This document shows positions 1-64,000 of a DNA stretch of 64,000 bases, in pieces. The DNA is from a virus. Taxonomy: Duplodnaviria > Heunggongvirae > Uroviricota > Caudoviricetes. Where the stretch lies: the IMG/VR virus record IMGVR_UViG_3300036768_001066. One strand, given 5' to 3'. Position numbers and translations under genes: made by a program. The notes beneath the pieces are model-generated. The model did not search any database, was not told where the DNA came from, and saw only the letters and a program-made list of their open reading frames with translations. Each line of letters opens with the position of its first letter. Positions within the stretch are counted from its first letter, which is position 1.

Positions 1-200
1 GATGGACATGCGCACGTCGGATTCCTCCTTGGTGTAGATCTCCTGCTTGAACTTGTTGAGACTTGCGTCGAGCGTGTCAACATCCTTGCGGATTTTGCTC
101 ACCTCCTTTGACGTGTTGCACCCGTTGCACCCGTTGATCATAGACATGACCGCAAGGACATAAATAGCGTAGACGACGTACTTGTTGAGTTTGTCAAACA
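1..200 (-). CDS. Partial CDS (C-terminus outside window), small membrane/lipoprotein-like protein; N-terminus MFDKLNKYVVYAIYVLAVMSMINGCNGC
   Basis: ATG at 200..198 on minus strand, open frame to window edge; hydrophobic segment followed by Cys. Confidence 0.35.
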
Positions 201-204
201 TAGC

Positions 205-468
205 TTATGATTTTAGTTGTTTAATATCCATTGCCTTCAACTCAAGCTCGTTCTCAAGGGTATTGCGCACGTGCGCGAGGAACGTGCCAACGAGCTCCTC
301 GAGCTTAGCCTGGTTGACGCTGGAGAGATAATCGAAATCGACCTCGCCGAGCACGGGCTCTAAGGCCCGTGCCGTGCTAACGTCGAACGAATCCTTGATG
401 ACGCCATTTATGACGTCCATCTCGCCCACTGTCTTCTTGAGCAGCTCGAATGTGGTCTTGTCAACCAT
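205..468 (-). CDS. Hypothetical protein (87 aa)
   Basis: ORF track; start immediately follows stop of upstream gene. Confidence 0.5.
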   Translation of the reverse strand: MVDKTTFELLKKTVGEMDVINGVIKDSFDVSTARALEPVLGEVDFDYLSSVNQAKLEELVGTFLAHVRNTLENELELKAMDIKQLKS

Positions 469-984
469 TTACTCTTCCTCTTCTTTTTTCTCCACGGGCG
501 CCGCGAGGTCTATGCCTTGTTCGGCAGCAGCGAGCTCGTGCTCGAGCTTTATCTGCTGGCGAGTGTCCGCCTGCCTCATCTTTAGTCCCTCGTTAACCGA
601 GCGAACCATGCGCAAATACTTAGCGCTCGATTCCCTGCCCTTGCCTTCCACCTTCGATAAGAAGTAGTGAAGTGCCTCGACTTCAAGACCGTTGAGGTAG
701 AACACCCCATTCTTTATCTCGCCAAGGTCGTTGAACCTATTGGTCAGTTCTTCCACTCCAAGGGCTTCCATGGCCTTCCACTGTGCCTCGTTCTCGATGA
801 ACCATTTGATCTCAGAGACTAAAGAATAGTCTCCAGGCAGAGCGTACAGCTTGTTCTTTATCTCCTTCTTGAACGACTCGAGTGCGTCGGCCGCGAGTTT
901 AACTTTGGCCTGGTCCACGACCGGAGCCTTGATGTCATCCTTTTGCTCCTCTGGAGCCACGATGTTTTCTTTTTTGTTTTCCAT
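469..984 (-). CDS. Hypothetical acidic protein (171 aa)
   Basis: ORF track; ATATATAA promoter-like motif upstream. Confidence 0.55.
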   Translation of the reverse strand: MENKKENIVAPEEQKDDIKAPVVDQAKVKLAADALESFKKEIKNKLYALPGDYSLVSEIKWFIENEAQWKAMEALGVEELTNRFNDLGEIKNGVFYLNGLEVEALHYFLSKVEGKGRESSAKYLRMVRSVNEGLKMRQADTRQQIKLEHELAAAEQGIDLAAPVEKKEEEE

Positions 985-1001
985 TGTTTTCTTGTTGCTT
1001 T

Positions 1002-1011
1002 TTATATATCT
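1002..1011 (-). promoter_or_regulatory. Promoter-like motif AGATATATAA upstream of gene 469..984
   Basis: Recurrent (A/G)ATATATAA(A/T) element 20-50 nt upstream of start codons; resembles the T4 late promoter TATAAATA. Confidence 0.4.
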
Positions 1012-1013
1012 GT

Positions 1014-1829
1014 TTAAACTGCCCGTTCCTTGGCTATCTTGGACTCAAAATCTATCCATTCTGGTGTCCGGTGGAACTGTTCCTTGTAGTACAGGAACTC
1101 TTTGAGATAGTGCTTCATGCCGGGTCCGTGTTCCGGGTCGTCGTTCAGAGGCACCACCACCTTCTGGATCTCGTTGTTGTCCTCGTTGGCTATGAGTATC
1201 TCGCCTCTCGACGGCACTACCTTGTACATCTCAGCGTACTTGAACATGTAGCAAGCTATCTGCATACGGTACGAGTCTATCTCGTCCGGGTCCTTCTTGA
1301 TCCTCGATGACTTAAAGTCAGCTATCACGTGATTACCATCGAAATCCTCGTACACGAAATCGGAAGCTCCGGCCCAGCCGCCCTTGAAGAACGTGTACAT
1401 GAACACCTCGTTGTGAAGTACATTCTTTATCGGATTTATCCACGTCTCGTTGTGGTAGAAATTGTAAAACAGCTCACGGCCTATCCTGACCGCGCGTGCC
1501 TTCTCCGTTATCAGGTCGTCGAACTCCTTGGTCTCTGATATGTACGTCTGCGTGTGCTTCAACGCAGCTGCCTTATCTTTGTGCACCCCATAGTGTCCAA
1601 GGAACTCCTCGAGCCACTTGTGCATCACGGTACCCCTGTCGGCCGCGCGCTGCATGGCCAACTTGTACTTCTCATCACCGAGCGACTCGCGTATCTCGTC
1701 GTACTTCGGCGTGGGTTTCATCTTGAGTATTGTGGTAACTGACGGCAGGAAATGAGACTCTCCACCACTGGTGACCTTGTAGCATCGCCCGAATGGCAAA
1801 CCGTCAATTCTATCTATTGTAACATTCAT
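1014..1829 (-). CDS. PD-(D/E)xK nuclease, Cas4/RecB-like exonuclease family
   Basis: GTVMHKWLE ... DFK ... YRMQIACY (QxxxY) motif pattern typical of RecB-like nuclease domains. Confidence 0.55.
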   Translation of the reverse strand: MNVTIDRIDGLPFGRCYKVTSGGESHFLPSVTTILKMKPTPKYDEIRESLGDEKYKLAMQRAADRGTVMHKWLEEFLGHYGVHKDKAAALKHTQTYISETKEFDDLITEKARAVRIGRELFYNFYHNETWINPIKNVLHNEVFMYTFFKGGWAGASDFVYEDFDGNHVIADFKSSRIKKDPDEIDSYRMQIACYMFKYAEMYKVVPSRGEILIANEDNNEIQKVVVPLNDDPEHGPGMKHYLKEFLYYKEQFHRTPEWIDFESKIAKERAV

Positions 1830-2105
1830 CCTTCTGGGTACGATTTTGTTTTTATACCCAGGATGAAGTGGTTTGTTTCAAAGTTGCCTCGAGTATCTCT
1901 GTGACCGGAGTCGTCAGCCGGTAGTCCTGGCTGGAGTAGCTGCGCGCCGTAGCCGAACCGACGAGCACCGAGCACCCAACTTAGGCTTGCTTCCCTCTAT
2001 ATCGGCATCTGTGTGTGTTGTGCAATTTGACTATGTCTCGGCGTACGTCTTCCGAAGTCTTCCACCTTGCCTCGAGGGAAAGATCCGTTGATTCTTCGAA
2101 ATTCG

Positions 2106-2591
2106 TCAGAACGCCCACTCGAAAAATTTCTTCACGTAATCGAACACGTCGAACACGTAACCGAGGCCCTTGGAGAACAACCCGAACCTGAGCTGTAGCC
2201 AGAGCACCAGCAACGCACCGAGAACCCGCCACATCACGTACCCTAACGATAGGTCCCTGAATAATGGAAGATACTTTACGCCGTACGCGTACTCGCCTTT
2301 CTCTTTATTTATTAGGTTCTCTACACGGGGTGTGACCACCTCCTGAAGATTGAGAGACGCCAGGTAGTTGTTTATAGGCATCATCATCTCCATGACGTAT
2401 ACCGAGTGGTACTGCTCTTCCGATTCAAATACTTCAGGAGGCAGGTTTATCACCGTGTATATGATGCCGAAGTATCCAACCGATAAGTTGTGTTTCTTCC
2501 ACTCCGGAGTGTTCTTATTCTTGCGTATAACACCCTTGATGTAATAGTAATTACGAATGTCCTTAATCGCTCCGCGTAATCTGTTGAACAT
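2106..2591 (-). CDS. Hypothetical membrane protein (161 aa)
   Basis: ORF track; hydrophobic C-terminal segments. Confidence 0.4.
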   Translation of the reverse strand: MFNRLRGAIKDIRNYYYIKGVIRKNKNTPEWKKHNLSVGYFGIIYTVINLPPEVFESEEQYHSVYVMEMMMPINNYLASLNLQEVVTPRVENLINKEKGEYAYGVKYLPLFRDLSLGYVMWRVLGALLVLWLQLRFGLFSKGLGYVFDVFDYVKKFFEWAF

Positions 2592-2596
2592 GTTAT

Positions 2597-3385
2597 TTAA
2601 AGTTCTTTTTGATACAGCACATAATTAACATAAGGCCTCACCGCGTTTGGCACCGCGTTCAAAGCTCGCGGAAGACTGTCACCCATCGCATAACCCGCAA
2701 GCGCCATCTCCCAGGCTCCCATCTCGTCGCGTCCTCGCCCGATCCAGTAATTGAACTTCTTGGCAAGCACCTCCGCCCCAATCGTCAGATTGTTCAACGC
2801 TGACTTACCACCCTTGAGCTTCATCGCCGAGTAGAAGTGGTCGAACGTAGTCGGCATAGTCTGACAATAGCCGAAAGCACCAGAGGACTTATTTACTGCA
2901 GACGAATCGAACCTCGATTCGTGGTATATAACCCTCAAGAAGATATTAAGCGGGATCTTCTTGTCCTCCGACAATTTTGCAATAGCCTTCAGATGATCCT
3001 CGCTCACCCTCTCCGGTACGATTATGCCGGTCTCCTTATACATCTTGTACCTCAGGTACTCATCAGATACACGGAACGAGTCCTCGACCTGATTGTACAC
3101 GTACCTGTAAGCATTGTCCAGCAGATAATCTACCTTATTATAGGCCGCATTCAGCTCCATGTTTCGCTCGTCGAGCTTGCCCCTCACATACATAACATCT
3201 ATGGCCATGGCGAATATGAAATAGGAGAGGAGCCCGTACATGCACCATTTAAGGTCGTAGCTCCTCTTCCTGAACTCTGGGAACAAAATGTAGTTAGCCA
3301 GGGCCAATATCTGACGGTCCACCCAGTTAGGTGATCCGGCCTGCATAAGAATCCTATTGTACTGATTTTCCACTAACTTTCTCAT
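2597..3385 (-). CDS. Lytic transglycosylase (SLT domain)
   Basis: ESRFDSSAVNKSSGAFGYCQTMPTTF matches the SLT catalytic-Glu plus G-[LY]-MQ motif. Confidence 0.75.
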   Translation of the reverse strand: MRKLVENQYNRILMQAGSPNWVDRQILALANYILFPEFRKRSYDLKWCMYGLLSYFIFAMAIDVMYVRGKLDERNMELNAAYNKVDYLLDNAYRYVYNQVEDSFRVSDEYLRYKMYKETGIIVPERVSEDHLKAIAKLSEDKKIPLNIFLRVIYHESRFDSSAVNKSSGAFGYCQTMPTTFDHFYSAMKLKGGKSALNNLTIGAEVLAKKFNYWIGRGRDEMGAWEMALAGYAMGDSLPRALNAVPNAVRPYVNYVLYQKEL

Positions 3386-3463
3386 AGCTCTGAAGATTTT
3401 TGTTTAATCAAAGATACTAAATAGATAACAGAAATAAAAGTAATTAGGAAAAGTTATCAGCTC

Positions 3464-4156
3464 TCAGATTCCTGCGTTCCAGGCCTTCTTCTTAGATTTC
3501 CTCTTGGACTTGCGGTCGCCGAGGTTGGCCATCTGCATTATTTTCTCCCTGGCACGAATAATCCTGGTCTTGACGGTGTTAAGCTCAAGACCGTATTTTG
3601 CGGCTATCTCCTCGTACTGCATCTCGTGGACCTCCCTGTCAATTATGATGTCCTTGTAGTGCGCGGGCAGTTTGTTCATCTGTTCCATCACGCTCTGGTA
3701 CAACGCGTCAGTAACGTCTTCTGGAGATAACATCGGGTCTATCTCGTCTGGCATTGAGATCAGTCCCTCATGATCGATACCGTTATCGATGAGCATGAAG
3801 TCCGGCGAATCCTCAAAGCTGCTGCCTATAAACTTCACGCAGTTCTCGAGCGATACTGTCGAGAGCTGCTTCTTCTTGCGTATGTACTGCATGGCCTCGT
3901 TGCGAGTGACGCGGTATGCCCACGTCGAAAAGCACCAGCACGGCTTGTACGTGTCTATTCTCGACCACATCTTTACGAATGCGTCGGCCACCACGTCGTT
4001 AGCGGCGTCGAGGTCTTTGAGAATGTTGTTTGCGTAGTTGGTCAGTCCAGGGCGTATCCTCTCGAATAAGTTTCTGAAGTCCCTCTCACTCCTCGTCTCG
4101 ATGTACTTAAGCGCGAGCTCATTTATCGAGACCAATCTGATCTCTAAATTCTCCAT
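3464..4156 (-). CDS. ECF-type (group 4) RNA polymerase sigma factor
   Basis: Region 2 FSTWAYRVTRNEAMQYIRK and region 4 HTH EIAAKYGLELNTVKTRIIRAREKI; basic C-terminal tail. Confidence 0.7.
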   Translation of the reverse strand: MENLEIRLVSINELALKYIETRSERDFRNLFERIRPGLTNYANNILKDLDAANDVVADAFVKMWSRIDTYKPCWCFSTWAYRVTRNEAMQYIRKKKQLSTVSLENCVKFIGSSFEDSPDFMLIDNGIDHEGLISMPDEIDPMLSPEDVTDALYQSVMEQMNKLPAHYKDIIIDREVHEMQYEEIAAKYGLELNTVKTRIIRAREKIMQMANLGDRKSKRKSKKKAWNAGI

Positions 4157-4168
4157 TGAAATTGTCTT

Positions 4169-4459
4169 TTAATTTTTGTACGAACCTAATGTTAAGCGCA
4201 CCAGTAGAATGAAACACAAAGATTGCCAGTAATCCAGCGGGTACTCTGGAACCACAACGCCGGCCAGTAACTTCACAACGAGAGCCTCTCCAAATAAGGA
4301 CAGCACCGCTACGAGCAAGCGAGTGAGCGCTTTCGCGATACCCTGTTTATGCTCTGCTATTGCCTGTTCCTTAATCTCCTTTGGCGTTGGTTGGTTTGAC
4401 TCCGAGCCATTGCCCTGTACGGCCTTAACCGAATTGAGTAAGTCATTAAATTGCTTCAT
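4169..4459 (-). CDS. Small membrane protein (96 aa)
   Basis: ORF track; C-terminal transmembrane stretches. Confidence 0.4.
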   Translation of the reverse strand: MKQFNDLLNSVKAVQGNGSESNQPTPKEIKEQAIAEHKQGIAKALTRLLVAVLSLFGEALVVKLLAGVVVPEYPLDYWQSLCFILLVRLTLGSYKN

Positions 4460-4461
4460 GA

Positions 4462-5040
4462 TTATATGTGTATGTTTGTTTTCTTAATAGTGTAAGTGTT
4501 CTCGATGTGTAGCTCAAGCTGGTCCACTCGCACACCGTTGTTTCTCAGGAAGTCGATCCCTGCGACATCGGAGTGCTCCTTATCATAAACCACACGTGAT
4601 ATTTTAGAACGGAGAATGAGCTTGCTGCAGTCCCGACACGGGGATAGTGTTATGTACAGGGTAGCGCCCTCGCACGAGTTTGGTGTGTTTGTGAGCTTGA
4701 GAATGGCGTTGGCTTCTGCGTGTATGACCTCCCACTTGGTCTCGCCTGCTGCATCCTCGCAGCAGTTGTCCATACCGGACGGAGTGCCGTTGAAACCGTC
4801 GGATATTATCATGTTATCCTTTACGATTAACGCGCCTACCTGCTTGCGCTTGCAGTGAGAGTTCTCGGCCCATACGTGGGCCATCCTCATATATGAGATG
4901 TCATATTTAGCTGATTTCATCAGAGTCTTCCTTGGGGATTTATTATACCGCACAGATACGAAATGTTTCGGCTCTGTTGTTTTGTGGGTTTCGGAAGGCC
5001 TCTGTGGGCCCGGAGTTGCAGACAGAATATCTACGCACAT
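4462..5040 (-). CDS. dCMP deaminase (cytidine/deoxycytidylate deaminase family)
   Basis: HAEANAI ... PCRDCSKLI zinc-binding H-A-E / P-C-x-x-C motifs. Confidence 0.85.
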   Translation of the reverse strand: MCVDILSATPGPQRPSETHKTTEPKHFVSVRYNKSPRKTLMKSAKYDISYMRMAHVWAENSHCKRKQVGALIVKDNMIISDGFNGTPSGMDNCCEDAAGETKWEVIHAEANAILKLTNTPNSCEGATLYITLSPCRDCSKLILRSKISRVVYDKEHSDVAGIDFLRNNGVRVDQLELHIENTYTIKKTNIHI

Positions 5041-5094
5041 CCGAACGATCTAATATAACAAGAAATGTTCCTCCGAAGATGGAAGTGGAATAAA

Positions 5095-8000
5095 TTATTT
5101 ATCGGTGACCTTAAGCGTGCCACTGAGTTTAGTATCTATGTCCTCGAGCATATTCAACTTATTCAATTTAGTTAAAATATCTTCGAGCAACTGCTCCATA
5201 CGGGCAGTCGAACCTGTAGCAATTGGTGCGGTGCCTGGATTGGCAGGAGTTTTAGTGTTGGTTACATTCTTAGTTCCACTTTGGTTCGTATTTGAAGTAG
5301 GTGCAGGCGTCGGTGGGGTAGGTGGCGTCTGCTTCTTCTCGCCGTTCTTCTCGTAAATGTACTGGATGAGCATCTTGCCCTTATCCGATAGCGCGTTGAG
5401 CGCGTTAGGATCGGCCTTCGCGAACGTGGTGAGCGACTGGATGAGCATGGTCGAGTTCTTCAGCGTCATCTGGTCCATCTTCTTGAACGTCGCGCCAAAC
5501 TTGTCCATGGTCTTAGCTATCTTGTCGAACGACTTGGCGAGCCTGTCCATAGGGTCGGCAGTTCCGGCCAGACGCTCTATGTACTCTACGGCCTTCTGGA
5601 AGTGTGAGTAATCGGTATCCGGCTTTATAGATGAGAACGCGCCGATGAGTTGCGTCACGGCGTTGCTTATTATCGCGCCTTCCTTGTCCGTTATCTTCTT
5701 CTCGGCAACCTTAGCGAGGGCATCTATGATGGAACCGATAGCGTCCATCATGTTGGAAATAGAGGCGCCGGTCTTCATTAGAGAAGCCCTGTTCTTGTCT
5801 ATTATCTCAGCCGCACCAAGCATGGCCTGCGGTATGAGAATGAGCGTGCGCTTGATGTTCTGCTCGACAACATCAAAGTTCTGTACGGTGGCCACGGATT
5901 GCACCATCTGTGCGATACCGTTGAGGTCGCCAGATACGCCCGCGATCGCTTGCTTGCCTTTCTCTATGTCGGAATCCACGAACCAGCCGGACTGTGCGGC
6001 TTCGCCGGAACCAATCTCTCCGAGAGCGCTTGTCACGGACCTGATCATCGCAACTATGTTACGATAAACCGAGCCGCCCTTCTCGAGCATCTTAGGGTCT
6101 ATGGTGGTCTTGCCAATTTCTTTGCCGTCCTTGTCGTAGATAGGGAACGTCAGGTTGGCGGCCTTCTGCACGAAGTCCGCGAGGCCGACGAGGTCTTGTC
6201 CTATCCCGCGGATAGCGTCGGCACCCTTCTCTCCGTCGCTCTTGCTGAACCATCCAACTTCGCCCTGTCCCTTTCCTATCTCGGTCAGCGTTCCCACGAC
6301 GGCGTTGATTATCTTCTTCATGTTGACGGACACCTGGTCGAATGTCTTGTCACCAATTGTTATGTACGAGGTAACGTTACCGTTTTTATCGTAAATAGGT
6401 ATCTTGAGCTCCGCCATCTTGGCGACGCCGTCCGCTATAGACGAAAGAACATTGCCGACATCCGACACGGCCTCTATGCCGTCCTCTACATCGTCCCAGT
6501 CAACGGACTCCCCGTTGCCAACGTTTATCAAGCACTCGGCAACTGTCGTCAACACGGTGGTGACCATGTCGCCAATCTTGTTGATGTCTATATTCTTCTC
6601 GACTATCTGGACAAACTTGGACAAGCCTGTACCTATTGTGATGAGCCCGATACCCGCCATTATCCACGCCGGCACCGCGGCGTAGAGCTCCATCAATCTG
6701 AATGGACCCATTACCATACCATCTATGATGGCGTCGAGCGTGTATTCAAAGTTGGATACGTCCGGGTCCGTAGCGCTCGGCTTGAACAGTCCTGAGTCCT
6801 TAGTCTTCTTCCATACGAGGTTGAACAATGCTATACCGCCAGCGAGCGTTACGAGGGACACGGACGCTACTATCAAAGCAACGGCGCCGAGCATCATGAA
6901 CACCGACTTCACTGGGTTGATGTAGAACGCCTCGACCACGCTTCCGACCACGAAGTCGAGGTTGGTCTGGTAATCCTCGTTGGTGCTCTTGGCGAGGACA
7001 CCGTCCATCGCCTTCTTGTAGAGCGCGTTCATTACGAATAAACCGCCAGCGAGTGTCACGAGAGCTATCGATGCGAACATCAAGGCGACGGCTCCTATCA
7101 TCATGAACACGGCCTTTACCGGGTTGATGAAGAACGCGTCCACAACGCTGCCTATGACAATGTCGAGGTTCGTCTGTTCCGGATCCGCCGTTGATGGAGC
7201 GAGTATTCCGTCCATGGCCTTAACGTACATAGTGTTCATGACAGCGAGACCGGCGGACAACGATATGAGAGCGACTCCGGCAACTATCAATGCGACGGCT
7301 CCGAGCAATATCAGTGGAGACAACAGTCCAGCGAGCATAAATGCACCTGCGGTGACCGCGACGGCTCCGCCCGCTGCGAGATAATCCGCAGTCTCTATTC
7401 CAAACAACCTGAACGCACCAATGCCGAGCGCGAGCGCTATGAGCGCGAGACCTGCCATCGCGAGAGGTATGACACCGGCTTCTATGAGAGAGCCGAATAT
7501 ACCGGCTATACCGAACGCAATACCGAGTATCGCGACGGCTCCGGCTGCCACGAGCACAGTGCCGAACGAAATATTGAACGCCTGGAATATAGCAAGACCT
7601 ATGCCCAATGCTATTATGGCGAGACCCATCCAAGCTACGGCTTTTGCACTCTTCTGTATCGGGTCGGCAAATTCGCTTATTATGTAAAATGTTATGCCGA
7701 ATAGTGCGAGTGCGCCTACGACTATCAAGCTGGCTACTGCGAGGTCCTTCCAGCTTCCGCCTACCAGCGTTTTTGTTATCCAGAGCGCGAGCCCGAACGA
7801 TGCGATGGCGAGGCCCATCCATGCTACAGCTTTGGCCCCCGCGTCGATCGCAGGTGCGGCCTTTCCTATTAGACTGAACACGTATGCGAACGCCGCTATT
7901 GTAGGTATGACTATGAGCGCGCCAAGCGCGGCTATTAAGTACACAGGCGCCGCGAGCGCGAGCGTCAATCCGAATATAGCAATAGCACCGGCCATCGATG

Positions 8001-8457
8001 ATAAGCCTTCTGCGCCCTCTTGTATTTTCTTTCCGTCTATCTTGGCGAGTTGTTCCGCAAGCTTGACTATAAGGTCGACCATCGAGGTCATAACCTTCTG
8101 CGGAACTATCATGAATTTTATACCAGCCTTGGCGAAGTCGAGCAACCCCTTCGAGAAAACGGTCAGACCCTCTCCCATGGCCTTCAGGTTGTCGCCGGTA
8201 TCTTTACTGATCTTGCCGAGCCCTCCGAGGGATGAGAGCATGCTTGATCCCTTACCACCGCCTCCTGCTTTTTCACCGCCGCCACCGCCGCCAGCCTTCT
8301 TTAGAAGTTGTTCGAGCTTGTCCACGAACGCGCCGAGTATGGTGTTCTGTGTGGATACGGCCGTCTCGAGGTTCTCGACGAGAGCCTCCATGGAACGTGC
8401 CGAATCCGCCATCATCTTGGCGGAGGACGCTATTATGTTCAGTGACTTGTTTGTCAT
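5095..8457 (-). CDS. Large multi-TM repeat protein (1120 aa), putative tail tape measure / membrane-interacting ejection protein
   Basis: Downstream of sheath, tube and small genes; N-terminal coiled region with poly-Gly; many hydrophobic helices; ~65-aa tandem repeats (INPVK..FMM..ALYKKAMDG) and ~90-aa repeats (PIYDK.GK..); C-terminal TPPTPPTPAPT linker. Confidence 0.45.
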   Translation of the reverse strand: MTNKSLNIIASSAKMMADSARSMEALVENLETAVSTQNTILGAFVDKLEQLLKKAGGGGGGEKAGGGGKGSSMLSSLGGLGKISKDTGDNLKAMGEGLTVFSKGLLDFAKAGIKFMIVPQKVMTSMVDLIVKLAEQLAKIDGKKIQEGAEGLSSMAGAIAIFGLTLALAAPVYLIAALGALIVIPTIAAFAYVFSLIGKAAPAIDAGAKAVAWMGLAIASFGLALWITKTLVGGSWKDLAVASLIVVGALALFGITFYIISEFADPIQKSAKAVAWMGLAIIALGIGLAIFQAFNISFGTVLVAAGAVAILGIAFGIAGIFGSLIEAGVIPLAMAGLALIALALGIGAFRLFGIETADYLAAGGAVAVTAGAFMLAGLLSPLILLGAVALIVAGVALISLSAGLAVMNTMYVKAMDGILAPSTADPEQTNLDIVIGSVVDAFFINPVKAVFMMIGAVALMFASIALVTLAGGLFVMNALYKKAMDGVLAKSTNEDYQTNLDFVVGSVVEAFYINPVKSVFMMLGAVALIVASVSLVTLAGGIALFNLVWKKTKDSGLFKPSATDPDVSNFEYTLDAIIDGMVMGPFRLMELYAAVPAWIMAGIGLITIGTGLSKFVQIVEKNIDINKIGDMVTTVLTTVAECLINVGNGESVDWDDVEDGIEAVSDVGNVLSSIADGVAKMAELKIPIYDKNGNVTSYITIGDKTFDQVSVNMKKIINAVVGTLTEIGKGQGEVGWFSKSDGEKGADAIRGIGQDLVGLADFVQKAANLTFPIYDKDGKEIGKTTIDPKMLEKGGSVYRNIVAMIRSVTSALGEIGSGEAAQSGWFVDSDIEKGKQAIAGVSGDLNGIAQMVQSVATVQNFDVVEQNIKRTLILIPQAMLGAAEIIDKNRASLMKTGASISNMMDAIGSIIDALAKVAEKKITDKEGAIISNAVTQLIGAFSSIKPDTDYSHFQKAVEYIERLAGTADPMDRLAKSFDKIAKTMDKFGATFKKMDQMTLKNSTMLIQSLTTFAKADPNALNALSDKGKMLIQYIYEKNGEKKQTPPTPPTPAPTSNTNQSGTKNVTNTKTPANPGTAPIATGSTARMEQLLEDILTKLNKLNMLEDIDTKLSGTLKVTDK

Positions 8458-8560
8458 CTAAATTATTCCTTGACTATTTCTGCGAGCGTTATTATGCTTG
8501 TAGTATCATCGTCATCACCGATATTAGTGTACAACATGAACTCACCCTTCTGCATATACA

Positions 8561-8950
8561 CTACTGAGTAACCACCAATGAACGTGCCGCAGTCTCTCTG
8601 GCAACTACTCTCCATCCCTTGGATTTAAGTTTGTCGACTATCTTCTCAGAAGGCACGTACGTCGTTGTCGTCTCGACCACTATGGATGGACCATTAGCGT
8701 AAAGGTTGAACTCGGCCTTGGAATTGCCTACAGTGTAATGCTGCGCCTTCTTGGCGTTTATATTGGCAAAGTCTATGTCGAGGCCCTCGAGGTCCTTGTG
8801 CAGTTCATCGGTGGACGGCTTGCTCTTCAGATAGAGCACCACATATTCCGGCTTCCCAGCGAGCGCGTGAATGCTCATCTGACGAACCTTGTCTTCAGCC
8901 TGTTCGTCCTTCTTTACGTCGAACGTTTCGAACAATTTTAAGTGCTTCAT
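8561..8950 (-). CDS. Hypothetical protein (129 aa)
   Basis: ORF track; promoter-like motif upstream and terminator further upstream. Confidence 0.45.
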   Translation of the reverse strand: MKHLKLFETFDVKKDEQAEDKVRQMSIHALAGKPEYVVLYLKSKPSTDELHKDLEGLDIDFANINAKKAQHYTVGNSKAEFNLYANGPSIVVETTTTYVPSEKIVDKLKSKGWRVVARETAARSLVVTQ

Positions 8951-8973
8951 CTGGTATACGGATACTATTTACT

Positions 8974-8983
8974 TATATATCCG
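8974..8983 (-). promoter_or_regulatory. Promoter-like motif GGATATATAA upstream of gene 8561..8950
   Basis: Same recurrent motif. Confidence 0.4.
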
Positions 8984-8993
8984 TGAAATAAAA

Positions 8994-9014
8994 AGCCCCG
9001 ACATAATCGGGGCT
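8994..9014 (-). terminator. Rho-independent terminator
   Basis: AGCCCCG-ATTATGT-CGGGGCT hairpin plus T-run on minus strand. Confidence 0.55.
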
Positions 9015-9018
9015 CTTA

Positions 9019-9366
9019 TCATTTAGGCATTCTGAAAGATGGCATTGAGACTTTAGGCGCAGCGCCCTGGGCTTTTTTGAGGAACCCATCGGCCGATTTC
9101 TGAGGATTGAACTGCTGGTTCATCATCTCCTTGCCTTGCTTGTCTTCGGCTTGCTGTTTCTTCTTGAGAACTTCGGCCAGCCTTTCCACATAAATCTCGT
9201 ACTCCCAATACGGCCAGTTGTTAACCTCGCTTGGCGAAACCCGGAGGTGATACATCAGGCCAAACTGCACGTTGACGAGATTCTCGATGTCGACCTGGAA
9301 CAACGAGAGCATGCTCTGTTGGTTCTCGGGGTCGTCCCACTGTCCCATCTGATTCTGGAATTCCAT
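9019..9366 (-). CDS. Hypothetical protein; start placed at MEFQNQMGQWDD
   Basis: ORF 9019..9525 upstream part looks non-coding and overlaps the preceding gene; terminator follows the stop. Confidence 0.4.
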   Translation of the reverse strand: MEFQNQMGQWDDPENQQSMLSLFQVDIENLVNVQFGLMYHLRVSPSEVNNWPYWEYEIYVERLAEVLKKKQQAEDKQGKEMMNQQFNPQKSADGFLKKAQGAAPKVSMPSFRMPK

Positions 9367-9439
9367 GATGTTCTCAATATCCCTCCTCGTGGAATACAGC
9401 AGACAGCGTATCGATTCCGTGCTCGGCTGGTCCGAGGTA

Positions 9440-10474
9440 TTAAAGAAGGTCGTCGAGCGGGTCAGCAGGGAGAAATAGCGACTTGATTCCTCCGGGAAAG
9501 GCCAGAGGTGCGGCGACCTCAGCACCGCACTTGTCGCATTGACGCTTCAACTCGGTCTTTGCTCCGAATCGAATTTTCTCCGCAATTTTTAAAATGGCAG
9601 ACAGCTTGTAAACGTTCCAGCTTAGGGACTCCTTCTGCATCTGTTGGAATTTTGCCTCGTTGAGAGTGCGCCAGTCGTCGAACAGGAACGGAGCGACTTT
9701 GATGAACGCCTTGTCGTAAAACTCCCTGCGCTGTATCCTCTCCCTGAGGTAATTCTTGATAAACGACGTAACGCCAAGCGATGGGACGTAAAGCTTTATA
9801 GTCCCAGCCTTCTCGCTGTTGATTACGAAACCGCGAGCGTTAGGATCGTAGTACTGCATGAGCTTCGGGTCTATCTTGTAGTACTCGAAGTTCTCCTTCT
9901 TCATCTCGACCTTCTCCTGGAACGATCCGTCACCGAGGCACGTAGCGCCACACCTCACGTTGATGAAAAGCTTATTCTCACCCTCCTTGAATGTGAGCTC
10001 GCGTATCGCGAAGATTATGTAGAAGCGGTCCTCCTCCTTCAAGTCGCGGTATGAAGCATTGCGGTCAGGGAACCTGAGCCTCATGCACTTCTCAACTATT
10101 AAGTTGAGCTTGTCGTCGAGGTCGAGCGGGTCCTGCTCGTCGATAGTAGAGAAGTGACGTATCTCTCCGACGGACGCGGCCTTGATCTCGAGTGTAGTAC
10201 CCTCGGGATAGAACAAACCGTTGCTCGGCAAGTTATCTACCGGCACAGGTTTCCAGCCTGCGTCACCGCCAGGTATCCCCTGTGTTCCCTGGTTCTCAAA
10301 GAAAGTAGACGCCTTGCCAAGGGAAGTCATCTGTTCTGGAACAGGTTCTTTTTTTGGCTTTGTCTCTTCGCTTTTATCGAATGTCATTCCGGATTGCTCC
10401 TCCTTCTCGCGGAGCAGGCGCTTTGCCCTCTCTTCCGGTGTCTCGTTCTGGTTCTGGTTGTGGTTGTTATCCAT
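9440..10474 (-). CDS. Hypothetical protein (344 aa)
   Basis: ORF track. Confidence 0.5.
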   Translation of the reverse strand: MDNNHNQNQNETPEERAKRLLREKEEQSGMTFDKSEETKPKKEPVPEQMTSLGKASTFFENQGTQGIPGGDAGWKPVPVDNLPSNGLFYPEGTTLEIKAASVGEIRHFSTIDEQDPLDLDDKLNLIVEKCMRLRFPDRNASYRDLKEEDRFYIIFAIRELTFKEGENKLFINVRCGATCLGDGSFQEKVEMKKENFEYYKIDPKLMQYYDPNARGFVINSEKAGTIKLYVPSLGVTSFIKNYLRERIQRREFYDKAFIKVAPFLFDDWRTLNEAKFQQMQKESLSWNVYKLSAILKIAEKIRFGAKTELKRQCDKCGAEVAAPLAFPGGIKSLFLPADPLDDLL

Positions 10475-10498
10475 TTCTATTGAAGTTTCTATTTACGA

Positions 10499-11329
10499 TT
10501 ATACCTCAGGCTGGGCATTTGTTCCAGGGTCTGGCCCTATTCTATCTCTTTTGAGCTGGTCGATACGGTCGCGTATCTCCGCGCTCTTCTCATAGTCCTC
10601 GTTTTTGACGGACTCTTCCAGCTCGGCCTCGAGCCTGGCTATCTCTTCCGTCTTTAGGTGCTCCATCTGGGCCACGGACATGTTGAAGTTCTCGCCCTGG
10701 CCTATGTTGGTTATCACCTCCTGAAGCATCGTGCCTGCGCGCATCTCGGGCGTACCGTAGTAGCTTATCTCGAACAGTAGAGCGTGCAGTAGCTCGTACA
10801 GCGTGAACTCCTTGCTTGTAGCGAAGAGCACCGTGTCTATTTGCTTGCCGTCTACCTCGTCTATCTTTGTCACTACGTACTCCTTGTTGAGCACTATGTT
10901 GAGATGCTTGTAAGATGAAATCGCAGCGAGCTCTACCGTGTAAGGCAGCTCATTGTCGGTACCGCCGGCTATGTCCTTGCCCATTGCGCCGAATCTCGGC
11001 GTGTGCACCAGCATCCCGTCTATGATGTTCGCCTCGTGGCAGAACTCGGCATAAAGTAAGTGATCTTCCTTTGGCAGGTCCTTCAGCAGTTCGTCAAGGA
11101 ACGGCTGAAGCGTGTAACCGCCAAGGCTCGACTCCATTGCGAAGCTTATGTCCTCCTGGTAATCTATGAGGTGCCTCAGCACGTCCTCGACCGTAACGTT
11201 ATCCTCTACCTGCACCGTCTCGGTGAGGAAGCGGACAAGGCTCACATCTGTGGAGGAGATATTTACTATCACCTTCATGCCGCCTTTAAAATACTCGTGG
11301 TATATTCTGTCTTTGGATATAATTATCAT
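10499..11329 (-). CDS. Protein with C-terminal UVR (UvrB/UvrC-type) motif
   Basis: LEAELEESVKNEDYEKSAEIRDRIDQL resembles the UVR helical hairpin. Confidence 0.45.
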   Translation of the reverse strand: MIIISKDRIYHEYFKGGMKVIVNISSTDVSLVRFLTETVQVEDNVTVEDVLRHLIDYQEDISFAMESSLGGYTLQPFLDELLKDLPKEDHLLYAEFCHEANIIDGMLVHTPRFGAMGKDIAGGTDNELPYTVELAAISSYKHLNIVLNKEYVVTKIDEVDGKQIDTVLFATSKEFTLYELLHALLFEISYYGTPEMRAGTMLQEVITNIGQGENFNMSVAQMEHLKTEEIARLEAELEESVKNEDYEKSAEIRDRIDQLKRDRIGPDPGTNAQPEV

Positions 11330-11372
11330 GGCCTTACATATTTTATCCGAGCCAAAAAGCGATGTTTCAAAT

Positions 11373-11382
11373 TATATATTCC
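11373..11382 (-). promoter_or_regulatory. Promoter-like motif GAATATATAA upstream of gene 10499..11329
   Basis: Same recurrent motif. Confidence 0.4.
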
Positions 11383-11390
11383 AAATAAAA

Positions 11391-11414
11391 AAGGGAGCCG
11401 TTTCGGGCTCCCTT
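11391..11414 (-). terminator. Rho-independent terminator after tail tube gene
   Basis: AAGGGAGCC-CGAAAC-GGCTCCCTT then TTTTATTT. Confidence 0.65.
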
Positions 11415-11436
11415 TGAATAGTTGCGAGTGGAAAAC

Positions 11437-12006
11437 TTAGATGAACACGTCTTCCCAGTAATCCGCTGCGAACGTAAGAGAAATCATGTATACCTCAGTG
11501 CTCTGGTAATCGAGCTCCATAGGGCTGATAGCAGAGATAGGCCAGATGACCGGCAGACGCACACGACGGTGGATGTCACCCTGACGGTTGAATATCGTGA
11601 TGAGACCGGAACCGATGTAGTCCTTCTTGAGTGCCATGGCGCCAGTCAACGGATTGTACACGAGGTCAGACCATGCACGCAGGGTCTTGAATATGTACAT
11701 CGAGTTAGCGTCATTGAGGTTCACCTCGAAATCGATGGTGATGTCCATCGTGGTCGTTTCTGGCTTAGCACCAGCGTAACGCCTCTTGGCGAACTTGTAG
11801 AACTGCTCAACAGTTCCAGGGTTCTTATCAAGCTCAAGACCTGTAATCTTTTTAACGTGCTCAAGCATCAAGTTCTGGTTGTTGTTACCAGTACCTGGAT
11901 CGATGCCCGTAGGAGGTGTCAGGGACACCTCGAAGAGGTTAAGGTACACAGGCTCGAAGTTAGCCATCGCAGCTTTCGAATTTTTATAGTGGGGCAAGCC
12001 GGCCAT
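11437..12006 (-). CDS. Tail tube protein (T4 gp19-like)
   Basis: N-terminal NLFEVSL and C-terminal TFAADYWE resemble T4 gp19 (NLFQVEIS / LALDYWE); directly downstream of sheath gene; terminator after stop. Confidence 0.75.
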   Translation of the reverse strand: MAGLPHYKNSKAAMANFEPVYLNLFEVSLTPPTGIDPGTGNNNQNLMLEHVKKITGLELDKNPGTVEQFYKFAKRRYAGAKPETTTMDITIDFEVNLNDANSMYIFKTLRAWSDLVYNPLTGAMALKKDYIGSGLITIFNRQGDIHRRVRLPVIWPISAISPMELDYQSTEVYMISLTFAADYWEDVFI

Positions 12007-12036
12007 GGTATTTAGTGTTTAATTTTAGTCCTTTTA

Positions 12037-12046
12037 TTATATATCT
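12037..12046 (-). promoter_or_regulatory. Promoter-like motif AGATATATAA upstream of tail tube gene
   Basis: Same recurrent motif. Confidence 0.45.
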
Positions 12047-12255
12047 GCGAGATTTTACAATCCCACTTCTATTTGTCCTCGTTTTGTTCTGTATCGCAGA
12101 ACTTCTGGTCGGCATGGCCCATGGCTTCGACTAAGTGATATAGGGCTCTCGTTTGCTTCGTGCCCTTCATTTTCGTCCATGCCAAGGCTCCGCCTTTACT
12201 GCGGATTTGTAAAAATCCGCTGCTGCTTAGTTCTTGTTTGCGAGATTCAGTAATC

Positions 12256-12474
12256 TTATCGCATATTTTTGAATCCTATGTGGTCCAGTTTCTGGTCGAT
12301 ATAGTCCGATATGTCGCTCAGTTCGAACCCCTCCTTTAACCATTCCTTTGTCAGGGATGTCAGAAGCTCGTTGAACTGCTTCAAATTCTTCTCGTGAGCC
12401 AGGCCCTCCATACGGTTTAGTGTTTCCTTGCTGATAGCCTCGTTTAGCTGGTCAAATCCTTTGAGATTCTTCAT
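12256..12474 (-). CDS. Hypothetical protein (72 aa)
   Basis: ORF track. Confidence 0.4.
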   Translation of the reverse strand: MKNLKGFDQLNEAISKETLNRMEGLAHEKNLKQFNELLTSLTKEWLKEGFELSDISDYIDQKLDHIGFKNMR

Positions 12475-12575
12475 CTTATTGCTTGTTTTTTTGTTTGGTT
12501 ACTTTTTTGTTTGGTCACTTATATCCGACTCTGGCGTGCCTTCCAGAACTGCTTGAGGTTCTTCATTTATATATA

Positions 12576-13040
12576 TCACGCGTACATTGATTTTATCTTG
12601 GTTATTGTCGCAGCAGTCAGCTCCTCTATCGTGTTGAACGTAGGGATGTTGTACTTGGCGCACGTTATGTCCACGTTGCCCTTGCGGTAGAAGCCTTCCG
12701 GGCAACACACGAGTAGCTTGCCGCTCTGCGCGTGCAGGCCGAGTTCGAGAAGAGTTATAGGAGACTTGGTGTTCGGGTCGAAGTACATTATGATGACGCT
12801 GGCCCTGTCGAGCGCGTTAAGCTCCCACTCCACCTGCTCGCGGAACTGCGGGTTCTCCATCTTCTGCTCCCACGAGGAGTCCCAGTCGTCGCGGCGCGGG
12901 TTGTACACGGCCACATTCTCGTCCTTTAGTAGGTCCTGCACCTTAGTCTGCCAGTCCTCGGCCTTCCCCATCTCTATCGAGCCTGCGAGGAATACGGACG
13001 GACGTCCATCCGTGGGCAATGTTCCCGGAGCTTTGGTCAC
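12576..13040 (-). CDS. Nucleoside 2-deoxyribosyltransferase / DNPH1(Rcl)-like N-glycosidase family protein
   Basis: SVFLAGSIEMG and ITLLELGLHAQSGK match the Rcl/DNPH1 FCGSIRGG and GVGYELG..K motifs; probable GTG start with AGGAG upstream. Confidence 0.6.
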   Translation of the reverse strand: MTKAPGTLPTDGRPSVFLAGSIEMGKAEDWQTKVQDLLKDENVAVYNPRRDDWDSSWEQKMENPQFREQVEWELNALDRASVIIMYFDPNTKSPITLLELGLHAQSGKLLVCCPEGFYRKGNVDITCAKYNIPTFNTIEELTAATITKIKSMYA

Positions 13041-13145
13041 GGAGAAACCTTTCTCCTTCTCTTCCTGGTTGAGATCCTAGAATGCGCGTTCCTCTGCCTC
13101 GGCAAATTTCTCGAACGAACTGAATAGCTTTATCTTCCTCATGAT

Positions 13146-13155
13146 TTATATATCT
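13146..13155 (-). promoter_or_regulatory. Promoter-like motif AGATATATAA upstream of gene 12576..13040
   Basis: Same recurrent motif. Confidence 0.4.
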
Positions 13156-13166
13156 CGTTAAATGAA

Positions 13167-13194
13167 AAAAGCCCGATATTTTCGGGCCTTTTTT
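13167..13194 (-). terminator. Rho-independent terminator after tail sheath gene
   Basis: AAAAGGCCCGA-AAAT-ATCGGGCTTTTTT on minus strand. Confidence 0.65.
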
Positions 13195-13206
13195 CTATGG
13201 CTTGTG

Positions 13207-15900
13207 TTATGCGAACACTGCGAATCCCCCTGAAGATACACCGCCGGTCTTAACAATAGTCACACGGTTGATGAACTTGTGGATACCACGAGCGGGCTCG
13301 ATAATCACGTCTATGATACCGATGTTCTGGTCGATGATCTCGTTCGTGTTGTTGGACGTGTCCATGATTACAGCGAAGTCGTAGATACCGCCTGCCGACT
13401 GAACACCTTCGAGGTAGTTGTCAACCTTGGTCTTGATTTCGAGACGCGTAGCGGGATCGTTGAACTCGAAGAGGTACCTCTCGAGGATAGCCTCGACGTC
13501 GGTCTCTATCGTAACGAGCAAGTCGCGTACGTGGAGATTGTTGAGCGCAGAGTTTACCCTCTGGAATCCGGTCTGGTTTCCGAAGATCTGCACGCCCTGT
13601 CCACGCTTGCGGATGATCGGGTTAAATCCGAACGGCTCCAGGTTCTCGCGGTCTTCGTCAGAGAACTCGTACTCAACACCGACCAGGTTAGGGTCGGAGA
13701 TGATACCGCGCCTTGAACCGGCGACGATAGCGTACGGAGTTCCGGCTATGAACTTCTGTATGAAGTTGTTCGATACGTGGGCCGAAGGCGGAACCGAAAG
13801 GTTCTTGCCGTTGATCCTGAGTATGAGGTTCGGCGAGAAGAATCCGCAGTACTTGTTACCAAGTTCTTCGTCCGGGAGCGAGTAAGTGAAGCTCGGGTTG
13901 AGGCTCAAGTTACCACCCTGTGCTATGTACAGCGTGTTGAGAACCGGTTTAGGGTTCGACGCAGTAGGAGCATCGGTGAACCTTGGGTCAGTGCTGTCGA
14001 GGAACTCCTTCATAGAAGGTGTGTTCAACAGCGCGATACACTTCTGGCGGTCCTTAGCGAGCTTAGACAGCCTCGACTTAGAGTTAGGCTCGAGACCGTG
14101 ATTGAACGTGTCTACGATGTAACGGAAGTCGATTGCGTCCTTGCTCTTGAGGGTCTTTGCAAGATTGGTGTTGTAAAGAACGTCAAGTATCTCGTTCATC
14201 CTCGAGCCAGAGCCGTTAGGCATGTGGGTCTCCTTGAGGGTGAATCCTTGTAGGTAGTAGTACTGAAGCTCCTTAACGTAATCCTGGATCCTCTGGAACC
14301 TCTGGATACGGTTTGAAGCGTAGAACTTGAGTGGCTGGTTTGCGGTGACGCGAACGTTGCCCGCTATGTCGTACTTGGCCATCTTCACGATCCTCGTGAG
14401 GCGCGTGCCAGACGAATCGACCAACAGGTCGCCGACCTTCATCTTAGCAGCGTCTGCAGCTGAGATGATTGCCTCGTTTGAGCCGAGTGCCGGCTTAGAT
14501 GGATCTGAACTTAGCGTGTCGAAGAACTCGTTGTAGTTGCCGTAAAGCGATACAATGTTGAGGTTGGTAGCGACGAGCGAGCCCGAAGTGTTGTACGAAG
14601 TACCGAACAGCGCGATGTTCTCCTGAGACAGGAATGTGTCGCTGTCGTATGCGCGAACTTCCACGTACGGATCGCCGAGGCTATCTGTACCTGCGAAGAA
14701 CTTGAGGAACTGCTTAGTTCCGAAAGCATCCTTAATGATATAGTCGCCATCAGTGATAGTTCCAGTCTTCCAGTCGTTGTAGATGTCGCTTCCTTCTGGA
14801 GCGATTATCACGTCGAATGGCGAGCTGTACACTATGTACGACGGAGAGTAGTCCGCGTATTCATAATCATTAACAAGCGGTGCCTTGTAAGAAAGGAACT
14901 CGAAGCTCCTCTGCAGAGATACCGCGGCATCGATGAGGTGGTGACCCACGAGATCAATCTGGCTTGAGTTGTTTTCTATATCGTCGAGTGCCTTCTTGTT
15001 GATAGACACGAAGAGTCCGCTGACTGCAGTCGTGTTGTTAACGAGGGTCTCGATGAACTGATTAACACCATTCTTATCCTTGAAGTCAGGAATCAAACAT
15101 CCAGTGATCTTAGCCACCAGAGAAATCTCCGGCAGAGATAGGAACTGGTCGAGGAACTCCTTCTTGAAGCCCTTAGCGTTGAAGTACTTGCTGTACACCG
15201 GGTCGATAGACAGGGCAGCAAAGTCAGTCCAGTTTCCTTCGATGGCGATAACGTCGACGAAGTAGTCGTTGATGTAATCGTTATCGTCGAGGAATGCTGG
15301 TCTCTCCTCGGTGGTACCTGCGTACCATTCTTTAACCGTAAGGTCATATCCCTTTATGTCGGATTTCTTGGTTATCACCGAAAGAGGTGTCTTACCGAGG
15401 TTAGTGATGTGGAAGAACTTAGGCTGATCCGCCACAGACACAGTCGCCTGGAAGTATTCAGTATCAGGGAACCAGAAGCGCTCCTTGTTGAAGAACGAAG
15501 AGTACAATCTCGGAGTAAGAACGCCGTTGATTTCTTCTGTATCGATAGAGAAAGACTTGTAGTTGATCTTGTCCGAGTTATCCGGAGAAGTCTCGGTATC
15601 GTCGTTGAGTGCAAGGAGGTTCAGGGCGAACACCGGGCCTGTTGCAAGGCAGGTGAACAATGCTCTGTGGAAGAACGAACCTTTACGCTCGAGCTGCGAA
15701 TCAATATCGCCGAACACTGTCCTGGCGGTCTTGATGTCCGGGCAGAATACCGGGCTGTTGAAGGGACCCTTCTTCGAGAAACCAACAACGAGACGGATAG
15801 TCTGCGGTGTTACGAAAATGTTCTCACTCGCGTCGAATTCAAGAGTGTAAACTCCACTTGCTTTGAATCTGCTGAGGTCCAGTTTAATCTTTTGTGCCAT
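13207..15900 (-). CDS. Tail sheath protein (gp18-like, 897 aa)
   Basis: N-terminal GVYTLEFDAS...GPVFALNL and C-terminal sheath-like domain; followed by tube gene; terminator after stop. Confidence 0.8.
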   Translation of the reverse strand: MAQKIKLDLSRFKASGVYTLEFDASENIFVTPQTIRLVVGFSKKGPFNSPVFCPDIKTARTVFGDIDSQLERKGSFFHRALFTCLATGPVFALNLLALNDDTETSPDNSDKINYKSFSIDTEEINGVLTPRLYSSFFNKERFWFPDTEYFQATVSVADQPKFFHITNLGKTPLSVITKKSDIKGYDLTVKEWYAGTTEERPAFLDDNDYINDYFVDVIAIEGNWTDFAALSIDPVYSKYFNAKGFKKEFLDQFLSLPEISLVAKITGCLIPDFKDKNGVNQFIETLVNNTTAVSGLFVSINKKALDDIENNSSQIDLVGHHLIDAAVSLQRSFEFLSYKAPLVNDYEYADYSPSYIVYSSPFDVIIAPEGSDIYNDWKTGTITDGDYIIKDAFGTKQFLKFFAGTDSLGDPYVEVRAYDSDTFLSQENIALFGTSYNTSGSLVATNLNIVSLYGNYNEFFDTLSSDPSKPALGSNEAIISAADAAKMKVGDLLVDSSGTRLTRIVKMAKYDIAGNVRVTANQPLKFYASNRIQRFQRIQDYVKELQYYYLQGFTLKETHMPNGSGSRMNEILDVLYNTNLAKTLKSKDAIDFRYIVDTFNHGLEPNSKSRLSKLAKDRQKCIALLNTPSMKEFLDSTDPRFTDAPTASNPKPVLNTLYIAQGGNLSLNPSFTYSLPDEELGNKYCGFFSPNLILRINGKNLSVPPSAHVSNNFIQKFIAGTPYAIVAGSRRGIISDPNLVGVEYEFSDEDRENLEPFGFNPIIRKRGQGVQIFGNQTGFQRVNSALNNLHVRDLLVTIETDVEAILERYLFEFNDPATRLEIKTKVDNYLEGVQSAGGIYDFAVIMDTSNNTNEIIDQNIGIIDVIIEPARGIHKFINRVTIVKTGGVSSGGFAVFA

Positions 15901-15935
15901 TCTCTTACGGAGGTTATTTTGGACTTTTATTTTCT

Positions 15936-15945
15936 TTATATATCT
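15936..15945 (-). promoter_or_regulatory. Promoter-like motif AGATATATAA upstream of tail sheath gene
   Basis: Same recurrent motif. Confidence 0.45.
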
Positions 15946-15978
15946 ATGAGCCTTACCGAAAAAGGGTTATTTTCCGGC

Positions 15979-18900
15979 TCAACTCATGAGCCCCGACAAG
16001 AAGTCTGAGTCGTAACTTTTCTGCGGCTCATCCCTCGTACTCGTCAGCTTGTTTGTGATAAGCGTCCTGTACTTCTCATCGAGTCCATCGTATATATTCT
16101 CCACAATCTCGTAATACTGGTCCGAAGAGAAAAAAGGTACGAGATTTACCATGGACATAGCAATGTCGTCATGCCCTATCTGGCTCGAATACGAGCCTTT
16201 CTTGTCCAATCCGAAAGACATCAGCTCGTTGAACGTGTTCTTCTCGCAAGGTATAATCCTTCCGGATCTCACCAAGCGCCTGAATTCCATGCAGTACTCG
16301 TACTTGTTCTTAGGGTTCAGCTTGATGCCAGGGAGCATCCTCTTGGCATTCTCCGAGTGCTTGGTGTGTATGAACATGTCCTCGTAGAACTTGGTGTGGT
16401 TGCTCATGCGCTCGTACAGGAGGTTGCCCTTGAAGTCCATCTCGAGCACTATCTTGACCGCGTCCTCTCCAAACACGTCGTACAGAAGAGTCTCCACAAT
16501 AGGCTGCAGGTCCTCTACGCCGGCCTTATTAGACCTGAACATTCCCACCTGGAGCAAAGACATGAAGTCGCCCTCATCATTTGCGGTGAGCTGCTGCTCT
16601 ATCATCTTCTCCGGCATCGGCACAAGCTTAAAGATGTTCAGTATGGTGTAGTCACCTCCCCCACCTCCGGCCGTATCTATTGTGAAAACGAACCTGTCCG
16701 TATCCTTTATCGTATCAAGATTGAACTTGGGGTGCCACTTGAGGTGCTCGTAGTTGATCTCCTTGTTGTGCAAATCGGTTATCTCGTGCCACACGAATTC
16801 TGTGGTGAGTCTCTTGACCTGACCAAGCGTCTTGTGGTCCAATAATAATTTGGATGACGCGAGGAACTGACAGTTGTGTACCGCACGACCCTCCACGAAA
16901 TAAGAGTTGTCCACCTCGACCTCCAGATTGTAAACCGTGCCGAAATATGGGTATTTTTTCGCAGCTTTGACCTGTCCGGACACGCTTAGTTTGTGGCACC
17001 TTATCCTGCTCTTCTTGTTATCGTTATTAGACGTGGCTTTGTTTATCCGCAATTGGTGGGCTTCATTGGCGAAAACATCTCGGCCGACCACTTTACGGAT
17101 GCCGGATTTATTACCAAACGTTATACTGCATGTATATCCGAGAGCATGCGATAACAATTGCAACTGATAAGCCAACGTGTATGAAACTGTAGTATACCCG
17201 TCGTGCGTCTTGTTCTTATAAAAACCGTCGCCATTTATCAATGTATCATACACGATTTGTTCGTGCCCGGCTATTAACTCAAAGGGTATTTTTTTTTCTA
17301 AAGCTCCAGCTCCGCAGTTTTTAACAAAAAACTCGACAAGGTCGGCATCGTTAACAATTATTTCGGTAGAATTATCCCTGACACGTACATGCACCTTACC
17401 CGAAGATACAGTAGCAAGGCACCGTAGGATCTGGTCCCTGAACCCCGTCTCTTCTTTATGTAAGCCGAAACTGACCTGCGATTTGCGGGCGCATCCCTTG
17501 GCTATGTACCAACCAATCAACAACGCCATATCTTCCGATATGACCTTGGATTTTTTTAGAAGTGGCTTGGCATAACACAGCCAATCTTCTGTACGTATCG
17601 AATCCGCGGAGGTCCACTCGTATCTACGACCTTCCAATACCGTCCGTATCGGGTGTTCGTTTGTGCATTTTATAGGCCGGTTATTCCCGTACGAATAGAG
17701 CTCGTGCAGTTCCCCGTCATACACGCGCTCCGACACCACCTTGACTTTATGGTAGCGATTTGAATGTGTGAGGACTAAATCGCCGGGGTGTATGTCTCTA
17801 ATTGGTTTCACTCCATCGATTGTAGTAACCAAGCTATCACCTGTAAAACATCCATATTCCTGATTGAAGTCCTCCTCCGAACCGAGGTTGCCTATCTCAC
17901 GCCTCATCCACGCCTCATCCCTTCCGGGCACCTGCCACCAGTCTATTCGTATAGGCTTGAACTCGTTCTTGCCCTCGAGCGCGGCGGTGTATATGTCGTA
18001 GAACTTATTCATACCGTTCGGCGTGGACGTTATGACCACCCTTGATATGTTAGACGACGAGAGCGTCGGGTATACGGACCGCCAGAACGGGTCTATGAAG
18101 TTCTGGTGTATGTGAGCAAACTCATCACAGTACAGGAAGTGAATGGCGAAACCGATGGCCGCTGTCTTGGTAGTGTTACGTCCAAAGAGCCTGCACCCAT
18201 TATCGAACTTCATGGTCATCTGGTTGTTCAGTATGATACCAGGCTTCAGGAAAAACGGAAGGTTCTGCAGTATGACCTTTATTTTATCTATGATCTCTAT
18301 GGTGGTAGCTCCCGTATTGGAGAGCACCATAAGGTTCTTGTCAGAGTGGAACAGCAAGTACCACGTAAGGAATATGCCTGTGGTTATAGTATTGTGGGTC
18401 GGAATAAAATGGTCGGTTAAGTACAGATGGTCTTGGTTGTCAACCATTATGCACTGAACGTCTTCATGCCCGTCTAATTCAACAGAAGCTATCCCGCGCC
18501 TGCGACCCCAATCATAATGCTTATCCCGTATAAGGCGTTGCTTTCTGTCCAGCCTGAATATAGGATATGCGAATCCATTCGGGAGCATCAGTTTCAACCT
18601 GTGTGCAGGCAGGCAAGCCACTCGCGTGCCATCCTCTTTGCGGTATCCAGTTTCCTTGACAGAGCGGCACACAACTATGCCGAGGGATTCACACAATTGT
18701 TGTACATCGTCGGCCAACCTCGGCGACGAAGTGGTAAACACTACATTGGACTTTTTAGTAACGTGTCCATTGGTATCCATCAGACCTTGTAATAATGATA
18801 GCCTCTGCTGTATAGAACCATATAAATATATTTCGGGTATGAATTTATGTTCGGACCTCTTGCCCATTAGCCCTAACGATTTTAGCTCCGTTATGACCTC

Positions 18901-19809
18901 ATTTGTGTATCCTGATTTTTTGGTAACAAAATACGCATATCTGTCATGACCATTTTGTTTAATGCACACATCATGTGCTTCGCATACTTCGTTGTTCAGG
19001 TATTCTACTATTTGTGAGTCGGCGCTGGCCACATTTAGATACTTATTTGACATGCAGCCATCTCCGAGCATAAGTCCGAGAAAATATGGGTCTATATTAA
19101 AATCTGCCTCGGGAAAATTTACCGGTTCAGATGTTCGGACAAACCACTTATAATCCCCGCGCTTTGACAGAAGTCCTTTAGATACTATCTCGCGTAGCTC
19201 CAGTGTTTTTTCGGTTCCATCTACGGTCTCTACTGTCCACAGGTGCTCGCCGCAAGACCTGACAGTGGACCCGTCTGAAAATGTTATATTGTATACATCT
19301 CGCTTACCTTGCGGGAATATGCCAACCACGCTGGTTAGGTTGCCAGAGGCATCGTATATTTTATCGCCTAAAAGAAGGTCGCCGAACCTTGCCTTGCCAG
19401 TAGATTTCCAGACAATTGCGTCCAAGGGCTGAGCTTTTCCCACCTGCCTTGGGGACAGGAACACGCAGAACCTCGAGTCCTGAAAATCCCTGAGTACGTC
19501 CTCCTGGTAGTCACGCAGCTTAATGTTCTTTACGCCTTCATCCGTCATGGAGAAGCAGTAGTTGTTGGCGAAATATATGACGTCCCTCGCGCAGCGCTGT
19601 ATCTCTTCCATCTCCTCCACTGTATACTCGTATACTATATTGGCAGAGCGCCACTCGGGCTTGCCGTCCCAGAATGGAGTAGACTTAACGTCGACACCCG
19701 CGTCTATGTTCTCGAGAAGCTCATTTACCTTCTCGGTGGTCCATACCTGCGACAGGTTCTTGACGTTCTGTTCCTCGTGCTGCTTCTTGTATCTGTTATT
19801 TTCTTCCAT
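15979..19809 (-). CDS. Terminase large subunit (T4 gp17-like) interrupted by two inteins; spliced product ~602 aa
   Basis: Exteins give Walker A SPRQVGK|TITTG, DNGCRLFG, Walker B FLYCDEFAHI, VVITSTPNGMNKFYDIYTAALEGK and a nuclease domain; closely resembles gp17. Confidence 0.9.
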   Translation of the reverse strand: MEENNRYKKQHEEQNVKNLSQVWTTEKVNELLENIDAGVDVKSTPFWDGKPEWRSANIVYEYTVEEMEEIQRCARDVIYFANNYCFSMTDEGVKNIKLRDYQEDVLRDFQDSRFCVFLSPRQVGKAQPLDAIVWKSTGKARFGDLLLGDKIYDASGNLTSVVGIFPQGKRDVYNITFSDGSTVRSCGEHLWTVETVDGTEKTLELREIVSKGLLSKRGDYKWFVRTSEPVNFPEADFNIDPYFLGLMLGDGCMSNKYLNVASADSQIVEYLNNEVCEAHDVCIKQNGHDRYAYFVTKKSGYTNEVITELKSLGLMGKRSEHKFIPEIYLYGSIQQRLSLLQGLMDTNGHVTKKSNVVFTTSSPRLADDVQQLCESLGIVVCRSVKETGYRKEDGTRVACLPAHRLKLMLPNGFAYPIFRLDRKQRLIRDKHYDWGRRRGIASVELDGHEDVQCIMVDNQDHLYLTDHFIPTHNTITTGIFLTWYLLFHSDKNLMVLSNTGATTIEIIDKIKVILQNLPFFLKPGIILNNQMTMKFDNGCRLFGRNTTKTAAIGFAIHFLYCDEFAHIHQNFIDPFWRSVYPTLSSSNISRVVITSTPNGMNKFYDIYTAALEGKNEFKPIRIDWWQVPGRDEAWMRREIGNLGSEEDFNQEYGCFTGDSLVTTIDGVKPIRDIHPGDLVLTHSNRYHKVKVVSERVYDGELHELYSYGNNRPIKCTNEHPIRTVLEGRRYEWTSADSIRTEDWLCYAKPLLKKSKVISEDMALLIGWYIAKGCARKSQVSFGLHKEETGFRDQILRCLATVSSGKVHVRVRDNSTEIIVNDADLVEFFVKNCGAGALEKKIPFELIAGHEQIVYDTLINGDGFYKNKTHDGYTTVSYTLAYQLQLLSHALGYTCSITFGNKSGIRKVVGRDVFANEAHQLRINKATSNNDNKKSRIRCHKLSVSGQVKAAKKYPYFGTVYNLEVEVDNSYFVEGRAVHNCQFLASSKLLLDHKTLGQVKRLTTEFVWHEITDLHNKEINYEHLKWHPKFNLDTIKDTDRFVFTIDTAGGGGGDYTILNIFKLVPMPEKMIEQQLTANDEGDFMSLLQVGMFRSNKAGVEDLQPIVETLLYDVFGEDAVKIVLEMDFKGNLLYERMSNHTKFYEDMFIHTKHSENAKRMLPGIKLNPKNKYEYCMEFRRLVRSGRIIPCEKNTFNELMSFGLDKKGSYSSQIGHDDIAMSMVNLVPFFSSDQYYEIVENIYDGLDEKYRTLITNKLTSTRDEPQKSYDSDFLSGLMS
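16873..17850 (-). other. Intein 2 in terminase (326 aa, LAGLIDADG homing endonuclease domain)
   Basis: Starts CFTGDSLVTTIDG, ends YFVEGRAVHN followed by extein C; LAGLIDADG motifs LLIGWYIAKGC and DTLINGDGFY. Confidence 0.8.
18391..19434 (-). other. Intein 1 in terminase (348 aa, LAGLIDADG homing endonuclease domain); inserted between Walker A Lys and Thr; first residue Ala
   Basis: Starts AQPLDAIVWK, ends HFIPTHN followed by extein T; LAGLIDADG motifs DPYFLGLMLGDGC and LSLLQGLMDTNGHV; removal restores GKT. Confidence 0.8.
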
Positions 19810-20806
19810 TGTACAAGTCTTCCAGTTTCTTTATCCTGGACTTCAGTTCTTTTATCTCGGACTCGAGCCACTCCTTGGTTGGTAGCTCCAGCATAGTGTC
19901 CACATCGTCCTCGGTTATCTTAGCTCCGACCGTGTTCTTTGCCGACCACTGCAGTCCGTACTCCATGTTGAACTTATCCTCCGAGCCGAGGTTGAGTATC
20001 TCATTGCGTTTCCAGGCCTCGTCCCTGCCCGGCACGAGGTTCCACAAATACCTCAGCGGCTTGAACTCGTTGGCCTCGTCTTCAGCTTTTACGAAGAGAT
20101 CGTAAAACCAGTTGTATCCGTTCGGCGTCGATACAACGATCACCCGGCAGTCCTTGCCCTTCGCCATGTGTGGTGCAATGCTCCTGAACACCTTATGCGC
20201 GTCCTTTATGAGTCCAGCCTCATCCATGAATATGAAATTTGTCTGACCACCAATCGGCACATCCGGAGTGGCGCCCTTTGCAACTATTCTGCACCCGTTG
20301 TCGAATTCTATCGACTTTGCGTTCCACGATATTATGCCGGGTTTCATGAAGAACGGCATACTTGCGTAGAGCGCTTTTACCTTGTCTATAAAAGCCGCAG
20401 CCCCCTCGTTATTGACAGTGAGGTACAGGAACATTTTGTCAGAATACGTGGTCGCATAATGCAATGCTATTATCGCCCCGAGCAAGGTCATGCCCATCTG
20501 CCGAGACTTGGCGACCACCACAAACTTATAGAACTCCGTGTGCTGTATGAAGTCTTTCTGGTAGTCGTAGAGTTTTATTTTACCAAGGGTAGGTGATAAT
20601 ACTGGCGAATTGAATCCGAGATATTCGACAAACATCATTGGGTCGCCTATGGAACCCATTATGTCACGCTCTTTATCAGTGAGATGAAAATCGAGATTAG
20701 CCTTTCTTAGGTTTACGTCGCCCCTGTAGTAGGGAGTCTCTTTGAACATGGAGTCATTACCATGCAGTTCCGACCTCAAAAAGTCGATAATTCTTGTGTT
20801 CCACAT
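19796..20806 (-). CDS. Intein-free paralog of the terminase ATPase domain (336 aa, no nuclease domain)
   Basis: AKSRQMGMT Walker A, NGCRIVAKGAT, FIFMDEAG Walker B, VIVVSTPNGYNWFYDLF...NEFKPLRYLWNLVPGRDEAWKRNE parallels the adjacent terminase exteins; overlaps terminase start by 14 nt. Confidence 0.7.
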   Translation of the reverse strand: MWNTRIIDFLRSELHGNDSMFKETPYYRGDVNLRKANLDFHLTDKERDIMGSIGDPMMFVEYLGFNSPVLSPTLGKIKLYDYQKDFIQHTEFYKFVVVAKSRQMGMTLLGAIIALHYATTYSDKMFLYLTVNNEGAAAFIDKVKALYASMPFFMKPGIISWNAKSIEFDNGCRIVAKGATPDVPIGGQTNFIFMDEAGLIKDAHKVFRSIAPHMAKGKDCRVIVVSTPNGYNWFYDLFVKAEDEANEFKPLRYLWNLVPGRDEAWKRNEILNLGSEDKFNMEYGLQWSAKNTVGAKITEDDVDTMLELPTKEWLESEIKELKSRIKKLEDLYNGRK

Positions 20807-20836
20807 GAACTATATATCGTCCAGAAATTATTTTTC

Positions 20837-21415
20837 CTATAGGGAAAAATTTTCGAGGAACATAAACGCGCACTGCCTGGCACTAAGACCGGCCGTTTCT
20901 ATGACCATGTCTGGGTCCTTTGGGACCTCGTACGGCGAGTCTATCCCGGTGAATCCCTTTATCTCACCCGCCCGGGCTTTTTTATACAGGCCTTTCGGGT
21001 CGCGGTCCTCGCACACGTCGAGCGAAGTGGACACGAATACCTCGAAGTAGTCCTTACCAATGATGCTGCGTACCATCTGACGGTCCGTCTCGTACGGGGA
21101 TATGAAGCAGGCGAATACTATTATGCCTGCGTCGTTGAACAATTTGCAAGTCTCGGCTATTCGCCGCAGGTTCTCCTTCCTGCCCTCGGGAGAGAACCCA
21201 AGCCCGGAGCACAGTCCCATTCTAACGTTGTCGCCGTCGAGTATGTACGTTGCGTAGCCACTCTCGTTAAGAGTCAACTCTATGTTGCTCGCTATTGTCG
21301 ATTTACCGGAACCGGAAAGTCCGGTAAACCAGATGGTCCTACCTCTCTGGTTGAGCACCATCTCCCGGTCCTCTCTCCTCACCAGGTGATTGTGTGGGTG
21401 AATGTTTTCTTTCAT
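20837..21415 (-). CDS. cysC: Adenylylsulfate (APS) kinase
   Basis: WFTGLSGSGKSTIA, LDGDNVRMGL, FISPY..DR, RDPKGLYKKARAGEIKGFTGIDSPYE match CysC nearly motif-for-motif. Confidence 0.85.
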   Translation of the reverse strand: MKENIHPHNHLVRREDREMVLNQRGRTIWFTGLSGSGKSTIASNIELTLNESGYATYILDGDNVRMGLCSGLGFSPEGRKENLRRIAETCKLFNDAGIIVFACFISPYETDRQMVRSIIGKDYFEVFVSTSLDVCEDRDPKGLYKKARAGEIKGFTGIDSPYEVPKDPDMVIETAGLSARQCAFMFLENFSL

Positions 21416-21679
21416 GTTTGATTCCCCAGTTTATTTTGTACCATACGCGCTCGTGCACATAGATAGTATTATTTTATAGTCTCGAACCCACTCACGAGCG
21501 CTCCGTACTTGAGCTCCTCCGTTATTATCCATGTCAGGAACAACATGTCGAGAGACCCGATATGCGTCACGTCACTGCCTTGGCGAAGTGGATCTACAAA
21601 TTCCCTCCCCATAGATGTTCTATGGTTAAATTATCATCAAAATCTATATCTCTTATCATGCCAATTATTATCTGCCATG

Positions 21680-22429
21680 TCACTTTATTATTTGTATTTG
21701 GGATGGGTCCCATACGACTATCTCGGACACCTCGTCTATCGGCGTCTTGTCTCCGTCCTTGCCGACGACGAAGATCCCGTCGTATCCGTTCTTCTGTAGT
21801 AATTCGTGAAAGTTCCAGCGGCCGAGCTTTTGGATAACCCAGTTGGCGAGGCCACCGTCAAATTCAACGTCGGCCCTCATATCGTTGAATCGCACCACAG
21901 CAAGCTCCTTGTACCCTTCAAGTATGTCCTTCTTGGCAGCATCTTCCTTTTTCAGATAGATGCTCGGACCGTACACCTCGTCGTCAGTGCCCCACAGTTC
22001 TTTTTTGGGAACAACTGCTATCTCGACCACTTCGTCGTGGTTTGTATCGCGTACGGTCAGTTCAAATCCTTCGGGAATCTCCTTGTTCGGCTTGAAGTAC
22101 GACGGCACGCCTTTGAGTTTGGATAGATCCTCTCTTAGGTAAATCTCCTCGTAGCTGCCAAGCATCGACCATGTGCGAAGATAGAACGGGTTTTTAACAT
22201 CGAGGTTTGCCTCGATGACGCGTGATCCGTACTCGCGGGCATAGTCCTTGTCAATGGTGAAATAGAACCCTCGTCCATAATAACCCTCGTCGGTCTGCCC
22301 CATATATGAGGCGTCGAACTTGTCGAACTTGGAATTGGTGCCGTGATACACGGTCAATAGTTGTCCGTTCTTCGATACCTTAGAATTATCGAAACTCCTG
22401 AACTCGTTTATGTCCCTCAGGTGCTTCAT
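21680..22429 (-). CDS. PARP-like ADP-ribosyltransferase (H-Y-[E] class catalytic core)
   Basis: VYHGTNSKF ... YGRGFYFTIDKDYAREYG parallels the PARP LLWHGSR ... FGKGIYFAD ... S..Y signature. Confidence 0.5.
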   Translation of the reverse strand: MKHLRDINEFRSFDNSKVSKNGQLLTVYHGTNSKFDKFDASYMGQTDEGYYGRGFYFTIDKDYAREYGSRVIEANLDVKNPFYLRTWSMLGSYEEIYLREDLSKLKGVPSYFKPNKEIPEGFELTVRDTNHDEVVEIAVVPKKELWGTDDEVYGPSIYLKKEDAAKKDILEGYKELAVVRFNDMRADVEFDGGLANWVIQKLGRWNFHELLQKNGYDGIFVVGKDGDKTPIDEVSEIVVWDPSQIQIIK

Positions 22430-22540
22430 TTTTTACAGTAATTACATATAGACATCTCAGGCACAAGTGCATGGCATCGTCTCCGTGGCTCTGGAAGGCG
22501 ATCCCGACATGCACGGTGGTTCCGCACTTCGCAAGGTATT

Positions 22541-23365
22541 TTATCCGAAGTATTCATCATCTAAATCAAAGTGGTCCTCGTCTTCGTTCTTATTTGCGTC
22601 CTTGTCCTTCGGTGTTACGTCAGCCAGAGGGTTGACTGGCCTTGCTCCAGGATCGGTCAGGCGCGGTTTCTCCTCCTTCTTGTATTCGAACTTGGCGTCC
22701 TCGATAAGCTTGGTCTGTATGGTCTCCATGAGGTTCTTCGTGCCCCTTACCTTCACCGGTCCGTCAAGCTTGTCTATAGTTTCCTCCTGTGGTTTGGCAT
22801 TGCGCATCTCCTCAACCACAGTATTGTCGTGCTGCTGCTTCTTGTAACCCTCCTCGAGAGTTACCATGTATGCGGCCTGGTGCTTGATTGTCGACATCAA
22901 CTGATTGTTGAGCGTGGCGAGCGCCTCGAAATTTCTCGGGTGCGTGTTGCCCATGTCTATGTCCTCGAGCAGCTTTATCATGGCCAGCTGCGTGAACTTC
23001 AGGGAGAACATTATCGACGACAGCGCCATCTCGTCTATCTTCTTCTTGGCGAGAACGTAGTCGTTCTTCTTTATGTACTTCTGGTCAACGTAGAACTTCA
23101 TGACCGAGTTGAGCACCTTCTTAGCCTCCTTCTCCAGCTGCACGCGCTCGGCATGTATGTTCATGGGCTCGGAGTTCGGGTGGTCAATCTTGTCGAGCGT
23201 ACCGTCCGGATCTCCGTCAAGGTCCATACCCTTGACCTGCTTGACCGCGACCGAGTTCGGGTTGGCATTCGCCGGCGACTTGGGCGTGGTGTTGACCCCC
23301 ATGTTGTTCATGATGGCCTCAAGGTTCGCCTTGATCTTCTCCTGAACATCTTTCTCTTTACTCAT
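22541..23365 (-). CDS. Hypothetical acidic protein (274 aa)
   Basis: ORF track. Confidence 0.5.
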   Translation of the reverse strand: MSKEKDVQEKIKANLEAIMNNMGVNTTPKSPANANPNSVAVKQVKGMDLDGDPDGTLDKIDHPNSEPMNIHAERVQLEKEAKKVLNSVMKFYVDQKYIKKNDYVLAKKKIDEMALSSIMFSLKFTQLAMIKLLEDIDMGNTHPRNFEALATLNNQLMSTIKHQAAYMVTLEEGYKKQQHDNTVVEEMRNAKPQEETIDKLDGPVKVRGTKNLMETIQTKLIEDAKFEYKKEEKPRLTDPGARPVNPLADVTPKDKDANKNEDEDHFDLDDEYFG

Positions 23366-23856
23366 GGCTTCAATTTTATTAGTGTTTCGTGACCGTCCGC
23401 ATTCGTGAACCGCATCAAATCTATAGTAATTTTAGGCATACTGAATGCAAGATTACTGTACTTCCATCCTGTGCCTTTATTTATATATGCTATCGTCATG
23501 TGAGGATTATACTCATGGTCGATTGTGCATGGGAACTTCTTCTTTATCTTGTCGTGGTACGTGTGCAAAACCTTACAGTTAACGCCGAACTTCAGCACGT
23601 CGAACCTCGGGTCCGAGTCGAACAAACTGACCGGCAAGAACTCTATTTCTGTCTGCCTGCATATAGTATCCAGATACAGCATCATGTCGAGCGGATTCTC
23701 CACTTGGTGCACGCCGTATAGGACTGTTATGTGAGGATATAAGCTAAGCCCATGGTCACCGTCCGGATCGTAAACATCGTCTTGATCTACGTGCATTAGT
23801 ACCTCGGACCATCCCCTCAAGGGGACGTTTAACATAACACATCCATATTGTCTCAT
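23362..23856 (-). CDS. 2H phosphoesterase (LigT / cyclic phosphodiesterase / Acb1-like)
   Basis: Two H-x-T-x motifs: PHITVLYG and PHMTIAY. Confidence 0.65.
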   Translation of the reverse strand: MRQYGCVMLNVPLRGWSEVLMHVDQDDVYDPDGDHGLSLYPHITVLYGVHQVENPLDMMLYLDTICRQTEIEFLPVSLFDSDPRFDVLKFGVNCKVLHTYHDKIKKKFPCTIDHEYNPHMTIAYINKGTGWKYSNLAFSMPKITIDLMRFTNADGHETLIKLKP

Positions 23857-23956
23857 TATGATATGTTCCTTGCATTTTCAAGTATGTTAACAAGTTTCAT
23901 CAGAGGATATATCAAGAATATGTTCTTGATCGTCTCGAAGAATACTTTGGGTTCCT

Positions 23957-24573
23957 TCAGATCCTCGAATCTTGTCTTTCAGCTCCTCCGGAGCGAAGCT
24001 CTGTGCCTCGTTCATTGAGAATATCTGGAAAGTCATCATCCGTTTTATTTATATATCCATCTATGACGCTATTATTCTTATTGATATAGGTCTGGTACGA
24101 GCTGCCGAAAATTAACTTGCACATGAGGTTGTGCGCTATCGCGCGCAGCATCTTATCGTCCATCCGGTTGTCGTGCAGCTTAGGTGGTGGTTTCTTCGCC
24201 CAGTAGAACCCTTGTAGTCGGATAGGACGTACAGCAGACCTGCGTACTCAGGAACCTCCTCTACCTTGACCAGGCCCTCTGGAACGAGGTACGTGAAGTA
24301 GTTGGGTATGAGCACGTACGTTTCTGTTTCGTCGGTCTTCTTCCCGCGAACACATTTGCTGTATGTCTTTGTGGCTTTGCGCGCCAGTAGCAATTTGTGC
24401 TTGTGTTCTTTCTCGAAATCCTTCCTGAAGTCAGACCTGCTTATCTTTCGCACTCGGACAAGCCCTGACACGTGAAATTCGCTACTATCGGCGAATACCC
24501 CTTGAGGTACAGGTCCATCATGATGCTGGCCTGGATGTTCTTTGACTCTGGGGTAATAAAAAGCCCAGATCAT
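23957..24573 (-). pseudogene. Frameshifted/decayed gene region (ORFs 24136..24573 and 23957..24163 join after a 1-nt shift; region 24574..24800 fragmented)
   Basis: Reading ...LSDYKG then FYWAKKPPPKLHDNRMDDKMLRAIAHNL continues in another frame; no intact long ORF. Confidence 0.35.
24049..24058 (-). promoter_or_regulatory. Promoter-like motif GGATATATAA inside the decayed region upstream of the 2H phosphoesterase gene
   Basis: Same recurrent motif. Confidence 0.3.
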
Positions 24574-24810
24574 CTGGACTTCTATTTATCGTACGTACGT
24601 TTATGATTTTTATGATGGAGACATCCACGCCTCATTTTCGCGCGTATCATTCCAATGGGAGAGCTTGAATATGTTCGAGCCCATCTTGTAGATGCCGCCC
24701 TTTAGTACCTCTTTCCGTGACCTTTAAGTCGATGTCACAAATAGTTCTTTCATTGTGGAGGTCGGCCTTGGCTCTCCTATGGTTTGTTTTTTCATTGGCG
24801 TATTAAAAAT

Positions 24811-24833
24811 GGAGGGGGACTTCCACCCCCTCC
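24811..24833 (-). terminator. Rho-independent terminator
   Basis: GGAGGGGG-TGGAAGT-CCCCCTCC hairpin then ATTTTTAA on minus strand. Confidence 0.6.
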
Positions 24834-24841
24834 GTTATTAC

Positions 24842-25723
24842 TTAGTTAAGGATTTCAAGGATCTTGTTGGTCTCGCGCTCGATCTCCCCTGCGTCCAAGC
24901 TTCTCCAAAGCTCGGTGTAGCAGTTGAATACCTTCCAGCTGTCCAATGGAGTGTCCAGCGTTTCTTTGGTCATTTCATTGAAAGGTACTTTGATGCCTGT
25001 GATGAGCGCGTCCTCCTTGGTGCCGATTCTGTCGGTCTTCGAAGAGGCCATCTTGTCGACAAGCAACTTCCAAATGGTATCGTTGCCCTTCTTGCCGATT
25101 TTGTTTACCAACGAGTCGGACAACTCGCGCACCGTGATGGTTTTGCCACCAATGCTTTTTAAGCGCTTGATTGTTTTTGTAACGTCAAGCTTAGGCAATT
25201 GCAGCATGAACGCCTTCAATTCCTCGTTAACGTTATTAGTCGTCAGGTGTTTCACCCGGAACGATGATCCCTTGTAAGTCATCACCGCACCGTTAGAGCA
25301 CCACTGGCGCATCAATCCATAACGGATTGAAAGACGCTTTGTACCGTCGGTGCTGTTTGTCAACCACACCATCTCGTGGAACACGTCCCCGTTGATCTTG
25401 TGCGACTTGCCGCGAAGCTTAAGCTCCTGGTACCCGGCTTTAACCGTGATGTTGTAGAACTCAGGGTTGAATATGCCGTCAATAACCGACAGCAAAGTTT
25501 TTACCGCATCATTGAAGTCTACGATTTCGTAGATCTTGCTCGGGCGGAACTTAGATACGATGTTGCCCTTGTCGCGGGTAACGATTACTCCGCCTTCCTT
25601 CTTAACAGAGATCATCGCTGTTCTGTCGAGGATTGCCTTCTTATTGTAAGGCTCGTTGGCTGCTAATTTGCCGACTACTTTTTCGTGCGCTGGTGTCAAC
25701 GCTATTTCCATTGTTCTTGTCAT
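24842..25723 (-). CDS. Hypothetical protein (293 aa)
   Basis: ORF track; strong terminator hairpin just after stop. Confidence 0.55.
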   Translation of the reverse strand: MTRTMEIALTPAHEKVVGKLAANEPYNKKAILDRTAMISVKKEGGVIVTRDKGNIVSKFRPSKIYEIVDFNDAVKTLLSVIDGIFNPEFYNITVKAGYQELKLRGKSHKINGDVFHEMVWLTNSTDGTKRLSIRYGLMRQWCSNGAVMTYKGSSFRVKHLTTNNVNEELKAFMLQLPKLDVTKTIKRLKSIGGKTITVRELSDSLVNKIGKKGNDTIWKLLVDKMASSKTDRIGTKEDALITGIKVPFNEMTKETLDTPLDSWKVFNCYTELWRSLDAGEIERETNKILEILN

Positions 25724-25786
25724 GTTTTAATTGTTTTAATTGATTAACATAACAAAGATAGCAACTTCCTGGGAACTATAATACAA

Positions 25787-25954
25787 CTACCCGAAGAAAT
25801 TTCCAACATTTCTCAGGCAATAGTGTCCTATTATATGGGCTATCTGCTTGTGGAACCAGCAGCGCTTTATATTGAGATCCTCAGCCATCTTGTGAAGGTT
25901 CTCTATGCTGTACGACAACACCAGGTGTCTCTTGTTATCGCAGTAGAACTCCAT
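25787..25954 (-). CDS. Small conserved phage protein (55 aa; MEFYCDNKRHLVLSYSIENLHKMAEDLNIKRCWFHKQ...)
   Basis: Internal ATG of ORF 25787..26215, whose upstream part is an RS-rich artefact overlapping the next gene. Confidence 0.35.
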   Translation of the reverse strand: MEFYCDNKRHLVLSYSIENLHKMAEDLNIKRCWFHKQIAHIIGHYCLRNVGNFFG

Positions 25955-26033
25955 ATTCTGAAAATAAAAACCCCGCGATAGTGCGGGGGCTGCCGGTCGA
26001 TTTATGCATGACCTAAGCATGGAGGCATATATC

Positions 26034-26549
26034 CTACCTGAGCAGCATGTCAGCTGCGCAAGTCGAGGCCCATGCCCAAGGCTTGGCCTTGACGATGTAA
26101 CCCGAACCGGAGAAGAATCCAGTGGCGGCGTTGTACACCAGGTGCGAGCCCTCGTGCGGGTCCGGGTTGATGTCGACGTGGGTTTCGACCAACTTGTACC
26201 CCGGCTTACGTGCATACTCGTACACGCCAGACTTCGTCAGCTCTGTCTCGAGGTACTCGGCCACTTCAAATATACGCTCCACCTCGCCCCAGATCTTCAT
26301 GAATATCTCGTCTGGAGTCTGCAGCTTCTTAGGCGAACTCTTCTTGACCGAATCCTTGTAAAACAAAAAGTGCGCTCCCTTGCCCTCGTGGCGCAATAGA
26401 ACGACAGTACAGTACCTCAGGTACCATCCAGAATCGGCCGCGTCACAGCCTACCATTATTGTTACATCCTTGTGGAGAGATACGTAGTCCTTGACGTATG
26501 CTGCCAGATCCGGCACTTGCTCCTCTCCAAACTTCTTAAACACTTTCAT
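26034..26549 (-). CDS. Hypothetical protein (171 aa)
   Basis: ORF track. Confidence 0.5.
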   Translation of the reverse strand: MKVFKKFGEEQVPDLAAYVKDYVSLHKDVTIMVGCDAADSGWYLRYCTVVLLRHEGKGAHFLFYKDSVKKSSPKKLQTPDEIFMKIWGEVERIFEVAEYLETELTKSGVYEYARKPGYKLVETHVDINPDPHEGSHLVYNAATGFFSGSGYIVKAKPWAWASTCAADMLLR

Positions 26550-26776
26550 ATTCCTATGCTTGTTTTGGAGAGAAATTCGAGGGTCTCTCCTACCCTCTTA
26601 TATTCCTATCGGGTGTGACCGATAGATCGTGCGCCGCCCCCAGTGAGCGATACGCAATACGAAGTCGCGCGCAAAAACGCAGTCTACGCCACTTTGATTT
26701 GATAGCGCGCTCATATTGTTTTTTCGTCAACGATTCCATCCTGTATTCAGGTTCAAAGTTCATAATCTATTTATCT

Positions 26777-27088
26777 TTAGAACAACGTCGCAGGTAAACC
26801 TTTTTCGAGTTTATCCACGTATTTTTTTAAAATATCCCCATGACAAGCCTTGGGTTTGCACCAGCACACCAGGGTCTTTCCCTTCAGTTCGTGCAGGGAT
26901 TCCATCAGCGAGGGATTCGATAATAGGTACTTCTCGTACTTCTCGAGCGCTTCCTTCCTTGACGCAACCCTGAACTCGGCGAGCGTTCCCTCCCTGTGCG
27001 AATACGGGTTGCCAAATTTTGTAGGTCTCCCGATATACACAAAATTTGATTCGTCACCTTTATCTTTTATATTTATTACTTTACACAT
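26777..27088 (-). CDS. DUF4326-like protein
   Basis: VYIGRPTKFGNPY ... CWCKPKACHGDIL resembles the DUF4326 signature. Confidence 0.5.
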   Translation of the reverse strand: MCKVINIKDKGDESNFVYIGRPTKFGNPYSHREGTLAEFRVASRKEALEKYEKYLLSNPSLMESLHELKGKTLVCWCKPKACHGDILKKYVDKLEKGLPATLF

Positions 27089-27112
27089 ACGTACACTTAA
27101 ATCCTTGTAGAT

Positions 27113-28192
27113 TTACGAAAATTCTTCGCCTGTCTCCTTGTATTTCGGGTTAATCACCTTAACTTTCAGCCATGTCCCGTCCTTGGCCCTGCGCACCTCG
27201 TAAGGAGTTATTACAATGCCCTCCTTAATGTGCAGCTCCTGGCCGGACACCTTCTCGTTACCGAGCGCAAGCTTCTTGAGCTCCGGCACGTTCTCGTAAG
27301 GTCCGTCGTACAGAACAGGAACCCAATTCTTTCTGAAGTACTCCGGAAGCTGATCGTAAGGATATGTCTTTCCGTTTATCGTCACACCGAATATCTTCAT
27401 AGTCGGGTTGACGAAACCATACTTCATGGCCTGACAAGGAATACCCTCACCGAACACCTGCACCACCATCTCATCGCCGGAGCTGAGCCCGGCGAGGGCG
27501 GACAGATTGGGCAGCAAGTCCAGTATGTTGGAGAATAACCCTATATCGTTAACCGCCATCCAGTAGAAGTTGGTATCGCTCTCCACAAGGCACAAGCCCT
27601 CGGCGTTGTAGTTCTTGGTAGACACCCACTTTGCCTTAACCTGGTTGTCGTTGTGCACAGAGATGTATGCCACGAGCTGCGACCCGTGCAGCTTCTCCGT
27701 TATCACGACACGCTCCCCGTCCACGAAGTCAGCAGCGTAAACACCGAACTGTTCGACGTCGTGCTTTATCGAGAAGTTGTCGTACTCGATAGGAACCGCC
27801 ACGCCCTCCATCTCGGAAGGAACCCTCGGCACGTACTTGGTTATACCAAGAATCTCCGACAGGTCCTCGTCGTTAGGCAGCTCGCTTATGTGCTTACCGC
27901 ACTGCGCGAACACAAGCTCGTTAGGTATGATGATACCACAAGATAGCTCACCTCTCAAACGAATAGAACCAACCCTGTTCTTATCAGGACCGTGCAGGTA
28001 GTTCTTGTACTCCTTCTCAAGCTCACCGTTCAGGATGGACTTCTCGGGAGCGAATACCACGTCCTCACCACCGTTGTACAGTCCCTTCTGCACAACTACC
28101 TGGTATGTGCCAATCTTTCCGATTTGCAGTTTCGCCGCATCCGGGTGATCGAACACCTCAATCTTTGTCTTTATTACTTTCCAATTGCTCAT
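27113..28192 (-). CDS. ATP-dependent RNA ligase (Rnl2-like nucleotidyltransferase) with N-terminal extension
   Basis: Motif I VITEKLHGSQLV (KxHG, compare T4 Rnl2 EKIHGTNFS). Confidence 0.55.
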   Translation of the reverse strand: MSNWKVIKTKIEVFDHPDAAKLQIGKIGTYQVVVQKGLYNGGEDVVFAPEKSILNGELEKEYKNYLHGPDKNRVGSIRLRGELSCGIIIPNELVFAQCGKHISELPNDEDLSEILGITKYVPRVPSEMEGVAVPIEYDNFSIKHDVEQFGVYAADFVDGERVVITEKLHGSQLVAYISVHNDNQVKAKWVSTKNYNAEGLCLVESDTNFYWMAVNDIGLFSNILDLLPNLSALAGLSSGDEMVVQVFGEGIPCQAMKYGFVNPTMKIFGVTINGKTYPYDQLPEYFRKNWVPVLYDGPYENVPELKKLALGNEKVSGQELHIKEGIVITPYEVRRAKDGTWLKVKVINPKYKETGEEFS

Positions 28193-28424
28193 TGTTTACC
28201 TCCTTTTTAATATTGTAAATACCGTATTCTTTTTTCTCAACTTCAAATTCTGCCCGGCACCAATCGCAGCAAAGCTCACCCTTGTGTTCCTTTTCGTACT
28301 CCTCGTAAAAGAAATCGTCGTACTCGATGTTGTGTCCTCCACAACTCGGGCAGTCCCACTCGGCAGTCCCGAGCGCGCACTCCGGCAGGTCGCAGTGCTG
28401 TATGTAAACCATCTCTATATCCAT
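28158..28424 (-). CDS. Small zinc-ribbon protein (88 aa)
   Basis: CDLPEC...CPSCGG...CCDWC cysteine pairs. Confidence 0.45.
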   Translation of the reverse strand: MDIEMVYIQHCDLPECALGTAEWDCPSCGGHNIEYDDFFYEEYEKEHKGELCCDWCRAEFEVEKKEYGIYNIKKEVNNEQLESNKDKD

Positions 28425-28431
28425 AATACTT

Positions 28432-28848
28432 TTACACGTGGAGACCTCCGATGTTCCCCTTATACAGGTCCTTCATCGTAATCCGTTTCCCTGTGACGTG
28501 GTCGATGACGTAGCCGTCCTGGTCCCGGTAGGTCCTGCGCTTGTCGTTGCGCTCTCCGGTGCCTATCTGCGAGTTGCGGATGCCCTGGATCTTGCGGCCC
28601 TCCCCGTTGTCGTGGATGGCCCGCAGCTTGTCCTCCAGGCGTTCCCAGGCCGCGGCCTCGTTCTTCTCGCGCGTCCTGTGCTCCTCCGACCTGACCTGCA
28701 TGCTGGACGGAATATGCGTGAGCACGACGCAAGTCTCGACCTTGTTCACCTTTTGCCCGCCCTTGCCGCCAGACCTGCAGTACTTGCGGTCGACGTCGTT
28801 GCGGTTTAGCACGAAGTTTTGTTGTGGTTTATCGTCCATGACTGCCAC
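28432..28848 (-). CDS. Release-factor-like GGQ-domain protein (ArfB/RF-family peptidyl-tRNA hydrolase)
   Basis: SGGKGGQKVNKVETCVVLTHIP GGQ motif; C-terminal RTYRDQDGYVIDHVTGKRI like RF1/RF2 RTYNF..RVTDHR. Confidence 0.65.
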   Translation of the reverse strand: MAVMDDKPQQNFVLNRNDVDRKYCRSGGKGGQKVNKVETCVVLTHIPSSMQVRSEEHRTREKNEAAAWERLEDKLRAIHDNGEGRKIQGIRNSQIGTGERNDKRRTYRDQDGYVIDHVTGKRITMKDLYKGNIGGLHV

Positions 28849-29181
28849 CGTGACGATGCTCGTCTGGACCCTGCCTCTCTTCTCCGTAGGGGGTATTCGA
28901 GTCCAACGGTGAGAGCCAGATGGCGGCTTTGCGATAAATAGACGTCATTTCTTCTACAAGAAGTTTTGCATCATCTCTACCGGCCGCCGCACGTATCTCA
29001 AGAACTACCGATTCTTTTTTCATGGCTTTTTGTTTTTGTTATTCAATCACGCTGCCACTCGGCAGCACTGTTATCTGCATTTCTATACCGAGCTCACCCT
29101 GGTCGGTGACGAAGAACCGATCCTCCGTCTCAATCTTTATTATCTCCAGCTCCTTGAACTCCATACCGTAATAATTTTTGG

Positions 29182-29254
29182 AGCCGATGACAGGATTCGA
29201 ACCTGCGACTTTCGGTTTACGATACCGACGTTCTACCAGCTGAACTACATCGGC
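29182..29254 (-). tRNA. tRNA-Thr (anticodon CGT)
   Basis: Canonical cloverleaf: GCCGATG/CATCGGC acceptor, TTCGAAT T-loop, loop ATCGTAA. Confidence 0.7.
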
Positions 29255-29363
29255 AAGTTGGTGACCAGCCCCTATTTACGGACTTAAGGCGAGGACGCGC
29301 TCGGATATTTGCCAGGGAAGCATGCTCCCCTTCGGTCACCTCTTAATCTATTTATCTGGATAT

Positions 29364-29753
29364 TTATTCCACCGAGGTCTCAACCCTGTAGTTGAGCAGG
29401 CGGTTAAAACGTTCGTCCATGGAACCACGGTCCGTTTCCGTCGGGGGTATAAAAAGGTGGTCACCGTCGCTAACAGCGTCCTTGCGGAACGGGTTGGTTC
29501 CGATCATTGGGGACGGGTCCGGCTTGAAATCGTTGGCCCTACATTCCTTCTCCTTTGCCTTCACGAAATTAAAGAACTTGTCTATGGCCGCCACCGCCAC
29601 CACATCGCTCGTCATGCTGTCATTGCCGTAATTCTCTGTCACGAACTGATCCTTCAGCTCGCGTAGTCTCTTCATGTTCATTGTGTTCCTGCCTTTCCTG
29701 TCAATTTGTCCTTGAGCGTTCTTCATGTCTATAAGGTTAATTTCTATTCTCAT
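29364..29753 (-). CDS. Hypothetical protein (129 aa)
   Basis: ORF track. Confidence 0.45.
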   Translation of the reverse strand: MRIEINLIDMKNAQGQIDRKGRNTMNMKRLRELKDQFVTENYGNDSMTSDVVAVAAIDKFFNFVKAKEKECRANDFKPDPSPMIGTNPFRKDAVSDGDHLFIPPTETDRGSMDERFNRLLNYRVETSVE

Positions 29754-29989
29754 TCCACCTCCTCATATTTATCAACCAGTTCAACAATTTCATTACCATC
29801 TGTCAAAACAACATCAGGCAATGCTTTACCGTCTTCATCTATTGCAGGCCAAAATACATATCTATGTGGTACTTTTGGCTCATCTGTATAAGGGTGTTTT
29901 GTTGCAAGTCCACGATATTGAATGTAGCCATGTTTTGAATGGTTTACACCATAACCACGTTTCAAATTTTTTACTTTTATATTTTCCAT
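29750..29989 (-). CDS. Hypothetical protein; start placed at MENIKVKNLKRGYG
   Basis: ORF 29750..30043 with the more plausible internal start. Confidence 0.4.
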   Translation of the reverse strand: MENIKVKNLKRGYGVNHSKHGYIQYRGLATKHPYTDEPKVPHRYVFWPAIDEDGKALPDVVLTDGNEIVELVDKYEEVE

Positions 29990-30248
29990 ACGACAAAGAT
30001 ACGTATAAATATCGTAACAACCAAATTTTTTTACAACTACCACGAACCGCTAACAAAATTAGGGCTTAGGGCTGATAACTAAGCACTCAGCCTTTGTGCT
30101 ACTATTTTACTTCGGTGGTTGTATGAACATTAGAGCCTTGAATGCCCCAACTTCATAAACACCCGACCGTTATATTCCAGTTGCGAAAAGCAACCGAAAA
30201 TATAACACGGGCTAAGAAGAAATAAAAACAACCCAGCTCACCTGTGTA

Positions 30249-30446
30249 CTAAATAACTTCCGTCAAAATTCTCCACTCCTTTAGCATATTGCCATCAAAA
30301 GTTGCTTCAATCGGCACACCTTTTAATTTATCAACACTATCAACTTTTGCCTCCTTTAATAATTTTGATAGGTAACGCATAATCTCAGCGTATTGCTTAT
30401 CTCTGTCGGCTTCTGTCCATTTGCAATTTTTGTCCCACTTAATCAT
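30249..30446 (-). CDS. Hypothetical protein (65 aa)
   Basis: ORF track. Confidence 0.35.
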   Translation of the reverse strand: MIKWDKNCKWTEADRDKQYAEIMRYLSKLLKEAKVDSVDKLKGVPIEATFDGNMLKEWRILTEVI

Positions 30447-30701
30447 TTCGGCATCCCAAGCACATTTCCTCCGTGTCCAAAGGTTACGCTTTCAATTTTC
30501 CCTAATTTCTTTTCCATTGTCATTTAGTTTTTAAATTATAAATTCAGAAGCCTTCCCTTCTGTTGTTTTTACTTACTGACAGTAGCTCTCGTAGCGGGGC
30601 AATACCTGAGAATCCTATTAAAAACATATTTTTTCCTTTTTAGTTTTAGTTATCTGTAATCAAACAGTTACTGGCAATATACAAAATTTAGAACTAACTT
30701 G

Positions 30702-30784
30702 TAGCGCTGGCCGGACTCGAACCGGCGATGCGTTTCCGCGCCTCCTTATGAGGGAGGTCCAATACCATCTCTGGTCACAGCGCT
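30702..30784 (-). tRNA. tRNA-like, anticodon CAT, long variable arm, possible 8-bp acceptor
   Basis: Stem CCTCC/GGAGG, loop CTCATAA; variable CGCGGAAACGCATC; T-arm GCCGG TTCGAGT CCGGC. Confidence 0.45.
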
Positions 30785-31041
30785 AAGTCTTCCCTCACAA
30801 TTCTCTCGATCAGGTCAACGTCCAGCTCCTTGAGCACGGTCTCGTTGCCGTTCTCGTCAGTGGTCTTCGTCCTGCGCCAGATGCGGTCGCCGAGTTTCTG
30901 CCTGGTGACTATCCGGTACTGAGAGTGCGGTTCCGCCGGGAAGAGCGTAACACACAGAGAGCCGAGGCGAGTGTAGTGCACCCAGATCCTCCTGAAATTC
31001 ACGAGCCGCTCTCTGAGCTCGCGTTCTACGTTACATTCCAT
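30775..31041 (-). CDS. Hypothetical protein (88 aa) between tRNA genes
   Basis: ORF track. Confidence 0.35.
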   Translation of the reverse strand: MECNVERELRERLVNFRRIWVHYTRLGSLCVTLFPAEPHSQYRIVTRQKLGDRIWRRTKTTDENGNETVLKELDVDLIERIVREDLAL

Positions 31042-31054
31042 CGTTCATACATTT

Positions 31055-31145
31055 TGGTTGCCCCGGTGGGATTCGAACCCACGTTGGAAGTTACCTTCTC
31101 CGGATTAAGAGTCCGGTACTTTCGGCCAGCTAAGCGAACGGGGCA
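31055..31145 (-). tRNA. tRNA-like, anticodon CTT by loop CTCTTAA, long variable arm, CCA encoded
   Basis: Acceptor TGCCCCG/CGGGGCA, T-arm GTGGG TTCGAAT CCCAC, variable AGAAGGTAACTTCCAAC. Confidence 0.45.
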
Positions 31146-31157
31146 GTTTAAATTTTG

Positions 31158-31245
31158 TGCGCCCGGCAGGATTCGAACCTGCGATGGTGGTTACCCCACT
31201 CCACATTAAAAGTGTGGTGCTCTCGGCCAACTGAGCAACAGACGC
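31158..31245 (-). tRNA. tRNA-like, anticodon TTT, long variable arm (88 nt)
   Basis: D-arm GCTCAGTTGGCCGAGAGC, stem CCACA/TGTGG, loop CTTTTAA, variable AGTGGGGTAACCACCATC, T-arm GCAGG TTCGAAT CCTGC. Confidence 0.5.
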
Positions 31246-31269
31246 AAAATTTTACTTCGTTCTTATTTG

Positions 31270-31342
31270 TGCGCCCGTCTGGAGTCGAACCAGACCTGAA
31301 TGGTTAAAAGCCATTTGCCTACAACCGGTTTGCTACGAGCGC
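31270..31342 (-). tRNA. tRNA-Lys (anticodon TTT), 73 nt, weak D-stem
   Basis: Stem AATGG/CCATT, loop CTTTTAA, T-arm TCTGG TTCGACT CCAGA. Confidence 0.55.
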
Positions 31343-31491
31343 ATGATTGATGCCTCGCAGTCAGCAAGGCGTTACCGTTTATATTTTCGTTTCTGCTTCA
31401 TTTTCGTTTCTTAAATTTTTTGGCTCCCATGATTAACGACCTTTGGGTATTAGTATCCGAAACGGTCATGCGGATCTGCCATTATTTTTTG

Positions 31492-31573
31492 AGCCTGAGG
31501 AGGGATTCGAACCCCCGTTGTTTGAGTTCCTGCTTACAAGGCAGGCGCAGTCGACCACTGATGCCACTCAGGC
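31492..31573 (-). tRNA. tRNA-Thr (anticodon TGT) with extended 12-nt variable region
   Basis: Acceptor GCCTGAG/CTCAGGC, stem CCTGC/GCAGG, loop CTTGTAA. Confidence 0.55.
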
Positions 31574-31761
31574 AATTTACATTCTTCTCTTAATGCCCGT
31601 ATGCTCAAGATAAGTTGTTATCGAGAACTGTACAGACGGTTTAAATTTTCCGCCCATTATCTTGCAATAATAATCGGACATAGCGTTCAATTTATATTCG
31701 ACAGGTTTATCTATCTCGTATAGTTCGACCTGCCTCGTTTTTATCTCTCTTGTCTTCATCG

Positions 31762-31834
31762 AGCTACCGGCGGGGATCGAACCCGCGACCTCGTCCTTAC
31801 CAAGGACGTGTTCCACCGACTGAACTACAGCAGC
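31762..31834 (-). tRNA. tRNA-Thr (anticodon GGT)
   Basis: D-arm GTTCAGTCGGTGGAAC, stem CGTCC/GGACG, loop TTGGTAA, T-arm GCGGG TTCGATC CCCGC. Confidence 0.65.
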
Positions 31835-31924
31835 ATAATGAACAGGTGAAATATCGATGCAGTGTGAGATTCTGCTTCTTCTTTCATAGGACGATTGGCA
31901 TAACCCCAATCATCTTGTTCACTG

Positions 31925-31998
31925 AGCATGTAGTCGGGATCGAACCGACTCTGTTCCAGCTTGGAAGGCTGGCGCACCACCACTTATGCGTTACATGC
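31925..31998 (-). tRNA. tRNA-Gly (anticodon TCC)
   Basis: Acceptor GCATGTA/TACATGC, stem CCAGC/GCTGG, loop CTTCCAA. Confidence 0.6.
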
Positions 31999-32091
31999 AA
32001 AATACGTTCTCTCCACTTGCTACCTCCAACTGGTCCCAGGTTCAGCGGTTAAGAGTCAGGTACATCTCATAGTCACCCAGAGAGAACGTGG

Positions 32092-32178
32092 AGCGGGTAG
32101 TGAGATTCGAACTCACGATCTGACCTTATCTGACCAGCTTGGAAGGCTGGTGCGATGGACCAACTACGCGACACCCGC
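32092..32178 (-). tRNA. tRNA-like, anticodon TCC, long variable arm; anticodon arm identical to the canonical tRNA-Gly(TCC) next to it
   Basis: CCAGCCTTCCAAGCTGG followed by TCAGATAAGGTCAGATC, then T-arm GTGAG TTCGAAT CTCAC. Confidence 0.45.
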
Positions 32179-32264
32179 AAATATTTTAGACAGGGACTGA
32201 AGGGAATTTTCACCTTGGCTCCGGCGGCCTTTCGGTCTCACGATCTACATCAGTTTGTCCTTTG

Positions 32265-32336
32265 TAACGGAGGGCAGAATCGAACTGCCGGGGTCCAGGC
32301 TTATGAGACCAGAAGGTTACCAACAACCTCTCCGCA
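32265..32336 (-). tRNA. tRNA-like, probable anticodon CAT, irregular acceptor and anticodon stems
   Basis: T-arm GGCAG TTCGATT CTGCC; loop CTCATAA with a T-T mismatch in the stem. Confidence 0.35.
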
Positions 32337-32529
32337 ATGTTCAGCGGTTCTCCTGGACCCTATTACCAGGATTTACTTTGGATTGTCGAGTTCTAAATTT
32401 CTCAATAATGAACGACGACAACAGAACCACTTAATGTGGCGGACAAGTGAGATAATGACCTTGTGCGAGATTCGAGGTCCTCTCTCATTGGGTGATCGGT
32501 ATCGCAACCCCGACCATTCTTGTCCACTG

Positions 32530-32602
32530 AGCGGGGGACGGGATTCGAACCCGCGACCTTCACCTTGGCAAGGTGACGCTCTACCAACTGAGCTACTCCC
32601 GC
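32530..32602 (-). tRNA. tRNA-Gly (anticodon GCC)
   Basis: GCGGGAG TA GCTCAGTTGGTAGAGC, stem TCACC/GGTGA, loop TTGCCAA. Confidence 0.7.
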
Positions 32603-32716
32603 ATGAACACCGATTCCTGTCTTCCTCACTGCCTCGGTGTACCACAGCAGTGTCATTCCCTAATTGGAGCCGAGGGGCAGCCCGCCGGCTGTGCGTTCCC
32701 TTTCAACTCGGCATTT

Positions 32717-32797
32717 GTGCGGGAGGAGGACTCGAACCTCCGAGGCTTGCGCATAGGATCATGAGTCCTACCTGATACCATCTTCAGTCACCCCGCA
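32717..32797 (-). tRNA. tRNA-like, anticodon CAT, extended 12-nt variable region
   Basis: Stem TAGGA/TCCTA, loop CTCATGA, T-arm GGAGG TTCGAGT CCTCC. Confidence 0.45.
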
Positions 32798-32821
32798 ATA
32801 TTTTGGTCGCCAGACCTTTTG

Positions 32822-32893
32822 TGCACCCGGAAGGACTCGAACCTTCAACCTACCGGTTAAGAGCCGGGAGCTCTACCATTGAGCTACGGATGC
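32822..32893 (-). tRNA. tRNA-Lys (anticodon CTT)
   Basis: GCATCCG TA GCTCAATGGTAGAGC, loop CTCTTAA, T-arm GAAGG TTCGAGT CCTTC. Confidence 0.6.
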
Positions 32894-33156
32894 GTATAAA
32901 AACAAAAAATCCCGGTTGTTTTAACCGGGATTTTAGGAATCTTGTATACTGTTCAGCACATCATGACTCGCAAATCCCGGAGAATACTTTACCATCCTTC
33001 TTCGTTGTGAAGGTGGTCCCTGTGTACATCCCTTTTGTTATTGTTGCGAACATTTTCTGCTGTATTAAAGTTTTACGTTATATCCTATATATCCTATTTG
33101 TTTCGGATTCTGAAGCAAAATTACGAAAATAATCTGTTCCGTTGTACACGCCCCGT

Positions 33157-33897
33157 CTAAAATTTTTCCACAGACAGTTTATTTATCTCAAAGAGGTGCC
33201 CGTTGTTATGTATGTTCTTGAATTTGACACCGTCAAAAACAGACTTACCGAAGCTGCACACCGCAGCATTTATGAATGTTGTGTCGCAATGCTGTATATT
33301 CAGAGCGCCGCTATTTGGGCAGTTCTCCTCTGGGTGTATGTGACCGAACACGTGGTACCTCGGTTTTTTCCTGGCTATCGCGCGCAACATATCTTTGCAC
33401 CCGCACTGGAAGAATGACTGACCATCCGCGCCAGCCCTCGTGTCGTACTGCGTAAGGTCGAGTATTCCCTTGGGAGGGCCGTGCGTTATCAGTATGTCGA
33501 GACCTTCTGGAATATCGTCCCAATACGAGGAGATGCACCCGCGCGGCACATTGAATGCCCAGTCCTTCCCAAATTGCGGGGTGTACGGGCTGCCGAATAT
33601 CTTGAGTCCGCCGACCTCTGCGTATTCGTGCTCGAGATAAGTTATGGACTCATGTATGTCCCCTCTCGTGACGAGTCCCTTCTCTATGGACGTATCATGG
33701 TTGCCGGCAATAAGCACCTTGTACTTGATATGCGTGAGTGACTTGTACCACTCGAGGAAATCGCGTACCTCGTTGTTGTTGACGGCCGGTTCCTTCGAGT
33801 TGGACATGTCCCCGGCATGTATGGCCATATCAACCCCGTCTGGTATATCCAGAAACATGTGCTTGCAATGTGTGTCGCTTATGAACCAGACTTTCAT
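33157..33897 (-). CDS. Calcineurin-like metallophosphoesterase
   Basis: ISDTHCKH, HAGDM, GNHD, ITHGPP, GHIH motifs. Confidence 0.75.
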   Translation of the reverse strand: MKVWFISDTHCKHMFLDIPDGVDMAIHAGDMSNSKEPAVNNNEVRDFLEWYKSLTHIKYKVLIAGNHDTSIEKGLVTRGDIHESITYLEHEYAEVGGLKIFGSPYTPQFGKDWAFNVPRGCISSYWDDIPEGLDILITHGPPKGILDLTQYDTRAGADGQSFFQCGCKDMLRAIARKKPRYHVFGHIHPEENCPNSGALNIQHCDTTFINAAVCSFGKSVFDGVKFKNIHNNGHLFEINKLSVEKF

Positions 33898-34236
33898 TTT
33901 ATTTTCTCCTCAATCAACTCGATGTAGCTACCATACTCCGCGATCTCCTCTGCGCTGTAACCTTTGCTCTTGAAGTTATTTTGCCATCGAGTATTTTATA
34001 ATGTTATGTTTTTTATTATGTGTGTGGGGTCCAGGTGCTGTGATAATTTTAACCCTGGCACCCTAAGCTCCAGTAGACACGCCACTCTATAAAGTTCCGG
34101 TTCGCGAGCATCCCATGTGTAGCATAGGTCTTGCGCCATCTCTATAGCAGCCGCCTCGTAAGTAGGTCACACAGAAGGAATCTTGTCCTCTATGCCAGCG
34201 TACTTATATAGTTTATTTGTTTCTCCGTTAATTCCA

Positions 34237-34539
34237 TCATCTCCAATCCGCATTAGGTTGGTTGAACTCCGGACGTTCGTCAGGATCTGGATGCGCTATA
34301 CGATCGCCGTATTCCTCGCGCCACTTGTCCTGGTTCTCCATGAGATACTTCCAGTTATACATAGTAGTACCAGGCCTCTCTTTGATGCCGACCATAGTGT
34401 AGTTGTAGTGGTCTTCTGGCAAATGCGTACTGTGTTCTATCTTGTTGATGGTGGCAAGGCCACCCTCGAAATCGTCCGCACCCCTGTAAACATACAGCGA
34501 GGTGGGCACGTAAATTTTCTGTCCTTCTTCCGGCTTCAT
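34237..34539 (-). CDS. Hypothetical protein (100 aa)
   Basis: ORF track. Confidence 0.45.
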   Translation of the reverse strand: MKPEEGQKIYVPTSLYVYRGADDFEGGLATINKIEHSTHLPEDHYNYTMVGIKERPGTTMYNWKYLMENQDKWREEYGDRIAHPDPDERPEFNQPNADWR

Positions 34540-34787
34540 GATTTAACGAATACCCCTGTTAATTTTGTCAGAGCGGTCCACAGTCCCCACAGGATAAGGA
34601 ATGTGTCTATTATAGGCCACCCTAACGAGAACGCAGTGTACGCCTGGACGTTGCCGTCCCAGTCGTCGCAATTAGAATAGTCCTTGGGGGCGCTGTAATC
34701 GAACCCCATCGCCTTGCCGAACGTGGCGAACAACGCGACATTCAAGACGAACCCTATTATGTATGTGATGATGATAATTAACACCAT
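34536..34787 (-). CDS. Small membrane protein (83 aa)
   Basis: ORF track; two hydrophobic helices. Confidence 0.4.
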   Translation of the reverse strand: MVLIIIITYIIGFVLNVALFATFGKAMGFDYSAPKDYSNCDDWDGNVQAYTAFSLGWPIIDTFLILWGLWTALTKLTGVFVKS

Positions 34788-34811
34788 AGTTTAATTTTAA
34801 TTTTTTATAGG

Positions 34812-35090
34812 TCATGGTAACATGGCCTTTTTTATTTGAAATCTGCTCGGATGACACCAGTGGACACTATCTCCGTTTGGGAGATGCGTATCACACTTGT
34901 AGCAACGGATCCAGTTGTAAACTGACTTGAGTCCCACATCGATGTGCGTTTGTCCGCACTCGCATACGTGCACGTTCTTTGCTTCGTAATCCTTGTCCAT
35001 CTCGAGCGGCGGTGCCACCTCATTCCCGGTAAGTGGCGCAGTGTTCTTGCACACCAGCGAATCGTTTATTTTTATTTCTGGCTGTTCCAT
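34812..35090 (-). CDS. Small zinc-finger protein (92 aa)
   Basis: CECGQTH ... CYKCDTHL cysteine motifs. Confidence 0.45.
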   Translation of the reverse strand: MEQPEIKINDSLVCKNTAPLTGNEVAPPLEMDKDYEAKNVHVCECGQTHIDVGLKSVYNWIRCYKCDTHLPNGDSVHWCHPSRFQIKKAMLP

Positions 35091-35100
35091 GTCTCATATT

Positions 35101-35607
35101 TTAAAATAAAGGTTTTATGTTTGCCACTGGTTTGCCGAGCAGCTCCGGGTACTTGGAACCCCAGTACGCCCTCACGCCCATGAGTACTATGCCCAGGTTA
35201 TTTTCTCCTTTGCCATTGCACACACCCCAATAGGTATCGTTCCAGTGGTTTGTCTCCTCGAGGTGGCGCTTGCCAGTTGCAAGCAACTCACGACGCAATT
35301 CGATATTACGGTAGAACTTTTCGAACACGATGACGCTCATCACGTCGAACTTTATCCTGGACCAGTCATCGCGAATGGTTACGATCCTGCCGTTCTTCTT
35401 TGCTTCACCAGCCGTACAGTTCAGGAACATAGTCATTCTGGTGGGCTGGTCCTCTGTCTTAGCGGCCTGATATGCGTGTTCGCTCGACGGGTACTTGATG
35501 CCCTCGAAATAAACCGGTGTCATGAAGAAATTGGACAGGAACCTGTACTTCCCGTCGAAGCCCTTTACGTTATAGTCGTCGTGCACTATGTAGCTCTTGT
35601 CGATCAT
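35101..35607 (-). CDS. NADAR (YbiA/DUF1768) domain protein
   Basis: FLSNFF, SSEHAYQAAK, DTYWGVCNGKGENNLGIVLMGVR match the YbiA FSNF / SEHYFQAQK / DxYWG..GKG.N.LG..LM..R signature. Confidence 0.7.
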   Translation of the reverse strand: MIDKSYIVHDDYNVKGFDGKYRFLSNFFMTPVYFEGIKYPSSEHAYQAAKTEDQPTRMTMFLNCTAGEAKKNGRIVTIRDDWSRIKFDVMSVIVFEKFYRNIELRRELLATGKRHLEETNHWNDTYWGVCNGKGENNLGIVLMGVRAYWGSKYPELLGKPVANIKPLF

Positions 35608-35716
35608 CCTGTCCGTCTGTCCTCCTTAATTTTTATTGACATTTTCTTCTTCGGTTTTAAAGTTATTCCTCCTCCGCTTGGTCTCGTTGCCGTTGTCAAG
35701 AATAATCACATAGGCA

Positions 35717-36349
35717 TTATCGATCGGTCTCGTCGTACAACCGTATCTTCTCGGTTAACGCCGGGTTTGTCACGTCAACGACCCTGGTGTCCTTCGGAAG
35801 GATGACATGTTTCTTCTTCGGAGCCAACCCGAGGTCACCGTGTATTTCCGGCGCAAACTCCACGTGCTCATCCTTGCCGTGTTTCTCCACAGTGAAGCAG
35901 TCATCCACCGTTATCTCGTGGTAGAAGTCTGCCATCTCTATGAGGGCCGTCGATGCGCTGTGCCTGAATGCGGCAATCTCGGTCCTACAACCACGAGCGC
36001 TCAAATACTTGACGAGTTCCATGTAATCGGAATCACCCGATAGGATTATTATGGTGTCAACCTTGTCAACGAGCTGGACCGCCTCTATAGTTAGCGGCAC
36101 ATCTGCACTCTTGTAGCATGGCTTGACTATTCCGTAAAAATTCTTGTGTAATCTCTCGGCGAGCTTCTTCGAGATCTTCTTTCCCTCCCTGAGGTAGAAG
36201 AACTTTGACAGACTGCGCCTACCTATAAGACGCGGTATCAACCGGTCGTAATCCATCATCATGAACTCACCAAAGGTGTTAGCGCTCTTGTCCATGTTGT
36301 TGCCGTCCACCAGGACCGCAACAGTCTGCTGTATCTTTATTTCTTCCAT
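35717..36349 (-). CDS. NYN-domain (LabA-like, PIN-fold) putative RNase
   Basis: VAVLVDGNNM and IIILSGDSDY motifs. Confidence 0.6.
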   Translation of the reverse strand: MEEIKIQQTVAVLVDGNNMDKSANTFGEFMMMDYDRLIPRLIGRRSLSKFFYLREGKKISKKLAERLHKNFYGIVKPCYKSADVPLTIEAVQLVDKVDTIIILSGDSDYMELVKYLSARGCRTEIAAFRHSASTALIEMADFYHEITVDDCFTVEKHGKDEHVEFAPEIHGDLGLAPKKKHVILPKDTRVVDVTNPALTEKIRLYDETDR

Positions 36350-36409
36350 CGCTTACCTGTTAGTTTTTCTATTCAGGTAAGTATACTATTTTTTACGAGA
36401 TGAAAAACA

Positions 36410-36730
36410 TCAGGGCGCAATTCCTTCCTCGTAGCTGTACGTGTCCGGTCCGTCCTCCCCGTTCTTGCATTCGGCGACCCAATTGAGGTAACGCGAAGAA
36501 TCGCCGACGCGGAATCTGTACTCCTCTTGCCCGTTATCCCATTTTGCCAGGAATATGGTCACCGGAGAATCGTTGAGTATCCTCGCGACCTGGTCGAGGA
36601 CCCAGTCCTTGTGGTGCGCTCCGTCTATCCCGCCGTATTTCATGATGAACAGTAGGGCAAACTCAGCCTTGGCATAATCCTTGTATGGAGTGTCCTTCTG
36701 CTCCACAAGCGTCTCTCCTAAGTATTTCAT
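36410..36730 (-). CDS. Hypothetical protein (106 aa)
   Basis: ORF track. Confidence 0.45.
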   Translation of the reverse strand: MKYLGETLVEQKDTPYKDYAKAEFALLFIMKYGGIDGAHHKDWVLDQVARILNDSPVTIFLAKWDNGQEEYRFRVGDSSRYLNWVAECKNGEDGPDTYSYEEGIAP

Positions 36731-36758
36731 ATCTGAGTGGGGTGTATTGTCTGGTGAT

Positions 36759-37732
36759 TTAATTTCCTCGCATTGTACGTCTTAATGAGCCACGTGGCGA
36801 AACCGTTATCCTTGAGTAGCTTGGAATGTTTTTGCGCATGGGTTTTGGAGGGCGATCCATCATGATGGTATTGATCCAGTTTGGATTAACGGTGATGCCG
36901 TTCTGTTCCATGAGTTCAACGATAAAAGCCTTCCACTCTTTGTCGAGTTCATCTGCAGTCTTGCGGTATCGACCTCGTAAATGCTGTCCACCCACTTGTG
37001 GTAGTCCTCCCATTGCTCCCCGTTGTCTCCCTCTATCACAACTATAGTTCTCGATCTAACCAGCGGATCGAATCCACTGGAGTTGATGAGGATCTGACGG
37101 GTTGTGTTTAGTACCTGCCTGAGCGATATATTCGTGTTAATGCCCATCTTGTACCCGAGTAGCAGCAAGTGGAACTGCGCAACCCAGTCCTTGCCGAAAT
37201 CTTCTATGGGTATTGGATAATTGCGACGCCATTCGGCTTCCGCCTCTGGCGTCAGGTCGGGCGGAATCTGCGGGTCAGACTTATACTTATCGTAGATGCA
37301 TTTTGCCTCCTCGAGCTTGACCATCTGCGATTCATGAATTATTGCTGCTGCATCCTCGAACGATACCCACTTAAAGTCATCGACCTCCGGTTGCTGCACG
37401 CCCTTCGGGTTGGTGAACATGGACGTGCACTCGCATTTGATGTCATCACCGGATTCTTCGATGACCGCGAGGAACGGCACGAGGGTCTTCTTGCCGTTCA
37501 TAGATTTTGAGAAGTACGGAGAATTCTCGAGGAATATGACATCGAGAGGATCTATCCTTATCCCGGTCTCCTCCAGGGCTTCTCTACATGCAGCTTCTGG
37601 ATACGACTCACCGTCATCCGGCAGCCCCTTCGGAATGGACCACGTCCGTCCCTCCATCGGCTGGTTGGTGATGTGGCACACAAGAACCCGGTCTCTTGTG
37701 TCTATTATGAATATTCCGCAAGTATAAATCAT
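36759..37732 (-). CDS. Nudix hydrolase with apparent frameshift joining ORFs 36860..37732 and 36759..37013
   Basis: Nudix box GLPDDGESYPEAACREALEETGI; protein-like translation switches frame near 36990. Confidence 0.55.
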
Positions 37733-37929
37733 TTTATCAGGTCTGGCAGTAACGCGTATTTTTTATTCAGCATGGTACCGCGCATGTCGGATACCGTATA
37801 GAACTCGCCGTCGATTTCGTAGCTCCATCTGTCGAATTTAATCAGTTCCATCCTAACTGTGTCGATGTGAGGGCATTTATATTCCAATCCCTCACCCGGT
37901 GGAATGGACACTATTGACTCGAACTTCAC
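37729..37929 (-). CDS. Hypothetical protein (66 aa)
   Basis: ORF track. Confidence 0.4.
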   Translation of the reverse strand: MKFESIVSIPPGEGLEYKCPHIDTVRMELIKFDRWSYEIDGEFYTVSDMRGTMLNKKYALLPDLIK

Positions 37930-37960
37930 GTAGAACTCGCGCCGGCCATCTGACAGGTTC

Positions 37961-38233
37961 CTAACCGACAGTATCGCATGAACTATTGGGTACCGCTTCT
38001 CGTCGTCTTGGTTCGCCGACAGGTTCCGCCCTGCTGGCCGTGACTATGATTGGGAAATCGTCGTTGATGAATAAGAACACCCCTTCGCTGTCGAGCGACG
38101 ATAAGCTGTGACCCTTCAAGTCACGGCCGAAGCTTTCGATAGCCTCGTCCAATTTCTTCCTGCGCATTTCATCAGTCTCTTCGACCTTGATGTGTCTCAG
38201 GTTGCCTGGGTATGGGTTTATCTGGCATCGCAA
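37961..38233 (-). CDS. Hypothetical protein (90 aa)
   Basis: ORF track. Confidence 0.35.
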   Translation of the reverse strand: MRCQINPYPGNLRHIKVEETDEMRRKKLDEAIESFGRDLKGHSLSSLDSEGVFLFINDDFPIIVTASRAEPVGEPRRREAVPNSSCDTVG

Positions 38234-38305
38234 TCTTTATTGAAACAAAATCCCGGAACCTGCATAAAAAAATTATGGGTTGTTCCGGGTTTTGATTTAT
38301 TTAGG

Positions 38306-39994
38306 TTAGGCTGTTATCTCAACATCCATCTCGATTTCAGCGTTCTTACGAACCTGGTCGAACGTGTACTCCACAAGGATCTCTCCATCTCGGAATACCG
38401 GCACCAATACGTCCTCGTATTTGTCGAAATCTGGATCTGTTGACTGCACCGTCTTGAATGCTTCCCACGCCTGCATTCCAGGCTTTCTTTCGGCACGAAC
38501 AAGTTTACAGTATCCAGTTTTTGATTTCTTAACCGCATCGGTCACAGGGTTCTTCTCGATGTTCACGCCGACTCCGTTGATAATTACATGCGTAGCCTTG
38601 ATAGCGTACTTCTGCTCGTCGCGGTCGTGTGCCTGTAGATATTTTCCACCGGAACCGAACACCAGATTCATGATGTCGATTTTCACGGAGATCATACGTT
38701 CGTAAAGTAGGGACATCAATTTGTAATTCACACCATCTCCTTGGAGCACACCGATCTGAGGGTGGAATACTCTGAAACCTTTCGAGTTTGTGGTGAATCC
38801 AAAGTGGTCGAACAGGATATTGAAAATTCCTTTATCCACGAGGCTCTGCGCTTCGACAATGTCAATGTCCATGTGTTTAGACACCTTCATCACAACTTGC
38901 GACACGTAGTGCGGGTCCACCTTTGAATCGTTGAACAATCCGAATAGAACCATCTCGGCATCTCCGGAATCAGGACGTACGACAATCTTGATAGGGATAC
39001 CATGATTATTGGTCCATCCGATGAACTCGTCTTTAAGGCCAGGAAGGATTCTGTGACACACGTTATAGATATTCTTGGTATCCGATACGAGAGATAAGAT
39101 GATCACCCCACTTGCAGGGTTGGCATTTAGCACCAATGGGTCGGTCTTGACCTTGTTGATGATGGTGCGGTATCCCTCAGGATCGCTCGCATCGCCATCG
39201 TATGAACAATGCACTGAGTGTTCCGACGCGATAACAGAGAAACCGGCCATTGGACAACCGTAGTACTTCTCGGCAAGAACACAAGCACCTAATGTGTCGG
39301 TTCCTTTGAACGAGATAAGCGCCGCGGTACCAAGGATGCGAGCGGACTCTTCCGAGCTAACTCCACGGTATCCGAAGTCGTGGTGCATGAAGTCGATCAG
39401 CCACTGTGGCGCGTCGGACGACAATGCGTGATACTTAACGATAAGTTCCTTCACCAGGCGAGCGTACGTCGCGACAGTGTTAGGCGCCCACAATTTCATC
39501 AACGTGGTTTCGCTGATGTTGGTGAGTGGTGAGCACTTCTTATCTGTATTGCGGATAGTCATGATGATGTTCTTCACCGCAACCGGAGTACCTTCCGGAA
39601 CTGCCTTGATCTCGAGAGGTAATCTTCCTCCGTGATTCTCCCAGATGTGGTACCACATCTTGTCGTTAAAACAGTCGAAGCCGAAGTGTGCGATGTTCTT
39701 CTTACGAGCTTCCTCGATTTTTGCTGGGGTAATGCGAACACCGGCAAAGTATTTTTTCAGATAGTACTGCAATAAGCAAAGGATAGTGTAAGGCATATCC
39801 CCGCCGCGCGACTCAAGACCCGAATAGGTCTCCTCGATTCCATCAGGTACGAGAAGGTGGTGCGTCATTTTGTAACTGTCCGACATGATGATGAAATTGT
39901 CTTCATCTTGTAAATTTTGGATGATGGCTACGAGCTCTGTCACACTCATGTTTTGCAGCTCGGCATCCGTGTAATCGCCATGATGTTTCTTCAT
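38306..39994 (-). CDS. nadV: Nicotinamide phosphoribosyltransferase (NAMPT)
   Basis: DSYKMTHH, LPLEIKAVPEG, HDFGYRGVSS, FKGTDT, VRPDSG, LQGDGV, VFGSGG align with the eukaryotic and KVP40 NAMPT signature. Confidence 0.9.
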   Translation of the reverse strand: MKKHHGDYTDAELQNMSVTELVAIIQNLQDEDNFIIMSDSYKMTHHLLVPDGIEETYSGLESRGGDMPYTILCLLQYYLKKYFAGVRITPAKIEEARKKNIAHFGFDCFNDKMWYHIWENHGGRLPLEIKAVPEGTPVAVKNIIMTIRNTDKKCSPLTNISETTLMKLWAPNTVATYARLVKELIVKYHALSSDAPQWLIDFMHHDFGYRGVSSEESARILGTAALISFKGTDTLGACVLAEKYYGCPMAGFSVIASEHSVHCSYDGDASDPEGYRTIINKVKTDPLVLNANPASGVIILSLVSDTKNIYNVCHRILPGLKDEFIGWTNNHGIPIKIVVRPDSGDAEMVLFGLFNDSKVDPHYVSQVVMKVSKHMDIDIVEAQSLVDKGIFNILFDHFGFTTNSKGFRVFHPQIGVLQGDGVNYKLMSLLYERMISVKIDIMNLVFGSGGKYLQAHDRDEQKYAIKATHVIINGVGVNIEKNPVTDAVKKSKTGYCKLVRAERKPGMQAWEAFKTVQSTDPDFDKYEDVLVPVFRDGEILVEYTFDQVRKNAEIEMDVEITA

Positions 39995-40017
39995 TTTGGT
40001 TTTTATTTAGGTTTATA

Positions 40018-40638
40018 TTATTGATTTTGGTCTACCAACTCTTTGAACATAGCGAACAGAGGCGCGTGTGTAGGGTTGATCTTAAACTCAGGCGAGTAAA
40101 GTTCCTTAACGTCGAACCACTTTGTCACCGCCACGTCATCGAATCCTTGTCCAGCCTCTCCGTCCTTATGGATGGCATAAAAGAATGATGTTATGATTCC
40201 GTGTGGTGTATCCCTGTACCTCGGGTCGTCGATGTTGGAAGATCCGATGTAGTTCATTTCGAACACGTCCATGCCGGTCTCCTCCTTGACCTCACGTGCA
40301 CCAGCTTCCTCCGCACTCTTGTCGGTCGGGTCGATGAATCCACCAGGGAATCTCCAGATGCCGAGCGATACCTCGTGTGGTTTCTGGATGAGCAATACGT
40401 GTGTTATATTGTGGTCGTGGTCCGTCTTAACCACTGCGACATCCACGGTGTGGAATGCAATGGGGTACCGCACCGTGTATTCGGTTGTTTTTTTCTGGAA
40501 CAGCAATTGCTCGATCTCTGTTGCGGCGCTTGCGGCATCCATAGCATCACCCTCGACGTTTTTTCGAGGTATCTTGTTAACAACCTCGTGGATCTGTTTC
40601 CAAATCTGGCTTCTTTCAATTTCGGTGGTTTGTTCCAT
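40018..40638 (-). CDS. Nudix hydrolase (ADP-ribose / NAD-related pyrophosphatase family)
   Basis: Nudix box GGFIDPTDKSAEEAGAREVKEETG. Confidence 0.7.
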   Translation of the reverse strand: MEQTTEIERSQIWKQIHEVVNKIPRKNVEGDAMDAASAATEIEQLLFQKKTTEYTVRYPIAFHTVDVAVVKTDHDHNITHVLLIQKPHEVSLGIWRFPGGFIDPTDKSAEEAGAREVKEETGMDVFEMNYIGSSNIDDPRYRDTPHGIITSFFYAIHKDGEAGQGFDDVAVTKWFDVKELYSPEFKINPTHAPLFAMFKELVDQNQ

Positions 40639-40916
40639 TATTTCCTTTTATTTAGTTCGTCTCTTATTGCCGCGGCCAGTTCGTAGTCCTCATCTCTCAC
40701 TGCCTTGTCGAGTAAATCTTCCAGATCTGTTGTCTCGTCGTAGGACTTCAACTTGAAAGCCGCCGGTTTTTGCTCGTGTGATTTTAATAAAGTTTTTGCA
40801 CTCGCTCTCGGCTCGAACCTCTGCCTGCTCCGATAGGCGTCTCTCCGTAACGACAGATAGAAGCCTATTCCCAATGCCAAGAACGCCAAAGCTGTTATCA
40901 CTATAGTTATAGACAT
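40638..40916 (-). CDS. Small membrane protein with C-terminal UVR-like motif
   Basis: N-terminal TM helix; DEDYELAAAIRDELNKRK. Confidence 0.4.
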   Translation of the reverse strand: MSITIVITALAFLALGIGFYLSLRRDAYRSRQRFEPRASAKTLLKSHEQKPAAFKLKSYDETTDLEDLLDKAVRDEDYELAAAIRDELNKRK

Positions 40917-40928
40917 GCGCGTAATACA

Positions 40929-41240
40929 TCACTTCTTATATTTGTCCCTCAGAACCTCGGGTATGTGTTCGACAGCGCCGGCCCTCACCTGCGTGGAACT
41001 GACGTTGCTGTGCTCTATGCTTCTCACCTCAATGTGCGACATCACCGATTCGAGCTGCGTCAGTACATAGGGTATCTCGAACCCGTCCCTCTTCACAACA
41101 AAAAGTTTCACATTGTCGAAGTCCTTGTCGAACGTCTCCACCTCCCTGTGATACGGGTGATTAGGCGTTCCGTCGTCCTTCAGTACCGGGTACGAGCTCT
41201 GGAATATACGCACAAGCGTATCTACGCCAACCGCGAACAC
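40929..41240 (-). CDS. Hypothetical protein (103 aa)
   Basis: ORF track. Confidence 0.45.
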   Translation of the reverse strand: MFAVGVDTLVRIFQSSYPVLKDDGTPNHPYHREVETFDKDFDNVKLFVVKRDGFEIPYVLTQLESVMSHIEVRSIEHSNVSSTQVRAGAVEHIPEVLRDKYKK

Positions 41241-41272
41241 GATGGGTTGGCTGAACTTCTGACGAAGGTACT

Positions 41273-42112
41273 TTATGTGAAAAATCCACTGCGTGATACG
41301 ACCACATCGTAGCCGAGCTTGTTGAGGTCTTCTATTCTGCTCTTGAGCTCCTGTGAAGACAGCGTGCCCTTGCCGTATATCTCGGCACTTATCATGAGTT
41401 TTGGCTTGCTGTTGTATTCGGATTTAACAGCCTCTGCTATTTCCACGTGCCCGTTGTGTATAGGGTTGAAGCTTCCCTTGAATAACAGGATGGACCTCTC
41501 CTCCCTGAAAAAATCCTCCAGACGGTAGAACTTGCCGTCTCTGATGCACAGGAAGTCGTCTTGTCTCGTGTGTCTCACCATGTCGAACATTTCGGCCTGA
41601 TTGTCATCGAATCCGTCGACGATGTCCACGCACGCACCGGTCGGAACGTATTCGTTCCTGGCGGCTATGATGAGCAGACCGCACAGTGCTATCCTCTCGA
41701 GGTACTGCTTTCTTGTGAGGCTCTCGTGTATTGATATATGGTAGTATCTCGTCTTCGACTTGTATGCGTACGCGATCCAGCCGTGTGTCGACTTGCCGTC
41801 TCCACCAAGTTGGAATGATGCGATGTAAGCGGCATTCACGCCGTTGAGACCGATCATATCCTTCCATCTCCACTCCAAAATTTTAGACACGCTCTCTTTG
41901 GACACCGCCCTGGTTCCTTCGTTATGGTAGTTGTCGTGCTGGTACTCGCGAGAATATGGACACTCGGACACGTAAACTGTCGCGGTCGCACCGGCAATGC
42001 TCATCAGTGCGTTGACTACGGCAACGCCGCATCCCATCTCCACGAAGCACCCGTAAATGTCGCTGAGGTGAATGTCTTCGGCGAGCTTATCTATTTGCTT
42101 TGATATTTCCAT
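41273..42112 (-). CDS. NMN adenylyltransferase-like nucleotidyltransferase with N-terminal CinA-like(?) domain
   Basis: C-terminal LLFKGSFNPIHNGHVEIAEAV has the GxFxPxHxxH cytidylyltransferase/NMNAT motif. Confidence 0.5.
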   Translation of the reverse strand: MEISKQIDKLAEDIHLSDIYGCFVEMGCGVAVVNALMSIAGATATVYVSECPYSREYQHDNYHNEGTRAVSKESVSKILEWRWKDMIGLNGVNAAYIASFQLGGDGKSTHGWIAYAYKSKTRYYHISIHESLTRKQYLERIALCGLLIIAARNEYVPTGACVDIVDGFDDNQAEMFDMVRHTRQDDFLCIRDGKFYRLEDFFREERSILLFKGSFNPIHNGHVEIAEAVKSEYNSKPKLMISAEIYGKGTLSSQELKSRIEDLNKLGYDVVVSRSGFFT

Positions 42113-42245
42113 AGTTCAAACTGTCTTGTGTGACCTTTGTCATGTGTCGTTTCTCGTTATTGCGCGAGCACCGTCACGATGTCCGCAATCATGAAGCCCA
42201 CCAATAATATGGCGATGAACAAAAGTATTGGTCCTATTCTGAATC

Positions 42246-43523
42246 TCATTTATCTCTCACTACCCTGTCACATTGCTGCAGCAGTTGGTTAAACTTTATA
42301 GCTTCGCGGCGTCTCTGCTCTTCGCCCATCTCCGGTCCTTCCTTCATACCTTCATCTAACAAAGATTGTCCGGTCACACTGAGTTTGTAAACGCTAAGTG
42401 CCAACGCGTTCGCATTACGGCGCTTCTCCTCTTTGGACATTACCCAATGTAAAAACACGGTAAGATCCGCGTCCGCCAGCTCGAGGCGTTCTCTGCGTTT
42501 AGCTATCGTAAACGCGAACGTATGAAGCTCGTCGGTAGCATGCTCAACATACTTGGCAGCATCGAGCAATAGCTCCACACCGTCCACAAACTTATTCGGT
42601 AATTTTATCTCCTCCTTCAGTTTACGGGTGAGCATCTGTCGGCTTGTATCAGATGCGTGGAACAGCGAAGCTACAAGTACCTCCGGAGTTCTTGTGTTAA
42701 TCCATTGCTCCGGATAGTAATACCCGGGCATGACTTGATAGAGTAGACCATATTCCTGCAACAATGTGAAGTACATCAACGGTGAGTTGAGTTGTTCGAA
42801 CGCCTTGAACATTTCTTCATTTATGCGCTCGCGAACAATAGGCACTGTATTACCATCTTTGTCTGGTCCTTCGAGTACCCGGCATTTCATAATGGCTTCG
42901 GCGGTATCCTCGTGTATCTTCATACCAAAGCGAAGCGCAAATCTGATGGCTCTCAGCACGCGCAATCTATCCTCGTTGAACCGGTCCACCGGGTTGCCTA
43001 CACAGCGCAATACTCTGTTCTCTACGTCTTCAACGCCGCCAACAAGGTCGATTATCTCGCACTTGTCGAGGTCGTAAAACAAAGCATTGATGGTGAAGTC
43101 GCGCCGCAGCACGTTCTCTTCGATTGTTGCGCCGAGCCTTACCTCTGGTTGACGCCCGACGGAGACGTCCTCGCGGAAAGTCGCTATCTCGTATCCCTTT
43201 GGACAGTCCTTGGTATAAACTCGTATCACCCCGAAACTCTTGCCCGTGTAATCCAAGCGGTAGTTGTCTTTGAGAAGTTCGGATATTTTTTCTGGCATGG
43301 CGTCTGTGGCCATGTCGTAGTCCTTGATGTTGGACCCGAGCAGGTGGTCACGGACACATCCCCCAACAACAAAGAGCTGGTGACCAGCGGCAGTCATAAT
43401 TTGGTGGATGTCCTTGATGTCCTGTGGAATATTCATAATGTAAAGATACGAATTTTTTATTGATATTGAACCCAGGAGATGCCTGTATCTCTCGATTAGC
43501 TCTTGCTCTTTATCTACATTCAA
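42246..43523 (-). CDS. cca: tRNA nucleotidyltransferase (CCA-adding enzyme)
   Basis: LFVVGGCVRDHLLG ... DYDMAT ... EIATFRED ... RRDFTINAL polymerase-beta head-domain motifs. Confidence 0.8.
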   Translation of the reverse strand: MNVDKEQELIERYRHLLGSISIKNSYLYIMNIPQDIKDIHQIMTAAGHQLFVVGGCVRDHLLGSNIKDYDMATDAMPEKISELLKDNYRLDYTGKSFGVIRVYTKDCPKGYEIATFREDVSVGRQPEVRLGATIEENVLRRDFTINALFYDLDKCEIIDLVGGVEDVENRVLRCVGNPVDRFNEDRLRVLRAIRFALRFGMKIHEDTAEAIMKCRVLEGPDKDGNTVPIVRERINEEMFKAFEQLNSPLMYFTLLQEYGLLYQVMPGYYYPEQWINTRTPEVLVASLFHASDTSRQMLTRKLKEEIKLPNKFVDGVELLLDAAKYVEHATDELHTFAFTIAKRRERLELADADLTVFLHWVMSKEEKRRNANALALSVYKLSVTGQSLLDEGMKEGPEMGEEQRRREAIKFNQLLQQCDRVVRDK

Positions 43524-43532
43524 ATATAAATG

Positions 43533-43560
43533 AAAAGGGGACCCAAAATCGGGTCCCTTT
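43533..43560 (-). terminator. Rho-independent terminator after lipoprotein gene
   Basis: AAAGGGACCC-GATTTT-GGGTCCCCTTTTCATTT on minus strand. Confidence 0.6.
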
Positions 43561-43581
43561 CCTCAGTGAGGATTTCGTCAA

Positions 43582-43752
43582 TTACTTGACGGTGTCACAT
43601 GCAGTGCTGTCTGCACAGCAAGTTGGTGCTACGCAAGCTGTGGTGTCGACCACGCCGGCAGTGCTGTCTGTGGTCGATGGAGCCTCTTCCGCTCCTCCGC
43701 TGCACGAGGCAAACCCTAATGCAATTGCGGCTACGATGATAAATTTCTTCAT
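43582..43752 (-). CDS. Small secreted lipoprotein (56 aa)
   Basis: MKKFIIVAAIALGFASC signal peptide and lipobox; Cys/Thr-rich mature part; terminator hairpin after stop. Confidence 0.45.
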   Translation of the reverse strand: MKKFIIVAAIALGFASCSGGAEEAPSTTDSTAGVVDTTACVAPTCCADSTACDTVK

Positions 43753-43931
43753 TGGTTAGTTGTGTTTTTATTTCAACATATTTATCCGTAAATGGGTGGA
43801 AAGTTGCGGCCTTTTACAAATTTTATTTGTATGTGTGACAGCCGGTTCGGGCCGTTTACCTGACGGAAAAATACGGCATGCCACCACATGGTTGGATAAT
43901 CCTCGCCTTCGTTGAAGACCGGTTAGCTCCA

Positions 43932-45215
43932 TTAGTCTCGTATTTCTACCAGGTACTGAATCGTGCTCTGGTTGGTGTTGTAGACAATGTATTCGTTATT
44001 GCGGAGGTCAGCGCCGCCCTTGGCGAACACAGAGTCGTATCCGTCACGCTTCATCTTAGCTTCATCGAGAGAGCTGTGCTCGGATTTCCAGTTAAGGATC
44101 TCCTTCTGCTTGCCCTGGTGGATTTCGTAAAGCGCAAGGATGGCAGTTTTGGAACCGCCTCGTGCCCAATACGAGCCGCTCAGAGATGTGTATCCGATAG
44201 ACTTCTGCGCCTTGTCTGCGAAGTACACACCGTAGCCGAACATCGAACCGGTAAGCACCGCGTTTGACGGACGGATCTTCAGCCCCTGCTGGAAAATGCT
44301 CCACCAGTTCTCGTTACGTGAGCCGTGCCACAACAGCGCAGTTTTCTTGTTTTTCGCTTTCTTAAGGAAGTTGTCGTACCCGGCTTGCGTTTGGTTGTTA
44401 ACCGCCCGGAAGGCGCGTACAAATTGTTTCGCGTTAGGGCCAAGCATCCTTTTGATCATTTCGATTTCCGCGGGACGACAGTTCATGAGCTCCAATCCAA
44501 GAGTGTGCAACAGATCGTGTTCCTTCTGCTCCGGCGTCGCGTCTTTCTCCTTCACGTTCATGGCAACCTGACCGGCCATGGCATCGAGGGCATCTTGCTC
44601 AACAAGGAGGATTTGATTCATATACTCCTGCAGTTGTTTTTTGTCCTTAATACTTGTTCCTTCGGGTAGCAAGTGGTCCTGCACCTTCTTCATCTTTCTC
44701 GGGATGATCTGGTAGAGCTCGATAAGTTTCTCGTTGATTTCGTCCGCCTTGTTGCCGACCTTGAATAATCCGGTGATAGCATCGAGTACCTGCTGCGCGT
44801 GATCAACCTGTGCCTTTGTAACTTTAGACGCAGACACTGTATAGTTGGCCTCAACCGATTGGTTGGCGAACTTCATCAGCATCTCCACGAATTTCTTGAC
44901 CTCGGCACTGCGGTCCTTGTTGAATATGGACTTGGTCGTGCCGGCGCTCTCGTTAACGGATTCCTCCGCATACAGGTGGGTCACATCCGTGTACGGCTTG
45001 GGTTTCTTGCTCGCCTTCGTTTTGTCGCGGTAGATGCTGTCCCAGTCGCTCATTGGGTAGTTCTTGCGTGTCTCGGTAGAGTCTACGCGCCCCCAGTGTG
45101 CCTCGAACTCATCGGGCGAGATCTGAGTCATGTTGTAAAACTTGTTGTTGTTCGCTCCGGTCACGCAGATTAAGCGTACGACCTTGAATCCTTTTTCGGT
45201 AGTAACTGCTGCCAT
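43932..45215 (-). CDS. WGR-domain poly(ADP-ribose) polymerase-like protein
   Basis: N-terminal WGRVDS; C-terminal LLWHGSRNENWWSIFQQGL ... GSMFGYGVYFAD ... NNEYIVYN matches the PARP catalytic signature including the catalytic Glu. Confidence 0.8.
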   Translation of the reverse strand: MAAVTTEKGFKVVRLICVTGANNNKFYNMTQISPDEFEAHWGRVDSTETRKNYPMSDWDSIYRDKTKASKKPKPYTDVTHLYAEESVNESAGTTKSIFNKDRSAEVKKFVEMLMKFANQSVEANYTVSASKVTKAQVDHAQQVLDAITGLFKVGNKADEINEKLIELYQIIPRKMKKVQDHLLPEGTSIKDKKQLQEYMNQILLVEQDALDAMAGQVAMNVKEKDATPEQKEHDLLHTLGLELMNCRPAEIEMIKRMLGPNAKQFVRAFRAVNNQTQAGYDNFLKKAKNKKTALLWHGSRNENWWSIFQQGLKIRPSNAVLTGSMFGYGVYFADKAQKSIGYTSLSGSYWARGGSKTAILALYEIHQGKQKEILNWKSEHSSLDEAKMKRDGYDSVFAKGGADLRNNEYIVYNTNQSTIQYLVEIRD

Positions 45216-45220
45216 GATAT

Positions 45221-45766
45221 TTAAGCGTTGATTGCGTTTACGATGTCCTGAACCGTCTTGCAGTCCTTGATGTCTTTACCGAACACCTGACCGATGGTCG
45301 AGTAGTCACGGTCGATGAACCCGAGGTCCTCCTGAAGGTTCGAGTTCTTGTTGATAGCCTGCTTGTAGATTCCGAGCTTGCTCGCGATGGCCGTGATTAC
45401 GTCCTCGAGTGCTTTGTCCGCGCTTGCCGGGTTGGCCGTGACGATGACATTGGTTGTATCTCCTGAGTCATTGCTGTCATCTGTGGTAGCGGGAGCCGGG
45501 ATTGACCAGGTGTTGTATGTACCGTTCCATGTGCGGTCCCAATTTTCCTCGCTCGCGATGGTGCTCATCGTTTGGCTAACCTCGTTTTGCGATACCCAGA
45601 AATCCTTAGCGCGTAAGTAATTTTTGATGTCAAGGTTTGTTGTTGTTCCGTTCTGCTTCATCAGTTCGATGGCAGCGTCTTTGATGTCCTGCTTGCTCGC
45701 AGTTTTTTGAGTTGTTTGAGTTGTTGTCATATTGCTTGCTTTGATATTCGTACCTTTCGCCTCCAC
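45221..45766 (-). CDS. Hypothetical protein (181 aa)
   Basis: ORF track. Confidence 0.5.
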   Translation of the reverse strand: MEAKGTNIKASNMTTTQTTQKTASKQDIKDAAIELMKQNGTTTNLDIKNYLRAKDFWVSQNEVSQTMSTIASEENWDRTWNGTYNTWSIPAPATTDDSNDSGDTTNVIVTANPASADKALEDVITAIASKLGIYKQAINKNSNLQEDLGFIDRDYSTIGQVFGKDIKDCKTVQDIVNAINA

Positions 45767-45773
45767 GATGGTA

Positions 45774-46463
45774 TTAAAATTGATAGTTTTTAGTCGGTTT
45801 TCTGAACTTCAATTGGCCGGCACTGTTGTTGCGTTCTGTGACGCCATTCTCGAGTATAGCGTCGAGACGCTTGAGGACAAGACCTTCCATCATGTCAATT
45901 TTTACAAGGTCCTTCCATAACGGCTCGAAGCAGTTGAAGAATGTCTTCACCCTGAACGCATTCTCGACGTTTGTGTTATACATGAACTTCATCGTGTCAA
46001 CTCCGTCAGGGGTTAGCACCATGTCGTCCTTGCCGTAGAGGCGGTCCAATAACTCGATGCGCTCCCTGAACGTTGTGCCTATTAGCTGGAACCCATCGTA
46101 AACGATGATGTCGAATATGACGAACTTGTCGTTCCACACTTTGTCCATGTGGTTGCGTTTGGACTTCGCCATGTACTCGCCTACGAGGACCATCCATTTG
46201 TTTGTCTGCGCGCCCTTCACGTCAGATACGGTCTCGCGATGCAGTTTGGTCAGGTCGATCTTGCACTTGGTGAACTTCTCTTTGTGGCGGTTCCACACGT
46301 GCGACTCGATGCCGTTGGTGAATAACAGGGTACAATCGCCATCGAGCTTAGGCTGAGCGCCGTACTCCTCGGTATCGTATTCCTTTAGTCGCCCGAAATC
46401 GAGTGCGTTCTCGGGTCTCGGCGGATAAATGTATCTGAACTTGTTGTATGGTATCCTGATCAT
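45774..46463 (-). CDS. Small ATP-dependent polynucleotide ligase (nucleotidyltransferase superfamily)
   Basis: Motif I PKLDGDC (KxDG), motif IV EGLVLKRLD, motif V LKFRKPTK. Confidence 0.55.
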   Translation of the reverse strand: MIRIPYNKFRYIYPPRPENALDFGRLKEYDTEEYGAQPKLDGDCTLLFTNGIESHVWNRHKEKFTKCKIDLTKLHRETVSDVKGAQTNKWMVLVGEYMAKSKRNHMDKVWNDKFVIFDIIVYDGFQLIGTTFRERIELLDRLYGKDDMVLTPDGVDTMKFMYNTNVENAFRVKTFFNCFEPLWKDLVKIDMMEGLVLKRLDAILENGVTERNNSAGQLKFRKPTKNYQF

Positions 46464-46480
46464 GGCTTTAATGAGAAAAG

Positions 46481-46497
46481 GAGGGCCTTCGGCCCTC
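46481..46497 (-). terminator. Rho-independent terminator
   Basis: GAGGGCC-GAA-GGCCCTC then CTTTTCTCATT on minus strand. Confidence 0.5.
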
Positions 46498-46502
46498 GTA
46501 AA

Positions 46503-47138
46503 TTATTTGTCTCCGCGAACTTTGATTTGAGTTGTAGGAACGATCTCGCTGAACAATGTCTCAGGAGTTGTGTTGTTGTCGGCAGCGATTTTTGTTAAGT
46601 TCTCGATGGTACCCTTGGCAACCTTGAAGCTTGTGCGTTTTGTGAACATGCTCAATTTTACTTCATCAGGGATAGACTTGATTTTCATGATGGCCTCGGA
46701 AATCTCCTCGGCATATTTTTCGATAGCCTCGTTGTTGATGATGAATTCGTCAGCAGTCTCAACGATGTCCTCGCCGTAAGTTTCTTTAAGGTATGTTGCG
46801 CGATCCTCGTCAATTTTTTTGTATGAGTCCATAACGATGTAAAGAACTCCGTTATTTTGGTTGGCCATGATGAATGACCCAGGACGCTTGTTGCTTTTCT
46901 TGTATTCGTTCATCCACTCGGTCTGAGCAGCAGGTTTAAGGATGCTCTCAGCTTTGGCCTGCATAGCTTTACCGGCCTTCTCCATCTCGCGACCCTTAAC
47001 AAGGTCATCAATTGCGTTTACTACTTCGGGCTCAGTAACCGTAACCATCTTTTTGTCTTCATTAGACTTGGCGGTAACTTCGGTTTTAGCTGTAGCGAAC
47101 AAGTTTGTTTTCGGAGTGGTTGATTTCTTTGTTGACAT
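46503..47138 (-). CDS. Hypothetical protein (211 aa)
   Basis: ORF track; terminator hairpin after stop. Confidence 0.5.
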   Translation of the reverse strand: MSTKKSTTPKTNLFATAKTEVTAKSNEDKKMVTVTEPEVVNAIDDLVKGREMEKAGKAMQAKAESILKPAAQTEWMNEYKKSNKRPGSFIMANQNNGVLYIVMDSYKKIDEDRATYLKETYGEDIVETADEFIINNEAIEKYAEEISEAIMKIKSIPDEVKLSMFTKRTSFKVAKGTIENLTKIAADNNTTPETLFSEIVPTTQIKVRGDK

Positions 47139-47360
47139 GACTTTTAGTTTTTAGGTTTGTAAATTTGTTTCGTTTAATTTGATATAGTAAAGATACGAGC
47201 TTTTTGGATAATAAAAAAATTTGTGGAAAATTTTGCTGGAAATTTACAACCTCTTGGTTGTAAAGATTTCATAATATAAATTATTGATAATCAAGTAGTT
47301 ATATAAGCATCGCCGAGAGGCTTGATTATCATAGACTTCCAGTGGAGTAACGCGAAGTTG

Positions 47361-47370
47361 ATATATAACT
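47361..47370 (+). promoter_or_regulatory. Promoter-like motif GATATATAAC in plus orientation just upstream of the plus-strand PrsW-like gene
   Basis: Motif orientation follows gene orientation. Confidence 0.4.
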
Positions 47371-47371
47371 T

Positions 47372-48070
47372 ATGTTAGAGGACAACAGACTTTTGCCCTT
47401 CATATTCACCTTCCTGCCCGCGCTCGTCTACGCTGCGATGATATATTTCAGCGCGCCGTACCAGACTATAGGTAGGAGGATGTCTCAGTTGTATTTCCAG
47501 ATGGGCATGATCTCCGCCACAATAACCGGGTGGTTCCTGTGGATATTTCCGGAGTGGCAAACTACTCCCCTGTCGTCGCAGCCGATGAATGCGATGCTTG
47601 CGCTCGCATTCTTCCAGATAGCGGTGCTCGAGGAGGGCATGAAATTTTTCATGTTCAAGGCAACCGAGCAGTATAGGATAAAGCACGCACACCCGTGTGC
47701 GATAATGTTTTACGGGATGTGCATATCCGCTGGGTTTGCCGTGATGGAAAATGTAATGTACCTGCAAATGTATGGGAACGACGTGTTGCTCGTCCGTGCG
47801 TTCTCTGCGATAGTGCTGCACGTAGTCACTGGATTGATGATGGGGTACTTCATCGCATTGTCAAAGATGGATAGTACATTGAACTACCTTTACCAGATAC
47901 TCGCAATGCTGGTGCCCGTATTCTTACACGGCCTGTATGATTTCAACGTGATGGCACCGAGCGCCGGTTTACCGGGTCACCCGATATGGATGGTGCTCGG
48001 ACCTGGCGTTCTCGTTACGCTCGTTATGTGGTGGCAGCTTGTCCGATTTAACGGGCAGCGTGTGGGGTAA
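47372..48070 (+). CDS. PrsW-like intramembrane metalloprotease (polytopic)
   Basis: VLEEGMKFF (EExxK), FSAIVLHVV and FLHGLYDF (HxxxD) in a multi-TM protein; the only clear plus-strand gene in this region. Confidence 0.5.
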   Translation: MLEDNRLLPFIFTFLPALVYAAMIYFSAPYQTIGRRMSQLYFQMGMISATITGWFLWIFPEWQTTPLSSQPMNAMLALAFFQIAVLEEGMKFFMFKATEQYRIKHAHPCAIMFYGMCISAGFAVMENVMYLQMYGNDVLLVRAFSAIVLHVVTGLMMGYFIALSKMDSTLNYLYQILAMLVPVFLHGLYDFNVMAPSAGLPGHPIWMVLGPGVLVTLVMWWQLVRFNGQRVG

Positions 48071-48239
48071 ATTTGGAGAAGAATGTCTTCTTGTCCATCG
48101 AGTAAGTCTTCCCATTCTCCTTGTTGAACGTGATCATCGCATCCGTTATTGCGGTTACGGTTACTATGTCACCCTTCTTCGCCAGGTCGTTGATGTCGAA
48201 CTTGGCTTTGTATTTTCCTTTCATGTCAGCGTGGGTCAT
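48048..48239 (-). CDS. Hypothetical protein (63 aa)
   Basis: ORF track. Confidence 0.35.
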   Translation of the reverse strand: MTHADMKGKYKAKFDINDLAKKGDIVTVTAITDAMITFNKENGKTYSMDKKTFFSKFTPHAAR

Positions 48240-48522
48240 TTAAAAACAGTTCCCACCGGTGCTCAGCCTCTTCCTTGCTGCATCCCCTCTCGTTCATTGC
48301 GTAGTAGACGAAGCTCTTCTTGAAGTTGGACCGGTATTCATACATATATATCGGCTTGAACCACTTCGGGTGCTCCGTAACGAAGTACGCCGGGAACTGG
48401 ATGGGTCCGTTAAATATGTACTCGCCGGAGTCGTTGCTCACGTACGTGAACGAGGATCCGGCCGGACATCCTGGCAGGTCTTGCAACAGCTCAAAATATG
48501 CTATGTCGTTATCGTCCTTCAT
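48226..48522 (-). CDS. Hypothetical protein (98 aa)
   Basis: ORF track. Confidence 0.45.
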   Translation of the reverse strand: MKDDNDIAYFELLQDLPGCPAGSSFTYVSNDSGEYIFNGPIQFPAYFVTEHPKWFKPIYMYEYRSNFKKSFVYYAMNERGCSKEEAEHRWELFLNDPR

Positions 48523-48667
48523 CTTTCAGAAATTTTAGTTTGAGCTTGGCCCTGCCGTACTTCTTCTTTGTCTCGGCATACCTCCCGGGTCGTTCTGCTT
48601 GTCGCTCGCGAGGGCCTTCCTCAGGAACTCCACGGTCTGCTGGAGACGATCGGACTTCTTGGGCTTC

Positions 48668-48904
48668 TTACTCTTGGCCATTTATCCTCTTTAGTGTGTC
48701 GACGCTTTCCTCGTAGAACTGGTCTTTTCCGACCATCCTCTCGTTAGGTGCCTCGCCTATCATCTGCGTCTGCGATATGTTCATGTTCTGAAGGATCTGG
48801 TGGAACCTCAGTTCGGGATGTGCTTCGACCTGTGCGCTTATGGCGCGAAGTATCTCTCTGTTGGCCTCTTGCCTCTTCGATATTTTCCTTTGTATGTCCA
48901 TCAC
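48668..48904 (-). CDS. Hypothetical protein (78 aa)
   Basis: ORF track. Confidence 0.4.
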   Translation of the reverse strand: MMDIQRKISKRQEANREILRAISAQVEAHPELRFHQILQNMNISQTQMIGEAPNERMVGKDQFYEESVDTLKRINGQE

Positions 48905-49085
48905 TTGTCCGTTAAAATCATTAGTATGTACGACAGCTTCTTCTCGAGGTCCTCATCGTCCTCGTACTGCATGCAGGTCTATCTCGTCGCAGGTCTCGCC
49001 TGTTATGAACACAAGACCGGACTTCTCGTCTTCGAACTTCTCCCGGAGGTAGTAGCCTGTCAGGCCCTTGTTCTCTATCTTCAGT

Positions 49086-49328
49086 TTATTCATCCGAATA
49101 ATAAATGATAAATTCCAATACCGAGCCATACAATACCGAGTGCGATGCTGAAAAACCAGGTAACCGCAACCCCATTCCCTGCCCGTCGCCCTCGAAGAGG
49201 CAGTCTTTGAATCGCCTGTACCTCTTGTAAGGCTGGCAGGTGAACACGCTGAATGCTGTGAATATGGCGTAGAGAGCCAAGCACAGAACTGTTGCTGTCA
49301 CGAGGATTCTAAATAATTCTACTGGCAT
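49086..49328 (-). CDS. Small membrane protein (80 aa)
   Basis: ORF track; N-terminal TM helix. Confidence 0.35.
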   Translation of the reverse strand: MPVELFRILVTATVLCLALYAIFTAFSVFTCQPYKRYRRFKDCLFEGDGQGMGLRLPGFSASHSVLYGSVLEFIIYYSDE

Positions 49329-49344
49329 AACTTTTGTTTTTTAG

Positions 49345-49416
49345 TAGCCTCGACAGGACTCGAACCTGTATTTAAAGTTTAGGAAACTTCCGTTCTATCC
49401 CTTGAACTACGAGGCC
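49345..49416 (-). tRNA. tRNA-Arg (anticodon CCT)
   Basis: GGCCTCG TA GTTCAAGGGATAGAAC, stem GAAGT/ACTTT, loop TTCCTAA, T-arm ACAGG TTCGAGT CCTGT. Confidence 0.65.
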
Positions 49417-49519
49417 ATGGTTTTAAGTAAATGCGTCTATGAGTTCGAACATAAATCCTGCGCCGACCACAGTCACACCAAATACGAATATGGACACCAG
49501 TCCAAAAAAAAAAAGAAAA

Positions 49520-49801
49520 TCACATAGGTACCGGTCGATCTGAGGTACTCCACCTTGACGTCGCCCACGTTCGCAGTCTCGTACGTCCCTGGTCCACGAG
49601 AACCGTGCGAGGGTCGCCGACCCCCTTGAGCTCCCTGTATATCAGGAACGCACCCTTGAACCGACCATCCTGCGCAGTGCTCGCTTTGGCCGACACGACC
49701 ATCACCTTCTCCTCGCGCGCCCACTCGTACAGATCGTACGTGAAGAACAGTAGCATGCACGCAGCACCTACCACGAATGATATTATCCTTGTCAACAGCA
49801 T
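49520..49801 (-). CDS. Hypothetical protein; start placed at MLLTRIISFVVGAAC
   Basis: Inner portion of ORF 49520..49993; outer parts are RG-rich and look non-coding. Confidence 0.35.
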   Translation of the reverse strand: MLLTRIISFVVGAACMLLFFTYDLYEWAREEKVMVVSAKASTAQDGRFKGAFLIYRELKGVGDPRTVLVDQGRTRLRTWATSRWSTSDRPVPM

Positions 49802-49815
49802 CGGAACGAATATAG

Positions 49816-50292
49816 CTAAAACATCGTAAACACCCTGTGATAGTACATGGATATTTCCTTGTGGAGCGGTATCGGATTTCCGATGGTCAGGTGCAAACCC
49901 ATGTGACCGCCGTCCTCGAACGGCTTGCCGTGCCGGTACAGGCCAAGTTCCTCTCGTATGTCTTTGAGCTCCTCGCTTGTCGCTCTGAGCCACCAGTGTT
50001 CACCGTTGGTCCTGACGTCGACCTCGAGCGTGACTTCCACCACCTTGCCCTGGTGTTTGTTCCAGGCGTCCTGATTCAGAGGTACCTCACCTCTCACTAC
50101 GGAAACGTGTGCGCCCCAGGCCGGCTCCTGTAATACGATGCCGGTACGCTTCCGGAGGAACCAGGCGTAGTACTCTGACACGTCGCAGTCGGTAGACCCT
50201 ATCAGCCACCATGGCTTGAACATCTTCTCGAATTTTCCCTTCTTAGGTGCCGGGTTATAATGTAGTGTTATGGGCATCTTTGCGGTATTCAT
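49816..50292 (-). CDS. Hypothetical protein (158 aa)
   Basis: ORF track. Confidence 0.5.
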   Translation of the reverse strand: MNTAKMPITLHYNPAPKKGKFEKMFKPWWLIGSTDCDVSEYYAWFLRKRTGIVLQEPAWGAHVSVVRGEVPLNQDAWNKHQGKVVEVTLEVDVRTNGEHWWLRATSEELKDIREELGLYRHGKPFEDGGHMGLHLTIGNPIPLHKEISMYYHRVFTMF

Positions 50293-50295
50293 GGA

Positions 50296-50306
50296 GAATA
50301 TATATT
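50296..50306 (+). promoter_or_regulatory. Promoter-like motif GAATATATATT in plus orientation upstream of plus-strand gene 50332..50757
   Basis: Motif orientation follows gene orientation. Confidence 0.35.
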
Positions 50307-50331
50307 GAAACGAATATAACCGTCATATAAC

Positions 50332-50757
50332 ATGATTAAAATATCCAGATTCGAAAACTTCCAAGTAAACGAGAGCAAACTCGGCAGGACTAACGAAGAA
50401 GAGAACAAGGAGGACCAAGAGGACGAGTGGCGCCAGCTGACCAAGGACGAGAAGATCGAGAAGATAAACGCGAAGCTCGAGAAGGCGATAAAGAGCAAGA
50501 AGCTCAGCGACAAAGACGCGGAGGAGCTGCGCAAGCGCATGGACAAGGAGCTCGAGAAGAGCGGCCCCGATAAGATCCGCAAGGAGCTCATGAAAAGATC
50601 CAAGGAGGAGGAAGCGATAAGGAGCGGCGAGGAAGATGGTGACGCAAGCAAGTTGGACAAAGTAAAGGAGCTCGTCAAGCAGGAAGTTTGGAAAGGATAC
50701 AAACAGCCGATAGCCAAGTTCTGGGACAACGTGTATGATCTGATGGCCGGGGAATAA
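50332..50757 (+). CDS. Highly charged K/E-rich protein (141 aa)
   Basis: Plus-strand ORF followed by a canonical rho-independent terminator; overlapping minus-strand ORFs are S/L-rich low complexity. Confidence 0.5.
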   Translation: MIKISRFENFQVNESKLGRTNEEENKEDQEDEWRQLTKDEKIEKINAKLEKAIKSKKLSDKDAEELRKRMDKELEKSGPDKIRKELMKRSKEEEAIRSGEEDGDASKLDKVKELVKQEVWKGYKQPIAKFWDNVYDLMAGE

Positions 50758-50771
50758 TGAAACAAAACAAA

Positions 50772-50802
50772 GAAGCCCGGATAAATTCCGGGCTTCTTTT
50801 TT
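50772..50802 (+). terminator. Rho-independent terminator
   Basis: GAAGCCCGG-ATAAATT-CCGGGCTTC hairpin followed by TTTTTT. Confidence 0.7.
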
Positions 50803-50803
50803 G

Positions 50804-50890
50804 CGGAGAGGGTGGGGTTCGAACCCACGGGCCAACTATGTCGACCACGGCTTTCCAGGCCGTTCCTTTGGACTGCTCAGGCACCTCTCC
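50804..50890 (-). tRNA. tRNA-Ser (anticodon GGA), type II
   Basis: Acceptor GGAGAGG/CCTCTCC, discriminator G, loop CTGGAAA, long variable arm, T-arm GTGGG TTCGAAC CCCAC. Confidence 0.65.
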
Positions 50891-50894
50891 TTGT

Positions 50895-50977
50895 TGGTAC
50901 TCCCGCAGGGATTCGAACCCTGACAAGCATGGGGTTTAGGCCCATCCGCTGTACCGATTTGCGTTAGCCACGGGAGC
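50895..50977 (-). tRNA. tRNA-like with encoded CCA; anticodon loop region CCTAAAC (possibly TAA with C33), oversized D-arm
   Basis: Acceptor GCTCCCG/CGGGAGT, T-arm CAGGG TTCGAAT CCCTG, stem ATGGG/CCCAT. Confidence 0.4.
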
Positions 50978-51188
50978 ATGTCCCGTACATAATCGTGTTT
51001 TCATGTTACGTTATTTTAGTTTAGCGAGTTCTGCCCTCGCCTCGGCAATCTTTATTGTGTGCCTGGCAACGTCGATCTCCTTACCTTAGTGTTCGAGGCC
51101 TTCTTAGTCAGGGCATCCCTGAGCTCGGCCTGAGCTGTGCTATCCTCTCGTTTAGCTTCTTCTTCTCTAAACTCAGGTACAAAATGTC

Positions 51189-51272
51189 TGGTACCGAGTG
51201 TGGGACTCGAACCCACACGCCTTGTGGCACTGGGTTTTGAATCCAGCGCGTCTACCATTCCGCCAACTCGGC
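51189..51272 (-). tRNA. tRNA-Leu (anticodon CAA), type II, CCA encoded
   Basis: GCCGAGT TG GCG GAATGGTAGA CGC, loop TTCAAAA, variable TGCCACAAGGCGT, T-arm GTGGG TTCGAGT CCCAC. Confidence 0.65.
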
Positions 51273-51281
51273 ATTTAATCG

Positions 51282-51362
51282 TACCCCGAGCCGGATTCGA
51301 ACCGGCACATCTTTCGACATTAGTTCCTAAGACTAACGCGGCTACCTTTACGCCACCGGGGC
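51282..51362 (-). tRNA. tRNA-Leu (anticodon TAG), type II
   Basis: D-arm GCG TAAAGGTAGC CGC, stem TTAGT/ACTAA, loop CTTAGGA, variable TGTCGAAAGATGT, T-arm GCCGG TTCGAAT CCGGC. Confidence 0.65.
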
Positions 51363-51460
51363 ATTTACAACAGTGCGCAAGAAGGGAGTCGACCCATACA
51401 CCACTTGCGCATATTCGGGCTGCTATCCTTTCGTCTGCATCGCCCGACCATGCAGATTTG

Positions 51461-51526
51461 TACCCGGGAGGCGTCGTTAGACACTGCGCTCTGAACGCAG
51501 CGCGTCTGCCATTCCGCCACCCGGGC
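51461..51526 (-). tRNA. tRNA-Leu(CAG)-like element with intact 5' half but no recognisable T-arm (probable decayed tRNA)
   Basis: GCCCGGG TG GCG GAATGGCAGA CGC G CTGCG TTCAGAG CGCAG, then 15 nt, then CCCGGGT. Confidence 0.35.
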
Positions 51527-51531
51527 AATTA

Positions 51532-51616
51532 GTGACCTCGGGGGATTCGAACCCCCACGTCCTTTCGGACACACGGCCCTCAACCGTGCGCGTCTACCAA
51601 TTCCGCCACGCCTCAG
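51532..51616 (-). tRNA. tRNA-Leu(GAG)-like; D, anticodon, variable and T arms canonical, acceptor strands not complementary
   Basis: GCG GAATTGGTAGA CGC, loop TTGAGGG, variable TGTCCGAAAGGACGT, T-arm GGGGG TTCGAAT CCCCC; 5' TGAGGCG versus 3' GAGGTCA. Confidence 0.4.
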
Positions 51617-51702
51617 CGGAGACGGAGGGACTCGAACCCCCAAGCCGCTTTCGCGACCTACTCGCTTTCGAGGCGAGCCCCTGATCCAGCCGGATCGTCT
51701 CC
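51617..51702 (-). tRNA. tRNA-Ser (anticodon CGA), type II
   Basis: Acceptor GGAGACG/CGTCTCC, discriminator G, loop CTCGAAA, variable arm GTCGC GAAA GCGGC, T-loop TTCGAGT. Confidence 0.6.
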
Positions 51703-51704
51703 GG

Positions 51705-51914
51705 TTACTTAGCCACTGTTGCCATCTTGGACACAGCCTCAAACTGTATGTTCAGGCCCTTGAGATAGGTCTCCACCTCCTCCTTGGTCTTGAACGATAC
51801 TGTTCTGTATATCGCTGTTCCATTGCTTCCAAGCCCTATGCTCGATAGCTTCTTTGCCTTCTTCATCAGGTCGACGTTCCCCATCAACTTGATCTTGTAA
51901 AAACTTTGTTCCAT
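51705..51914 (-). CDS. Hypothetical protein (69 aa)
   Basis: ORF track. Confidence 0.35.
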   Translation of the reverse strand: MEQSFYKIKLMGNVDLMKKAKKLSSIGLGSNGTAIYRTVSFKTKEEVETYLKGLNIQFEAVSKMATVAK

Positions 51915-51994
51915 AGTACACTAAATTTAGTTCGATACCAATTACGCTTTACCCTTCCAATTGTGCGTACGTGCCTTTTACTGACGTATTCATG

Positions 51995-52081
51995 TGGAGG
52001 GCAGTGGACTCGAACCACGGCCGGTTTTCACCGACCAGTCTGCTTAGCAGGCAGCCCCCAAACCTCATGGGTCTACCCTCC
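51995..52081 (-). tRNA. tRNA-Ser (anticodon GCT), type II
   Basis: Acceptor GGAGGGT/GCCCTCC, loop CTGCTAA, long variable arm, T-loop TTCGAGT. Confidence 0.55.
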
Positions 52082-52141
52082 AGTTGTAAAATAAGAAAGC
52101 CCGACGTTTCGGTCGGGCTTTCTCAAATATCTTTGAAAGAA

Positions 52142-52408
52142 TTATGACATGGCCCAACTATCTCTCTTGCCGGAGAGCAGTGACAGTGACAATAGTGAGC
52201 TGAGTGATAAATTCTTTTTCATTGTTCTTGTTGTTATCTTATATACGGGCTCATCGCCCATTTGTTTCACAAAATTAAGAAATTTATTCGGACCTGCGAA
52301 ATAATCTGACAAATTTTTCCTGGATGAGTAGGACTTGTCGGTCGTCGCTGCATCCACTATGCCGCATGTGACGAAACCGCGTTCCACGAGGACCCTCTGC
52401 AATCGCAA
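52142..52408 (-). CDS. Hypothetical protein (88 aa); region 52409..52560 upstream looks fragmented
   Basis: ORF track. Confidence 0.3.
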   Translation of the reverse strand: MRLQRVLVERGFVTCGIVDAATTDKSYSSRKNLSDYFAGPNKFLNFVKQMGDEPVYKITTRTMKKNLSLSSLLSLSLLSGKRDSWAMS

Positions 52409-52562
52409 GCTCTCATCCTTGTGATGATCCCTGTACAGCTTGGCACTCCTTCATGGACGCCGCCGAGTAGAGCCTGGGATGAGTCTGTTTGAACTCGCCA
52501 AGGTTCCACTGGACCATGGTCTTCTTCGCGTTCTCGTCGAATGCACCCTGAGATGTTCAGTT

Positions 52563-52826
52563 CTACGGGTTGCTTCTTATTTTGTTTAATATCTTGTTCT
52601 TGAATTCCTTCAGGTACTCTCCGAACTGGTCCGACGTAAGCTCGCCTGTGTGCCAGTAGTGGGAGTATTCAACATTCAGCTCTCTGCCAGCATCATTATC
52701 GACGTACTGCTTTATCGACAGGTTGTAAATTGCCCACGCGCGGTGCTGGTTGCGGTCGCGCCTGCACATCACCTGGTTTATGAAAGCGTCCAGGTTGTGT
52801 TCGAGTATTTTAATTTCACTCCTCAT
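52563..52826 (-). CDS. Hypothetical protein; start placed at MRSEIKILEH, overlapping the clamp-loader stop (ATGA)
   Basis: Inner part of ORF 52563..52982. Confidence 0.35.
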   Translation of the reverse strand: MRSEIKILEHNLDAFINQVMCRRDRNQHRAWAIYNLSIKQYVDNDAGRELNVEYSHYWHTGELTSDQFGEYLKEFKNKILNKIRSNP

Positions 52827-53797
52827 CAAGACGCGTGTATCTTCATTTGTATGGTGAATACGAGAGACACCAGACACCCAACCTGGTCTATAACCACATT
52901 GCGCTTGGACTGATGATCTATGTTCGCGATGATTATGTGAGGAATGACTGGCAGTTTTTCCGGGTGTTCCTTCTCGAGCCACAGTATGAACTCGTTACCG
53001 AGTGCCTCCATGGTCTCGTCTACCTTCTGAGACAGTTCGCTCACAACGTACTTGTAGACTTCGAGCGGGTTGGGCTTTTTCATTATCACCTTGTACAAAT
53101 CAAGGAAGTCCCAGTTGAGCTCCTTGACTTTGTCTGCGGTTAAGACCTTCAACCCCTGTATGTGGAAGTTCTGGATCTTATTTAGCGCGGAGCGCATGTC
53201 CGGGAAGTTCCTGTCGACGAACTCCTTCAGCGCGCCCTCTGTTGCCTCGATACCGAGCTTGCCCATAAGCATGCCCATCCTCTTCATCCACTCGGCGCGC
53301 ACTTGGTTTTCCTCCTCCTTGTTCACGAAGTCGAAGTTTATGCACTCGAACCTCGACTGCACCGGCTCTGGCACTTTGTTTATGTGGTTGCAGGTCGCTA
53401 TGAACCTTGTGTTCTTCGCAAACTTCTCTATGGTGGCACGGAGCGCCTTGTAGAACTGGTCGGAACCGCCGTCGATCTCGTCGAGTATCACGTACTTGGT
53501 TGGCACTGTAGCTGGCCCGTCGTCAAGCCCGTCCATCACGGATATTGTCGAGCAGAAGTTGGTTATCTTCGTGCGCAACGTGTCGACGTTACCCTCGTCG
53601 GATGCGTTGATGTAGAGGAATGGTGCGCCGTTAACGAGAACCTTCGCTGCCGATGTCTTGCCTGTGCCAGGCGAACTATACAGCAGTACGTTCTGGTGCA
53701 GCTTGCCGTTGCCGAGCGCGTTCCTCACCCTGTCACAGAGGATCAGGTGCTCGAATTTCTGTGGTCTGAGTTTCTCAGTTAAGAGTTCTTGTATCAT
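52826..53797 (-). CDS. Sliding-clamp loader ATPase (AAA+, T4 gp44 / RFC small-subunit-like)
   Basis: LLYSSPGTGKTSAAKVL Walker A, VILDEIDG Walker B, FIATCN sensor 1, SRF. Confidence 0.75.
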   Translation of the reverse strand: MIQELLTEKLRPQKFEHLILCDRVRNALGNGKLHQNVLLYSSPGTGKTSAAKVLVNGAPFLYINASDEGNVDTLRTKITNFCSTISVMDGLDDGPATVPTKYVILDEIDGGSDQFYKALRATIEKFAKNTRFIATCNHINKVPEPVQSRFECINFDFVNKEEENQVRAEWMKRMGMLMGKLGIEATEGALKEFVDRNFPDMRSALNKIQNFHIQGLKVLTADKVKELNWDFLDLYKVIMKKPNPLEVYKYVVSELSQKVDETMEALGNEFILWLEKEHPEKLPVIPHIIIANIDHQSKRNVVIDQVGCLVSLVFTIQMKIHAS

Positions 53798-53993
53798 TGT
53801 TCAAATTTATATTAGGATTAACCTTGTACTTGGCGTAGACTTCGGCTTCAGACATCCGCGCGTAAACACTCTGGTTTATGTCGCCGAGTTCGCGTATGAC
53901 GTGAAAGTCGCCCCACCCAGTCTTCGTTATGTAGACCGCCTCCGCATCAAAATACAGACAGATGGTCTTGTTCATCCGTATATCAGATTTCAC
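53775..53993 (-). CDS. Hypothetical protein (72 aa)
   Basis: ORF track. Confidence 0.3.
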   Translation of the reverse strand: MKSDIRMNKTICLYFDAEAVYITKTGWGDFHVIRELGDINQSVYARMSEAEVYAKYKVNPNINLNNDTRTLN

Positions 53994-53994
53994 G

Positions 53995-54357
53995 TTAGTA
54001 AGTATTAGCGGGTTTGTCTGTTATGATTATCCGCAACATCTTGTACTCCCTAATATAGCCGCTCTCGTCAACATGTCCCTCGCCAGATGCTACAAATTTG
54101 AAACCGTTTCCGATCTTCTCCTTTGCGAAGTCGAGGTGCGCGCCGCCGCCGAGTGTTATCTCCGCCTCGACGGTCTCCGCCCCGTTCTTGGTCAGCACCG
54201 CGGTACCAACCTGCTCTAATAAGGGCATGCCCATGTTGTTAGGCTTGGATATTACTACCGGGACCTGTGAAGGCATCTGGAAGTCGTTTGCGTCGTACAC
54301 CTTGCCGTTGGCGTTAGGTTTTCCGAAGTGCAGTATTGTTTCTTTGATCTTCTCCAT
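53995..54357 (-). CDS. Hypothetical protein (120 aa)
   Basis: ORF track. Confidence 0.45.
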   Translation of the reverse strand: MEKIKETILHFGKPNANGKVYDANDFQMPSQVPVVISKPNNMGMPLLEQVGTAVLTKNGAETVEAEITLGGGAHLDFAKEKIGNGFKFVASGEGHVDESGYIREYKMLRIIITDKPANTY

Positions 54358-54370
54358 TTGTATTGTTGTT

Positions 54371-55477
54371 TTATATTGCTACGTCAGCCTTGATTGACGG
54401 ATGCGCCTTGTAGTTCTCGAACGTAATGTCCTCGAACTTGAAGTCGTATATCGACTTGACATCCGGGTTGAGTTTTATCTTCGGAAGGTCGTAAGGTTCC
54501 CTCGTCAACTGTTCATTAACCTGCTCAAGATGGTTGAGGTAGATGTGAGTGTCTCCAGAGGTAACCAACAGCTCATCCGCTACCATACCGGACACTTGCG
54601 CTATCATCTCAAGGAGTATCCCGTAGGATGCGATGTCGAACGGCATCCCGAGGAAACAGTCCACGCTGCGCATCTGGAACATTAGGGATACAGCACGCTT
54701 TGGTAATCCGACCTCGTCAAATGTTTTATGGTTCCATTCATCATGTTGATCCGGAAGTTGGTTGCGCTCGCGTCCTATTGATTCTCTCTCGTCTTTGCTC
54801 AGCTCCCTCGTCCACAACTGGAACGCCCAGTGGCACGGCGGCAATTTCATCTCCGGCACTTGCGACACGTTCCACGCACTCACCATAATCCTGCGTGAGT
54901 CTGGATTTGCCGCCAGATCCTTGAGCATGAGGTCGATCTGATTGACGGTTATGTGCTTGTTGTTCTTGCCCATGGTGCCTTCCCACGACACCCACTGCTT
55001 ACCGTAAACTGGGCCAAGGTCTCCCCACTTATCCGCGAATTCGTTGTCCTCACGAACCTTTAGGACGAACTCGGAAAGCGTGAGCGGTGGATGGTTGGAA
55101 AGCATCCTCTTTAAATTATCAACCTCCTCAGCGGAGCTTGTCGTGTCCGCGTTACGAGTAGCCTCGTCGAGCTTCGACTTAAGCTTGTCGTGCGCCTTCA
55201 TATAAGCCTGCCAGGGCCATTCGTTCCATATACCGACACCATTGTCGACGAGGTACTTTATATTGTCACCACCTTTCAAAAACCACAAAAGCTCATGCAC
55301 TATAGCCTTGGTGAAGAGCTTCTTGGTAGTGAGCAAAGGGAAACCCTCGCGCATATCGAAGCGCATCTGGTACCCGAACATGCTCATCGTGCCCACGCCG
55401 GTGCGGTCTGCCTTCTTGCGGCCTTTCTTGAGGACTGTTCTCAACAGGTCAAGATATTGTCTGTCTACGTTATTCAT
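54371..55477 (-). CDS. thyA: Thymidylate synthase (ThyA family) with two insertions
   Basis: RTGVGTMSMFGYQMRFDM..GFPLLTTKK, DLGPVYGKQW, NPDSRRIMVSAWN, LPPCH, DCFLGMPFDIASYGILLEMIAQ, SGDTHIYLNH. Confidence 0.8.
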   Translation of the reverse strand: MNNVDRQYLDLLRTVLKKGRKKADRTGVGTMSMFGYQMRFDMREGFPLLTTKKLFTKAIVHELLWFLKGGDNIKYLVDNGVGIWNEWPWQAYMKAHDKLKSKLDEATRNADTTSSAEEVDNLKRMLSNHPPLTLSEFVLKVREDNEFADKWGDLGPVYGKQWVSWEGTMGKNNKHITVNQIDLMLKDLAANPDSRRIMVSAWNVSQVPEMKLPPCHWAFQLWTRELSKDERESIGRERNQLPDQHDEWNHKTFDEVGLPKRAVSLMFQMRSVDCFLGMPFDIASYGILLEMIAQVSGMVADELLVTSGDTHIYLNHLEQVNEQLTREPYDLPKIKLNPDVKSIYDFKFEDITFENYKAHPSIKADVAI

Positions 55478-56222
55478 TGTTATTTTCTATCTCCTCGGTT
55501 GTTTTTGTTTCGCCTTCCTCGTCCCCCCTTTCCTTCAACACCTTCTTGTCGAACTTGTACGCAAGGTGCTTGTAAAGGTCCTGCTCGCCGGTCCACCAGT
55601 ACTTGCGTATGAGTTCGGACAGGTCGTTGTGATCGAACACGATGAACTGCAGCATGTTCCTGTAGTTCCCGTTAGGCTTGGTGAGCTCCTCCCACTTCTG
55701 ATCGCGCTTCTTGAATTCCTCGTACGGTATGTCGTCAGGCGGGTCGGTCTGGTTCTGGTAGTGGAAGTCCTCCAGTTCCGGGCATGCCTCCAGCACGGCG
55801 TTCATCATCTTCCGGTTGAACCCACACCAATTGACGAAGAACTTTATGTACCAGTGTTCCTCGTCAGGCCACAGGGACATCGAGAACTCTATGGCCATCA
55901 GGTTCTGCTGGTGGCTCATGGCCGCTTCCTTGCAGCAGTGCTCGAGCCAGAACAATGAGGTGAACCCAAACTTGTTCTCTTCGTTCTCCTTTAGTATATC
56001 CTTCGCCCTGTAGTCGCTGGAACCGGACTCCACCTCCTGCGCCGCCTTGGCGACAGACAGTGCGTGTAGCAGGTACAAATAATCATGGTCCTTGGCGAGC
56101 GCTTCGGTGCTCGCGCTTTTCATCCTGTTTAGCAGATCTCGCAGGTCCACCGACTTCGGCACCCTGTATGCGTCGTAAATTTTTGTGCTCATTTCCCTGT
56201 TTTGACGTTGGACTTCTTCCAC
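55470..56222 (-). CDS. Hypothetical protein (250 aa, acidic C-terminus)
   Basis: ORF track. Confidence 0.5.
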   Translation of the reverse strand: MEEVQRQNREMSTKIYDAYRVPKSVDLRDLLNRMKSASTEALAKDHDYLYLLHALSVAKAAQEVESGSSDYRAKDILKENEENKFGFTSLFWLEHCCKEAAMSHQQNLMAIEFSMSLWPDEEHWYIKFFVNWCGFNRKMMNAVLEACPELEDFHYQNQTDPPDDIPYEEFKKRDQKWEELTKPNGNYRNMLQFIVFDHNDLSELIRKYWWTGEQDLYKHLAYKFDKKVLKERGDEEGETKTTEEIENNNE

Positions 56223-56463
56223 CCGGACTTCTTCAGTTCCTTCATAACCAGGCTCGTCAGCACCCTTAGTGATGTCTTCTTGCTCTTTATGGTGATATAT
56301 TCGATGCCGTTGTCGTTCAGGAACTTCTTCACCCTCTGTGGTGCTGCTTGTCGAAGACGTCGGCGTTGACTCCCTTCCACTTCAGCTCCCAGTAAAGGCC
56401 CGCCTGGAACATCGATTTGCCGGCGCCCGGCCCTGAGAATAGGTTAACCACGATTGTCCTCAT
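56189..56463 (-). pseudogene. Small P-loop NTPase gene with apparent frameshift
   Basis: MRTIVVNLFSGPGAGKSMF... ends at an in-frame stop while ...VKKFLNDNGIEYITIKSKK... continues in another frame (ORF 56189..56380). Confidence 0.35.
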
Positions 56464-56836
56464 TATATCTTTGTTTTATTTGATTCACAAAATCCGAATC
56501 GGTCCAACACACGAACCCCTGGGACGATTCTATTTTAGTTATTAGGTCCATTGACTCCTTCTGCCCTATTTGTACGTATATCTCCAGCGTCTCGGCGCCT
56601 ACACCGCCGTCGAGCTCGTTCCACGAGTCTCGCCTGGCCTTGTTGTACGCTTCCTGTGGGTCAGTTGGTCCGTTGGCATTCATGCCGTAAGTTGAGTTCA
56701 TGAGGAACGCTCGCATCCTCTCACCGGTCATCTTGCTCACGTACGCTTGCTTTTCGTCCTCACTCATGGTGTTGCGCTTGTAGAACAACTTGCCTATGGA
56801 ACCTGGCGCAAGCTCGTAAAAATTCGAGTCAAACAT
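56444..56836 (-). CDS. Hypothetical protein (130 aa)
   Basis: ORF track. Confidence 0.45.
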   Translation of the reverse strand: MFDSNFYELAPGSIGKLFYKRNTMSEDEKQAYVSKMTGERMRAFLMNSTYGMNANGPTDPQEAYNKARRDSWNELDGGVGAETLEIYVQIGQKESMDLITKIESSQGFVCWTDSDFVNQIKQRYNEDNRG

Positions 56837-57458
56837 TGAACGAATCCTCCGTTATGTTTATAGCGTGCACACCCAAGAATTTTTTGATGCGCGCATAATC
56901 CGTCTCGCCTATCCTCTCAACAGAGCCTTCCACTACGGGCCTGAACACCACGAGATTCCTGTCGAGAAGTCCCTGTAGGATTTTACCAGGCGGCGTGTCG
57001 AGTACTTTGACGTTCGCCCACAAAATTCCGTCCTCTATAGAAAAGCTGTTAACAATGTGCGAAGCATTCTTTAGGTTGACAGGTTCGAGTCTGTTATCGT
57101 CTATGGGGTAACCAATCTGACCGATAAATCTGCCGTTCTCGCAGGCCTTGTTCAAGTCCTCCTCAAAATACTCGTCGACCGACTTGCGGTTCAAAATGTC
57201 GTCGAGCTCTTCCATAAACTGGTCATAGCGCATCTCCATCTGCTCGCGCGCGCCGTCGGACGGCGGGTATATCAGCTCTATGCTCGTGCCCTCGTCACGA
57301 ACCGGCAGGACGAACCACTTCTCGAAGTACTGGTCGTCGGGCTTCTGTTTGCTGCTAATCATCTGGTTCACGGCGGCCGCACATTCTCTCGCCTGCTGCT
57401 CACTGGCATTGCCAACATCAATCTTGAACATGAAATATAGGGTGTCTTTCTTCTCCAT
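56829..57458 (-). CDS. Hypothetical protein (209 aa); position downstream of portal suggests a head-morphogenesis role
   Basis: ORF track; synteny only. Confidence 0.4.
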   Translation of the reverse strand: MEKKDTLYFMFKIDVGNASEQQARECAAAVNQMISSKQKPDDQYFEKWFVLPVRDEGTSIELIYPPSDGAREQMEMRYDQFMEELDDILNRKSVDEYFEEDLNKACENGRFIGQIGYPIDDNRLEPVNLKNASHIVNSFSIEDGILWANVKVLDTPPGKILQGLLDRNLVVFRPVVEGSVERIGETDYARIKKFLGVHAINITEDSFNV

Positions 57459-57517
57459 AACCTTTTTATATTCCGGATGCGCCTATGTTCCTACTCACGG
57501 GAAATAAGAAGGCCCTC

Positions 57518-57838
57518 TTATTTGGAGGGCCTTGCTATTGTCGGTGTTTCGAGTATCTTTATCAGATTCTGCATGAATTCGAGGAGTTTATCACCGAGGA
57601 CGGTGCCTTGGTACTGCTCGTCGGGTGTGTCTACCTTTATGTGCAGCTTGGACTTGCTGCTTATGGTAACGTGAAGGTCCGTTCCTTCTATGACGAACCC
57701 GTCGTCGTCGAGCGACACTATGGTGACCTTGCATGCTCTGTCCTCTTCTTTTATGTCTTCGATTTTTATGATCTCCGGCTGACATTCGCCCCGTTGTACG
57801 AGTGCGGTTCCGTCATTGAATCGCTTTATTATTTTCAT
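57518..57838 (-). CDS. Hypothetical protein (106 aa)
   Basis: ORF track. Confidence 0.4.
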   Translation of the reverse strand: MKIIKRFNDGTALVQRGECQPEIIKIEDIKEEDRACKVTIVSLDDDGFVIEGTDLHVTISSKSKLHIKVDTPDEQYQGTVLGDKLLEFMQNLIKILETPTIARPSK

Positions 57839-58050
57839 CTATTGTCCGTTACTTTGTTAGCGTTTATCTTGCCGGTGAACTCCCCGTTTATTATCACCTT
57901 ATCGGCGTTTATCGATCCGGCAAATTGTCCCTCGACTATCACTTTAGAATCACAGAACAGGTTGCCATCACCGGATATGGAGACGTACTCGGTGTCCTGC
58001 CTAAAATCGGCAACGGCATTCTCGTCAACGTACAGAACTCCGCCCCTCAC
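57835..58050 (-). CDS. Hypothetical protein (71 aa)
   Basis: ORF track. Confidence 0.4.
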   Translation of the reverse strand: MRGGVLYVDENAVADFRQDTEYVSISGDGNLFCDSKVIVEGQFAGSINADKVIINGEFTGKINANKVTDNR

Positions 58051-58127
58051 TTCGAACTTGTCACCGGTGTATTCTATACCGTTGAATGAATGCGTATTTT
58101 TACATTTAGATTAGATTATGTTCCGGA

Positions 58128-59735
58128 TTATAGGCTGAATCCCCCTCCGCCACCGCCTTCTTCTTTCTCACCACCGCCTTCTTCACCTTCTTTACCACCG
58201 CCAGGCGCATTGCCAGCGTCCTTGTCTTCCTTCCAGTATCTCTCGTTCAGGTCAAGGTCGGCCTGAGGCAAGAACATGTAGCGCTCGATCAAGAACTTCG
58301 GATGGAAGTATGACGTCTCTTCTCCGCCCCTTATTGTCTGTATCTCCTTCATCGCACCAAGGAACTCGGCGGTCTTAGTGAGCACGTCCATCTCGCGCTG
58401 GCGTTCGAACACGTTGTCCTTGTTGAACCTTATGCCTATCTGCGACTTGAATATCTCGTCGTCCTCGAGCTCAGGGAAGTCCTTCACCATCTGCAGGTAC
58501 AGCGGCTTAACTATTATCTCCTGGAATATAGACCTGAGCCTGTTCACGAATTTCGCGAAGCGGACCTCCTCACGGTCCATGCCCTCCGAACCTATAACGA
58601 ACTGACCCCCGCCGTTTGCGCGGTCGAAACGAGCGAACGGAACTTTGGAGTCAAGCTTTAATTTGTTGTAGAAGTAATCGAGCTGCGCAGTGTCGGATAG
58701 TTCCGGACCGGTGCCGCCAATGGTCTCAATGTCCACCTGCTCACCGTTCTTATTAGGGAACATGTAGTTCTTGTAGAAAGGTATGTTCGGCCTTCCGTTT
58801 ATGAACAGCTCACCCGAATCCTGGTCGAGCCTAACGTCCTCCTTGTATATTGTCAACAACTCTCCGAGCGATTCTTTAGCCTTCTGCGGCGACTTGGAAC
58901 CGATAGGCACAACCATCTTCATACGGAACGACGCGTTCATCACGGACCATATAACGCGGGTGTGCTCCATTATACGGAGCAAGTTGAACGAGCGTATAAG
59001 TCGCTCCACGTACGATACCCTCGATATTGAGTTGCCCTTGGCGTACGCGATGTATATGACCTGCGAGTCGTACAGTTTGCGCTTGAGGTGTATGTCGTTC
59101 TCGTTCTGGTACCACACGTTCTTGAACGTGCCGTCCGGTTGCTTCTCGACGCCAGGGCGCAGCGTGATGGCATCGAGCTCTTTAAAACCTATTATCTTTT
59201 CCGCATTGTCGTCCCATATTATCTCGAATGCGAGGAACCCGTCGACCATCAGCTGGTAGAAGTACTGCCAGGCCGTGATGTCGTCGTTGAAGTGGAAGTA
59301 CGTGTACAGCTTCTTGAAATTCTCTTCGTACGCCTCCTTCACCTCGTCGTTGACGTCGAGAGAGAGCGGTGTCGTATAGCAGAAAAACTGACGCTCGTCC
59401 TGCACAACAGCCTCGTCGGTTATAGTATCGAGTATCCACTGGATCTCTCCGTTCATGGAGAACTTGCGCAAGAACTCCCTGCGCGCGGCGTAGTCCTTAT
59501 CAAAGAACGCCACGTACTTCTTTGCGCCAACGTCGGCCATCGATAACGAATACATGAGCGCCTCGTCGCCGAGAACACCCTGCTTAAGGAACTTGCCCTC
59601 GGTTGCGCCGATGGCCATGGAGTTCTTTATGACCTTGTCGTCATAGCGAATACCAAGGTTCGCGAGATTTTTGACCCTCGCCTGTATGTTTGATATTAGT
59701 GACCCTCCTGAGATCCTGTCCAAAAATCCTGCCAT
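58128..59735 (-). CDS. Portal protein (T4 gp20-like)
   Basis: EEVRFAKFVNRLRSIFQEIIVKPL and QIGIRFNKDNVFER parallel T4 gp20 [23 protein letters not shown] and NIKIEFHRDSYFAE; Gly-rich acidic C-terminus. Confidence 0.8.
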   Translation of the reverse strand: MAGFLDRISGGSLISNIQARVKNLANLGIRYDDKVIKNSMAIGATEGKFLKQGVLGDEALMYSLSMADVGAKKYVAFFDKDYAARREFLRKFSMNGEIQWILDTITDEAVVQDERQFFCYTTPLSLDVNDEVKEAYEENFKKLYTYFHFNDDITAWQYFYQLMVDGFLAFEIIWDDNAEKIIGFKELDAITLRPGVEKQPDGTFKNVWYQNENDIHLKRKLYDSQVIYIAYAKGNSISRVSYVERLIRSFNLLRIMEHTRVIWSVMNASFRMKMVVPIGSKSPQKAKESLGELLTIYKEDVRLDQDSGELFINGRPNIPFYKNYMFPNKNGEQVDIETIGGTGPELSDTAQLDYFYNKLKLDSKVPFARFDRANGGGQFVIGSEGMDREEVRFAKFVNRLRSIFQEIIVKPLYLQMVKDFPELEDDEIFKSQIGIRFNKDNVFERQREMDVLTKTAEFLGAMKEIQTIRGGEETSYFHPKFLIERYMFLPQADLDLNERYWKEDKDAGNAPGGGKEGEEGGGEKEEGGGGGGFSL

Positions 59736-59737
59736 TG

Positions 59738-60388
59738 TTAGTTATCGTTTAGGTTGTCCACCTGCGGGTTTGCCATCCTTTTTATATATTCAGACCAGAT
59801 GTCTTTGATTTGCTTGCCACGGATTGCCTTAGTGTAAACGGCGCACATGGCGGTCCAGTCCGCATAATCAATTATCTCAAGCTTCTGCATGCTCTTTCTG
59901 TCGAAGACCTGGTAGCCCATCTCCCAGCCCGTCCCGACCAGTATCTTCTTGGCTATGGCATAGTTTATCTTCATAGGCTTCTTCCCAGCCTTGCCGTTGT
60001 CCAGGTTGTTCCAGTTCTGCTCTATGGTCGACGCGTAGAACTTGTGGATGCGGTCGAGTATCATCAGTCTCGGCTTGAACGGTATGACGTTGAAGTTTAT
60101 ACCCGACTCGAACTCCTTGCCGCCTCGCGTAACCTTGCCCATGCTGAACAGAACCGGTCTGTGGTCCACGTACTGCGTATTCTCGTTTATCTTCTCCCTA
60201 CTCATGTACGCAAACGTGTACATCTTCCCGGTTATCAGATCCTTGTCGGACACCTTCTCCTGCGGTTGCTCATCCTTCTTCTTTACGTACTTAGACAACC
60301 ACAAGGAATACGAATTCTTAACGGACAAGTCGAACGAGCGGTTCTCCGTTATGTAGTCCTTGAATTGCTGCGACGGTTTCTTCTCCAT
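59738..60388 (-). CDS. Hypothetical protein (216 aa)
   Basis: ORF track. Confidence 0.5.
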   Translation of the reverse strand: MEKKPSQQFKDYITENRSFDLSVKNSYSLWLSKYVKKKDEQPQEKVSDKDLITGKMYTFAYMSREKINENTQYVDHRPVLFSMGKVTRGGKEFESGINFNVIPFKPRLMILDRIHKFYASTIEQNWNNLDNGKAGKKPMKINYAIAKKILVGTGWEMGYQVFDRKSMQKLEIIDYADWTAMCAVYTKAIRGKQIKDIWSEYIKRMANPQVDNLNDN

Positions 60389-60404
60389 TGTCCTTTATAC
60401 GTGG

Positions 60405-60914
60405 TTAAAACAAAAAGTTCTCGTCGGCTATCTTGAATAGCATGCCGCGAGATGCCGCGTACTGCTTAGCCGCAGCCCATTTTGCCTGATTTATGAGATA
60501 AGTCTTTAGCTCTTGATTATAGCGCGATAGGCGCTTAGCCGTGCAGTTCTCGTTCAGCTTGGACGGGTCAGGCGGGTACTTCTGCTTCTCCGGTTTGACC
60601 TCGACAAGGTACGCCTGCTGCTTGCCATCTTTCTCGGCAACCATGTAGAAGTCGATGTAGTAGTTATTTATAACTTGTGTTTTTTTCTCAGCACTTCGTA
60701 CGGGATTTATGTATGGGATTGGTACCGGCTCACTTCCCCATTTAACTATTTTAGGATGTATATCACACCATTGCATGAATCTATACTCCCACGATGATCT
60801 GAATATCACTTTGTTAGGGTCCCCTACATATTTCTGGGGATTTTTTAATTGGAAATATCCTTGCTTATACTTACCGTTAGGACCCTGGTTTGGCTTTAAA
60901 TTTTTTATACTCAT
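60405..60914 (-). CDS. Hypothetical protein (169 aa), possible PD-(D/E)xK-like motif
   Basis: IDFYMVAEKDGKQQAYLVEVKPEK (D...E-V-K). Confidence 0.4.
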   Translation of the reverse strand: MSIKNLKPNQGPNGKYKQGYFQLKNPQKYVGDPNKVIFRSSWEYRFMQWCDIHPKIVKWGSEPVPIPYINPVRSAEKKTQVINNYYIDFYMVAEKDGKQQAYLVEVKPEKQKYPPDPSKLNENCTAKRLSRYNQELKTYLINQAKWAAAKQYAASRGMLFKIADENFLF

Positions 60915-61001
60915 AACAGCAGCCCGTTTATTTAAATTTCAATTTCCCAATAATAATAATGAAGGGCCTTCGTCAGGCCCCTCAAGTTTGTTTGTTCGTG
61001 C

Positions 61002-61352
61002 TTAGCAGAAGTTGTTGTGAACATTGTCCTGCGAGAGCGAAAGCATATTATCAAATCCCTCGGGGTGTAGCTTCTTCCATACCTTGCCGTACCCATTCTT
61101 CGCAATCTGCGTATAGAACGCGAAAGGGTTGTTTGACTTTGCCGGATCGAACCTGTCCCAGTACTTCAGAAGGTCCTCGATGGCCGAGGAGATGCAATCC
61201 TCCTTGTCGAGCGGGTTTTTGTACCTCAGCTTCTTGTTGCTCTCATTCGCGATTTTCATCAACATCTCGAACGCACGTGGTGTTAGCTTCTTCTGCTCCT
61301 TCGACACTATTATCTCCTCGAGCAGGTCGCTATTCTTTACATAAATTGCCAT
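61002..61352 (-). CDS. Hypothetical protein (116 aa)
   Basis: ORF track. Confidence 0.45.
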   Translation of the reverse strand: MAIYVKNSDLLEEIIVSKEQKKLTPRAFEMLMKIANESNKKLRYKNPLDKEDCISSAIEDLLKYWDRFDPAKSNNPFAFYTQIAKNGYGKVWKKLHPEGFDNMLSLSQDNVHNNFC

Positions 61353-61380
61353 GTACGGGAAACTTGTTTTTTTTTAAAAA

Positions 61381-61405
61381 GGAACGGGGCACTAAGTCCC
61401 CGTTC
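61381..61405. terminator. Hairpin terminator between convergent/tandem genes
   Basis: GGAACGGGG-CACTAAGT-CCCCGTTC flanked by T9 and A5 runs. Confidence 0.45.
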
Positions 61406-61410
61406 AGTCT

Positions 61411-64000
61411 TTACTTACTCTCTTTAGAAAGTGCTCCCGAAAGTGCTCCCGAATATGATTTAAGCTTTTCGAGCGCTTCTTCTATCAACTTACTTTCTAT
61501 TTTATCATTTCCCTTGATAAATGTTCCGATTTCCTCGAGATTTTTTACAACACTTTCGAGCTTAGTTTGCAACTCACTCATCTCCTCTTTTGGTGTCTCT
61601 TCGACAATCTTTACGTACTTCTTAGGAAGCGTTCCGATGTCCTCCTTAGGCTCCTTGATCTTAACTGGATCGTCGTCACCGGCTGCCGTGTAATCGGCCG
61701 CGTTTATCTCGACCTGCTCGCCCTCTTTGTAAGGACCGAAGTTGATGGTAATCGTGCCCTTTACGTACACATCGAGATTCTCAGGCGCGTTAGCATCGGA
61801 TCCCTCTGGTGCCTGCTCGTTCTCAGCTACTTCTTTAGCGGCGTCCTTAGCTGCGGCAGCATTGGCCGCTTGGTTGTCTGCCGATTTAGGCTTTATCTCT
61901 TCGAGTTGGTCCTCGTTGTAGTTTCCGGACCCGCCGTCATCCCATAGAATCGTGAACGTATGTTCCGTTGTGTTAGATGCCGTGATTTTTCCCATTCTGT
62001 CGGAACCCTTGAGCTTAACCTGGACATTAGTGTTGAGCGCCTCGTTAGACTTCTCCTCACCCTGGTCCTGTGCCGCCGGTTCTACTACCGCGCCTTCTCT
62101 GCCTTCAGCATTGGCCGCATCAGCGGTTGGTTCCTGTGCAGGTTCCTCGCCAGGTGCATTTGCCGGGTTAGGATCTACCGAAGGTGCTGAATCAACTGCA
62201 GGAGCATCCTGCGCGTTAGGCGCGAGGTTATCTGGTATTGTTATCTCGGCGTTTGTAGATGTAGGTTGTACCGCAGTAACGTCTGCGAGGTTGCTGCCAT
62301 CAGCTACCGGTGTCTGGCTGCCTTCAGCTCCCGCAAATCCCGCGTCGACAACTGCAGCTCCAGGCGCTGCTGGTTCTGCCGCAGCTGCGTTGGCATCTAT
62401 GTGGTCGTTACCTTGTATAGCTTGTGTCTGTACTTGCGCTCCTTCCGCCCCAGCAAGTCCCACGTTAACTACTTCGGCTGACGATGCAGCTGGCGCACCG
62501 TCTGTAGAAGGAATGTCTGTGGGAGTTGGTTCTGCAGGAACTCCAGGCTCCTCGGCTGGCTTATCGCCCTCCGGTTCCTCATCCTTAATCTCTACAGGCT
62601 CGCCCTCTTCCTCTTCATCAGCGTTCTCGAACTTCTTAAGTTCGGTGTTCAGCTCTTGCCAAGATGATCTTGCGTTGTTGAGCTCGGCGGATACGAGTTC
62701 TTTAGCGGCCAATATTTCTGGAACATCGGCTATCTCAGGGTTTGCCGATATTGCGTTCTCAATCTTGTTGAGTTCGCCCTCGAGCAAGTTGATGTTATTC
62801 ATAACAACGCCGAGATTCTTCTCCATATCGGACTTCTTCTTGGCGTCACCAGTCAGAAGGTCTGCGAGAGATTCAGATACGTTGTAGCTCAAGAAGTTCT
62901 TAACGAATTTTACGGCTTGCATACCGTTAGCCTCGAAGAACTTATTCTCGTTCATAGAAGGATTGACCTTGTTGAGGTAAACCTTGTCTGCGCAACGGAA
63001 CATATAAACACCAGTACCTTCGTACAGGTTAGAGAATATGGCCTTACCGAAGTCAATCTCCATGATGGATGCTGCGCTCTCAGCGAGCTTTACGGCCACC
63101 TTAATCATAGGGCTCGTAGAACCGAAGATGGTTCCCTGTGAGTAGTTCATCAGCGTGCTGCCGAGGGTATTGAGGGTAACTTCCTGCTCGTTTACCTTGA
63201 TAGAATCGCCGATTGTAACCTTGTGCTTGCCTACGTAAACTACGATATTATCGTTTGCTACTTTAACGGACTCGTTAAAGAATGCCTCGCAAAGTTCGAG
63301 GTATTCCTTAGGGAGTGCGTTTACCTGCGCCTCTGACATCTTGTTGATGCCAGCGCTGTTCGCAGCGTAGAAGTTGTTGCCGGCCTTGAAAATCCGGAAG
63401 CCAGACTTCATGATAACAGGCGAGTAGATGTTGGATATTGTGCAGTTGGATCCACTCACTGGCACGTTGAACTGTGTGCCCTTGGAGTTCTCCATGAGCA
63501 TAAGCTTGTTGGTGAGGTTCCTAACGATTGAGTTGAACTGGTACGACTTCATCTCCTTGATGAGCGTCGGCACGTTGCGTTTTTCGTTGTTGACCCAGTT
63601 TGTGAGCTTCTCGACTACCGAGGAAAAGAACCCCCTGGTGTCGGTGTTCCTTATGTCGAATATCGCGTTCTGCACCTCAACTATGGCAGCTTTGCCCTCG
63701 AGGTTGGATTTAACCTTGTTGTACGACTCGGAAACTTCCTTGTCCCACGTGAACGGAGATATGCTCGACACGTAGTCGGTCACTATCTTCGACTCAGATA
63801 TGTTGCTGTTCACGTATCCCTCGAACTTCTCGAGGATGTACTTGAACTGCGGGTGCTTGGACATGTTTGTCTTCTTGAGCGCCTCTATGGACTCAGACAC
63901 TCCGTACGAAGCGAGCTCGAGCTTGCTGACCATCTGCTGGGCAGACAGGTCCTTGTCGCCGATCTTTTTGAGACCCTCGAGTATCGCTTTTTCGTTCTCA
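61411..64000 (-). CDS. Large protein (more than 860 aa; N-terminus probably outside window) with long Ala/Pro/Glu-rich low-complexity linker
   Basis: ORF 61411..63933 stays open in-frame to the window edge. Confidence 0.55.
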   Translation of the reverse strand, partial: ENEKAILEGLKKIGDKDLSAQQMVSKLELASYGVSESIEALKKTNMSKHPQFKYILEKFEGYVNSNISESKIVTDYVSSISPFTWDKEVSESYNKVKSNLEGKAAIVEVQNAIFDIRNTDTRGFFSSVVEKLTNWVNNEKRNVPTLIKEMKSYQFNSIVRNLTNKLMLMENSKGTQFNVPVSGSNCTISNIYSPVIMKSGFRIFKAGNNFYAANSAGINKMSEAQVNALPKEYLELCEAFFNESVKVANDNIVVYVGKHKVTIGDSIKVNEQEVTLNTLGSTLMNYSQGTIFGSTSPMIKVAVKLAESAASIMEIDFGKAIFSNLYEGTGVYMFRCADKVYLNKVNPSMNENKFFEANGMQAVKFVKNFLSYNVSESLADLLTGDAKKKSDMEKNLGVVMNNINLLEGELNKIENAISANPEIADVPEILAAKELVSAELNNARSSWQELNTELKKFENADEEEEGEPVEIKDEEPEGDKPAEEPGVPAEPTPTDIPSTDGAPAASSAEVVNVGLAGAEGAQVQTQAIQGNDHIDANAAAAEPAAPGAAVVDAGFAGAEGSQTPVADGSNLADVTAVQPTSTNAEITIPDNLAPNAQDAPAVDSAPSVDPNPANAPGEEPAQEPTADAANAEGREGAVVEPAAQDQGEEKSNEALNTNVQVKLKGSDRMGKITASNTTEHTFTILWDDGGSGNYNEDQLEEIKPKSADNQAANAAAAKDAAKEVAENEQAPEGSDANAPENLDVYVKGTITINFGPYKEGEQVEINAADYTAAGDDDPVKIKEPKEDIGTLPKKYVKIVEETPKEEMSELQTKLESVVKNLEEIGTFIKGNDKIESKLIEEALEKLKSYSGALSGALSKESK

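What the first reader, a model, noticed from the sequence alone, without database searches (positions are those of the whole stretch)
23362..29254. RNA and tRNA repair gene set near the tRNA arrays
An Rnl2-like RNA ligase (27113..28192) and a 2H phosphoesterase with two HxT motifs (23362..23856) are clustered here. A CCA-adding enzyme (42246..43523) and a second small ATP-dependent ligase (45774..46463) lie further along. With about 22 tRNA genes, mostly lacking encoded CCA, this looks like a complete end-healing and sealing kit. It would counter host anticodon nucleases or 3'-end-cleaving toxins in the manner of T4 Pnk/Rnl1, but with a different enzyme composition (LigT-type healing instead of Pnk).
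Basis: partly seen in the sequence, partly recalled or inferred. Interest (0 to 1): 0.6.

Follow-up and report, generated by a model that had tools for sequence, protein, structure and literature searches.

The report
Jumbo-phage RNA-ligase island, incomplete repair kit

Summary
All four enzymes are at the stated coordinates. The ligase (27113-28192) belongs to the Rnl5/DraRnl nick-sealing family, not Rnl2. The 2H protein (23362-23856) has two invariant HxT motifs and a confident 2H fold. Its subfamily is unresolved: the best sequence matches are phage Acb1, then LigT-like proteins. The CCA-adding enzyme and a minimal ATP-dependent ligase are real. 16 of 20 tRNA genes lack encoded CCA.

"Complete healing-and-sealing kit" is not supported. 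The window holds no polynucleotide 5'-kinase. Rnl5 enzymes need 3'-OH/5'-PO4 nicks in duplex RNA. The 2H gene lies 3.3 kb away, behind two terminator-like hairpins, and the closest relatives keep the ligase without it.

The conserved unit is a tRNA array, an RF1-like gene, Rnl5, DUF4326 (a predicted phosphatase) and an RNaseH-like gene. Gene sets of this kind are already described for jumbo phages.

The RF1-like gene (29023-28432) is a deletion derivative split between two frames. In 84 classifiable loci of its family, 53 carry in-frame TGA/TAG and 27 need a +1 shift (26 at CTT-T-stop, as in prfB). I found no description of this in the papers searched.

The parts
28829..29023 (-). N-terminal 35 codons of a domain-1-less RF1-like gene ('VVLEIRAAAGRDDAKLLVEEMTSIYRKAAI'), followed by out-of-frame read-on
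   Evidence: Three-frame translation. It aligns with the N-termini of the homologues. There is no Pfam hit for this fragment on its own.
28432..28848 (-). RF-1 (GGQ) domain ORF, the C-terminal part of the same RF1-like gene. Its frame is open upstream to 'GSHRWTRIPPTEKRGR', which carries the PxT motif.
   Evidence: PF00472, E 6.7e-24. Best NCBIfam match is RF1 (90 bits), then RF2 (58) and PrfH (46). Relative to L107 and L002 it has a 33-codon deletion plus a frame change at 'GCC ATC T GGC', about position 28919.
28158..28424 (-). 88-aa Cys-rich (zinc-ribbon-like) ORF that overlaps the ligase start by 35 nt
   Evidence: The only homologues found are in L106 and L107. No family hit.
27113..28192 (-). 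[quoted passage not shown]
26777..27088 (-). DUF4326 protein, 24 nt downstream of the ligase. The literature predicts a phosphatase of the rhodanese-phosphatase superfamily.
   Evidence: PF14216, E 6.6e-23. It is adjacent to the ligase in L003-5 and one to two ORFs downstream in L002 and L107. The functional prediction is from PMC9503650.
26034..26549 (-). RNaseH_like (PF04308/DUF458) protein
   Evidence: Homologues lie near the ligase or the RF gene in L001, L002, L024, L027, L028 and L107.
25971..25988 (-). Terminator-like GC hairpin followed by TTTTTATTTT, ending the RF-to-RNaseH-like unit
   Evidence: This is a consensus scan only.
24842..25723 (-). DUF932 protein, followed by a second terminator-like hairpin at 24811-24833
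24136..24573 (-). 145-aa ORF of unknown function
23362..23856 (-). 2H phosphoesterase (HxT twice). Its stop overlaps the start of the next gene (22541-23365) by 4 nt.
29179..32893 (-). tRNA array 1: 13 genes (Thr, Met, Lys, Gly), several with long variable arms
49344..52081 (-). tRNA array 2: 7 genes (Arg, Ser, Leu)
42246..43523 (-). Class II tRNA nucleotidyltransferase (CCA-adding type)
45774..46463 (-). Minimal ATP-dependent ligase (nucleotidyltransferase domain only); DNA or RNA substrate unknown
33157..33897 (-). Calcineurin-type metallophosphoesterase beside tRNA array 1; a possible 3'-end phosphoesterase
   Evidence: The role is inferred only.
20837..21415 (-). APS kinase, the only protein in the window with a kinase-type Walker A motif. 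It is not a polynucleotide kinase.

Best explanation
The stretch belongs to the accessory 'translation-maintenance and counter-defence' island of a phage of about 374 kb, lying between a tRNA array and the terminase genes.

Its conserved core, read on the minus strand, is: tRNA array, RF1-like gene, small Zn-ribbon ORF, Rnl5 RNA ligase, DUF4326, RNaseH-like gene. In this window these genes are packed with gaps of -35 to 227 nt and end at a terminator-like hairpin.

Shown: the ligase is a full Rnl5-family member with the catalytic Lys, the motif III and IV Glu and the motif V Lys.

Inferred from characterised members: it adenylylates itself and seals 3'-OH/5'-PO4 nicks where the 3'-OH strand is base-paired RNA, for example breaks in tRNA stems, in rRNA, or at RNA-DNA junctions.

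Inferred from the literature: DUF4326 may remove a terminal phosphate.

The 2H enzyme is a separately transcribed accessory gene with a patchy distribution. It belongs to a large phage-associated 2H clade. It either opens RNA 2',3'-cyclic phosphates or, like Acb1, destroys cyclic-oligonucleotide alarm signals.

The CCA-adding enzyme most simply matures the 16 phage tRNAs that lack encoded CCA. It could also rebuild clipped 3' ends.

The set lacks a 5'-kinase, so on its own it cannot repair PrrC- or colicin-type breaks (2',3'>P with 5'-OH).

The RF1-like copy in this phage is a deletion derivative and is probably non-functional, or reduced to a GGQ-only fragment.
For: - Ligase family and motifs. 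Biochemistry of Rnl5: PMC4408790, PMC7261155, PMC5397189.
- Gene order RF - ligase - DUF4326 - RNaseH-like recurs in relatives with 70-78% ligase identity: L002, L003-5, L107. It recurs without the ligase in L024, L027 and L028.
- Tight spacing and terminator-like hairpins.
- The RF gene follows a tRNA array in L002, L003, L024, L027 and L028.
- 2H fold and motifs.
- The 2H family lies beside ligases in some phages. In L011 and L017 it is next to Rnl5; in L017 it is fused to an RNase_T exonuclease. In L022 it sits with an AAA_33 kinase, a PF09414 ligase and a Metallophos protein.
- The surrounding island holds Metallophos, NADAR, NYN, two Nudix proteins, NAMPT, an NMNAT-like protein, PARP and ART-PolyVal.
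- The same repertoire is described for jumbo phages in PMC7824862.
Against: - Nothing here shows a substrate. The physiological substrates of Rnl5 are unknown even for the characterised enzymes.
- The phage clade has KxHG instead of KxDG in motif I and lacks the Arg149 equivalent. The profile alignment around motif III is ambiguous: it places Q245 opposite NgrRnl E227.
- More distant phages have quite different genes next to their Rnl5 ligase: HAD_SAK_2, Sir2, PhoH, ClpP and others. The 'core' is therefore clade-specific.
- Only 4 of 80 RF-family loci have an Rnl5-like ligase within 8 kb.
- A kinase could lie in the roughly 310 kb of the genome outside the window.
Confidence: 0.6

Rival explanations
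1. This is a complete T4-like heal-and-seal kit. The 2H enzyme (LigT-type) heals the ends, the ligase seals tRNA halves left by anticodon nucleases, and the CCA enzyme repairs 3' ends.
For: All four enzyme types are present with intact motifs. The tRNA arrays are adjacent. The 2H family sits beside RNA ligases in L011, L017 and L022. The literature proposes 2H enzymes as the cyclic-phosphate openers for ATP-dependent ligases in jumbo phages.
Against: There is no 5'-kinase in the window. A 2H cyclic phosphodiesterase leaves a 2'-PO4, and no KptA/Tpt1 was detected. Rnl5 is a duplex-nick sealer, not a loop sealer. The 2H gene sits behind two terminator-like hairpins and is absent from the ligase loci L002, L003-5 and L107.
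Confidence: 0.12
2. The 2H protein is not an RNA-repair enzyme. It is an Acb1-like phosphodiesterase that degrades host cyclic-oligonucleotide or 2'-5'-linked immune signals. Its nearness to the ligase only reflects a shared accessory island.
For: The best sequence-profile matches among solved structures are two phage Acb1 proteins (9q2g, E 0.0026; 7t26, E 0.004), ahead of LigT-like proteins at 0.03-0.07. The 'YPDYxPH-T-aY' and 'H-T-xxY' motif flavours are shared with Acb1. The Pfam Acb1 model hits 46 of 65 multidomain family members. Fusion partners are GNAT, ART and Nudix, with no kinase or ligase. L019 carries the anti-defence gene Gad2 nearby. The window is rich in NAD+-salvage and ADP-ribose genes typical of counter-defence.
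Against: All scores are weak. Pfam 2_5_RNA_ligase2 scores higher than Acb1 for the window protein (25.2 against 19.4 bits) and matches 49 of the 65 members. By fold, the top matches are Usb1 and LigT-like enzymes (TM 0.65-0.70), while Acb1 reaches only 0.46-0.52. The family is adjacent to ligases in 3 of 6 independent contexts. Two family members are fused to the PolyA_pol/CCA domain.
Confidence: 0.35
3. The Rnl5 ligase and the RNaseH-like protein act on RNA-DNA junctions, such as ribonucleotide patches or primers during phage DNA replication or repair. They do not act on tRNA or rRNA.
For: Rnl5 enzymes seal nicks with an RNA 3'-OH strand and a DNA 5'-PO4 strand. Loss of DraRnl sensitises Deinococcus to ionising radiation. 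The PF04308 RNaseH-like gene recurs near the ligase even in the distant locus L001.
Against: The function of PF04308 is unknown. The ligase sits next to tRNA arrays and an RF-like gene, not with the replication genes.
Confidence: 0.15
4. RF1-like protein, Rnl5 and DUF4326 form a phage ribosome-rescue-plus-RNA-repair module analogous to bacterial PrfH-RtcB2.
For: The genes lie adjacent on the same strand in the window, L002, L003-5 and L107. The RF gene lies 2.7-4 kb from the ligase in L009 and L012. Precedent is PrfH-RtcB2 (PMC9304027; PMC6514570). L025 places the RF gene near NFACT-R, TROVE and NADAR genes.
Against: Only 4 of 80 RF-family loci have an Rnl5-like ligase within 8 kb. The protein scores as RF1 (about 177-181 bits), not PrfH (53-78 bits against a cut-off of 167). 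It keeps the RF1 PxT motif. The window's copy has lost 33 codons and is out of frame. RtcB joins 3'-P/5'-OH ends, whereas Rnl5 needs 3'-OH/5'-P.
Confidence: 0.1

Closest known systems
Rnl5 family: Deinococcus radiodurans DraRnl and Naegleria gruberi NgrRnl
   Same: The domain order is the same: N-terminal OB domain plus nucleotidyltransferase domain, with nothing after motif V. The protein scores above the curated cut-off of the equivalog model TIGR02306. NgrRnl is the only solved relative. The Lys, Glu, Glu and Lys catalytic positions are present.
   Different: It is phage-encoded. Motif I is KLHG (Rnl2-like His) instead of KLDG. The Arg149 equivalent is Gln. Identity to NgrRnl is low (E 3e-7 for the single sequence). 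Its genomic partners (RF-like gene, DUF4326, tRNA array) are not described for the cellular enzymes.
T4 Pnkp + Rnl1 (and Rnl2) tRNA repair
   Same: Phage-encoded RNA ligase next to phage tRNAs. The proposed purpose is to counter host attack on translation RNAs.
   Different: There is no Pnkp (kinase plus HAD phosphatase) in the window. The ligase is neither Rnl1 (a loop sealer) nor Rnl2 (which has a C-terminal domain). Healing activities are unassigned.
Jumbo-phage RNA-repair repertoires (Iyer et al. 2021, PMC7824862; Iyer et al. 2022, PMC9503650)
   Same: The same list of parts: tRNA arrays, ATP-dependent RNA ligases, 2H, calcineurin-like or HAD phosphatases, CCA-adding enzyme, NADAR, Nudix, NAD+ salvage genes, DUF4326.
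   Different: Those surveys name Rnl1 and Rnl2 as the main ligase families, and PTH2 as the peptidyl-tRNA hydrolase. I found no mention of an RF1-like gene or its recoding.
E. coli LigT/ThpR and phage Acb1 (2H superfamily)
   Same: Two HxT motifs and the 2H fold.
   Different: The protein reaches neither Pfam gathering score. It belongs to a separate, large clade with 5975 cluster representatives. Its substrate is unknown.
prfB (RF2) programmed +1 frameshift; PrfH-RtcB2
   Same: In 26 of 27 frameshift-class loci the relatives of the window's RF-like gene carry CTT-T-stop, and most also carry a GGAGG-like tract 3 nt upstream. This is the same architecture as prfB. Like PrfH, the protein lacks domain 1.
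   Different: The protein is RF1-like, with a PxT motif. The site lies at codon 35 or about 50 of a protein that has no domain 1. The stop is TAG in 10 of those loci, which has never been seen in prfB (PMC12421855). Many lineages use in-frame TGA read-through instead. The window's own copy has lost the site.

Membership tests
Rnl5 (DraRnl/NgrRnl) RNA ligases | Scores above the curated cut-off of the family's equivalog model | tested here: met
   TIGR02306: 234.2 bits against a cut-off of 151.15, covering model positions 3-339 of 341.
Rnl5 (DraRnl/NgrRnl) RNA ligases | N-terminal OB-like domain before the nucleotidyltransferase domain, and no C-terminal appendage | tested here: met
   PF21189 OB domain at residues 16-90 and PF09414 at residues 161-345 of 359. 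NgrRnl aligns from residue 14.
Rnl5 (DraRnl/NgrRnl) RNA ligases | Catalytic residues: motif I Lys, motif III Glu, motif IV Glu, motif V Lys | tested here: met
   K167, E249, E324 and K345 are invariant in 26 sequences. Caveat: the profile alignment near motif III is ambiguous.
Rnl5 (DraRnl/NgrRnl) RNA ligases | Seals 3'-OH/5'-PO4 duplex nicks with an RNA 3'-OH strand | not testable with these tools
   This needs an enzyme assay.
Rnl2 (T4 Rnl2, kinetoplastid REL) | Nucleotidyltransferase domain followed by the Rnl2-specific C-terminal domain, with no N-terminal OB domain | tested here: not met
   The protein ends about 14 residues after motif V and has an N-terminal OB domain. No Rnl2 structure appears among the PDB sequence matches.
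2H phosphoesterase superfamily | Two H-x-T/S motifs on a duplicated alpha+beta fold | tested here: met
   H42/T44 and H119/T121 are invariant. The model has pLDDT 90.4. Foldseek probability is 1.0 to 43 2H structures, with TM up to 0.70.
LigT/ThpR-type RNA 2',3'-cyclic phosphodiesterase | Sequence membership (PF13563 or PF02834 at gathering score) | tested here: inconclusive
   PF13563 scores 25.2 bits against a gathering score of 27, and PF02834 is not hit. Relatives such as the L017 protein reach 41.7 bits.
Acb1 anti-CBASS nucleases | Sequence membership (PF23474 at gathering score) | tested here: inconclusive
   19.4 bits against a gathering score of 27. The best PDB profile hits are Acb1, but only at E 0.003-0.004.
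Acb1 anti-CBASS nucleases | Cleaves cyclic di- and tri-nucleotide signals | not testable with these tools
   This needs an enzyme assay.
T4-type RNA healing-and-sealing system | Polynucleotide 5'-kinase | tested here: not met
   No Pnk or AAA_33-type kinase was found by Pfam between 19.8 and 53 kb. The Walker A scan of the whole window finds only the APS kinase as a kinase. The rest of the genome was not seen.
T4-type RNA healing-and-sealing system | 2',3'-phosphate-removing activity linked to the ligase | tested here: inconclusive
   The candidates are the 2H protein, DUF4326 (predicted phosphatase) and Metallophos. None has a proven activity.
Class II CCA-adding enzymes | Head-domain motifs A (GGxVRD..DxD), B (RRD) and D (EDxxR) | tested here: met
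   GGCVRD54, DYD68, RRD140 and EDRLR184. PF01743, E 1.7e-32. The NCBIfam CCA and PcnB models both score about 170 bits, below their cut-offs, so CCA-adding versus A-adding is inferred from the CCA-less tRNAs.
ATP-dependent polynucleotide ligases (small ligase, 45774-46463) | Nucleotidyltransferase motifs I, III, IIIa, IV and V | tested here: met
   KLDG39, VGEY, FDII, EGLV193 and LKFRK. PF01068 scores 32.5 bits, above the gathering score of 26.2. There is no OB domain and no PDB or PHROG match.
PrfH (RFH) release factors | Reaches the cut-off of the PrfH equivalog model | tested here: not met
   TIGR03072 scores 46-78 bits against a cut-off of 166.65. RF1 models score higher, at 90 bits for the window fragment and 176-181 bits for full-length relatives.
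Class I release factor RF1 | Full four-domain protein including domain 1 | tested here: not met
   Relatives match RF1 profile positions about 103-332 of 347 only. The window copy additionally lacks 33 codons and is split between two frames.

The most novel reading that the evidence does not exclude
The broken gene at 29023-28432 is a relic of a widespread huge-phage family of domain-1-less RF1 homologues whose synthesis is gated by programmed recoding. Some lineages require read-through of one or two conserved in-frame UGA (sometimes UAG) codons. Others require a prfB-style +1 shift at CUU-U-GA/AG, preceded by a GGAGG-like tract. The factor would then be made only when release-factor activity in the infected cell is low. 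It would act together with neighbouring tRNA arrays, the CCA enzyme, NADAR and, in this clade, Rnl5 plus DUF4326, as a phage-run system for translation termination, rescue and repair. This would be the first RF1-type programmed frameshift, and the first use of TAG in such a motif.
Probability: 0.5. Interest if true: 0.75.

Novelty: new member of a known kind. Interest (0 to 1): 0.45.

Why it matters
As a repair kit, this adds one more jumbo phage to a pattern that is already described. It also corrects the expectation of which ligase family such phages use: Rnl5, whose natural substrates are still unknown. The phage context (tRNA array, RF-like gene, DUF4326) gives a testable hint about those substrates.

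The 2H clade, with about 6000 cluster representatives, sits between LigT and Acb1. Deciding its substrate would say whether such genes should be read as RNA repair or as anti-signalling.

The recoded RF1-like family, if confirmed, extends autoregulatory frameshifting beyond prfB. It would also give a natural sensor of cellular release-factor activity.

Tried and rejected
1. Megablast of 22500-29300 against GenBank phages gave no match. A protein search found only 'RNA ligase' annotations at 44% identity or less. The annotated Tunturi_5 neighbourhood was uninformative.
2. I considered whether the 81-91 nt tRNAs (Lys, Gly, Met, Thr) contain introns that would need a splicing ligase. Rejected: ARAGORN with intron search models them with long variable arms and no introns.
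3. A possible second 2H enzyme at 49816-50292 (HVSV / HLTI motifs). hhalign probability to the 2H profile is 0.25%. There is no Pfam or NCBIfam hit. The single-sequence AlphaFold model is unusable at pLDDT 35.5. This stays inconclusive and is not counted.
4. In-frame TGA in RF homologues as genome-wide code 4. Rejected for L002, L003, L009 and L012. TGA ends 15-30% of other long ORFs there, coding coverage hardly rises under code 4, and the true Trp codons in the same gene are TGG. Database proteins that show 'W' at the site are TGA translated with code 4 by the gene caller.
5. The window's RF frame break as an assembly error. An independent assembly (L106) is 100% identical over 9080 bp.
6. 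A programmed +1 shift in the window's own copy. There is no slippery codon or stop at 'GCC ATC T GGC', and the 33 codons that carry the recoding sites are deleted. I judge it a degenerate copy.
7. PDB sequence searches for DUF4326 and ART-PolyVal found nothing useful.
8. A suppressor tRNA(UCA) near RF genes: none in 42 loci. Amber-suppressor-like tRNA(CUA) genes were found instead.

Full report
**What the window is.** Nearly all long ORFs lie on the minus strand, and GC content is 49%. The genes include terminase with inteins, tail sheath, clamp loader and thymidylate synthase. The exact ligase protein is on record on a 373,759-bp contig. Nothing in GenBank phages is close at the DNA level. 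This is a 64-kb piece of an uncultured jumbo phage.

**Checking the observation.**
- ORF 27113-28192 hits Pfam RNA_ligase and the PHA02142 OB domain.
- ORF 23362-23856 hits 2_5_RNA_ligase2 and Acb1, both just under threshold.
- ORF 42246-43523 has the PolyA_pol head and RNA-binding domains and the GGCVRD, DYD, RRD and EDRLR motifs.
- ORF 45774-46463 is a 229-aa nucleotidyltransferase-only ligase with motifs I, III, IIIa, IV and V.
- ARAGORN finds 20 tRNA genes in two arrays, and Rfam supports 16 of them.
- Only four tRNA genes (Thr-cgt, Lys-ctt at 31055, Gly-tcc at 32089, Leu-caa) end in CCA. Most of the rest end in C followed by A-rich sequence.

**The ligase is Rnl5, not Rnl2.** It scores 234 bits on the equivalog model for the DRB0094 (DraRnl) family, against a cut-off of 151. 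The only solved relatives are Naegleria NgrRnl structures. The single sequence gives E 3e-7, aligned from the N-terminal OB domain through motif I. A 26-sequence profile gives E 1e-17. K167, E249, E324 and K345 are invariant in the alignment. The protein stops shortly after motif V.

Characterised Rnl5 enzymes seal 3'-OH/5'-PO4 nicks in duplexes whose 3'-OH strand is RNA, and they are feeble on single strands. The loop-sealing enzymes are Rnl1 and Rnl4 (PMC4408790). K170, E227, E312 and K326 are essential in NgrRnl, whereas D172 is dispensable (PMC7261155). That makes the phage clade's KLHG motif unproblematic.

**The 2H protein is real but its subfamily is open.** Both HxT motifs are invariant. 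The model is confident, at pLDDT 90.4. Foldseek matches only 2H enzymes: Usb1 (TM 0.70), archaeal LigT-like proteins, poxvirus cGAMP phosphodiesterase, Deinococcus CPDase, rotavirus VP3, AKAP18, E. coli LigT and phage Acb1. A family profile finds Acb1 first among solved structures (E 0.0026 and 0.004), then LigT-like proteins (E 0.03-0.07).

The clade is large, with 5975 cluster representatives at E up to 0.001. Among 65 multidomain members the recognisable fusion partners are GNAT (4), DUF5661 (3), PolyA_pol (2), ART-PolyVal (2), another ART (1) and Nudix (1). None is a kinase or ligase.

Genomic contexts are split.
- In L011 and L017 the gene lies next to an Rnl5 ligase, and in L017 it is fused to an RNase_T exonuclease.
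- In L022 it sits beside an AAA_33 kinase, a PF09414 ligase and a Metallophos protein.
- In L019, L020, L021 and L024 no ligase is nearby.

**Operon structure and conservation.** On the minus strand the RF fragment, the Zn-ribbon ORF, the ligase and DUF4326 are separated by 7, -35 and 24 nt. The RNaseH-like gene follows after 227 nt. A GC hairpin with a T-run (25988-25971) follows it, and a second one (24833-24811) follows DUF932. The 2H gene lies beyond both and overlaps the next gene by 4 nt.

Relatives with 70-78% ligase identity keep RF - ligase - DUF4326, with or without the RNaseH-like gene, upstream of terminase. They have no 2H gene there: L002, L003-5, L107, confirmed by tblastn and HMM searches. 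L024 keeps RF - RNaseH-like - 2H and lacks the ligase. The island is therefore mosaic, and the ligase-DUF4326 pair is its tightest unit in this clade. The literature proposes that DUF4326 is a rhodanese-phosphatase-superfamily domain acting on terminal ribose phosphates (PMC9503650). I did not test that.

**What is missing.** PrrC-, RloC- or colicin-type breaks leave 2',3'>P and 5'-OH ends. Repair by an ATP-dependent ligase then needs a 5'-kinase and removal of the 3' or 2' phosphate.
- Pfam scans of all ORFs between 19.8 and 53 kb show no polynucleotide kinase.
- A Walker A scan of the whole window finds only one kinase, an APS kinase scoring 252 bits on the CysC model.
- No KptA, RtcB or HAD_SAK_2 was detected in the window, although HAD_SAK_2 occurs near the ligase in L002 and L008.

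'Complete kit' is therefore not supported within the window. The remaining 310 kb of the genome were not available.

**The RF-like gene.** ORF 28432-28848 is an RF-1/GGQ domain. ORF 28829-29023 begins with the RF domain-2 start 'LEIRAAAG'. The two lie in different frames. Homologues in L002, L003, L009, L012, L024 and L107 are single 226-228-codon genes lacking domain 1. They are closest to RF1 (176-181 bits), with lower scores for RF2 (90-126) and PrfH (53-78, below its cut-off), and they keep PxT and GGQ.

They contain in-frame TGA at one or two conserved places and end in TAA. TGA is an ordinary stop elsewhere in those loci. Trp codons in the same gene are TGG.

The window's copy has lost the 33 codons that carry these sites and needs a +1 shift at a non-slippery 'GCC ATC T GGC'. 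An independent assembly is identical. I read it as a degenerate copy, or at most a GGQ-only product.

**The family-wide pattern (followed up only partly).** 282 IMG/VR contigs encode relatives. I examined the best 80 plus seven other loci. Three could not be classified, leaving 84:
- 4 are uninterrupted.
- 53 have one or two in-frame stops, mostly TGA, and TAG in five.
- 27 require a +1 shift. In 26 of them the site is CTT-T-GA (16) or CTT-T-AG (10). In 22 it lies 3 nt after a GGAGG- or GGGGG-like tract.

Clustered at 80% identity, this is 22 frameshift clusters, 20 one-stop clusters, 12 two-stop clusters, 3 intact clusters and 1 mixed cluster.

A recent survey of more than 12,000 bacterial genomes reports no programmed frameshift in prfA and no TAG in the prfB motif (PMC12421855). 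The release-factor review and the jumbo-phage survey do not mention phage RF homologues of this kind. GenBank copies sit in unannotated huge-phage records.

Only 4 of the 80 loci have an Rnl5-like ligase within 8 kb. 17 have a CCA enzyme and 13 have a NADAR protein.

**Mechanism and verdict.**
- Shown: the identities and catalytic motifs of the ligase, the 2H protein, the CCA enzyme and the small ligase; the gene order and its conservation; and the absence of a kinase in the window.
- Inferred: the ligase seals 3'-OH/5'-PO4 nicks in base-paired RNA. DUF4326 and/or Metallophos may trim phosphates. The CCA enzyme matures the CCA-less phage tRNAs.
- Undecided: whether the 2H enzyme opens RNA cyclic phosphates or degrades immune signals.

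This is a new member of a known kind of jumbo-phage gene set, not a self-sufficient T4-like repair pathway. The recoded RF1-like family is the part that deserves a study of its own.

Noticed in passing
window 28432-29023 (-); relatives L002, L003, L009, L012, L023, L024, L026-L105, L107: Huge-phage family of about 226-aa RF1-like proteins that lack domain 1. In 84 classifiable loci, 53 have 1-2 conserved in-frame stops (TGA, sometimes TAG), 27 need a +1 shift (26 of them at CTT-T-GA/AG, most after a GGAGG-like tract, as in prfB), and 4 are intact. The window's copy is a 33-codon deletion derivative split between two frames.
   Followed up: partly
L039, L045, L046, L050, L052, L054, L055, L059, L060, L061 (about 1-4 kb downstream of the RF-like gene): tRNA genes with anticodon CTA (amber-suppressor type, labelled 'Pyl' by ARAGORN) lie close to RF1-like genes that carry two in-frame TGA codons. 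No tRNA(TCA) was seen in 42 loci. The genetic code of these phages was not examined.
   Followed up: no
window 30701-30784, 31055-31145, 31157-31245, 31491-31573, 32089-32178, 32717-32797 (-): tRNA-Met, Lys, Thr and Gly genes of 81-91 nt with long, class-II-like variable arms, which is unusual for these amino acids. Similar long Lys, Met and Gly tRNAs occur in L002, L024, L027 and L028. They are not introns according to ARAGORN -i.
   Followed up: partly
window 33157-45215 (-): Dense NAD+/ADP-ribose gene set: Metallophos, NADAR, NYN, Nudix (twice), NAMPT, an NMNAT-like cytidylyltransferase and a PARP catalytic-domain protein of 427 aa. ART-PolyVal lies at 21680-22429. This looks like NAD+ salvage plus processing of ADP-ribose signals.
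   Followed up: no
window 20837-21415 (-): A full-length adenylyl-sulfate (APS) kinase (252 bits on the CysC model) sits between the terminase gene and ART-PolyVal. This is unexpected in a phage, and no homologue was found in any related locus.
   Followed up: no
window 15979-20806 (-): The large terminase appears as two ORFs (336 aa and 1276 aa). The longer one carries intein- or homing-endonuclease-like insertions, and relatives show LAGLIDADG/Hom_end hits in their terminase.
   Followed up: no
window 49816-50292 (-): 158-aa ORF inside tRNA array 2 with two HxS/T-like motifs (AHVSV, LHLTI). It matches phrog_12204 (unknown function). No detectable similarity to the 2H profile, and the single-sequence model is unusable.
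   Followed up: partly
L017 8110-9435 (-); L011 8890-9435 (-): In a distant phage clade the same 2H domain is fused to an RNase_T (DEDD) 3'-5' exonuclease. It sits divergently next to the Rnl5 ligase.
   Followed up: partly
L025 4472-13244: An uninterrupted RF1-like gene lies in a neighbourhood with NADAR, VWA, an NFACT-R_1 (ribosome quality control-type) domain protein and a TROVE/Ro60-like protein.
   Followed up: no

Follow-up and report, generated by a model that had tools for sequence, protein, structure and literature searches.

Release-factor genes whose translation involves programmed recoding are a textbook case of autoregulation at the level of translation. UGA is read by RF2, UAG by RF1-type factors. 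To our knowledge, the only recoded release-factor genes described so far are bacterial prfB and the eRF1 of giant viruses. The +1 cassette of prfB consists of an SD-like element followed by CUU UGA C and is located at about codon 26, in domain 1. In more than 12,000 bacterial genomes no programmed frameshift was found in prfA, and CTT-TAG never occurred among 8,164 prfB motifs (Prince et al.). In the eukaryotic viruses Mimivirus and Megavirus, one class-I release-factor gene of the eRF1/aRF1 type passes its internal stops by both read-through and frameshifting, which was read as a bacterial-style autoregulation (Jeudy et al., 2012; PMC3521657). Regulation of a bacterial-type release factor by read-through was hypothesised decades ago and was given as “unknown” by Atkins et al. 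(2016). A phage-encoded RF1 tied to changes of UGA decoding was described in the “Jade” phages, whose genomes are recoded throughout; the gene itself forms part of a code-change operon and is written in the standard code (Borges et al., bioRxiv 10.1101/2021.08.26.457843).

The DNA analyzed here, in the following called the window, is a stretch of 64,000 nucleotides of a Caudoviricetes virus (IMG/VR record IMGVR_UViG_3300036768_001066). Terminase, portal, tail sheath and a CCA-adding enzyme are encoded within it, which confirms the phage origin assumed in a sequence-only reading of the same stretch. It uses the standard code, as stated there, with TGA as normal stop and a code-11 coding density of 0.87. 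ARAGORN identified 20 tRNA genes in the window, 12 of which form an array at 30701-32893, and a tRNA-Thr(CGU) gene is located even closer to the gene of interest, so that the reported adjacency to tRNA genes also holds. The starting point was an open reading frame (ORF) of 138 amino acids with a GTG start on the minus strand, taken from the ORF listing of the window. Both SGGKGGQKVNKVETCVV and KRRTYRDQDGYVIDHVTGKRITMKDLYKGNIGGLHV are present in it as described. The Pfam model RF-1 (PF00472) matches residues 11-117 of the ORF over profile positions 4-115 of 116 with 84.5 bits (cutoff 35; E=6.7e-24), far beyond chance. Together with the motif SGGKGGQKVN, the GGQ hydrolysis motif of domain 3 and a hallmark of prfA, this places the protein in the class-I release-factor family, as had been proposed.

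The coordinates 28432-28848 understate the true extent of the gene. The frame of the ORF is open back to 28944, and the sequence upstream of the GTG start is RF1-like. In a tblastn search with the reconstructed protein of the relative L001, residues 68-228 were found at 28920..28438 (91% identity) and residues 1-35 at 29023..28919 (80% identity), the latter in a different frame. The segment 28849-28920 aligns to HRVQRVPVTETQGRIHTS of Thermus thermophilus RF1 and encodes, in the frame of the ORF, HRWTRIPPTEKRGRVQTS, which is the codon-reading loop HR.QR...TE..GR.HTS with the PxT tripeptide, another hallmark of prfA. The PPT of the window lies 5' of every possible start codon of the ORF. Further domain-2 sequence, MKKESVVLEIRAAAGRDD, sits in the ORF with +1 offset. 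Full-length homologues open with MKKE..LEIRA.EGG.D.KLL, which matches this N-terminal remnant; the EGG motif conserved in the homologues is AGR in the window copy. Beyond codon 34, the 64-residue ORF that contains the remnant is out of frame until a TAA at 28829-28831. All features are listed in the table.

Table: Features of the disrupted release-factor gene and its neighbours in the window (“-”, minus strand)
Feature	Coordinates	Strand	Evidence or remark
Whole disrupted gene, probable mini-RF1; domains 2-3-4, no domain 1, two frames	28432..29023	-	tblastn, DNA alignment A1
N-terminal remnant, codons 1-34, MKKESVVLEIRAAAGRDDAKLLVEEMTSIYRKAA; strand beta1 and helix alpha5 of RF1 domain 2	28922..29023	-	weak Pfam PCRF match, profile 99-128 of 194
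64-aa ORF in a different frame, start of RF1 domain 2	28829..29023	-	ORF listing, tblastn
Deletion junction	28919..28924	-	alignment A1 columns 120-217; position ambiguous by 3-nt microhomology “ATC”
Domain-2 segment SGSHRWTRIPPTEKRGRVQTSIVT, strands beta4-beta5, upstream of the first possible start of the 138-aa ORF	28849..28920	-	three-frame translation
PxT-type tripeptide PPT	28885-28893	-	within the domain-2 segment, frame of the 138-aa ORF
138-aa ORF: end of beta5, domain 3 with GGQ, long helix, domain-4 strands, TAA stop	28432..28848	-	HMMs; 92% identity to P0001
Codons of the GGQ catalytic motif (ggc ggg caa)	28753..28761	-	direct sequence reading
tRNA-Thr(CGU), 155 nt upstream of the gene ATG	29179..29254	-	ARAGORN; Rfam 70.9 bits
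88-aa Cys-rich zinc-ribbon-like ORF, between release-factor gene and ligase	28158..28424	-	ORF listing
ATP-dependent RNA ligase, DRB0094 family, downstream	27113..28192	-	TIGR02306 234.2 bits, cutoff 151
DUF4326 protein	26777..27088	-	Pfam E=6.6e-23

The neighbourhood of the gene is conserved only in part. A tRNA gene is found within 2 kb of the release-factor gene in 39 of 74 relative loci. The DUF4326 protein is a recurrent neighbour in the closest relatives, at a distance of 0.5-2.2 kb in L004, L028 and L029. The DRB0094-family ligase is located near the gene in just 4 of 74 loci and is thus not a conserved partner. For the Cys-rich ORF, no family above threshold and no homologue in the fetched loci was detected. 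Rfam identified only tRNAs in the region, scans for promoters and terminators around the gene did not exceed chance level, and a megablast search of the region against GenBank phages gave no match.

The window gene belongs to a viral family with 527 hits in IMG/VR, in which the gene corresponds to one frame of about 228 codons. For the comparison, 74 loci from the best 80 of these hits were used; they are phylogenetically related, so that the counts and P values overstate their independence. We call this huge-phage family mini-RF1, since RF1 appears reduced to its domains 2, 3 and 4. The best NCBIfam model was RF1 for the ORF, for the merged two-frame sequence of the window and for all reconstructed relatives, with typical scores of 178-261 bits compared to 96-164 for RF2, 56-101 for PrfH and 25-38 for ArfB. 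The equivalog cutoffs (400, 423) lie above the scores of the ORF (90 bits), the merged sequence (143; 142.8 with NF001859) and the relatives (171-261). In the window as in every relative, matches to RF1 start at about profile position 103-113; the gene begins with MKKE..LEIRA, and domain 1 is therefore absent. At the other end, the match of the ORF extends to position 331 of 347 and covers domain 4 as well. The tail of the ORF, which the sequence-only reading had pointed out, is thus RF1 domain 4 and not the basic tail of an ArfB.

Bacterial RF1 (prfA; NF001859/TIGR00019) is the closest described protein in both sequence and structure, with domains 2, 3 and 4 co-linear. An AF2 model of P0066 (pLDDT 87.3), a family member whose gene is naturally uninterrupted, superimposes on ribosome-bound T. 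thermophilus RF1 with a TM score of 0.93 and an rmsd of 2.1 A. Both share the GGQ loop, a PxT-type tripeptide, GG.D/E at the tip of alpha5 and the conserved Thr of HTS/QTS. In mini-RF1, the alpha5 tip is retained as EIRA.EGG.D and PxT as PPT, the latter in 66 of 74 relatives, and the signature HRW.R(I/V)PPTE replaces the HRVQRVPxTE of RF1. In contrast to prfA, mini-RF1 is essentially viral, lacks domain 1 and is interrupted in about 90% of the sampled members; the window copy lacks strands beta2-beta3 in addition. Matches in bacterial genomes are ordinary full-length RF1 with 29-39% identity, except for a few interrupted copies of the PPTE type, which are probably phage contigs binned into metagenome-assembled genomes.

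In 67 of the 74 relatives the mini-RF1 gene is interrupted within a stretch of 20 codons in domain 2, the same segment that is affected by the deletion in the window, and only 7 loci are uninterrupted. One or two in-frame stops are present in 45 loci (64 TGA and 5 TAG in total) at three recurring positions; L036 and L046 have TGA and TAG within one gene. Another 22 loci need a +1 shift, of which 15 have CTT-TGA, 6 have CTT-TAG and one is atypical. At 13 of the 15 CTT-TGA sites of these relatives an SD-like GGAG or GGGG lies three nucleotides upstream. A typical sequence is cggaggggt CTT TGA c, and the complete SD-CTT-TGA cassette reads cggaggggtCTTTGAc, e.g., in L069 and LR745208. The same signals occur in the finished genomes LR745206, LR756502, LR756504, LR756501 and LR745208, and published phage genomes of 485-735 kb are among the interrupted relatives. 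Two TGAs lie at sites B and C in L001 and LR745206, LR756501 uses sites A and C, and L071 has CTT-TAG-C. After correction of the frameshift, the proteins are co-linear with the uninterrupted homologues. The sequence upstream of the stops shows dN/dS values of 0.08-0.19, which indicates purifying selection on the flanking sequence.

The nucleotide context of the stops is also distinct. All 64 in-frame TGAs are followed by C or A at position +4, compared to 51% of the genuine TGA terminators in the same loci. Where a Leu codon follows the stop, it is CTN in 36 of 37 cases (background 41%). The residues aligned to the stops in uninterrupted homologues are Trp, which is frequent, Ser, Arg, Thr or Gln. 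Taken together, conservation of these sequences and the analogy to prfB suggest read-through in one part of the family and frameshifting in another, and the production of mini-RF1 would accordingly be gated by stop-codon decoding. The sequence-only reading had seen no link to recoding at this locus. This is correct for the window itself, but it does not apply to the relatives with their conserved in-frame TGA and TAG codons or prfB-like frameshift sites.

The likeness to prfB is found in the 15 relatives with CTT-TGA, the SD-like element in 13 of them and the co-linear corrected product. In contrast to prfB, the recoded gene is of the RF1 type, so that UGA would not be read by its own product, and the site is located inside domain 2, at about residue 40 or 56 of 228. 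CTT-TAG, as used in six mini-RF1 loci, separates them further from prfB. The window itself contains no CTT-TGA cassette with a downstream frame in +1. Unlike the factor of Mimivirus and Megavirus, mini-RF1 is of the bacterial RF1 type and is encoded by phages, and read-through and frameshifting appear to be used by separate lineages at homologous positions instead of within one gene. The difference to the Jade RF1 is that the genomes with mini-RF1 are not recoded and that the release-factor gene itself bears the stops.

The Jade phages lead to another explanation, which we consider improbable: the in-frame TGAs of the family might simply encode amino acids, in phages recoded for TGA (code 4), following the code-switch model of Borges et al., with no gate specific for this gene. 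The frequent Trp at the stop positions would fit this model, as would the RF1 reported in TGA-recoded Jade phages. Our look for suppressor tRNAs, which covered 10 kb on either side of the loci, identified two tRNA(UCA) genes in L073, and in L048, L064 and L080 the coding density rises more with code 4 than with the control. With code 11, however, the density is already 0.75-0.95 in most loci, and code 4 increases it no more than a control with TAG as sense codon (code 15) does. Genome-wide reading of TGA as Trp was therefore rejected for the window and for the relatives. Moreover, the stops are located at the same three positions in sequences which are only 40-60% identical, TGA and TAG occur together in single genes, 22 loci use a CUU-stop frameshift cassette there in place of an in-frame stop, and the RF1 genes of the Jade phages are themselves written in the standard code. 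Two further candidates were discarded. Selenocysteine at the TGAs was rejected because Cys is not among the aligned residues and no conserved structure was found downstream (RNAalifold empty, mean z -0.26). A split gene with termination and reinitiation was rejected because the middle piece of genes with two TGAs would be a peptide of 7 residues and an ATG follows the stop in just 5 of 69 cases.

In the window, 98 nucleotides are missing which are present in L001, L004 and L006, visible as a clean gap in DNA alignment A1. The missing stretch corresponds to residues 35-67 of P0066, that is, the end of alpha5, beta2, beta3 and the helix 60-64 in the AF2 model. The relatives thus have an intact domain 2/4 beta-sheet (beta1-beta5), which the window copy lacks. 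The missing segment was not found elsewhere within the window by tblastn, and the deletion is unique to the window copy among 75 loci. It would have taken out exactly the putatively gated segment together with beta2-beta3 and helix 60-64, and would have put the first 34 codons into a different frame. The stand-alone appearance of the ORF is explained by this deletion. Since it removes beta2-beta3 and shifts the frame, the copy was probably inactivated recently. Judged from the sequence, the window copy is most likely a recently inactivated allele that makes at best fragments, namely a 64-residue N-terminal peptide and possibly a fragment of domains 3 and 4; it most likely provides neither a working codon-specific factor nor an ArfB-like enzyme. 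Compared to L001, dN/dS is 0.08 for the N-terminal remnant, 0.17 for the segment 28849-28920 and 0.10 for the 138-residue ORF. Along with the change of EGG to AGR and the lack of intact natural variants without beta2-beta3, these values speak for damage of recent date. Some residual expression is still conceivable, given the low value in the out-of-frame remnant and its +1 offset, which equals that of the frameshift class. Overall, the best explanation is that the window gene is a member of the mini-RF1 family and that the ORF, which makes up the 3' two-thirds of the gene, is the tail of a member damaged by deletion. We regard this as probable, and this assessment refers to the whole explanation, including mini-RF1 identity, gated expression and the damaged allele of the window.

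The deletion might also be an artefact of assembly or sequencing, or a minor variant, in which case the real phage would carry an intact gene with two TGAs like that of L001. The low dN/dS in all segments and the singular occurrence of the deletion are in agreement with this. In addition, neither the junction nor the lineage was found in other assemblies (protein/contig index, IMG/VR, JGI metagenomes), so that the deletion is uncorroborated. The 3-nt microhomology fits a real deletion and a mis-join alike. The precise loss of 98 nucleotides in unique, non-repetitive sequence is, however, atypical of assemblers, and the exchange of G to R in the EGG motif of the window hints at relaxed constraint. 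We therefore hold an artefact or minor variant to be improbable.

If the deletion is real, the window copy could still be expressed as a protein of about 196 residues without beta2-beta3, by +1 ribosomal frameshifting near 28921-28935. The relative frame of the N-terminal part (downstream in +1) is that of the 22 frameshift-class relatives, the dN/dS of this part is low as given above, and an AAA-G slip site is present in the overlap. The junction, on the other hand, has no CTT-stop, in-frame stop or SD-like element, and the 0-frame continues for 30 codons. With the 33 deleted residues, the codon-reading domain loses a helix and two strands of its core. The deletion can be placed cleanly on an ancestor with two in-frame TGAs. 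No intact natural variant without beta2-beta3 was found; products of 191-199 residues turned out to be downstream ORFs of the frameshift class. Such a fusion protein is accordingly very improbable.

The sequence-only reading had interpreted the ORF as a stand-alone release-factor domain without codon recognition, similar to ArfB. According to this interpretation, the 138 residues form a complete, independently expressed GGQ hydrolase, and its rescue of stalled ribosomes needs no codon reading. The role on nuclease-cleaved RNAs suggested there gains no support from the present findings. The ORF is intact and has a GTG/ATG start region, the GGQ motif and a weak GGTGG 5 nt before the internal ATG, and the neighbouring genes for tRNAs, RNA ligase and CCA enzyme would suit such a function. 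Its low dN/dS compared to L001 would also be expected, but a recent deletion explains this value equally well. The NCBIfam ArfB model (NF006718) matches the GGQ loop only (profile 7-42 of 140, 40.9 bits, cutoff 100). Apart from this common loop, the ORF has neither the linker nor the basic C-terminal tail of ArfB. The C-terminal part corresponds to domain 4 of RF1 in the alignment, and the strands of this domain depend on the domain-2 sheet that is missing here. Conserved codon-reading sequence of domain 2 precedes the ORF, both in its own frame and in another one. Homologues called as proteins of 135 residues only look this short because in-frame TGAs interrupt the full-length genes. The stand-alone hydrolase was thus set aside on HMM coverage and the upstream domain-2 sequence, and its chance of being correct appears very small. 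The annotation as ArfB-like is therefore wrong, and many “release factor” calls of 135, 155 or 175 residues in huge phages are pieces of one gene of about 228 codons.

PrfH (TIGR03072; PDB 9mor), a class-I paralogue that like mini-RF1 has no domain 1 and keeps GGQ, is among the structural matches, and with an RNA ligase 240 nt downstream in the window (adjacent in L029) a pair for the rescue and repair of nuclease-damaged ribosomes as in PrfH-RtcB2 could be envisaged, but this was rejected as extremely improbable because the TIGR03072 scores remain below the cutoff of 166.65 (45.8-48.6 bits in the window, 56-101 in relatives), the TM score is 0.66 to PrfH compared to 0.93 to RF1, the codon-reading motifs of RF1 are kept, and the ligase is an ATP-dependent enzyme of the DRB0094 type and not RtcB, occurs close to the gene in 4 of 74 loci only and thus provides no RtcB2 linkage.

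For the mini-RF1 family we propose the following mechanism. The full-length factor would be made only when the ribosome passes the internal stops. By analogy to prfB, this passage would be more common when the release factor that reads the respective stop is limiting, which is RF2 for UGA and an RF1-type factor for UAG. The presence of a suppressor tRNA would be another route to increased passage. The phage would thus add termination capacity for UAA and UAG conditionally. Since RF1-type factors do not read UGA, the gate in most members would sense RF2 or a suppressor and not the factor itself. Mini-RF1 may accordingly be both sensor and actuator of termination capacity, a UAA/UAG factor gated by stops inside its own codon-reading domain. 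The gate would mostly be an RF2-specific UGA, passed by leaky read-through with C or A at +4 or by a convergent prfB-like +1 frameshift at SD-CUU-UGA, and in a minority an RF1-specific UAG; the deletion in the window would excise this gate. This detailed proposal is tentative, and we place it slightly below even confidence. The cross-regulatory logic is without precedent, which counts against it.

No prior description of such recoding for a bacterial-type RF1 was found in the literature. The family would add a large viral RF1-type group with the same kind of signals as the known recoded release-factor genes, at new positions and with unexpected stop specificity. Its CUU-UAG cassettes and putative in-frame UGA read-through sites are absent from bacterial surveys. 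If the proposal is true, regulation by read-through of in-frame stops would be seen in a bacterial-type release factor for the first time, and likewise programmed frameshifting in an RF1-type gene and the cross-regulation of one class of release factor by the activity of the other. Reporter assays and in vitro release assays could show whether huge phages tune termination to the RF2 and RF1 of their host or to their own suppressor tRNAs.

The GGQ-type ORF of the sequence-only reading was confirmed at 28432..28848 (-). It has a GTG start, encodes 138 aa including SGGKGGQKVNKVET and KRRTYRDQDGYVIDHVTGKRI, and matches the Pfam RF-1 profile with E=6.7e-24, covering it almost completely. The phage setting with nearby tRNA genes and the standard code also holds: the window codes for terminase, portal and tail sheath, contains 20 tRNA genes, including one at 155 nt upstream of the RF gene, and uses TGA as a normal stop within the standard code. 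CCA-adding enzyme, NAMPT and thymidylate synthase are encoded as well. The source is a large tailed phage, with a portal nearest to those of the 460-735 kb "huge phages" and of Lak phages. In its 3' part (28500-28800), the RF gene has a GC content of 0.64-0.67, compared with 0.40-0.50 in flanking genes and 0.49 in the window.

The 138-aa ORF does not represent a whole gene. Its frame stays open to 28944 and encodes, upstream of the GTG, SGSHRWTRIPPTEKRGRVQTSIVTVAV. This is the codon-reading loop of RF1 and includes a tripeptide of PxT type. A 64-aa ORF (28829..29023), offset by one base, starts with MKKESVVLEIRAAAGRDDAKLL, which represents the opening strand and helix of domain 2 in RF1, and gives a weak PCRF match (Pfam). 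Among the NCBIfam models RF1 ranks first, followed by RF2 and PrfH and lastly ArfB. The RF1 model is matched to position 331/347, which includes domain 4, and the ArfB model in the GGQ loop only (positions 7-42 of 140). Since domain-2 sequence is present upstream in both frames and RF1 is the best match, the proposed stand-alone ArfB-like hydrolase without a codon-recognition domain is unsupported and was rejected.

A protein search revealed 681 relatives with lengths of about 135, 155, 175 and 226-228 aa. The longest class starts with MKKE..LEIRA.EGG.D.KLL and continues with G.HRW.RIPPTEKRGR.QTS, followed by GGQ and KRRTYR..D..V.DH. RF1 scores are far above RF2 scores in every length class, and no class reached the PrfH cutoff in profile scoring. 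RF1-profile matches start at position ~103-113 in all classes, thus domain 1 is absent. The AlphaFold model of the naturally uninterrupted family protein P0066 (pLDDT 87.3) fits domains 2-4 of ribosome-bound T. thermophilus RF1 with TM 0.93 and 2.1 Å; for PrfH the TM is 0.66. IMG/VR holds 527 relatives, many from contigs of 200-500 kb. The bacterial genomes searched contained just ordinary full-length RF1 (29-39% identity) and a few interrupted PPTE-type copies, which probably stem from phage contigs placed in MAGs by binning. Some CPR MAGs (Nomurabacteria, Gottesmanbacteria) have RF1 genes, cellular or phage-derived, in which domain 1 is largely or entirely missing (comparison loci L102:4001-4669 and L103:4001-4636; 271 and 234 codons in open frame, motifs of HRVQRIPxTE type). 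The window locus is a deletion-damaged member of this domain-1-less viral RF1 family, a gene structure assigned with high confidence.

For classification, 74 distinct loci from the best 80 of the 527 IMG/VR relatives were used. The gene is uninterrupted in 7/74 loci, contains one or two in-frame stops in 45/74 (64 TGA and 5 TAG in total) and requires a +1 frameshift in 22/74. In the closest relatives two in-frame TGAs occur at identical positions (...TKQ*LPGYASL*LTGNG...), with DNA just 65-80% identical. In-frame stops recur at three sites (termed A, B and C), located 30/31, 25 and 17 codons before the HRW-motif His and at about residues 40/41, 46 and 54 of P0066. CTT-TGA was found in 15/22 frameshift loci, typically as cggaggggt CTT TGA c, and GGAG/GGGG lies three nt upstream in 13 of these 15; the remaining loci show CTT-TAG (6/22) or are atypical (1/22). 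After frameshift correction, the proteins align co-linearly with uninterrupted homologues, e.g., ...AARRGL-DLSLLDERPG... and ...ARRHDLDIEIADDRPS.... Curated huge-phage genomes show the same: 2xTGA in LR745206 and LR756501 (735 kb), 1xTGA in LR756502 and LR756504, and ...RRGL-TGA-C, continuing in the +1 frame, in LR745208. In the locus of this 485-kb phage (LR745208.1 60474-67119, frameshift class), the codon-reading loop is shortened (HRVQRTSNGRIHSS) and has no PPTE motif.

It might be assumed that the relatives' genes are read in a generally recoded genome. This was rejected: standard-code coding density is 0.75-0.95 in most loci, reading TGA as sense in the relatives' loci increased it no more than the TAG-as-sense control, and two loci (L036, L046) have TGA and TAG together in one gene. 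Pseudogenes were rejected because of purifying selection upstream of the stops (dN/dS 0.08-0.19 with dS of 0.35-2; the one deviating value comes from a register slip in the ungapped comparison). The base after the in-frame TGA is C in 33 and A in 31 cases (64/64) vs. 51% C/A at genuine TGA terminators of the same loci, and a Leu codon after the stop is CTN in 36/37 cases vs. 41% background, counts which come from non-independent lineages, so that nominal P values are inflated. The direction is clear: the in-frame TGAs stand in contexts of weak termination. Uninterrupted homologues often have Trp at the stop positions, which fits UGA decoding by tRNA-Trp or a suppressor. 3' of the stop, no conserved RNA structure was found. 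In one sub-lineage (L041, L047, L048, L052, L058) the site-C stop forms part of the loop in a small inverted repeat (GUUAG-cauaUGA-CUAAC), a feature not conserved across the family.

In the window a DRB0094-type RNA ligase is encoded downstream of the RF gene. Such a ligase is close to the RF gene in just 4/74 loci, and a PrfH-RtcB-like pair was rejected on this count together with the PrfH scores and TM. tRNA genes lie ≤2 kb from the RF gene in 39/74 loci and a CCA-adding enzyme ≤10 kb in 20/74; the RF gene is part of a loose translation and tRNA island. RNA ligase, CCA-adding enzyme, nicotinamide phosphoribosyltransferase and tRNA arrays look like a tRNA-repair/NAD-salvage gene set. In the array at 30701-32893 (-), several tRNAs expected to be class I have lengths of 81-91 nt, most being tRNAs with insertions according to Rfam, and may contain introns or enlarged variable regions. 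In 11 of the 14 loci whose TGAs lie at sites A and C, a tRNA with CUA (amber-suppressor) anticodon is found close to the RF1-type gene. The pairing is puzzling, as amber suppression and an RF1-type factor should be competitors. One further locus (L073) has two tRNA(UCA) genes (19745-19919). Residues ~659-993 of the 1283-aa terminase large subunit match an unrelated PHROG and RNR-like profiles and may be an intein or inserted domain; a second terminase-like ORF (337 aa) lies directly upstream with a 35-nt overlap.

Coordinates of tRNA, tRNA-repair and terminase features
Feature	Location	Strand	Remark
Lys tRNA	31055-31145	-	81-91-nt class
Lys tRNA	31157-31245	-	81-91-nt class
Gly tRNA	32089-32178	-	81-91-nt class
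Thr tRNA	31491-31573	-	81-91-nt class
Met tRNAs	30701-30784 and 32717-32797	-	81-91-nt class
ATP-dependent RNA ligase, DRB0094 family	27113-28192	-	234 bits
CCA-adding enzyme	42246-43562	-	tRNA-repair/NAD-salvage set
Nicotinamide phosphoribosyltransferase	38306-40006	-	tRNA-repair/NAD-salvage set
Terminase large subunit ORF	15979-19830	-	
Second terminase-like ORF	19796-20809	-	
CUA-anticodon tRNAs	L030, L034, L035, L040, L043, L045, L047, L048, L052, L058, L061		1-4 kb 3' of RF gene

The closest relatives (reference loci L001-3, L004/5 and L006) show one continuous frame of ~230 codons, and L001-3 share 92% identity with the window in the 3' part. Compared to these, exactly 98 nt are missing in the window between ...YRKAA and SGSHRW..., which changes the frame by +1. 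By tblastn, residues 1-35 of L001 map to 29023..28919 and residues 68-228 to 28920..28438, and no copy of the missing segment was found elsewhere within the 64-kb window. Mapped onto the model, the deletion takes out residues 35-67, and with them two strands of the codon-reading domain (beta2, beta3) and its helix 60-64; no intact natural variant without beta2-beta3 was found among the family members searched. All three recurring stop sites, the proposed gate, fall within the deleted 33-codon segment, and the window copy is without this gate and without part of the domain fold. The EGG motif conserved in the family is AGR in the window. dN/dS against L001 is 0.08 in the N-terminal remnant, 0.17 in the middle and 0.10 in the 138-aa ORF; these low values in all three segments indicate constraint for most of the divergence, and the deletion therefore looks recent. 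Neither junction nor window lineage was found in other collections (protein/contig index, IMG/VR, JGI metagenomes), so the deletion is known from the window alone. With moderate confidence, the window copy is a recently inactivated allele.

"Release factor 1 and 2" are already known from huge phages (PMC7162821). In Jade phages (the TGA-recoded phages of Borges et al.), the RF1 gene is in standard code inside recoded genomes. According to Atkins et al., read-through of an in-frame stop in RF2 or RF1 genes is unknown, and the sole viral precedent is a giant-virus eRF1-type gene with both read-through and frameshifting. A full-text literature search of partial coverage did not find recoding described for RF1-type genes of phages, and earlier work may exist.

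What the sequences show is the gene architecture, the RF1 motifs for codon reading and catalysis that have been kept, where the interruptions lie, which type they are and in what context, purifying selection, and no genome-wide recoding. In the mechanism proposed here, full-length factor would be made only through read-through or a +1 frameshift. Its output would increase if the RF for that stop is in short supply or a suppressor tRNA is available, similar to prfB, for which frameshift efficiency is known to increase when RF2 is limiting (PMC5009743, PMC12421855). The product is of RF1 type, with P first and T third in the tripeptide. By the Ito-Nakamura "tripeptide anticodon" rule, this pattern reportedly stands for UAA/UAG. 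A UGA gate would thus report RF2 activity and not that of the product itself; UAG gates, which are rarer, would be truly autoregulatory. This regulatory reading is made by analogy and with moderate confidence. The conserved UGA/UAG-dependent recoding signals of the family are the finding worth pursuing.

Follow-up and report, generated by a model that had tools for sequence, protein, structure and literature searches.

In the textbook rule, a long variable arm is confined to the tRNAs for Ser, Leu, Tyr (in bacteria) and Sec. The known exceptions, the nev-tRNAs and the allo-tRNAs, are thought to be mischarged or to take no part in translation. Other described systems that bear on the tRNAs reported here belong to antiviral defence. 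PARIS AriB cleaves tRNA-Lys(UUU), Thr(UGU), Asn(GUU) and Thr(CGU) between positions 40 and 41, with Lys(UUU) and Thr(UGU) as its main targets, and variant tRNAs let phage T5 escape PARIS (PMC12409363); other cases of escape involve anticodon-loop variants (PMC10264068) and retrons (PMC11555353). Type II tRNAs are excluded by FaRel2, whose targets are Gly and Thr tRNAs (PMC11245113).

The window that we analyzed (the whole stretch of 64,000 nucleotides) comes from a megaphage, a relative of the "huge phages" and of the Lak phages. Its tRNA array (29179-32893; this and all genes named below are on the minus strand) consists of 13 tRNAs, and six of the 13 have a variable region of 11-18 nt: Lys(UUU), Lys(CUU), Gly(UCC), Thr(UGU) and two CAU tRNAs. 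A preliminary description of the sequence had proposed that canonical tRNAs stand here beside type-II-like copies with the same anticodon, and such copies are real by ARAGORN, the Rfam tRNA model RF00005 and Infernal alignments alike; the Lys and Gly long genes neighbour normal-length copies bearing the same anticodon. Every gene listed in that description is called by both ARAGORN and the Rfam model, except a CAU gene at 32264. Both programs assign the extra bases to the variable region, and in the Infernal alignments every insertion falls between the anticodon stem and the T stem. Ordinary type I folds or low-scoring pseudogenes, named in the description as the results that would contradict it, are not what these tools return: the six long genes score 42-60 bits, over the Rfam gathering score of 29, and all have a 7-bp acceptor stem, a 5-bp T stem and intact stems throughout. 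The array also contains canonical genes for Thr(CGU) (29179-29254), Thr(GGU) (31761-31834) and Gly(GCC) (32529-32602), found by both ARAGORN and Rfam at 64-71 bits. Sub-threshold tRNA-like remnants are located in a second cluster.

The long tRNA-Lys(UUU) (31157-31245; ARAGORN; Rfam, 59.8 bits) has 89 nt and an 18-nt variable region, AGUGGGGUAACCACCAUC, that comprises a 4-bp stem (GUGG/CCAC), the loop GGUAA and the 3' tail CAUC. It has two extra D-loop bases (20a/20b-like) and the discriminator A73, its MFE fold is a five-arm cloverleaf, and it is one row of an alignment (A1) whose variable helix covaries. Its normal-length partner (31269-31342; ARAGORN; Rfam, 46.1 bits) has the anticodon arm AAUGG-CUUUUAA-CCAUU, with C39 in place of the U39 of the long copy; throughout the window, U39 occurs in both long Lys copies and C39 in both short ones. 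The long tRNA-Lys(CUU) (31055-31145; ARAGORN; Rfam, 49.1 bits) has an encoded CCA, a 17-nt variable region (A-GAAG-GUAA-CUUC-CAAC), U1-A72, A73 and three bases between the acceptor and D stems. Its nearest relative within the window is the long Lys(UUU), at a core identity of 0.75, and its normal-length partner lies at 32821-32893 (ARAGORN; Rfam, 70.2 bits).

The long tRNA-Gly(UCC) (32089-32178; ARAGORN; Rfam, 56 bits), with an encoded CCA, has a weakly paired variable region of 16-17 nt that gives no clean hairpin in the MFE fold; it also has two extra D-loop bases, U73 and the pairs G1-C72, C2-G71 and G3-C70, and a relative with the same acceptor stem is present in L037. The canonical copy (31924-31998; ARAGORN) has a 6-nt variable loop and a score of 48.7 bits. 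As previously described, the 17-nt anticodon arm CCAGCCUUCCAAGCUGG is identical in the two copies. The same arm is, however, the commonest among 52 other phage tRNA-Gly(UCC) genes (4/52), and it is therefore typical of the isoacceptor and no proof of recent duplication. The sixth long member, absent from the earlier list, is a tRNA-Thr(UGU) (31491-31573; ARAGORN; Rfam, 50.1 bits) with U73, an extra-long D loop and an unpaired, A/C-rich variable loop of 12 nt, AACUCAAACAAC; similar loops ending in AAACAUC occur in the Thr tRNAs of L117, L147 and L009.

Three CAU tRNAs had been described as extended or irregular, and two of them are indeed long. The one at 30701-30784 (Met or Ile2; ARAGORN; Rfam, 48.5 bits) has a 14-nt variable region (C-GCG-GAAA-CGC-AUC), A1-U72, A73, a three-base acceptor-D connector and a five-arm MFE fold (z -3.3). 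The one at 32717-32797 (ARAGORN; Rfam, 41.9 bits) has an 11-12 nt variable region with GC-GCAA-GC, U1-A72, C73 and again a three-base connector; relatives with the acceptor UGCGGGG were found in L108 and L230. The third (32264-32336), called by ARAGORN only and giving no Rfam match even at E<=1, is irregular in its stems as described, but with an 8-nt variable region it is not long-armed and may be a pseudogene.

How well the extra region pairs differs among the six genes. MFE folds gave a clear variable hairpin in Lys(UUU), Lys(CUU) and the CAU tRNA at 30701, a weak helix (2-3 bp) in Gly and the CAU tRNA at 32717, and none in Thr(UGU). Infernal places two inserted D-loop bases in both Lys tRNAs, Gly and Thr, and not in the two CAU tRNAs; class-wide, the D loop measures 9-11 nt in long Lys tRNAs vs 7-9 nt in short ones. 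The variable regions fold with a mean MFE of -2.87 kcal/mol, compared with -0.74 for shuffles (z about 16). From 30 diverse members, RNAalifold predicted a five-arm cloverleaf unguided, with 3, 11, 9 and 13 double changes at the pairs of the variable helix. In this helix 79.7% of the cells are paired vs 50.8% in shuffles (0/500), and the covariation score is 0.66, compared with 0.20 in shuffles and 0.10-0.23 in slid controls. This compensatory upkeep indicates selection acting on the helix.

Scanning viral contigs with the pattern CTTTTAAN{20,30}GGTTCGAATCC returned at least 120 loci. Among those listed, ARAGORN recognized about 108 long tRNA-Lys(UUU), with 94 distinct sequences, and 29 of the 80 listed contigs are longer than 100 kb; small viral contigs (4-40 kb) carry long-arm tRNAs as well. 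With the pattern adapted to Arg(ACG), a complete scan gave just 18 such tRNAs. Arrays with a long Lys(UUU) also contain long-arm tRNAs for Thr, Asn, Met, Ile, Cys, Trp, His and Val, as well as the reverse case, Leu tRNAs with short variable loops. Odder tRNA-like genes are present in the same phages. A CCA is encoded in 40 of 79 long Lys tRNAs. About 70% of the loci have no short copy with the same anticodon nearby; there the long copy is probably the only one of the phage. In the cultured Xanthomonas phage Xoo-sp13, a long tRNA-Cys and a long tRNA-Asn are unannotated in the GenBank record. We found no description of long-arm phage tRNAs in the searchable literature, and the window genes appear to belong to a large, undescribed class of phage "V-arm isoacceptors".

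The long arm is unevenly distributed among isotypes. In arrays chosen for a long Lys(UUU), it was found in 15/32 Thr(UGU), 8/15 Thr(CGU), 11/48 Asn and 15/59 Met tRNAs, vs 0/27 Thr(GGU), 0/32 Ala, 0/28 Arg(ACG), 1/51 Asp and 1/49 Phe. An independent sample showed a broader enrichment (Cys, Ile, Val, His), with 9/26 Cys, 6/10 Ile(UAU), 11/68 Lys, 0/40 Gly(UCC) and 0/38 Phe tRNAs long, and ANN decoders enriched only about twofold; the match to the PARIS targets is strongest in the sample chosen for long Lys(UUU). The isotypes also differ between related phages: in LR756500, the nearest complete relative, the arm is found on the Glu and His tRNAs and Lys is normal, so that the isotype set varies from phage to phage.

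Several genes around the array concern RNA or tRNA. An RNA ligase (27113-28192; PHROG RNA ligase; Pfam RNA_ligase PF09414) adjoins it, a context of tRNA repair. A small RF-1-domain protein (28432-28848; Pfam PF00472, 84.5 bits) is peptidyl-tRNA hydrolase- or ArfB-like and has a GGQ motif in its translation. On the opposite flank lies a calcineurin-type metallophosphoesterase (33157-33897; Pfam PF00149), which could be an RNA end-healing enzyme. A tRNA nucleotidyltransferase (CCA-adding enzyme) is encoded at 42246-43523 (PHROG 2244, E 1e-62), and most tRNAs of the array have no encoded CCA. NAD-salvage/ADP-ribose genes also belong to these surroundings. Among the ORFs scanned in the 64-kb window, there was no aminoacyl-tRNA synthetase (aaRS) or tRNA-modifying enzyme.

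In a set of about 300 long-arm tRNAs, the discriminator agrees with the isotype of the anticodon, as it does in the short versions (Cys U73 10/13, Trp G73 9/9, His C73 8/9, Asn G73 12/14, Gly U73 7/9). The long Gly of the window has the full acceptor-end Gly set, and the long tRNAs of the window, compared without their variable regions, resemble their cognate partners most, and not the Ser/Leu tRNAs of the window itself. Because the discriminator follows the anticodon and the stems are standard 7/5, we consider these genes, judging from sequence, to be probably functional V-arm tRNAs charged with the cognate amino acid. Of the four possibilities raised in the preliminary description, mischarging and decay are disfavoured. 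If the tRNAs were mischarged, the arm would recruit SerRS, LeuRS or TyrRS, and Lys, Gly, Thr or Met codons would partly be read as Ser, Leu or Tyr, as with nev-tRNAs and allo-tRNAs. The variable arm is the main identity element for SerRS, nev-tRNAs are leucylated in vitro (PMC3333845) and allo-tRNAs with non-Ser anticodons are known (PMC5389517); moreover, A73 is common to long Lys, Leu and Tyr tRNAs and, of 107 long Lys cores compared under a masked anticodon, 42 are closer to Ser or Tyr tRNAs than to Lys. For the long Lys tRNAs, class-II ancestry is possible, as is some Tyr/Leu charging given the shared A73. As a general explanation, however, mischarging is improbable, being disfavoured by the Gly acceptor set, the core similarity to cognate partners, stems that are 7/5 and not 8/4 or 9/3, and a discriminator that follows the anticodon even where this departs from Ser G73 or Leu/Tyr A73 (Cys U, His C, Gly U, Thr U); translation of the window with the standard code also yields full-length matches to conserved families. 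It is harder still to regard the long genes as decaying duplicates or pseudogenes, another earlier suggestion, which has in its favour the irregular CAU gene at 32264-32336 that fails the Rfam model, the poorly paired Thr and Gly variable regions, and the remnants in the second cluster. The six long genes have all stems intact at 42-60 bits, the long Lys(UUU) and Gly(UCC) outscore their canonical partners (59.8 vs 46.1 and 56 vs 48.7 bits), and members of the class stand at more than 100 viral loci (at least about 108) with a shuffle-stable hairpin and compensatory changes in the variable helix; decay therefore seems to us barely credible.

The long copies may also be decoys that stay outside translation and soak up or mis-trigger host nucleases by displaying the anticodon arm of their target; the anticodon arms of the Gly pair are identical, and the host-like UAAU is kept more often in long than in short Lys copies, a comparison biased by how the long copies were selected. 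The link to host tRNA-targeting nucleases, already drawn in the preliminary description, is plausible, but the long copies keep features needed only for translation (the 7-bp acceptor, the isotype discriminator, the T loop GUUCGAAUC and, in 40/79 long Lys, CCA) and are mostly without a short same-anticodon copy nearby; decoys are thus very unlikely, and the evidence fits nuclease-resistant working tRNAs better. Alternatively, the arm may be a private handle for a phage aaRS, modification enzyme, RNA ligase or CCA enzyme, or may mark tRNAs to be spared by a phage nuclease that shuts off host tRNAs; either way it would set the tRNAs of the phage apart from those of its host. As many as 15 aaRSs and "their own tRNA variants" are encoded by huge phages (PMC7162821), to which our phage is related; genes for an RNA ligase, a CCA-adding enzyme and an RF-1-like protein surround the array; and an isotype set that differs among related phages is what co-evolution with phage factors predicts. 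Such a channel is nevertheless unlikely, given that the scanned ORFs of the window include no aaRS or tRNA-modifying enzyme and that long-arm tRNAs occur on contigs of 4-40 kb, improbable carriers of an aaRS. Just as unlikely, in our judgement, is that the hairpin is a structural convenience, stabilizing fast-evolving, under-modified phage tRNAs (e.g., in place of m7G46/acp3U47) or persisting as a tolerated by-product of class I/II recombination that is frequent in arrays. The short-loop Leu tRNAs, the many isotypes affected and the odder tRNA-like genes of these phages would agree with it, but the strong isotype bias, even within Thr (UGU and CGU vs GGU 0/27), is unexpected under neutral tolerance, and the compensatory upkeep of the helix points to selection.

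Whereas tool results directly show the structure, its recurrence across phages, the covarying helix and the isotype-specific discriminators, the purpose of the arm is a matter of inference. Escape from tRNA-targeting defence is the most likely reason for it, and we put it forward tentatively; the combined proposal, of functional cognate V-arm tRNAs whose arm serves defence evasion, we hold to be almost evenly balanced between true and false. The six genes would decode Lys AAA/AAG, Thr ACA, Gly GGA and AUG/AUA with the cognate amino acid, on a body that is class-II-like: a 7-bp acceptor, a 5-bp T stem, cognate identity elements and an added arm, with the D loop enlarged in 4/6. Candidate effectors are nucleases that act on the anticodon stem, like PrrC or PARIS AriB, or else enzymes that modify type I tRNAs specifically, like the toxSAS FaRel2. 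Such effectors presumably inspect the type I body or the anticodon-stem side, where a helix projecting from positions 44-48, at a distance of 3-4 nt from the AriB cut (40/41), may block access. Phage translation would then continue despite the destruction or blocking of host tRNAs for Lys, Thr, Gly or Met, and the normal-length partner copies may represent a second, sequence-based solution. The window encodes isoacceptors of known targets of both AriB (Lys UUU, Thr UGU) and FaRel2 (Gly, Thr). Among 26 same-locus pairs of long and short Lys(UUU), U36-A-A-U39 was found in the long copy only in 13 and in the short copy only in three (p=0.02, sign test), a figure biased by the selection of long copies through an E. 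coli-like T arm. It is doubtful, if conceivable, that grafting a V-arm onto type I isotypes is a general, unrecognized phage counter-defence in hundreds of lineages, especially jumbo phages and megaphages; "armoured" tRNAs of this kind (Lys, Thr, Asn, Met/Ile, Cys, Trp, His, Val, Gly) would still be accepted by their cognate synthetase, by EF-Tu and by the ribosome, and would be invisible to type-I-specific nucleases and modifiers.

If real, the class offers a testable idea of how phages defeat tRNA-targeting defences, among them PrrC, PARIS, toxSAS and VapC-like toxins, and would mean that a class II body is acceptable to LysRS, ThrRS, GlyRS, AsnRS, CysRS and other synthetases; it would also provide natural scaffolds for orthogonal or tagged tRNAs, and expose an annotation gap of which the long tRNA-Cys and tRNA-Asn of Xoo-sp13 are an example. 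It is easily found, since a single pattern search sufficed for the at least 120 loci.

In architecture, the phage tRNAs resemble the bacterial class II tRNAs for Ser, Leu and Tyr, with a variable region of more than 10 nt, a 3-5 bp stem, a small loop, a short 3' tail, an enlarged D loop and a 7/5 acceptor/T branch; unlike these, they have the anticodons UUU, CUU, UCC, UGU and CAU and Lys/Gly/Thr-type discriminators, and their isotypes (elsewhere also Asn, Cys, Trp, His and Val) are type I in known cells. Streptomyces type I tRNA-Leu (PMC6614811) is likewise a case of one isotype in both architectures, charged by a single synthetase, although there the arm was lost, not gained, and the setting is cellular. 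The nev-tRNAs of nematodes (Gly/Ile anticodons; PMC3333845, PMC4300185) share a V-arm, a non-Ser/Leu anticodon and a normal isoacceptor alongside, but are eukaryotic nuclear genes, tRNA-Leu-like and leucylated in vitro, whereas body and discriminator of the phage tRNAs follow their own isotype. The allo-tRNAs and (8/4) tRNA-Ser/His (Mukai et al., PMC5389517) are also long-armed, metagenomic, with many non-Ser anticodons and in part from phage tRNA clusters; they are defined, however, by an 8/4 or 9/3 branch and Ser identity (G73/U73), whereas the window genes are 7/5 and mostly A73. An eighth acceptor pair would be a U-C mismatch in the three genes whose connector has 3 nt, and U73 is limited in the long set to Gly and Thr, of which it is the cognate discriminator (A73 in Lys and the CAU tRNA at 30701, C73 in the CAU tRNA at 32717). 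The phage tRNAs that escape defence (T5 Lys/Thr/Asn against PARIS AriB; PMC11464382, PMC12409363) similarly replace attacked tRNAs (Lys UUU, Thr UGU) and lie beside tRNA-repair genes; known escape works through substitutions in the anticodon stem-loop, while in our window a helix is added and the resistance is putative. Set beside the nev-tRNAs and allo-tRNAs, the exception reported here has the appearance of an extensive, conserved class of phage tRNAs that keep their cognate identity.

Thirteen of the 20 tRNA genes predicted by ARAGORN in the window, every one of them on the minus strand, are located in an array at 29179-32893 (-), and six of the thirteen are 81-91 nt long. The long genes are two CAU tRNAs (30701-30784 and 32717-32797), tRNA-Lys-CUU (31055-31145), tRNA-Lys-UUU (31157-31245), tRNA-Thr-UGU (31491-31573) and tRNA-Gly-UCC (32089-32178), all found both by ARAGORN and by the Rfam tRNA model, with Rfam scores of 41.9-59.8 bits (gathering score 29). 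Alignments to the model place the added bases, 11-18 nt, between the anticodon stem and the T stem, in the variable region. Near the long copies we found normal-length genes for tRNA-Lys-UUU (31269-31342, -), tRNA-Lys-CUU (32821-32893, -) and tRNA-Gly-UCC (31924-31998, -). The preliminary description had proposed such same-anticodon pairs, and both programs agree with it; the long genes it listed are real, but it overlooked tRNA-Thr-UGU. It had also described three CAU tRNAs as extended or irregular: those at 30701 and 32717 are long, while the third (32264-32336) is irregular but not extended, was called by ARAGORN only, and had no Rfam match even at E<=1.

ARAGORN drawings and free-energy folding gave a five-arm cloverleaf for Lys-UUU (variable hairpin GUGG/CCAC), Lys-CUU (GAAG-GUAA-CUUC) and the CAU tRNA at 30701 (GCG-GAAA-CGC). 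The added region pairs weakly in the long Gly gene and in the CAU tRNA at 32717, and forms an unpaired 12-nt loop in Thr-UGU. Sequence comparison bore out the earlier statement that both Gly genes have an identical 17-nt anticodon arm; since further phage tRNA-Gly(UCC) genes carry this arm more often than any other, the identity was rejected as a sign of recent duplication.

Other tRNA-like elements were seen in the window. A tRNA-Leu(CAG)-like sequence at 51461-51526 (-), adjoining tRNA-Leu(GAG), lacks a T arm, although its acceptor stem, D arm, anticodon arm and a short variable hairpin are present; it scores 28.6 bits, slightly below the Rfam gathering score. Directly downstream of tRNA-Ser(GGA), an irregular sequence at 50895-50985 (-) has a T arm (CAGGG-UUCGAAU-CCCUG), an acceptor stem (CUCCCG/CGGGAG), an ACCA end and an anticodon-like loop (CCUAAAC); it had no ARAGORN call and a partial Rfam match of 22.4 bits. 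On the minus strand, a strong hairpin and then a T run (32898-32935; AAAUCCCGGUU...AACCGGGAUUUUUUGUUUUU) lie directly upstream of the array's first tRNA. They are likely the terminator of the phosphoesterase gene, and the array is therefore probably either transcribed from a promoter of its own or cut from read-through transcripts.

Almost all ORFs in the window are on the minus strand. PHROG and Pfam scans identified genes for a tail sheath, a portal, a large terminase with inserts, thymidylate synthase, NAMPT, two Nudix proteins, a CCA-adding enzyme, an RNA ligase, a small RF-1/GGQ protein, a metallophosphoesterase, a PARP-like protein, a NADAR protein and a NYN-domain protein. The nearest portals belong to uncultured huge phages and Prevotella Lak megaphages (48% identity with LR756500, 35-38% with LR756501-4 and LR745206), which indicates that the window is part of a megaphage. 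The tRNA array is set among RNA-repair and NAD-related genes. A cluster at 35101-45215 (-) includes, all on the minus strand, NADAR (35101-35607), two Nudix proteins (36860-37732 and 40018-40638), NAMPT (38306-39994), a cytidylyltransferase-like protein (41273-42112) and a PARP-like ADP-ribosyltransferase (43932-45215), and looks like an island for NAD reconstitution and counter-defence beside the tRNA genes. In the terminase ORF (15979-19809, -; 1276 aa), separate matches to terminase flank a central segment with hits to endonuclease, helicase and ribonucleotide-reductase PHROGs, suggesting one or more inteins or insertions.

A near-identity DNA search with the array against 50,697 phage records matched only a 58-bp tRNA-Gly, and an exact 27-mer from the long Lys tRNA had no match in viral contigs. 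A search with the RNA ligase encoded next to the array gave one relative, a 207-kb viral contig (L001) with an 89-nt tRNA-Ile(UAU) whose variable arm measures 21 nt; a tmRNA (1715-2117, +; tag AEKKEGKLLVGNFGATPVSRGVVAALAA) adjoins its tRNAs. A pattern combining the Lys-UUU anticodon loop, 20-30 bases and a common T arm retrieved at least 120 loci in viral contigs. ARAGORN predicted a long tRNA-Lys(UUU) in about 108 of the matches listed (94 distinct sequences), and 29 of 80 contigs among those listed exceeded 100 kb. Among the matches listed, arrays with long Lys genes also hold long-arm Thr, Asn, Met, Ile, Trp, Cys, Val and Gly tRNAs. The equivalent Arg-ACG pattern, scanned completely as a control, gave 96 loci, only 18 of them with a long-arm tRNA-Arg. 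A scan of genome contigs gave at least 120 matches, mostly noise; among the 120 matches listed, only 12 were long Lys tRNAs. The huge phage LR745206 carries one normal and two long Lys-UUU genes and a long Lys-CUU in tandem. LR756500, the closest complete genome, has 26 tRNAs, with 14-nt variable arms in Glu and His and a normal Lys. The phenomenon is thus widespread, with the isotypes affected varying from phage to phage.

The searches also revealed long tRNAs in a cultured jumbo phage, Xanthomonas phage Xoo-sp13 (MN047793.1; locus L122): an 89-nt tRNA-Cys (3706-3794 of the locus, 48472-48560 of the record) and an 87-nt tRNA-Asn (3999-4085, 48765-48851), both unannotated in GenBank. A single-copy, conserved long tRNA-Lys(UUU) was found in Actinomycetota MAGs of Frankiales and Mycobacteriales (L183 5179-5263; L195 2977-3061; L196 1157-1243; L242 877-961). 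Its variable arm of 15-17 nt reads GCG(C)-GAAA-(G)CGC followed by CAUC and shows a compensatory change; the D arm is similar to the one in the adjacent tRNA-Glu. Because these genes are in cellular assemblies and outside tRNA arrays, they may be a chromosomal or mobile-element case of the same architecture. The reverse anomaly, tRNA-Leu (UAG, UAA, CAA) with a short, type-I-like variable loop of 4-7 nt, is common in the phage arrays of both the Lys (L002-L121) and Arg (L244-L339) loci, for example at 9744-9820 of locus L007. About 77 of the 96 Arg-ACG control matches belong to a recurrent tRNA-like family without an ARAGORN call (e.g., L244 882-927, +; L247, L248, L253, L256, L257, L260). Its members have a 7-bp acceptor stem, a linker of about 7 nt (UAACCCU-like) replacing the D arm, an anticodon arm with the loop CUACGAA, a variable region of about 20 nt (nGAAAGGUAAYYGGAWNCAU), a T arm and often CCA; the family, which many phages carry, looks like a tRNA-Arg that lacks the D arm and has an extended variable region.

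Several lines of evidence bear on whether the arm is a selected structure. Across 90 long Lys-UUU tRNAs, the mean minimum free energy of the variable region was -2.87 kcal/mol, versus -0.74 when shuffled, a difference of about 16 standard deviations of the shuffled mean; true Ser, Leu and Tyr tRNAs and 69 long tRNAs of other isotypes gave similar results. Typically the region consists of one or two unpaired bases, a stem of 3-5 bp, a tetraloop (often GNRA) and a 3' tail such as CAUC. RNAalifold, run without guidance on a MAFFT alignment of 30 diverse members including the window gene, returned a cloverleaf with a fifth helix, whose four pairs have 3, 11, 9 and 13 double changes. In this helix 79.7% of cells were paired (50.8% shuffled), and the covariation score was 0.66 (0.20 shuffled, 0.10-0.23 in slid controls); none of 500 shuffles reached either observed value. 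Fold stability and covariation together rule out random insertion and the decaying duplicates contemplated in the preliminary description. The insertions were also considered as introns, a reading excluded by their position in the variable region, their length of 11-18 nt and the bacterial phage lineage, the last indicated by the tmRNA in L001 and by relatives infecting Prevotella.

Acceptor stems of 7 bp and T stems of 5 bp in all six long window genes set them apart from 8/4 or 9/3 allo-tRNAs (PMC5389517). Three of the tRNAs have a 3-nt connector, but an 8/4 reading of these would require U-C as the eighth pair. The classical GlyRS determinants, G1-C72, C2-G71, G3-C70 and U73, are all present in the long Gly gene. 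A73 accompanies the UUU or CUU anticodon in both long Lys genes, and the long Thr combines G1-C72 and C2-G71 with U73. When the tRNAs were compared after excision of the variable region, each long Lys gene was nearest the other and next the normal Lys-CUU, the long Gly was nearest the normal Gly-UCC, and no long tRNA was nearest the window's own Ser or Leu tRNAs. Ser tRNAs mostly have G73, and Leu and Tyr tRNAs A73. Across all loci collected, long-arm tRNAs carry the same discriminator as short tRNAs of their anticodon: U73 in Cys (10/13), Thr (16/24) and Gly (7/9), G73 in Trp (9/9) and Asn (12/14), C73 in His (8/9) and A73 in Lys (91/118), as expected under charging by the cognate synthetase. 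Such a pattern would not be expected if the arm led to mischarging by SerRS, LeuRS or TyrRS, as suggested earlier from the class-II-like structure, which stands. As a caveat, 42 of 107 long Lys cores were nearer Ser/Tyr than Lys when the anticodon was masked (46 were cognate), in a nearest-neighbour assignment that is only partly informative; this resemblance is probably due to a class-II-type D arm, and class-II ancestry is possible for part of the Lys class. Overall, the earlier interpretation is supported in part, its observation being confirmed and extended.

Why phages carry the arm is a matter of inference. The isotypes are affected unevenly. In arrays selected for long Lys-UUU among the matches listed, a variable region of at least 9 nt was found in Thr-UGU (15/32), Thr-CGU (8/15), Asn (11/48), Met (15/59) and Trp (11/33), and rarely or never in Thr-GGU (0/27), Ala (0/32), Arg-ACG (0/28), Asp (1/51) and Phe (1/49). 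The defence effector PARIS AriB cleaves Lys-UUU, Thr-UGU, Asn-GUU and Thr-CGU between positions 40 and 41, and T5 evades it via variant tRNAs (PMC12409363). This cut site is a few nucleotides from the exit point of the arm, and T5 altered two positions for escape, 39 among them. The toxSAS effector FaRel2 excludes type II tRNAs; a long variable arm can therefore serve as an anti-determinant against a tRNA-targeting effector. The proposal that long arms mark exactly the PARIS targets was weakened by LR756500 and by an independent sample with a broader long set (Cys 9/26, Ile-UAU 6/10, Val-UAC 5/27, His 5/40, Lys 11/68, Gly-UCC 0/40), in which the enrichment of ANN decoders was only about twofold. 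In same-locus Lys-UUU pairs, U36-A-A-U39 was retained by the long copy alone in 13 of 26 and by the short alone in 3 (p=0.02), the long copies having been chosen via an E. coli-like T arm, which is a bias; in the window, position 39 is U in both long Lys genes and C in both short ones. Lys tRNAs might have two alternative escape routes, shape (the arm) or sequence (position 39), to which these data point weakly. A role in evading defence is an attractive hypothesis. Its rivals are that the arm is a handle for phage factors or self-marking, that the long copies are decoys, that the arm reflects structural stabilisation or tolerated recombination, and the mischarging and decay dealt with above.

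The structural class of long-arm phage tRNAs is solid, with the window array as one clear example among many, and its predicted function is readily open to experiment. The class appears to be unreported: open-access papers and bioRxiv yielded no account of long variable arms on phage tRNAs of type I isotypes, though an earlier report is possible. The paper on phage-tRNA escape describes no long-arm Lys, Thr, Asn or similar tRNAs (PMC10264068), and that on huge phages states only that phage tRNAs are distinct from those of the host (PMC7162821). V-arm tRNAs of a noncanonical kind are already known, as is counter-defence by phage tRNA arrays. Long-arm phage tRNAs share their architecture with class II tRNAs but differ in isotype. 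With nematode V-arm tRNAs and allo-tRNAs they share the idea, but not the Leu-like identity of the former, the Ser-like identity and 8/4 or 9/3 branch of the latter, or the host range of either. With T5-type escape tRNAs they have the likely role in common, the distinguishing change being stem-loop substitutions there and an added helix here.
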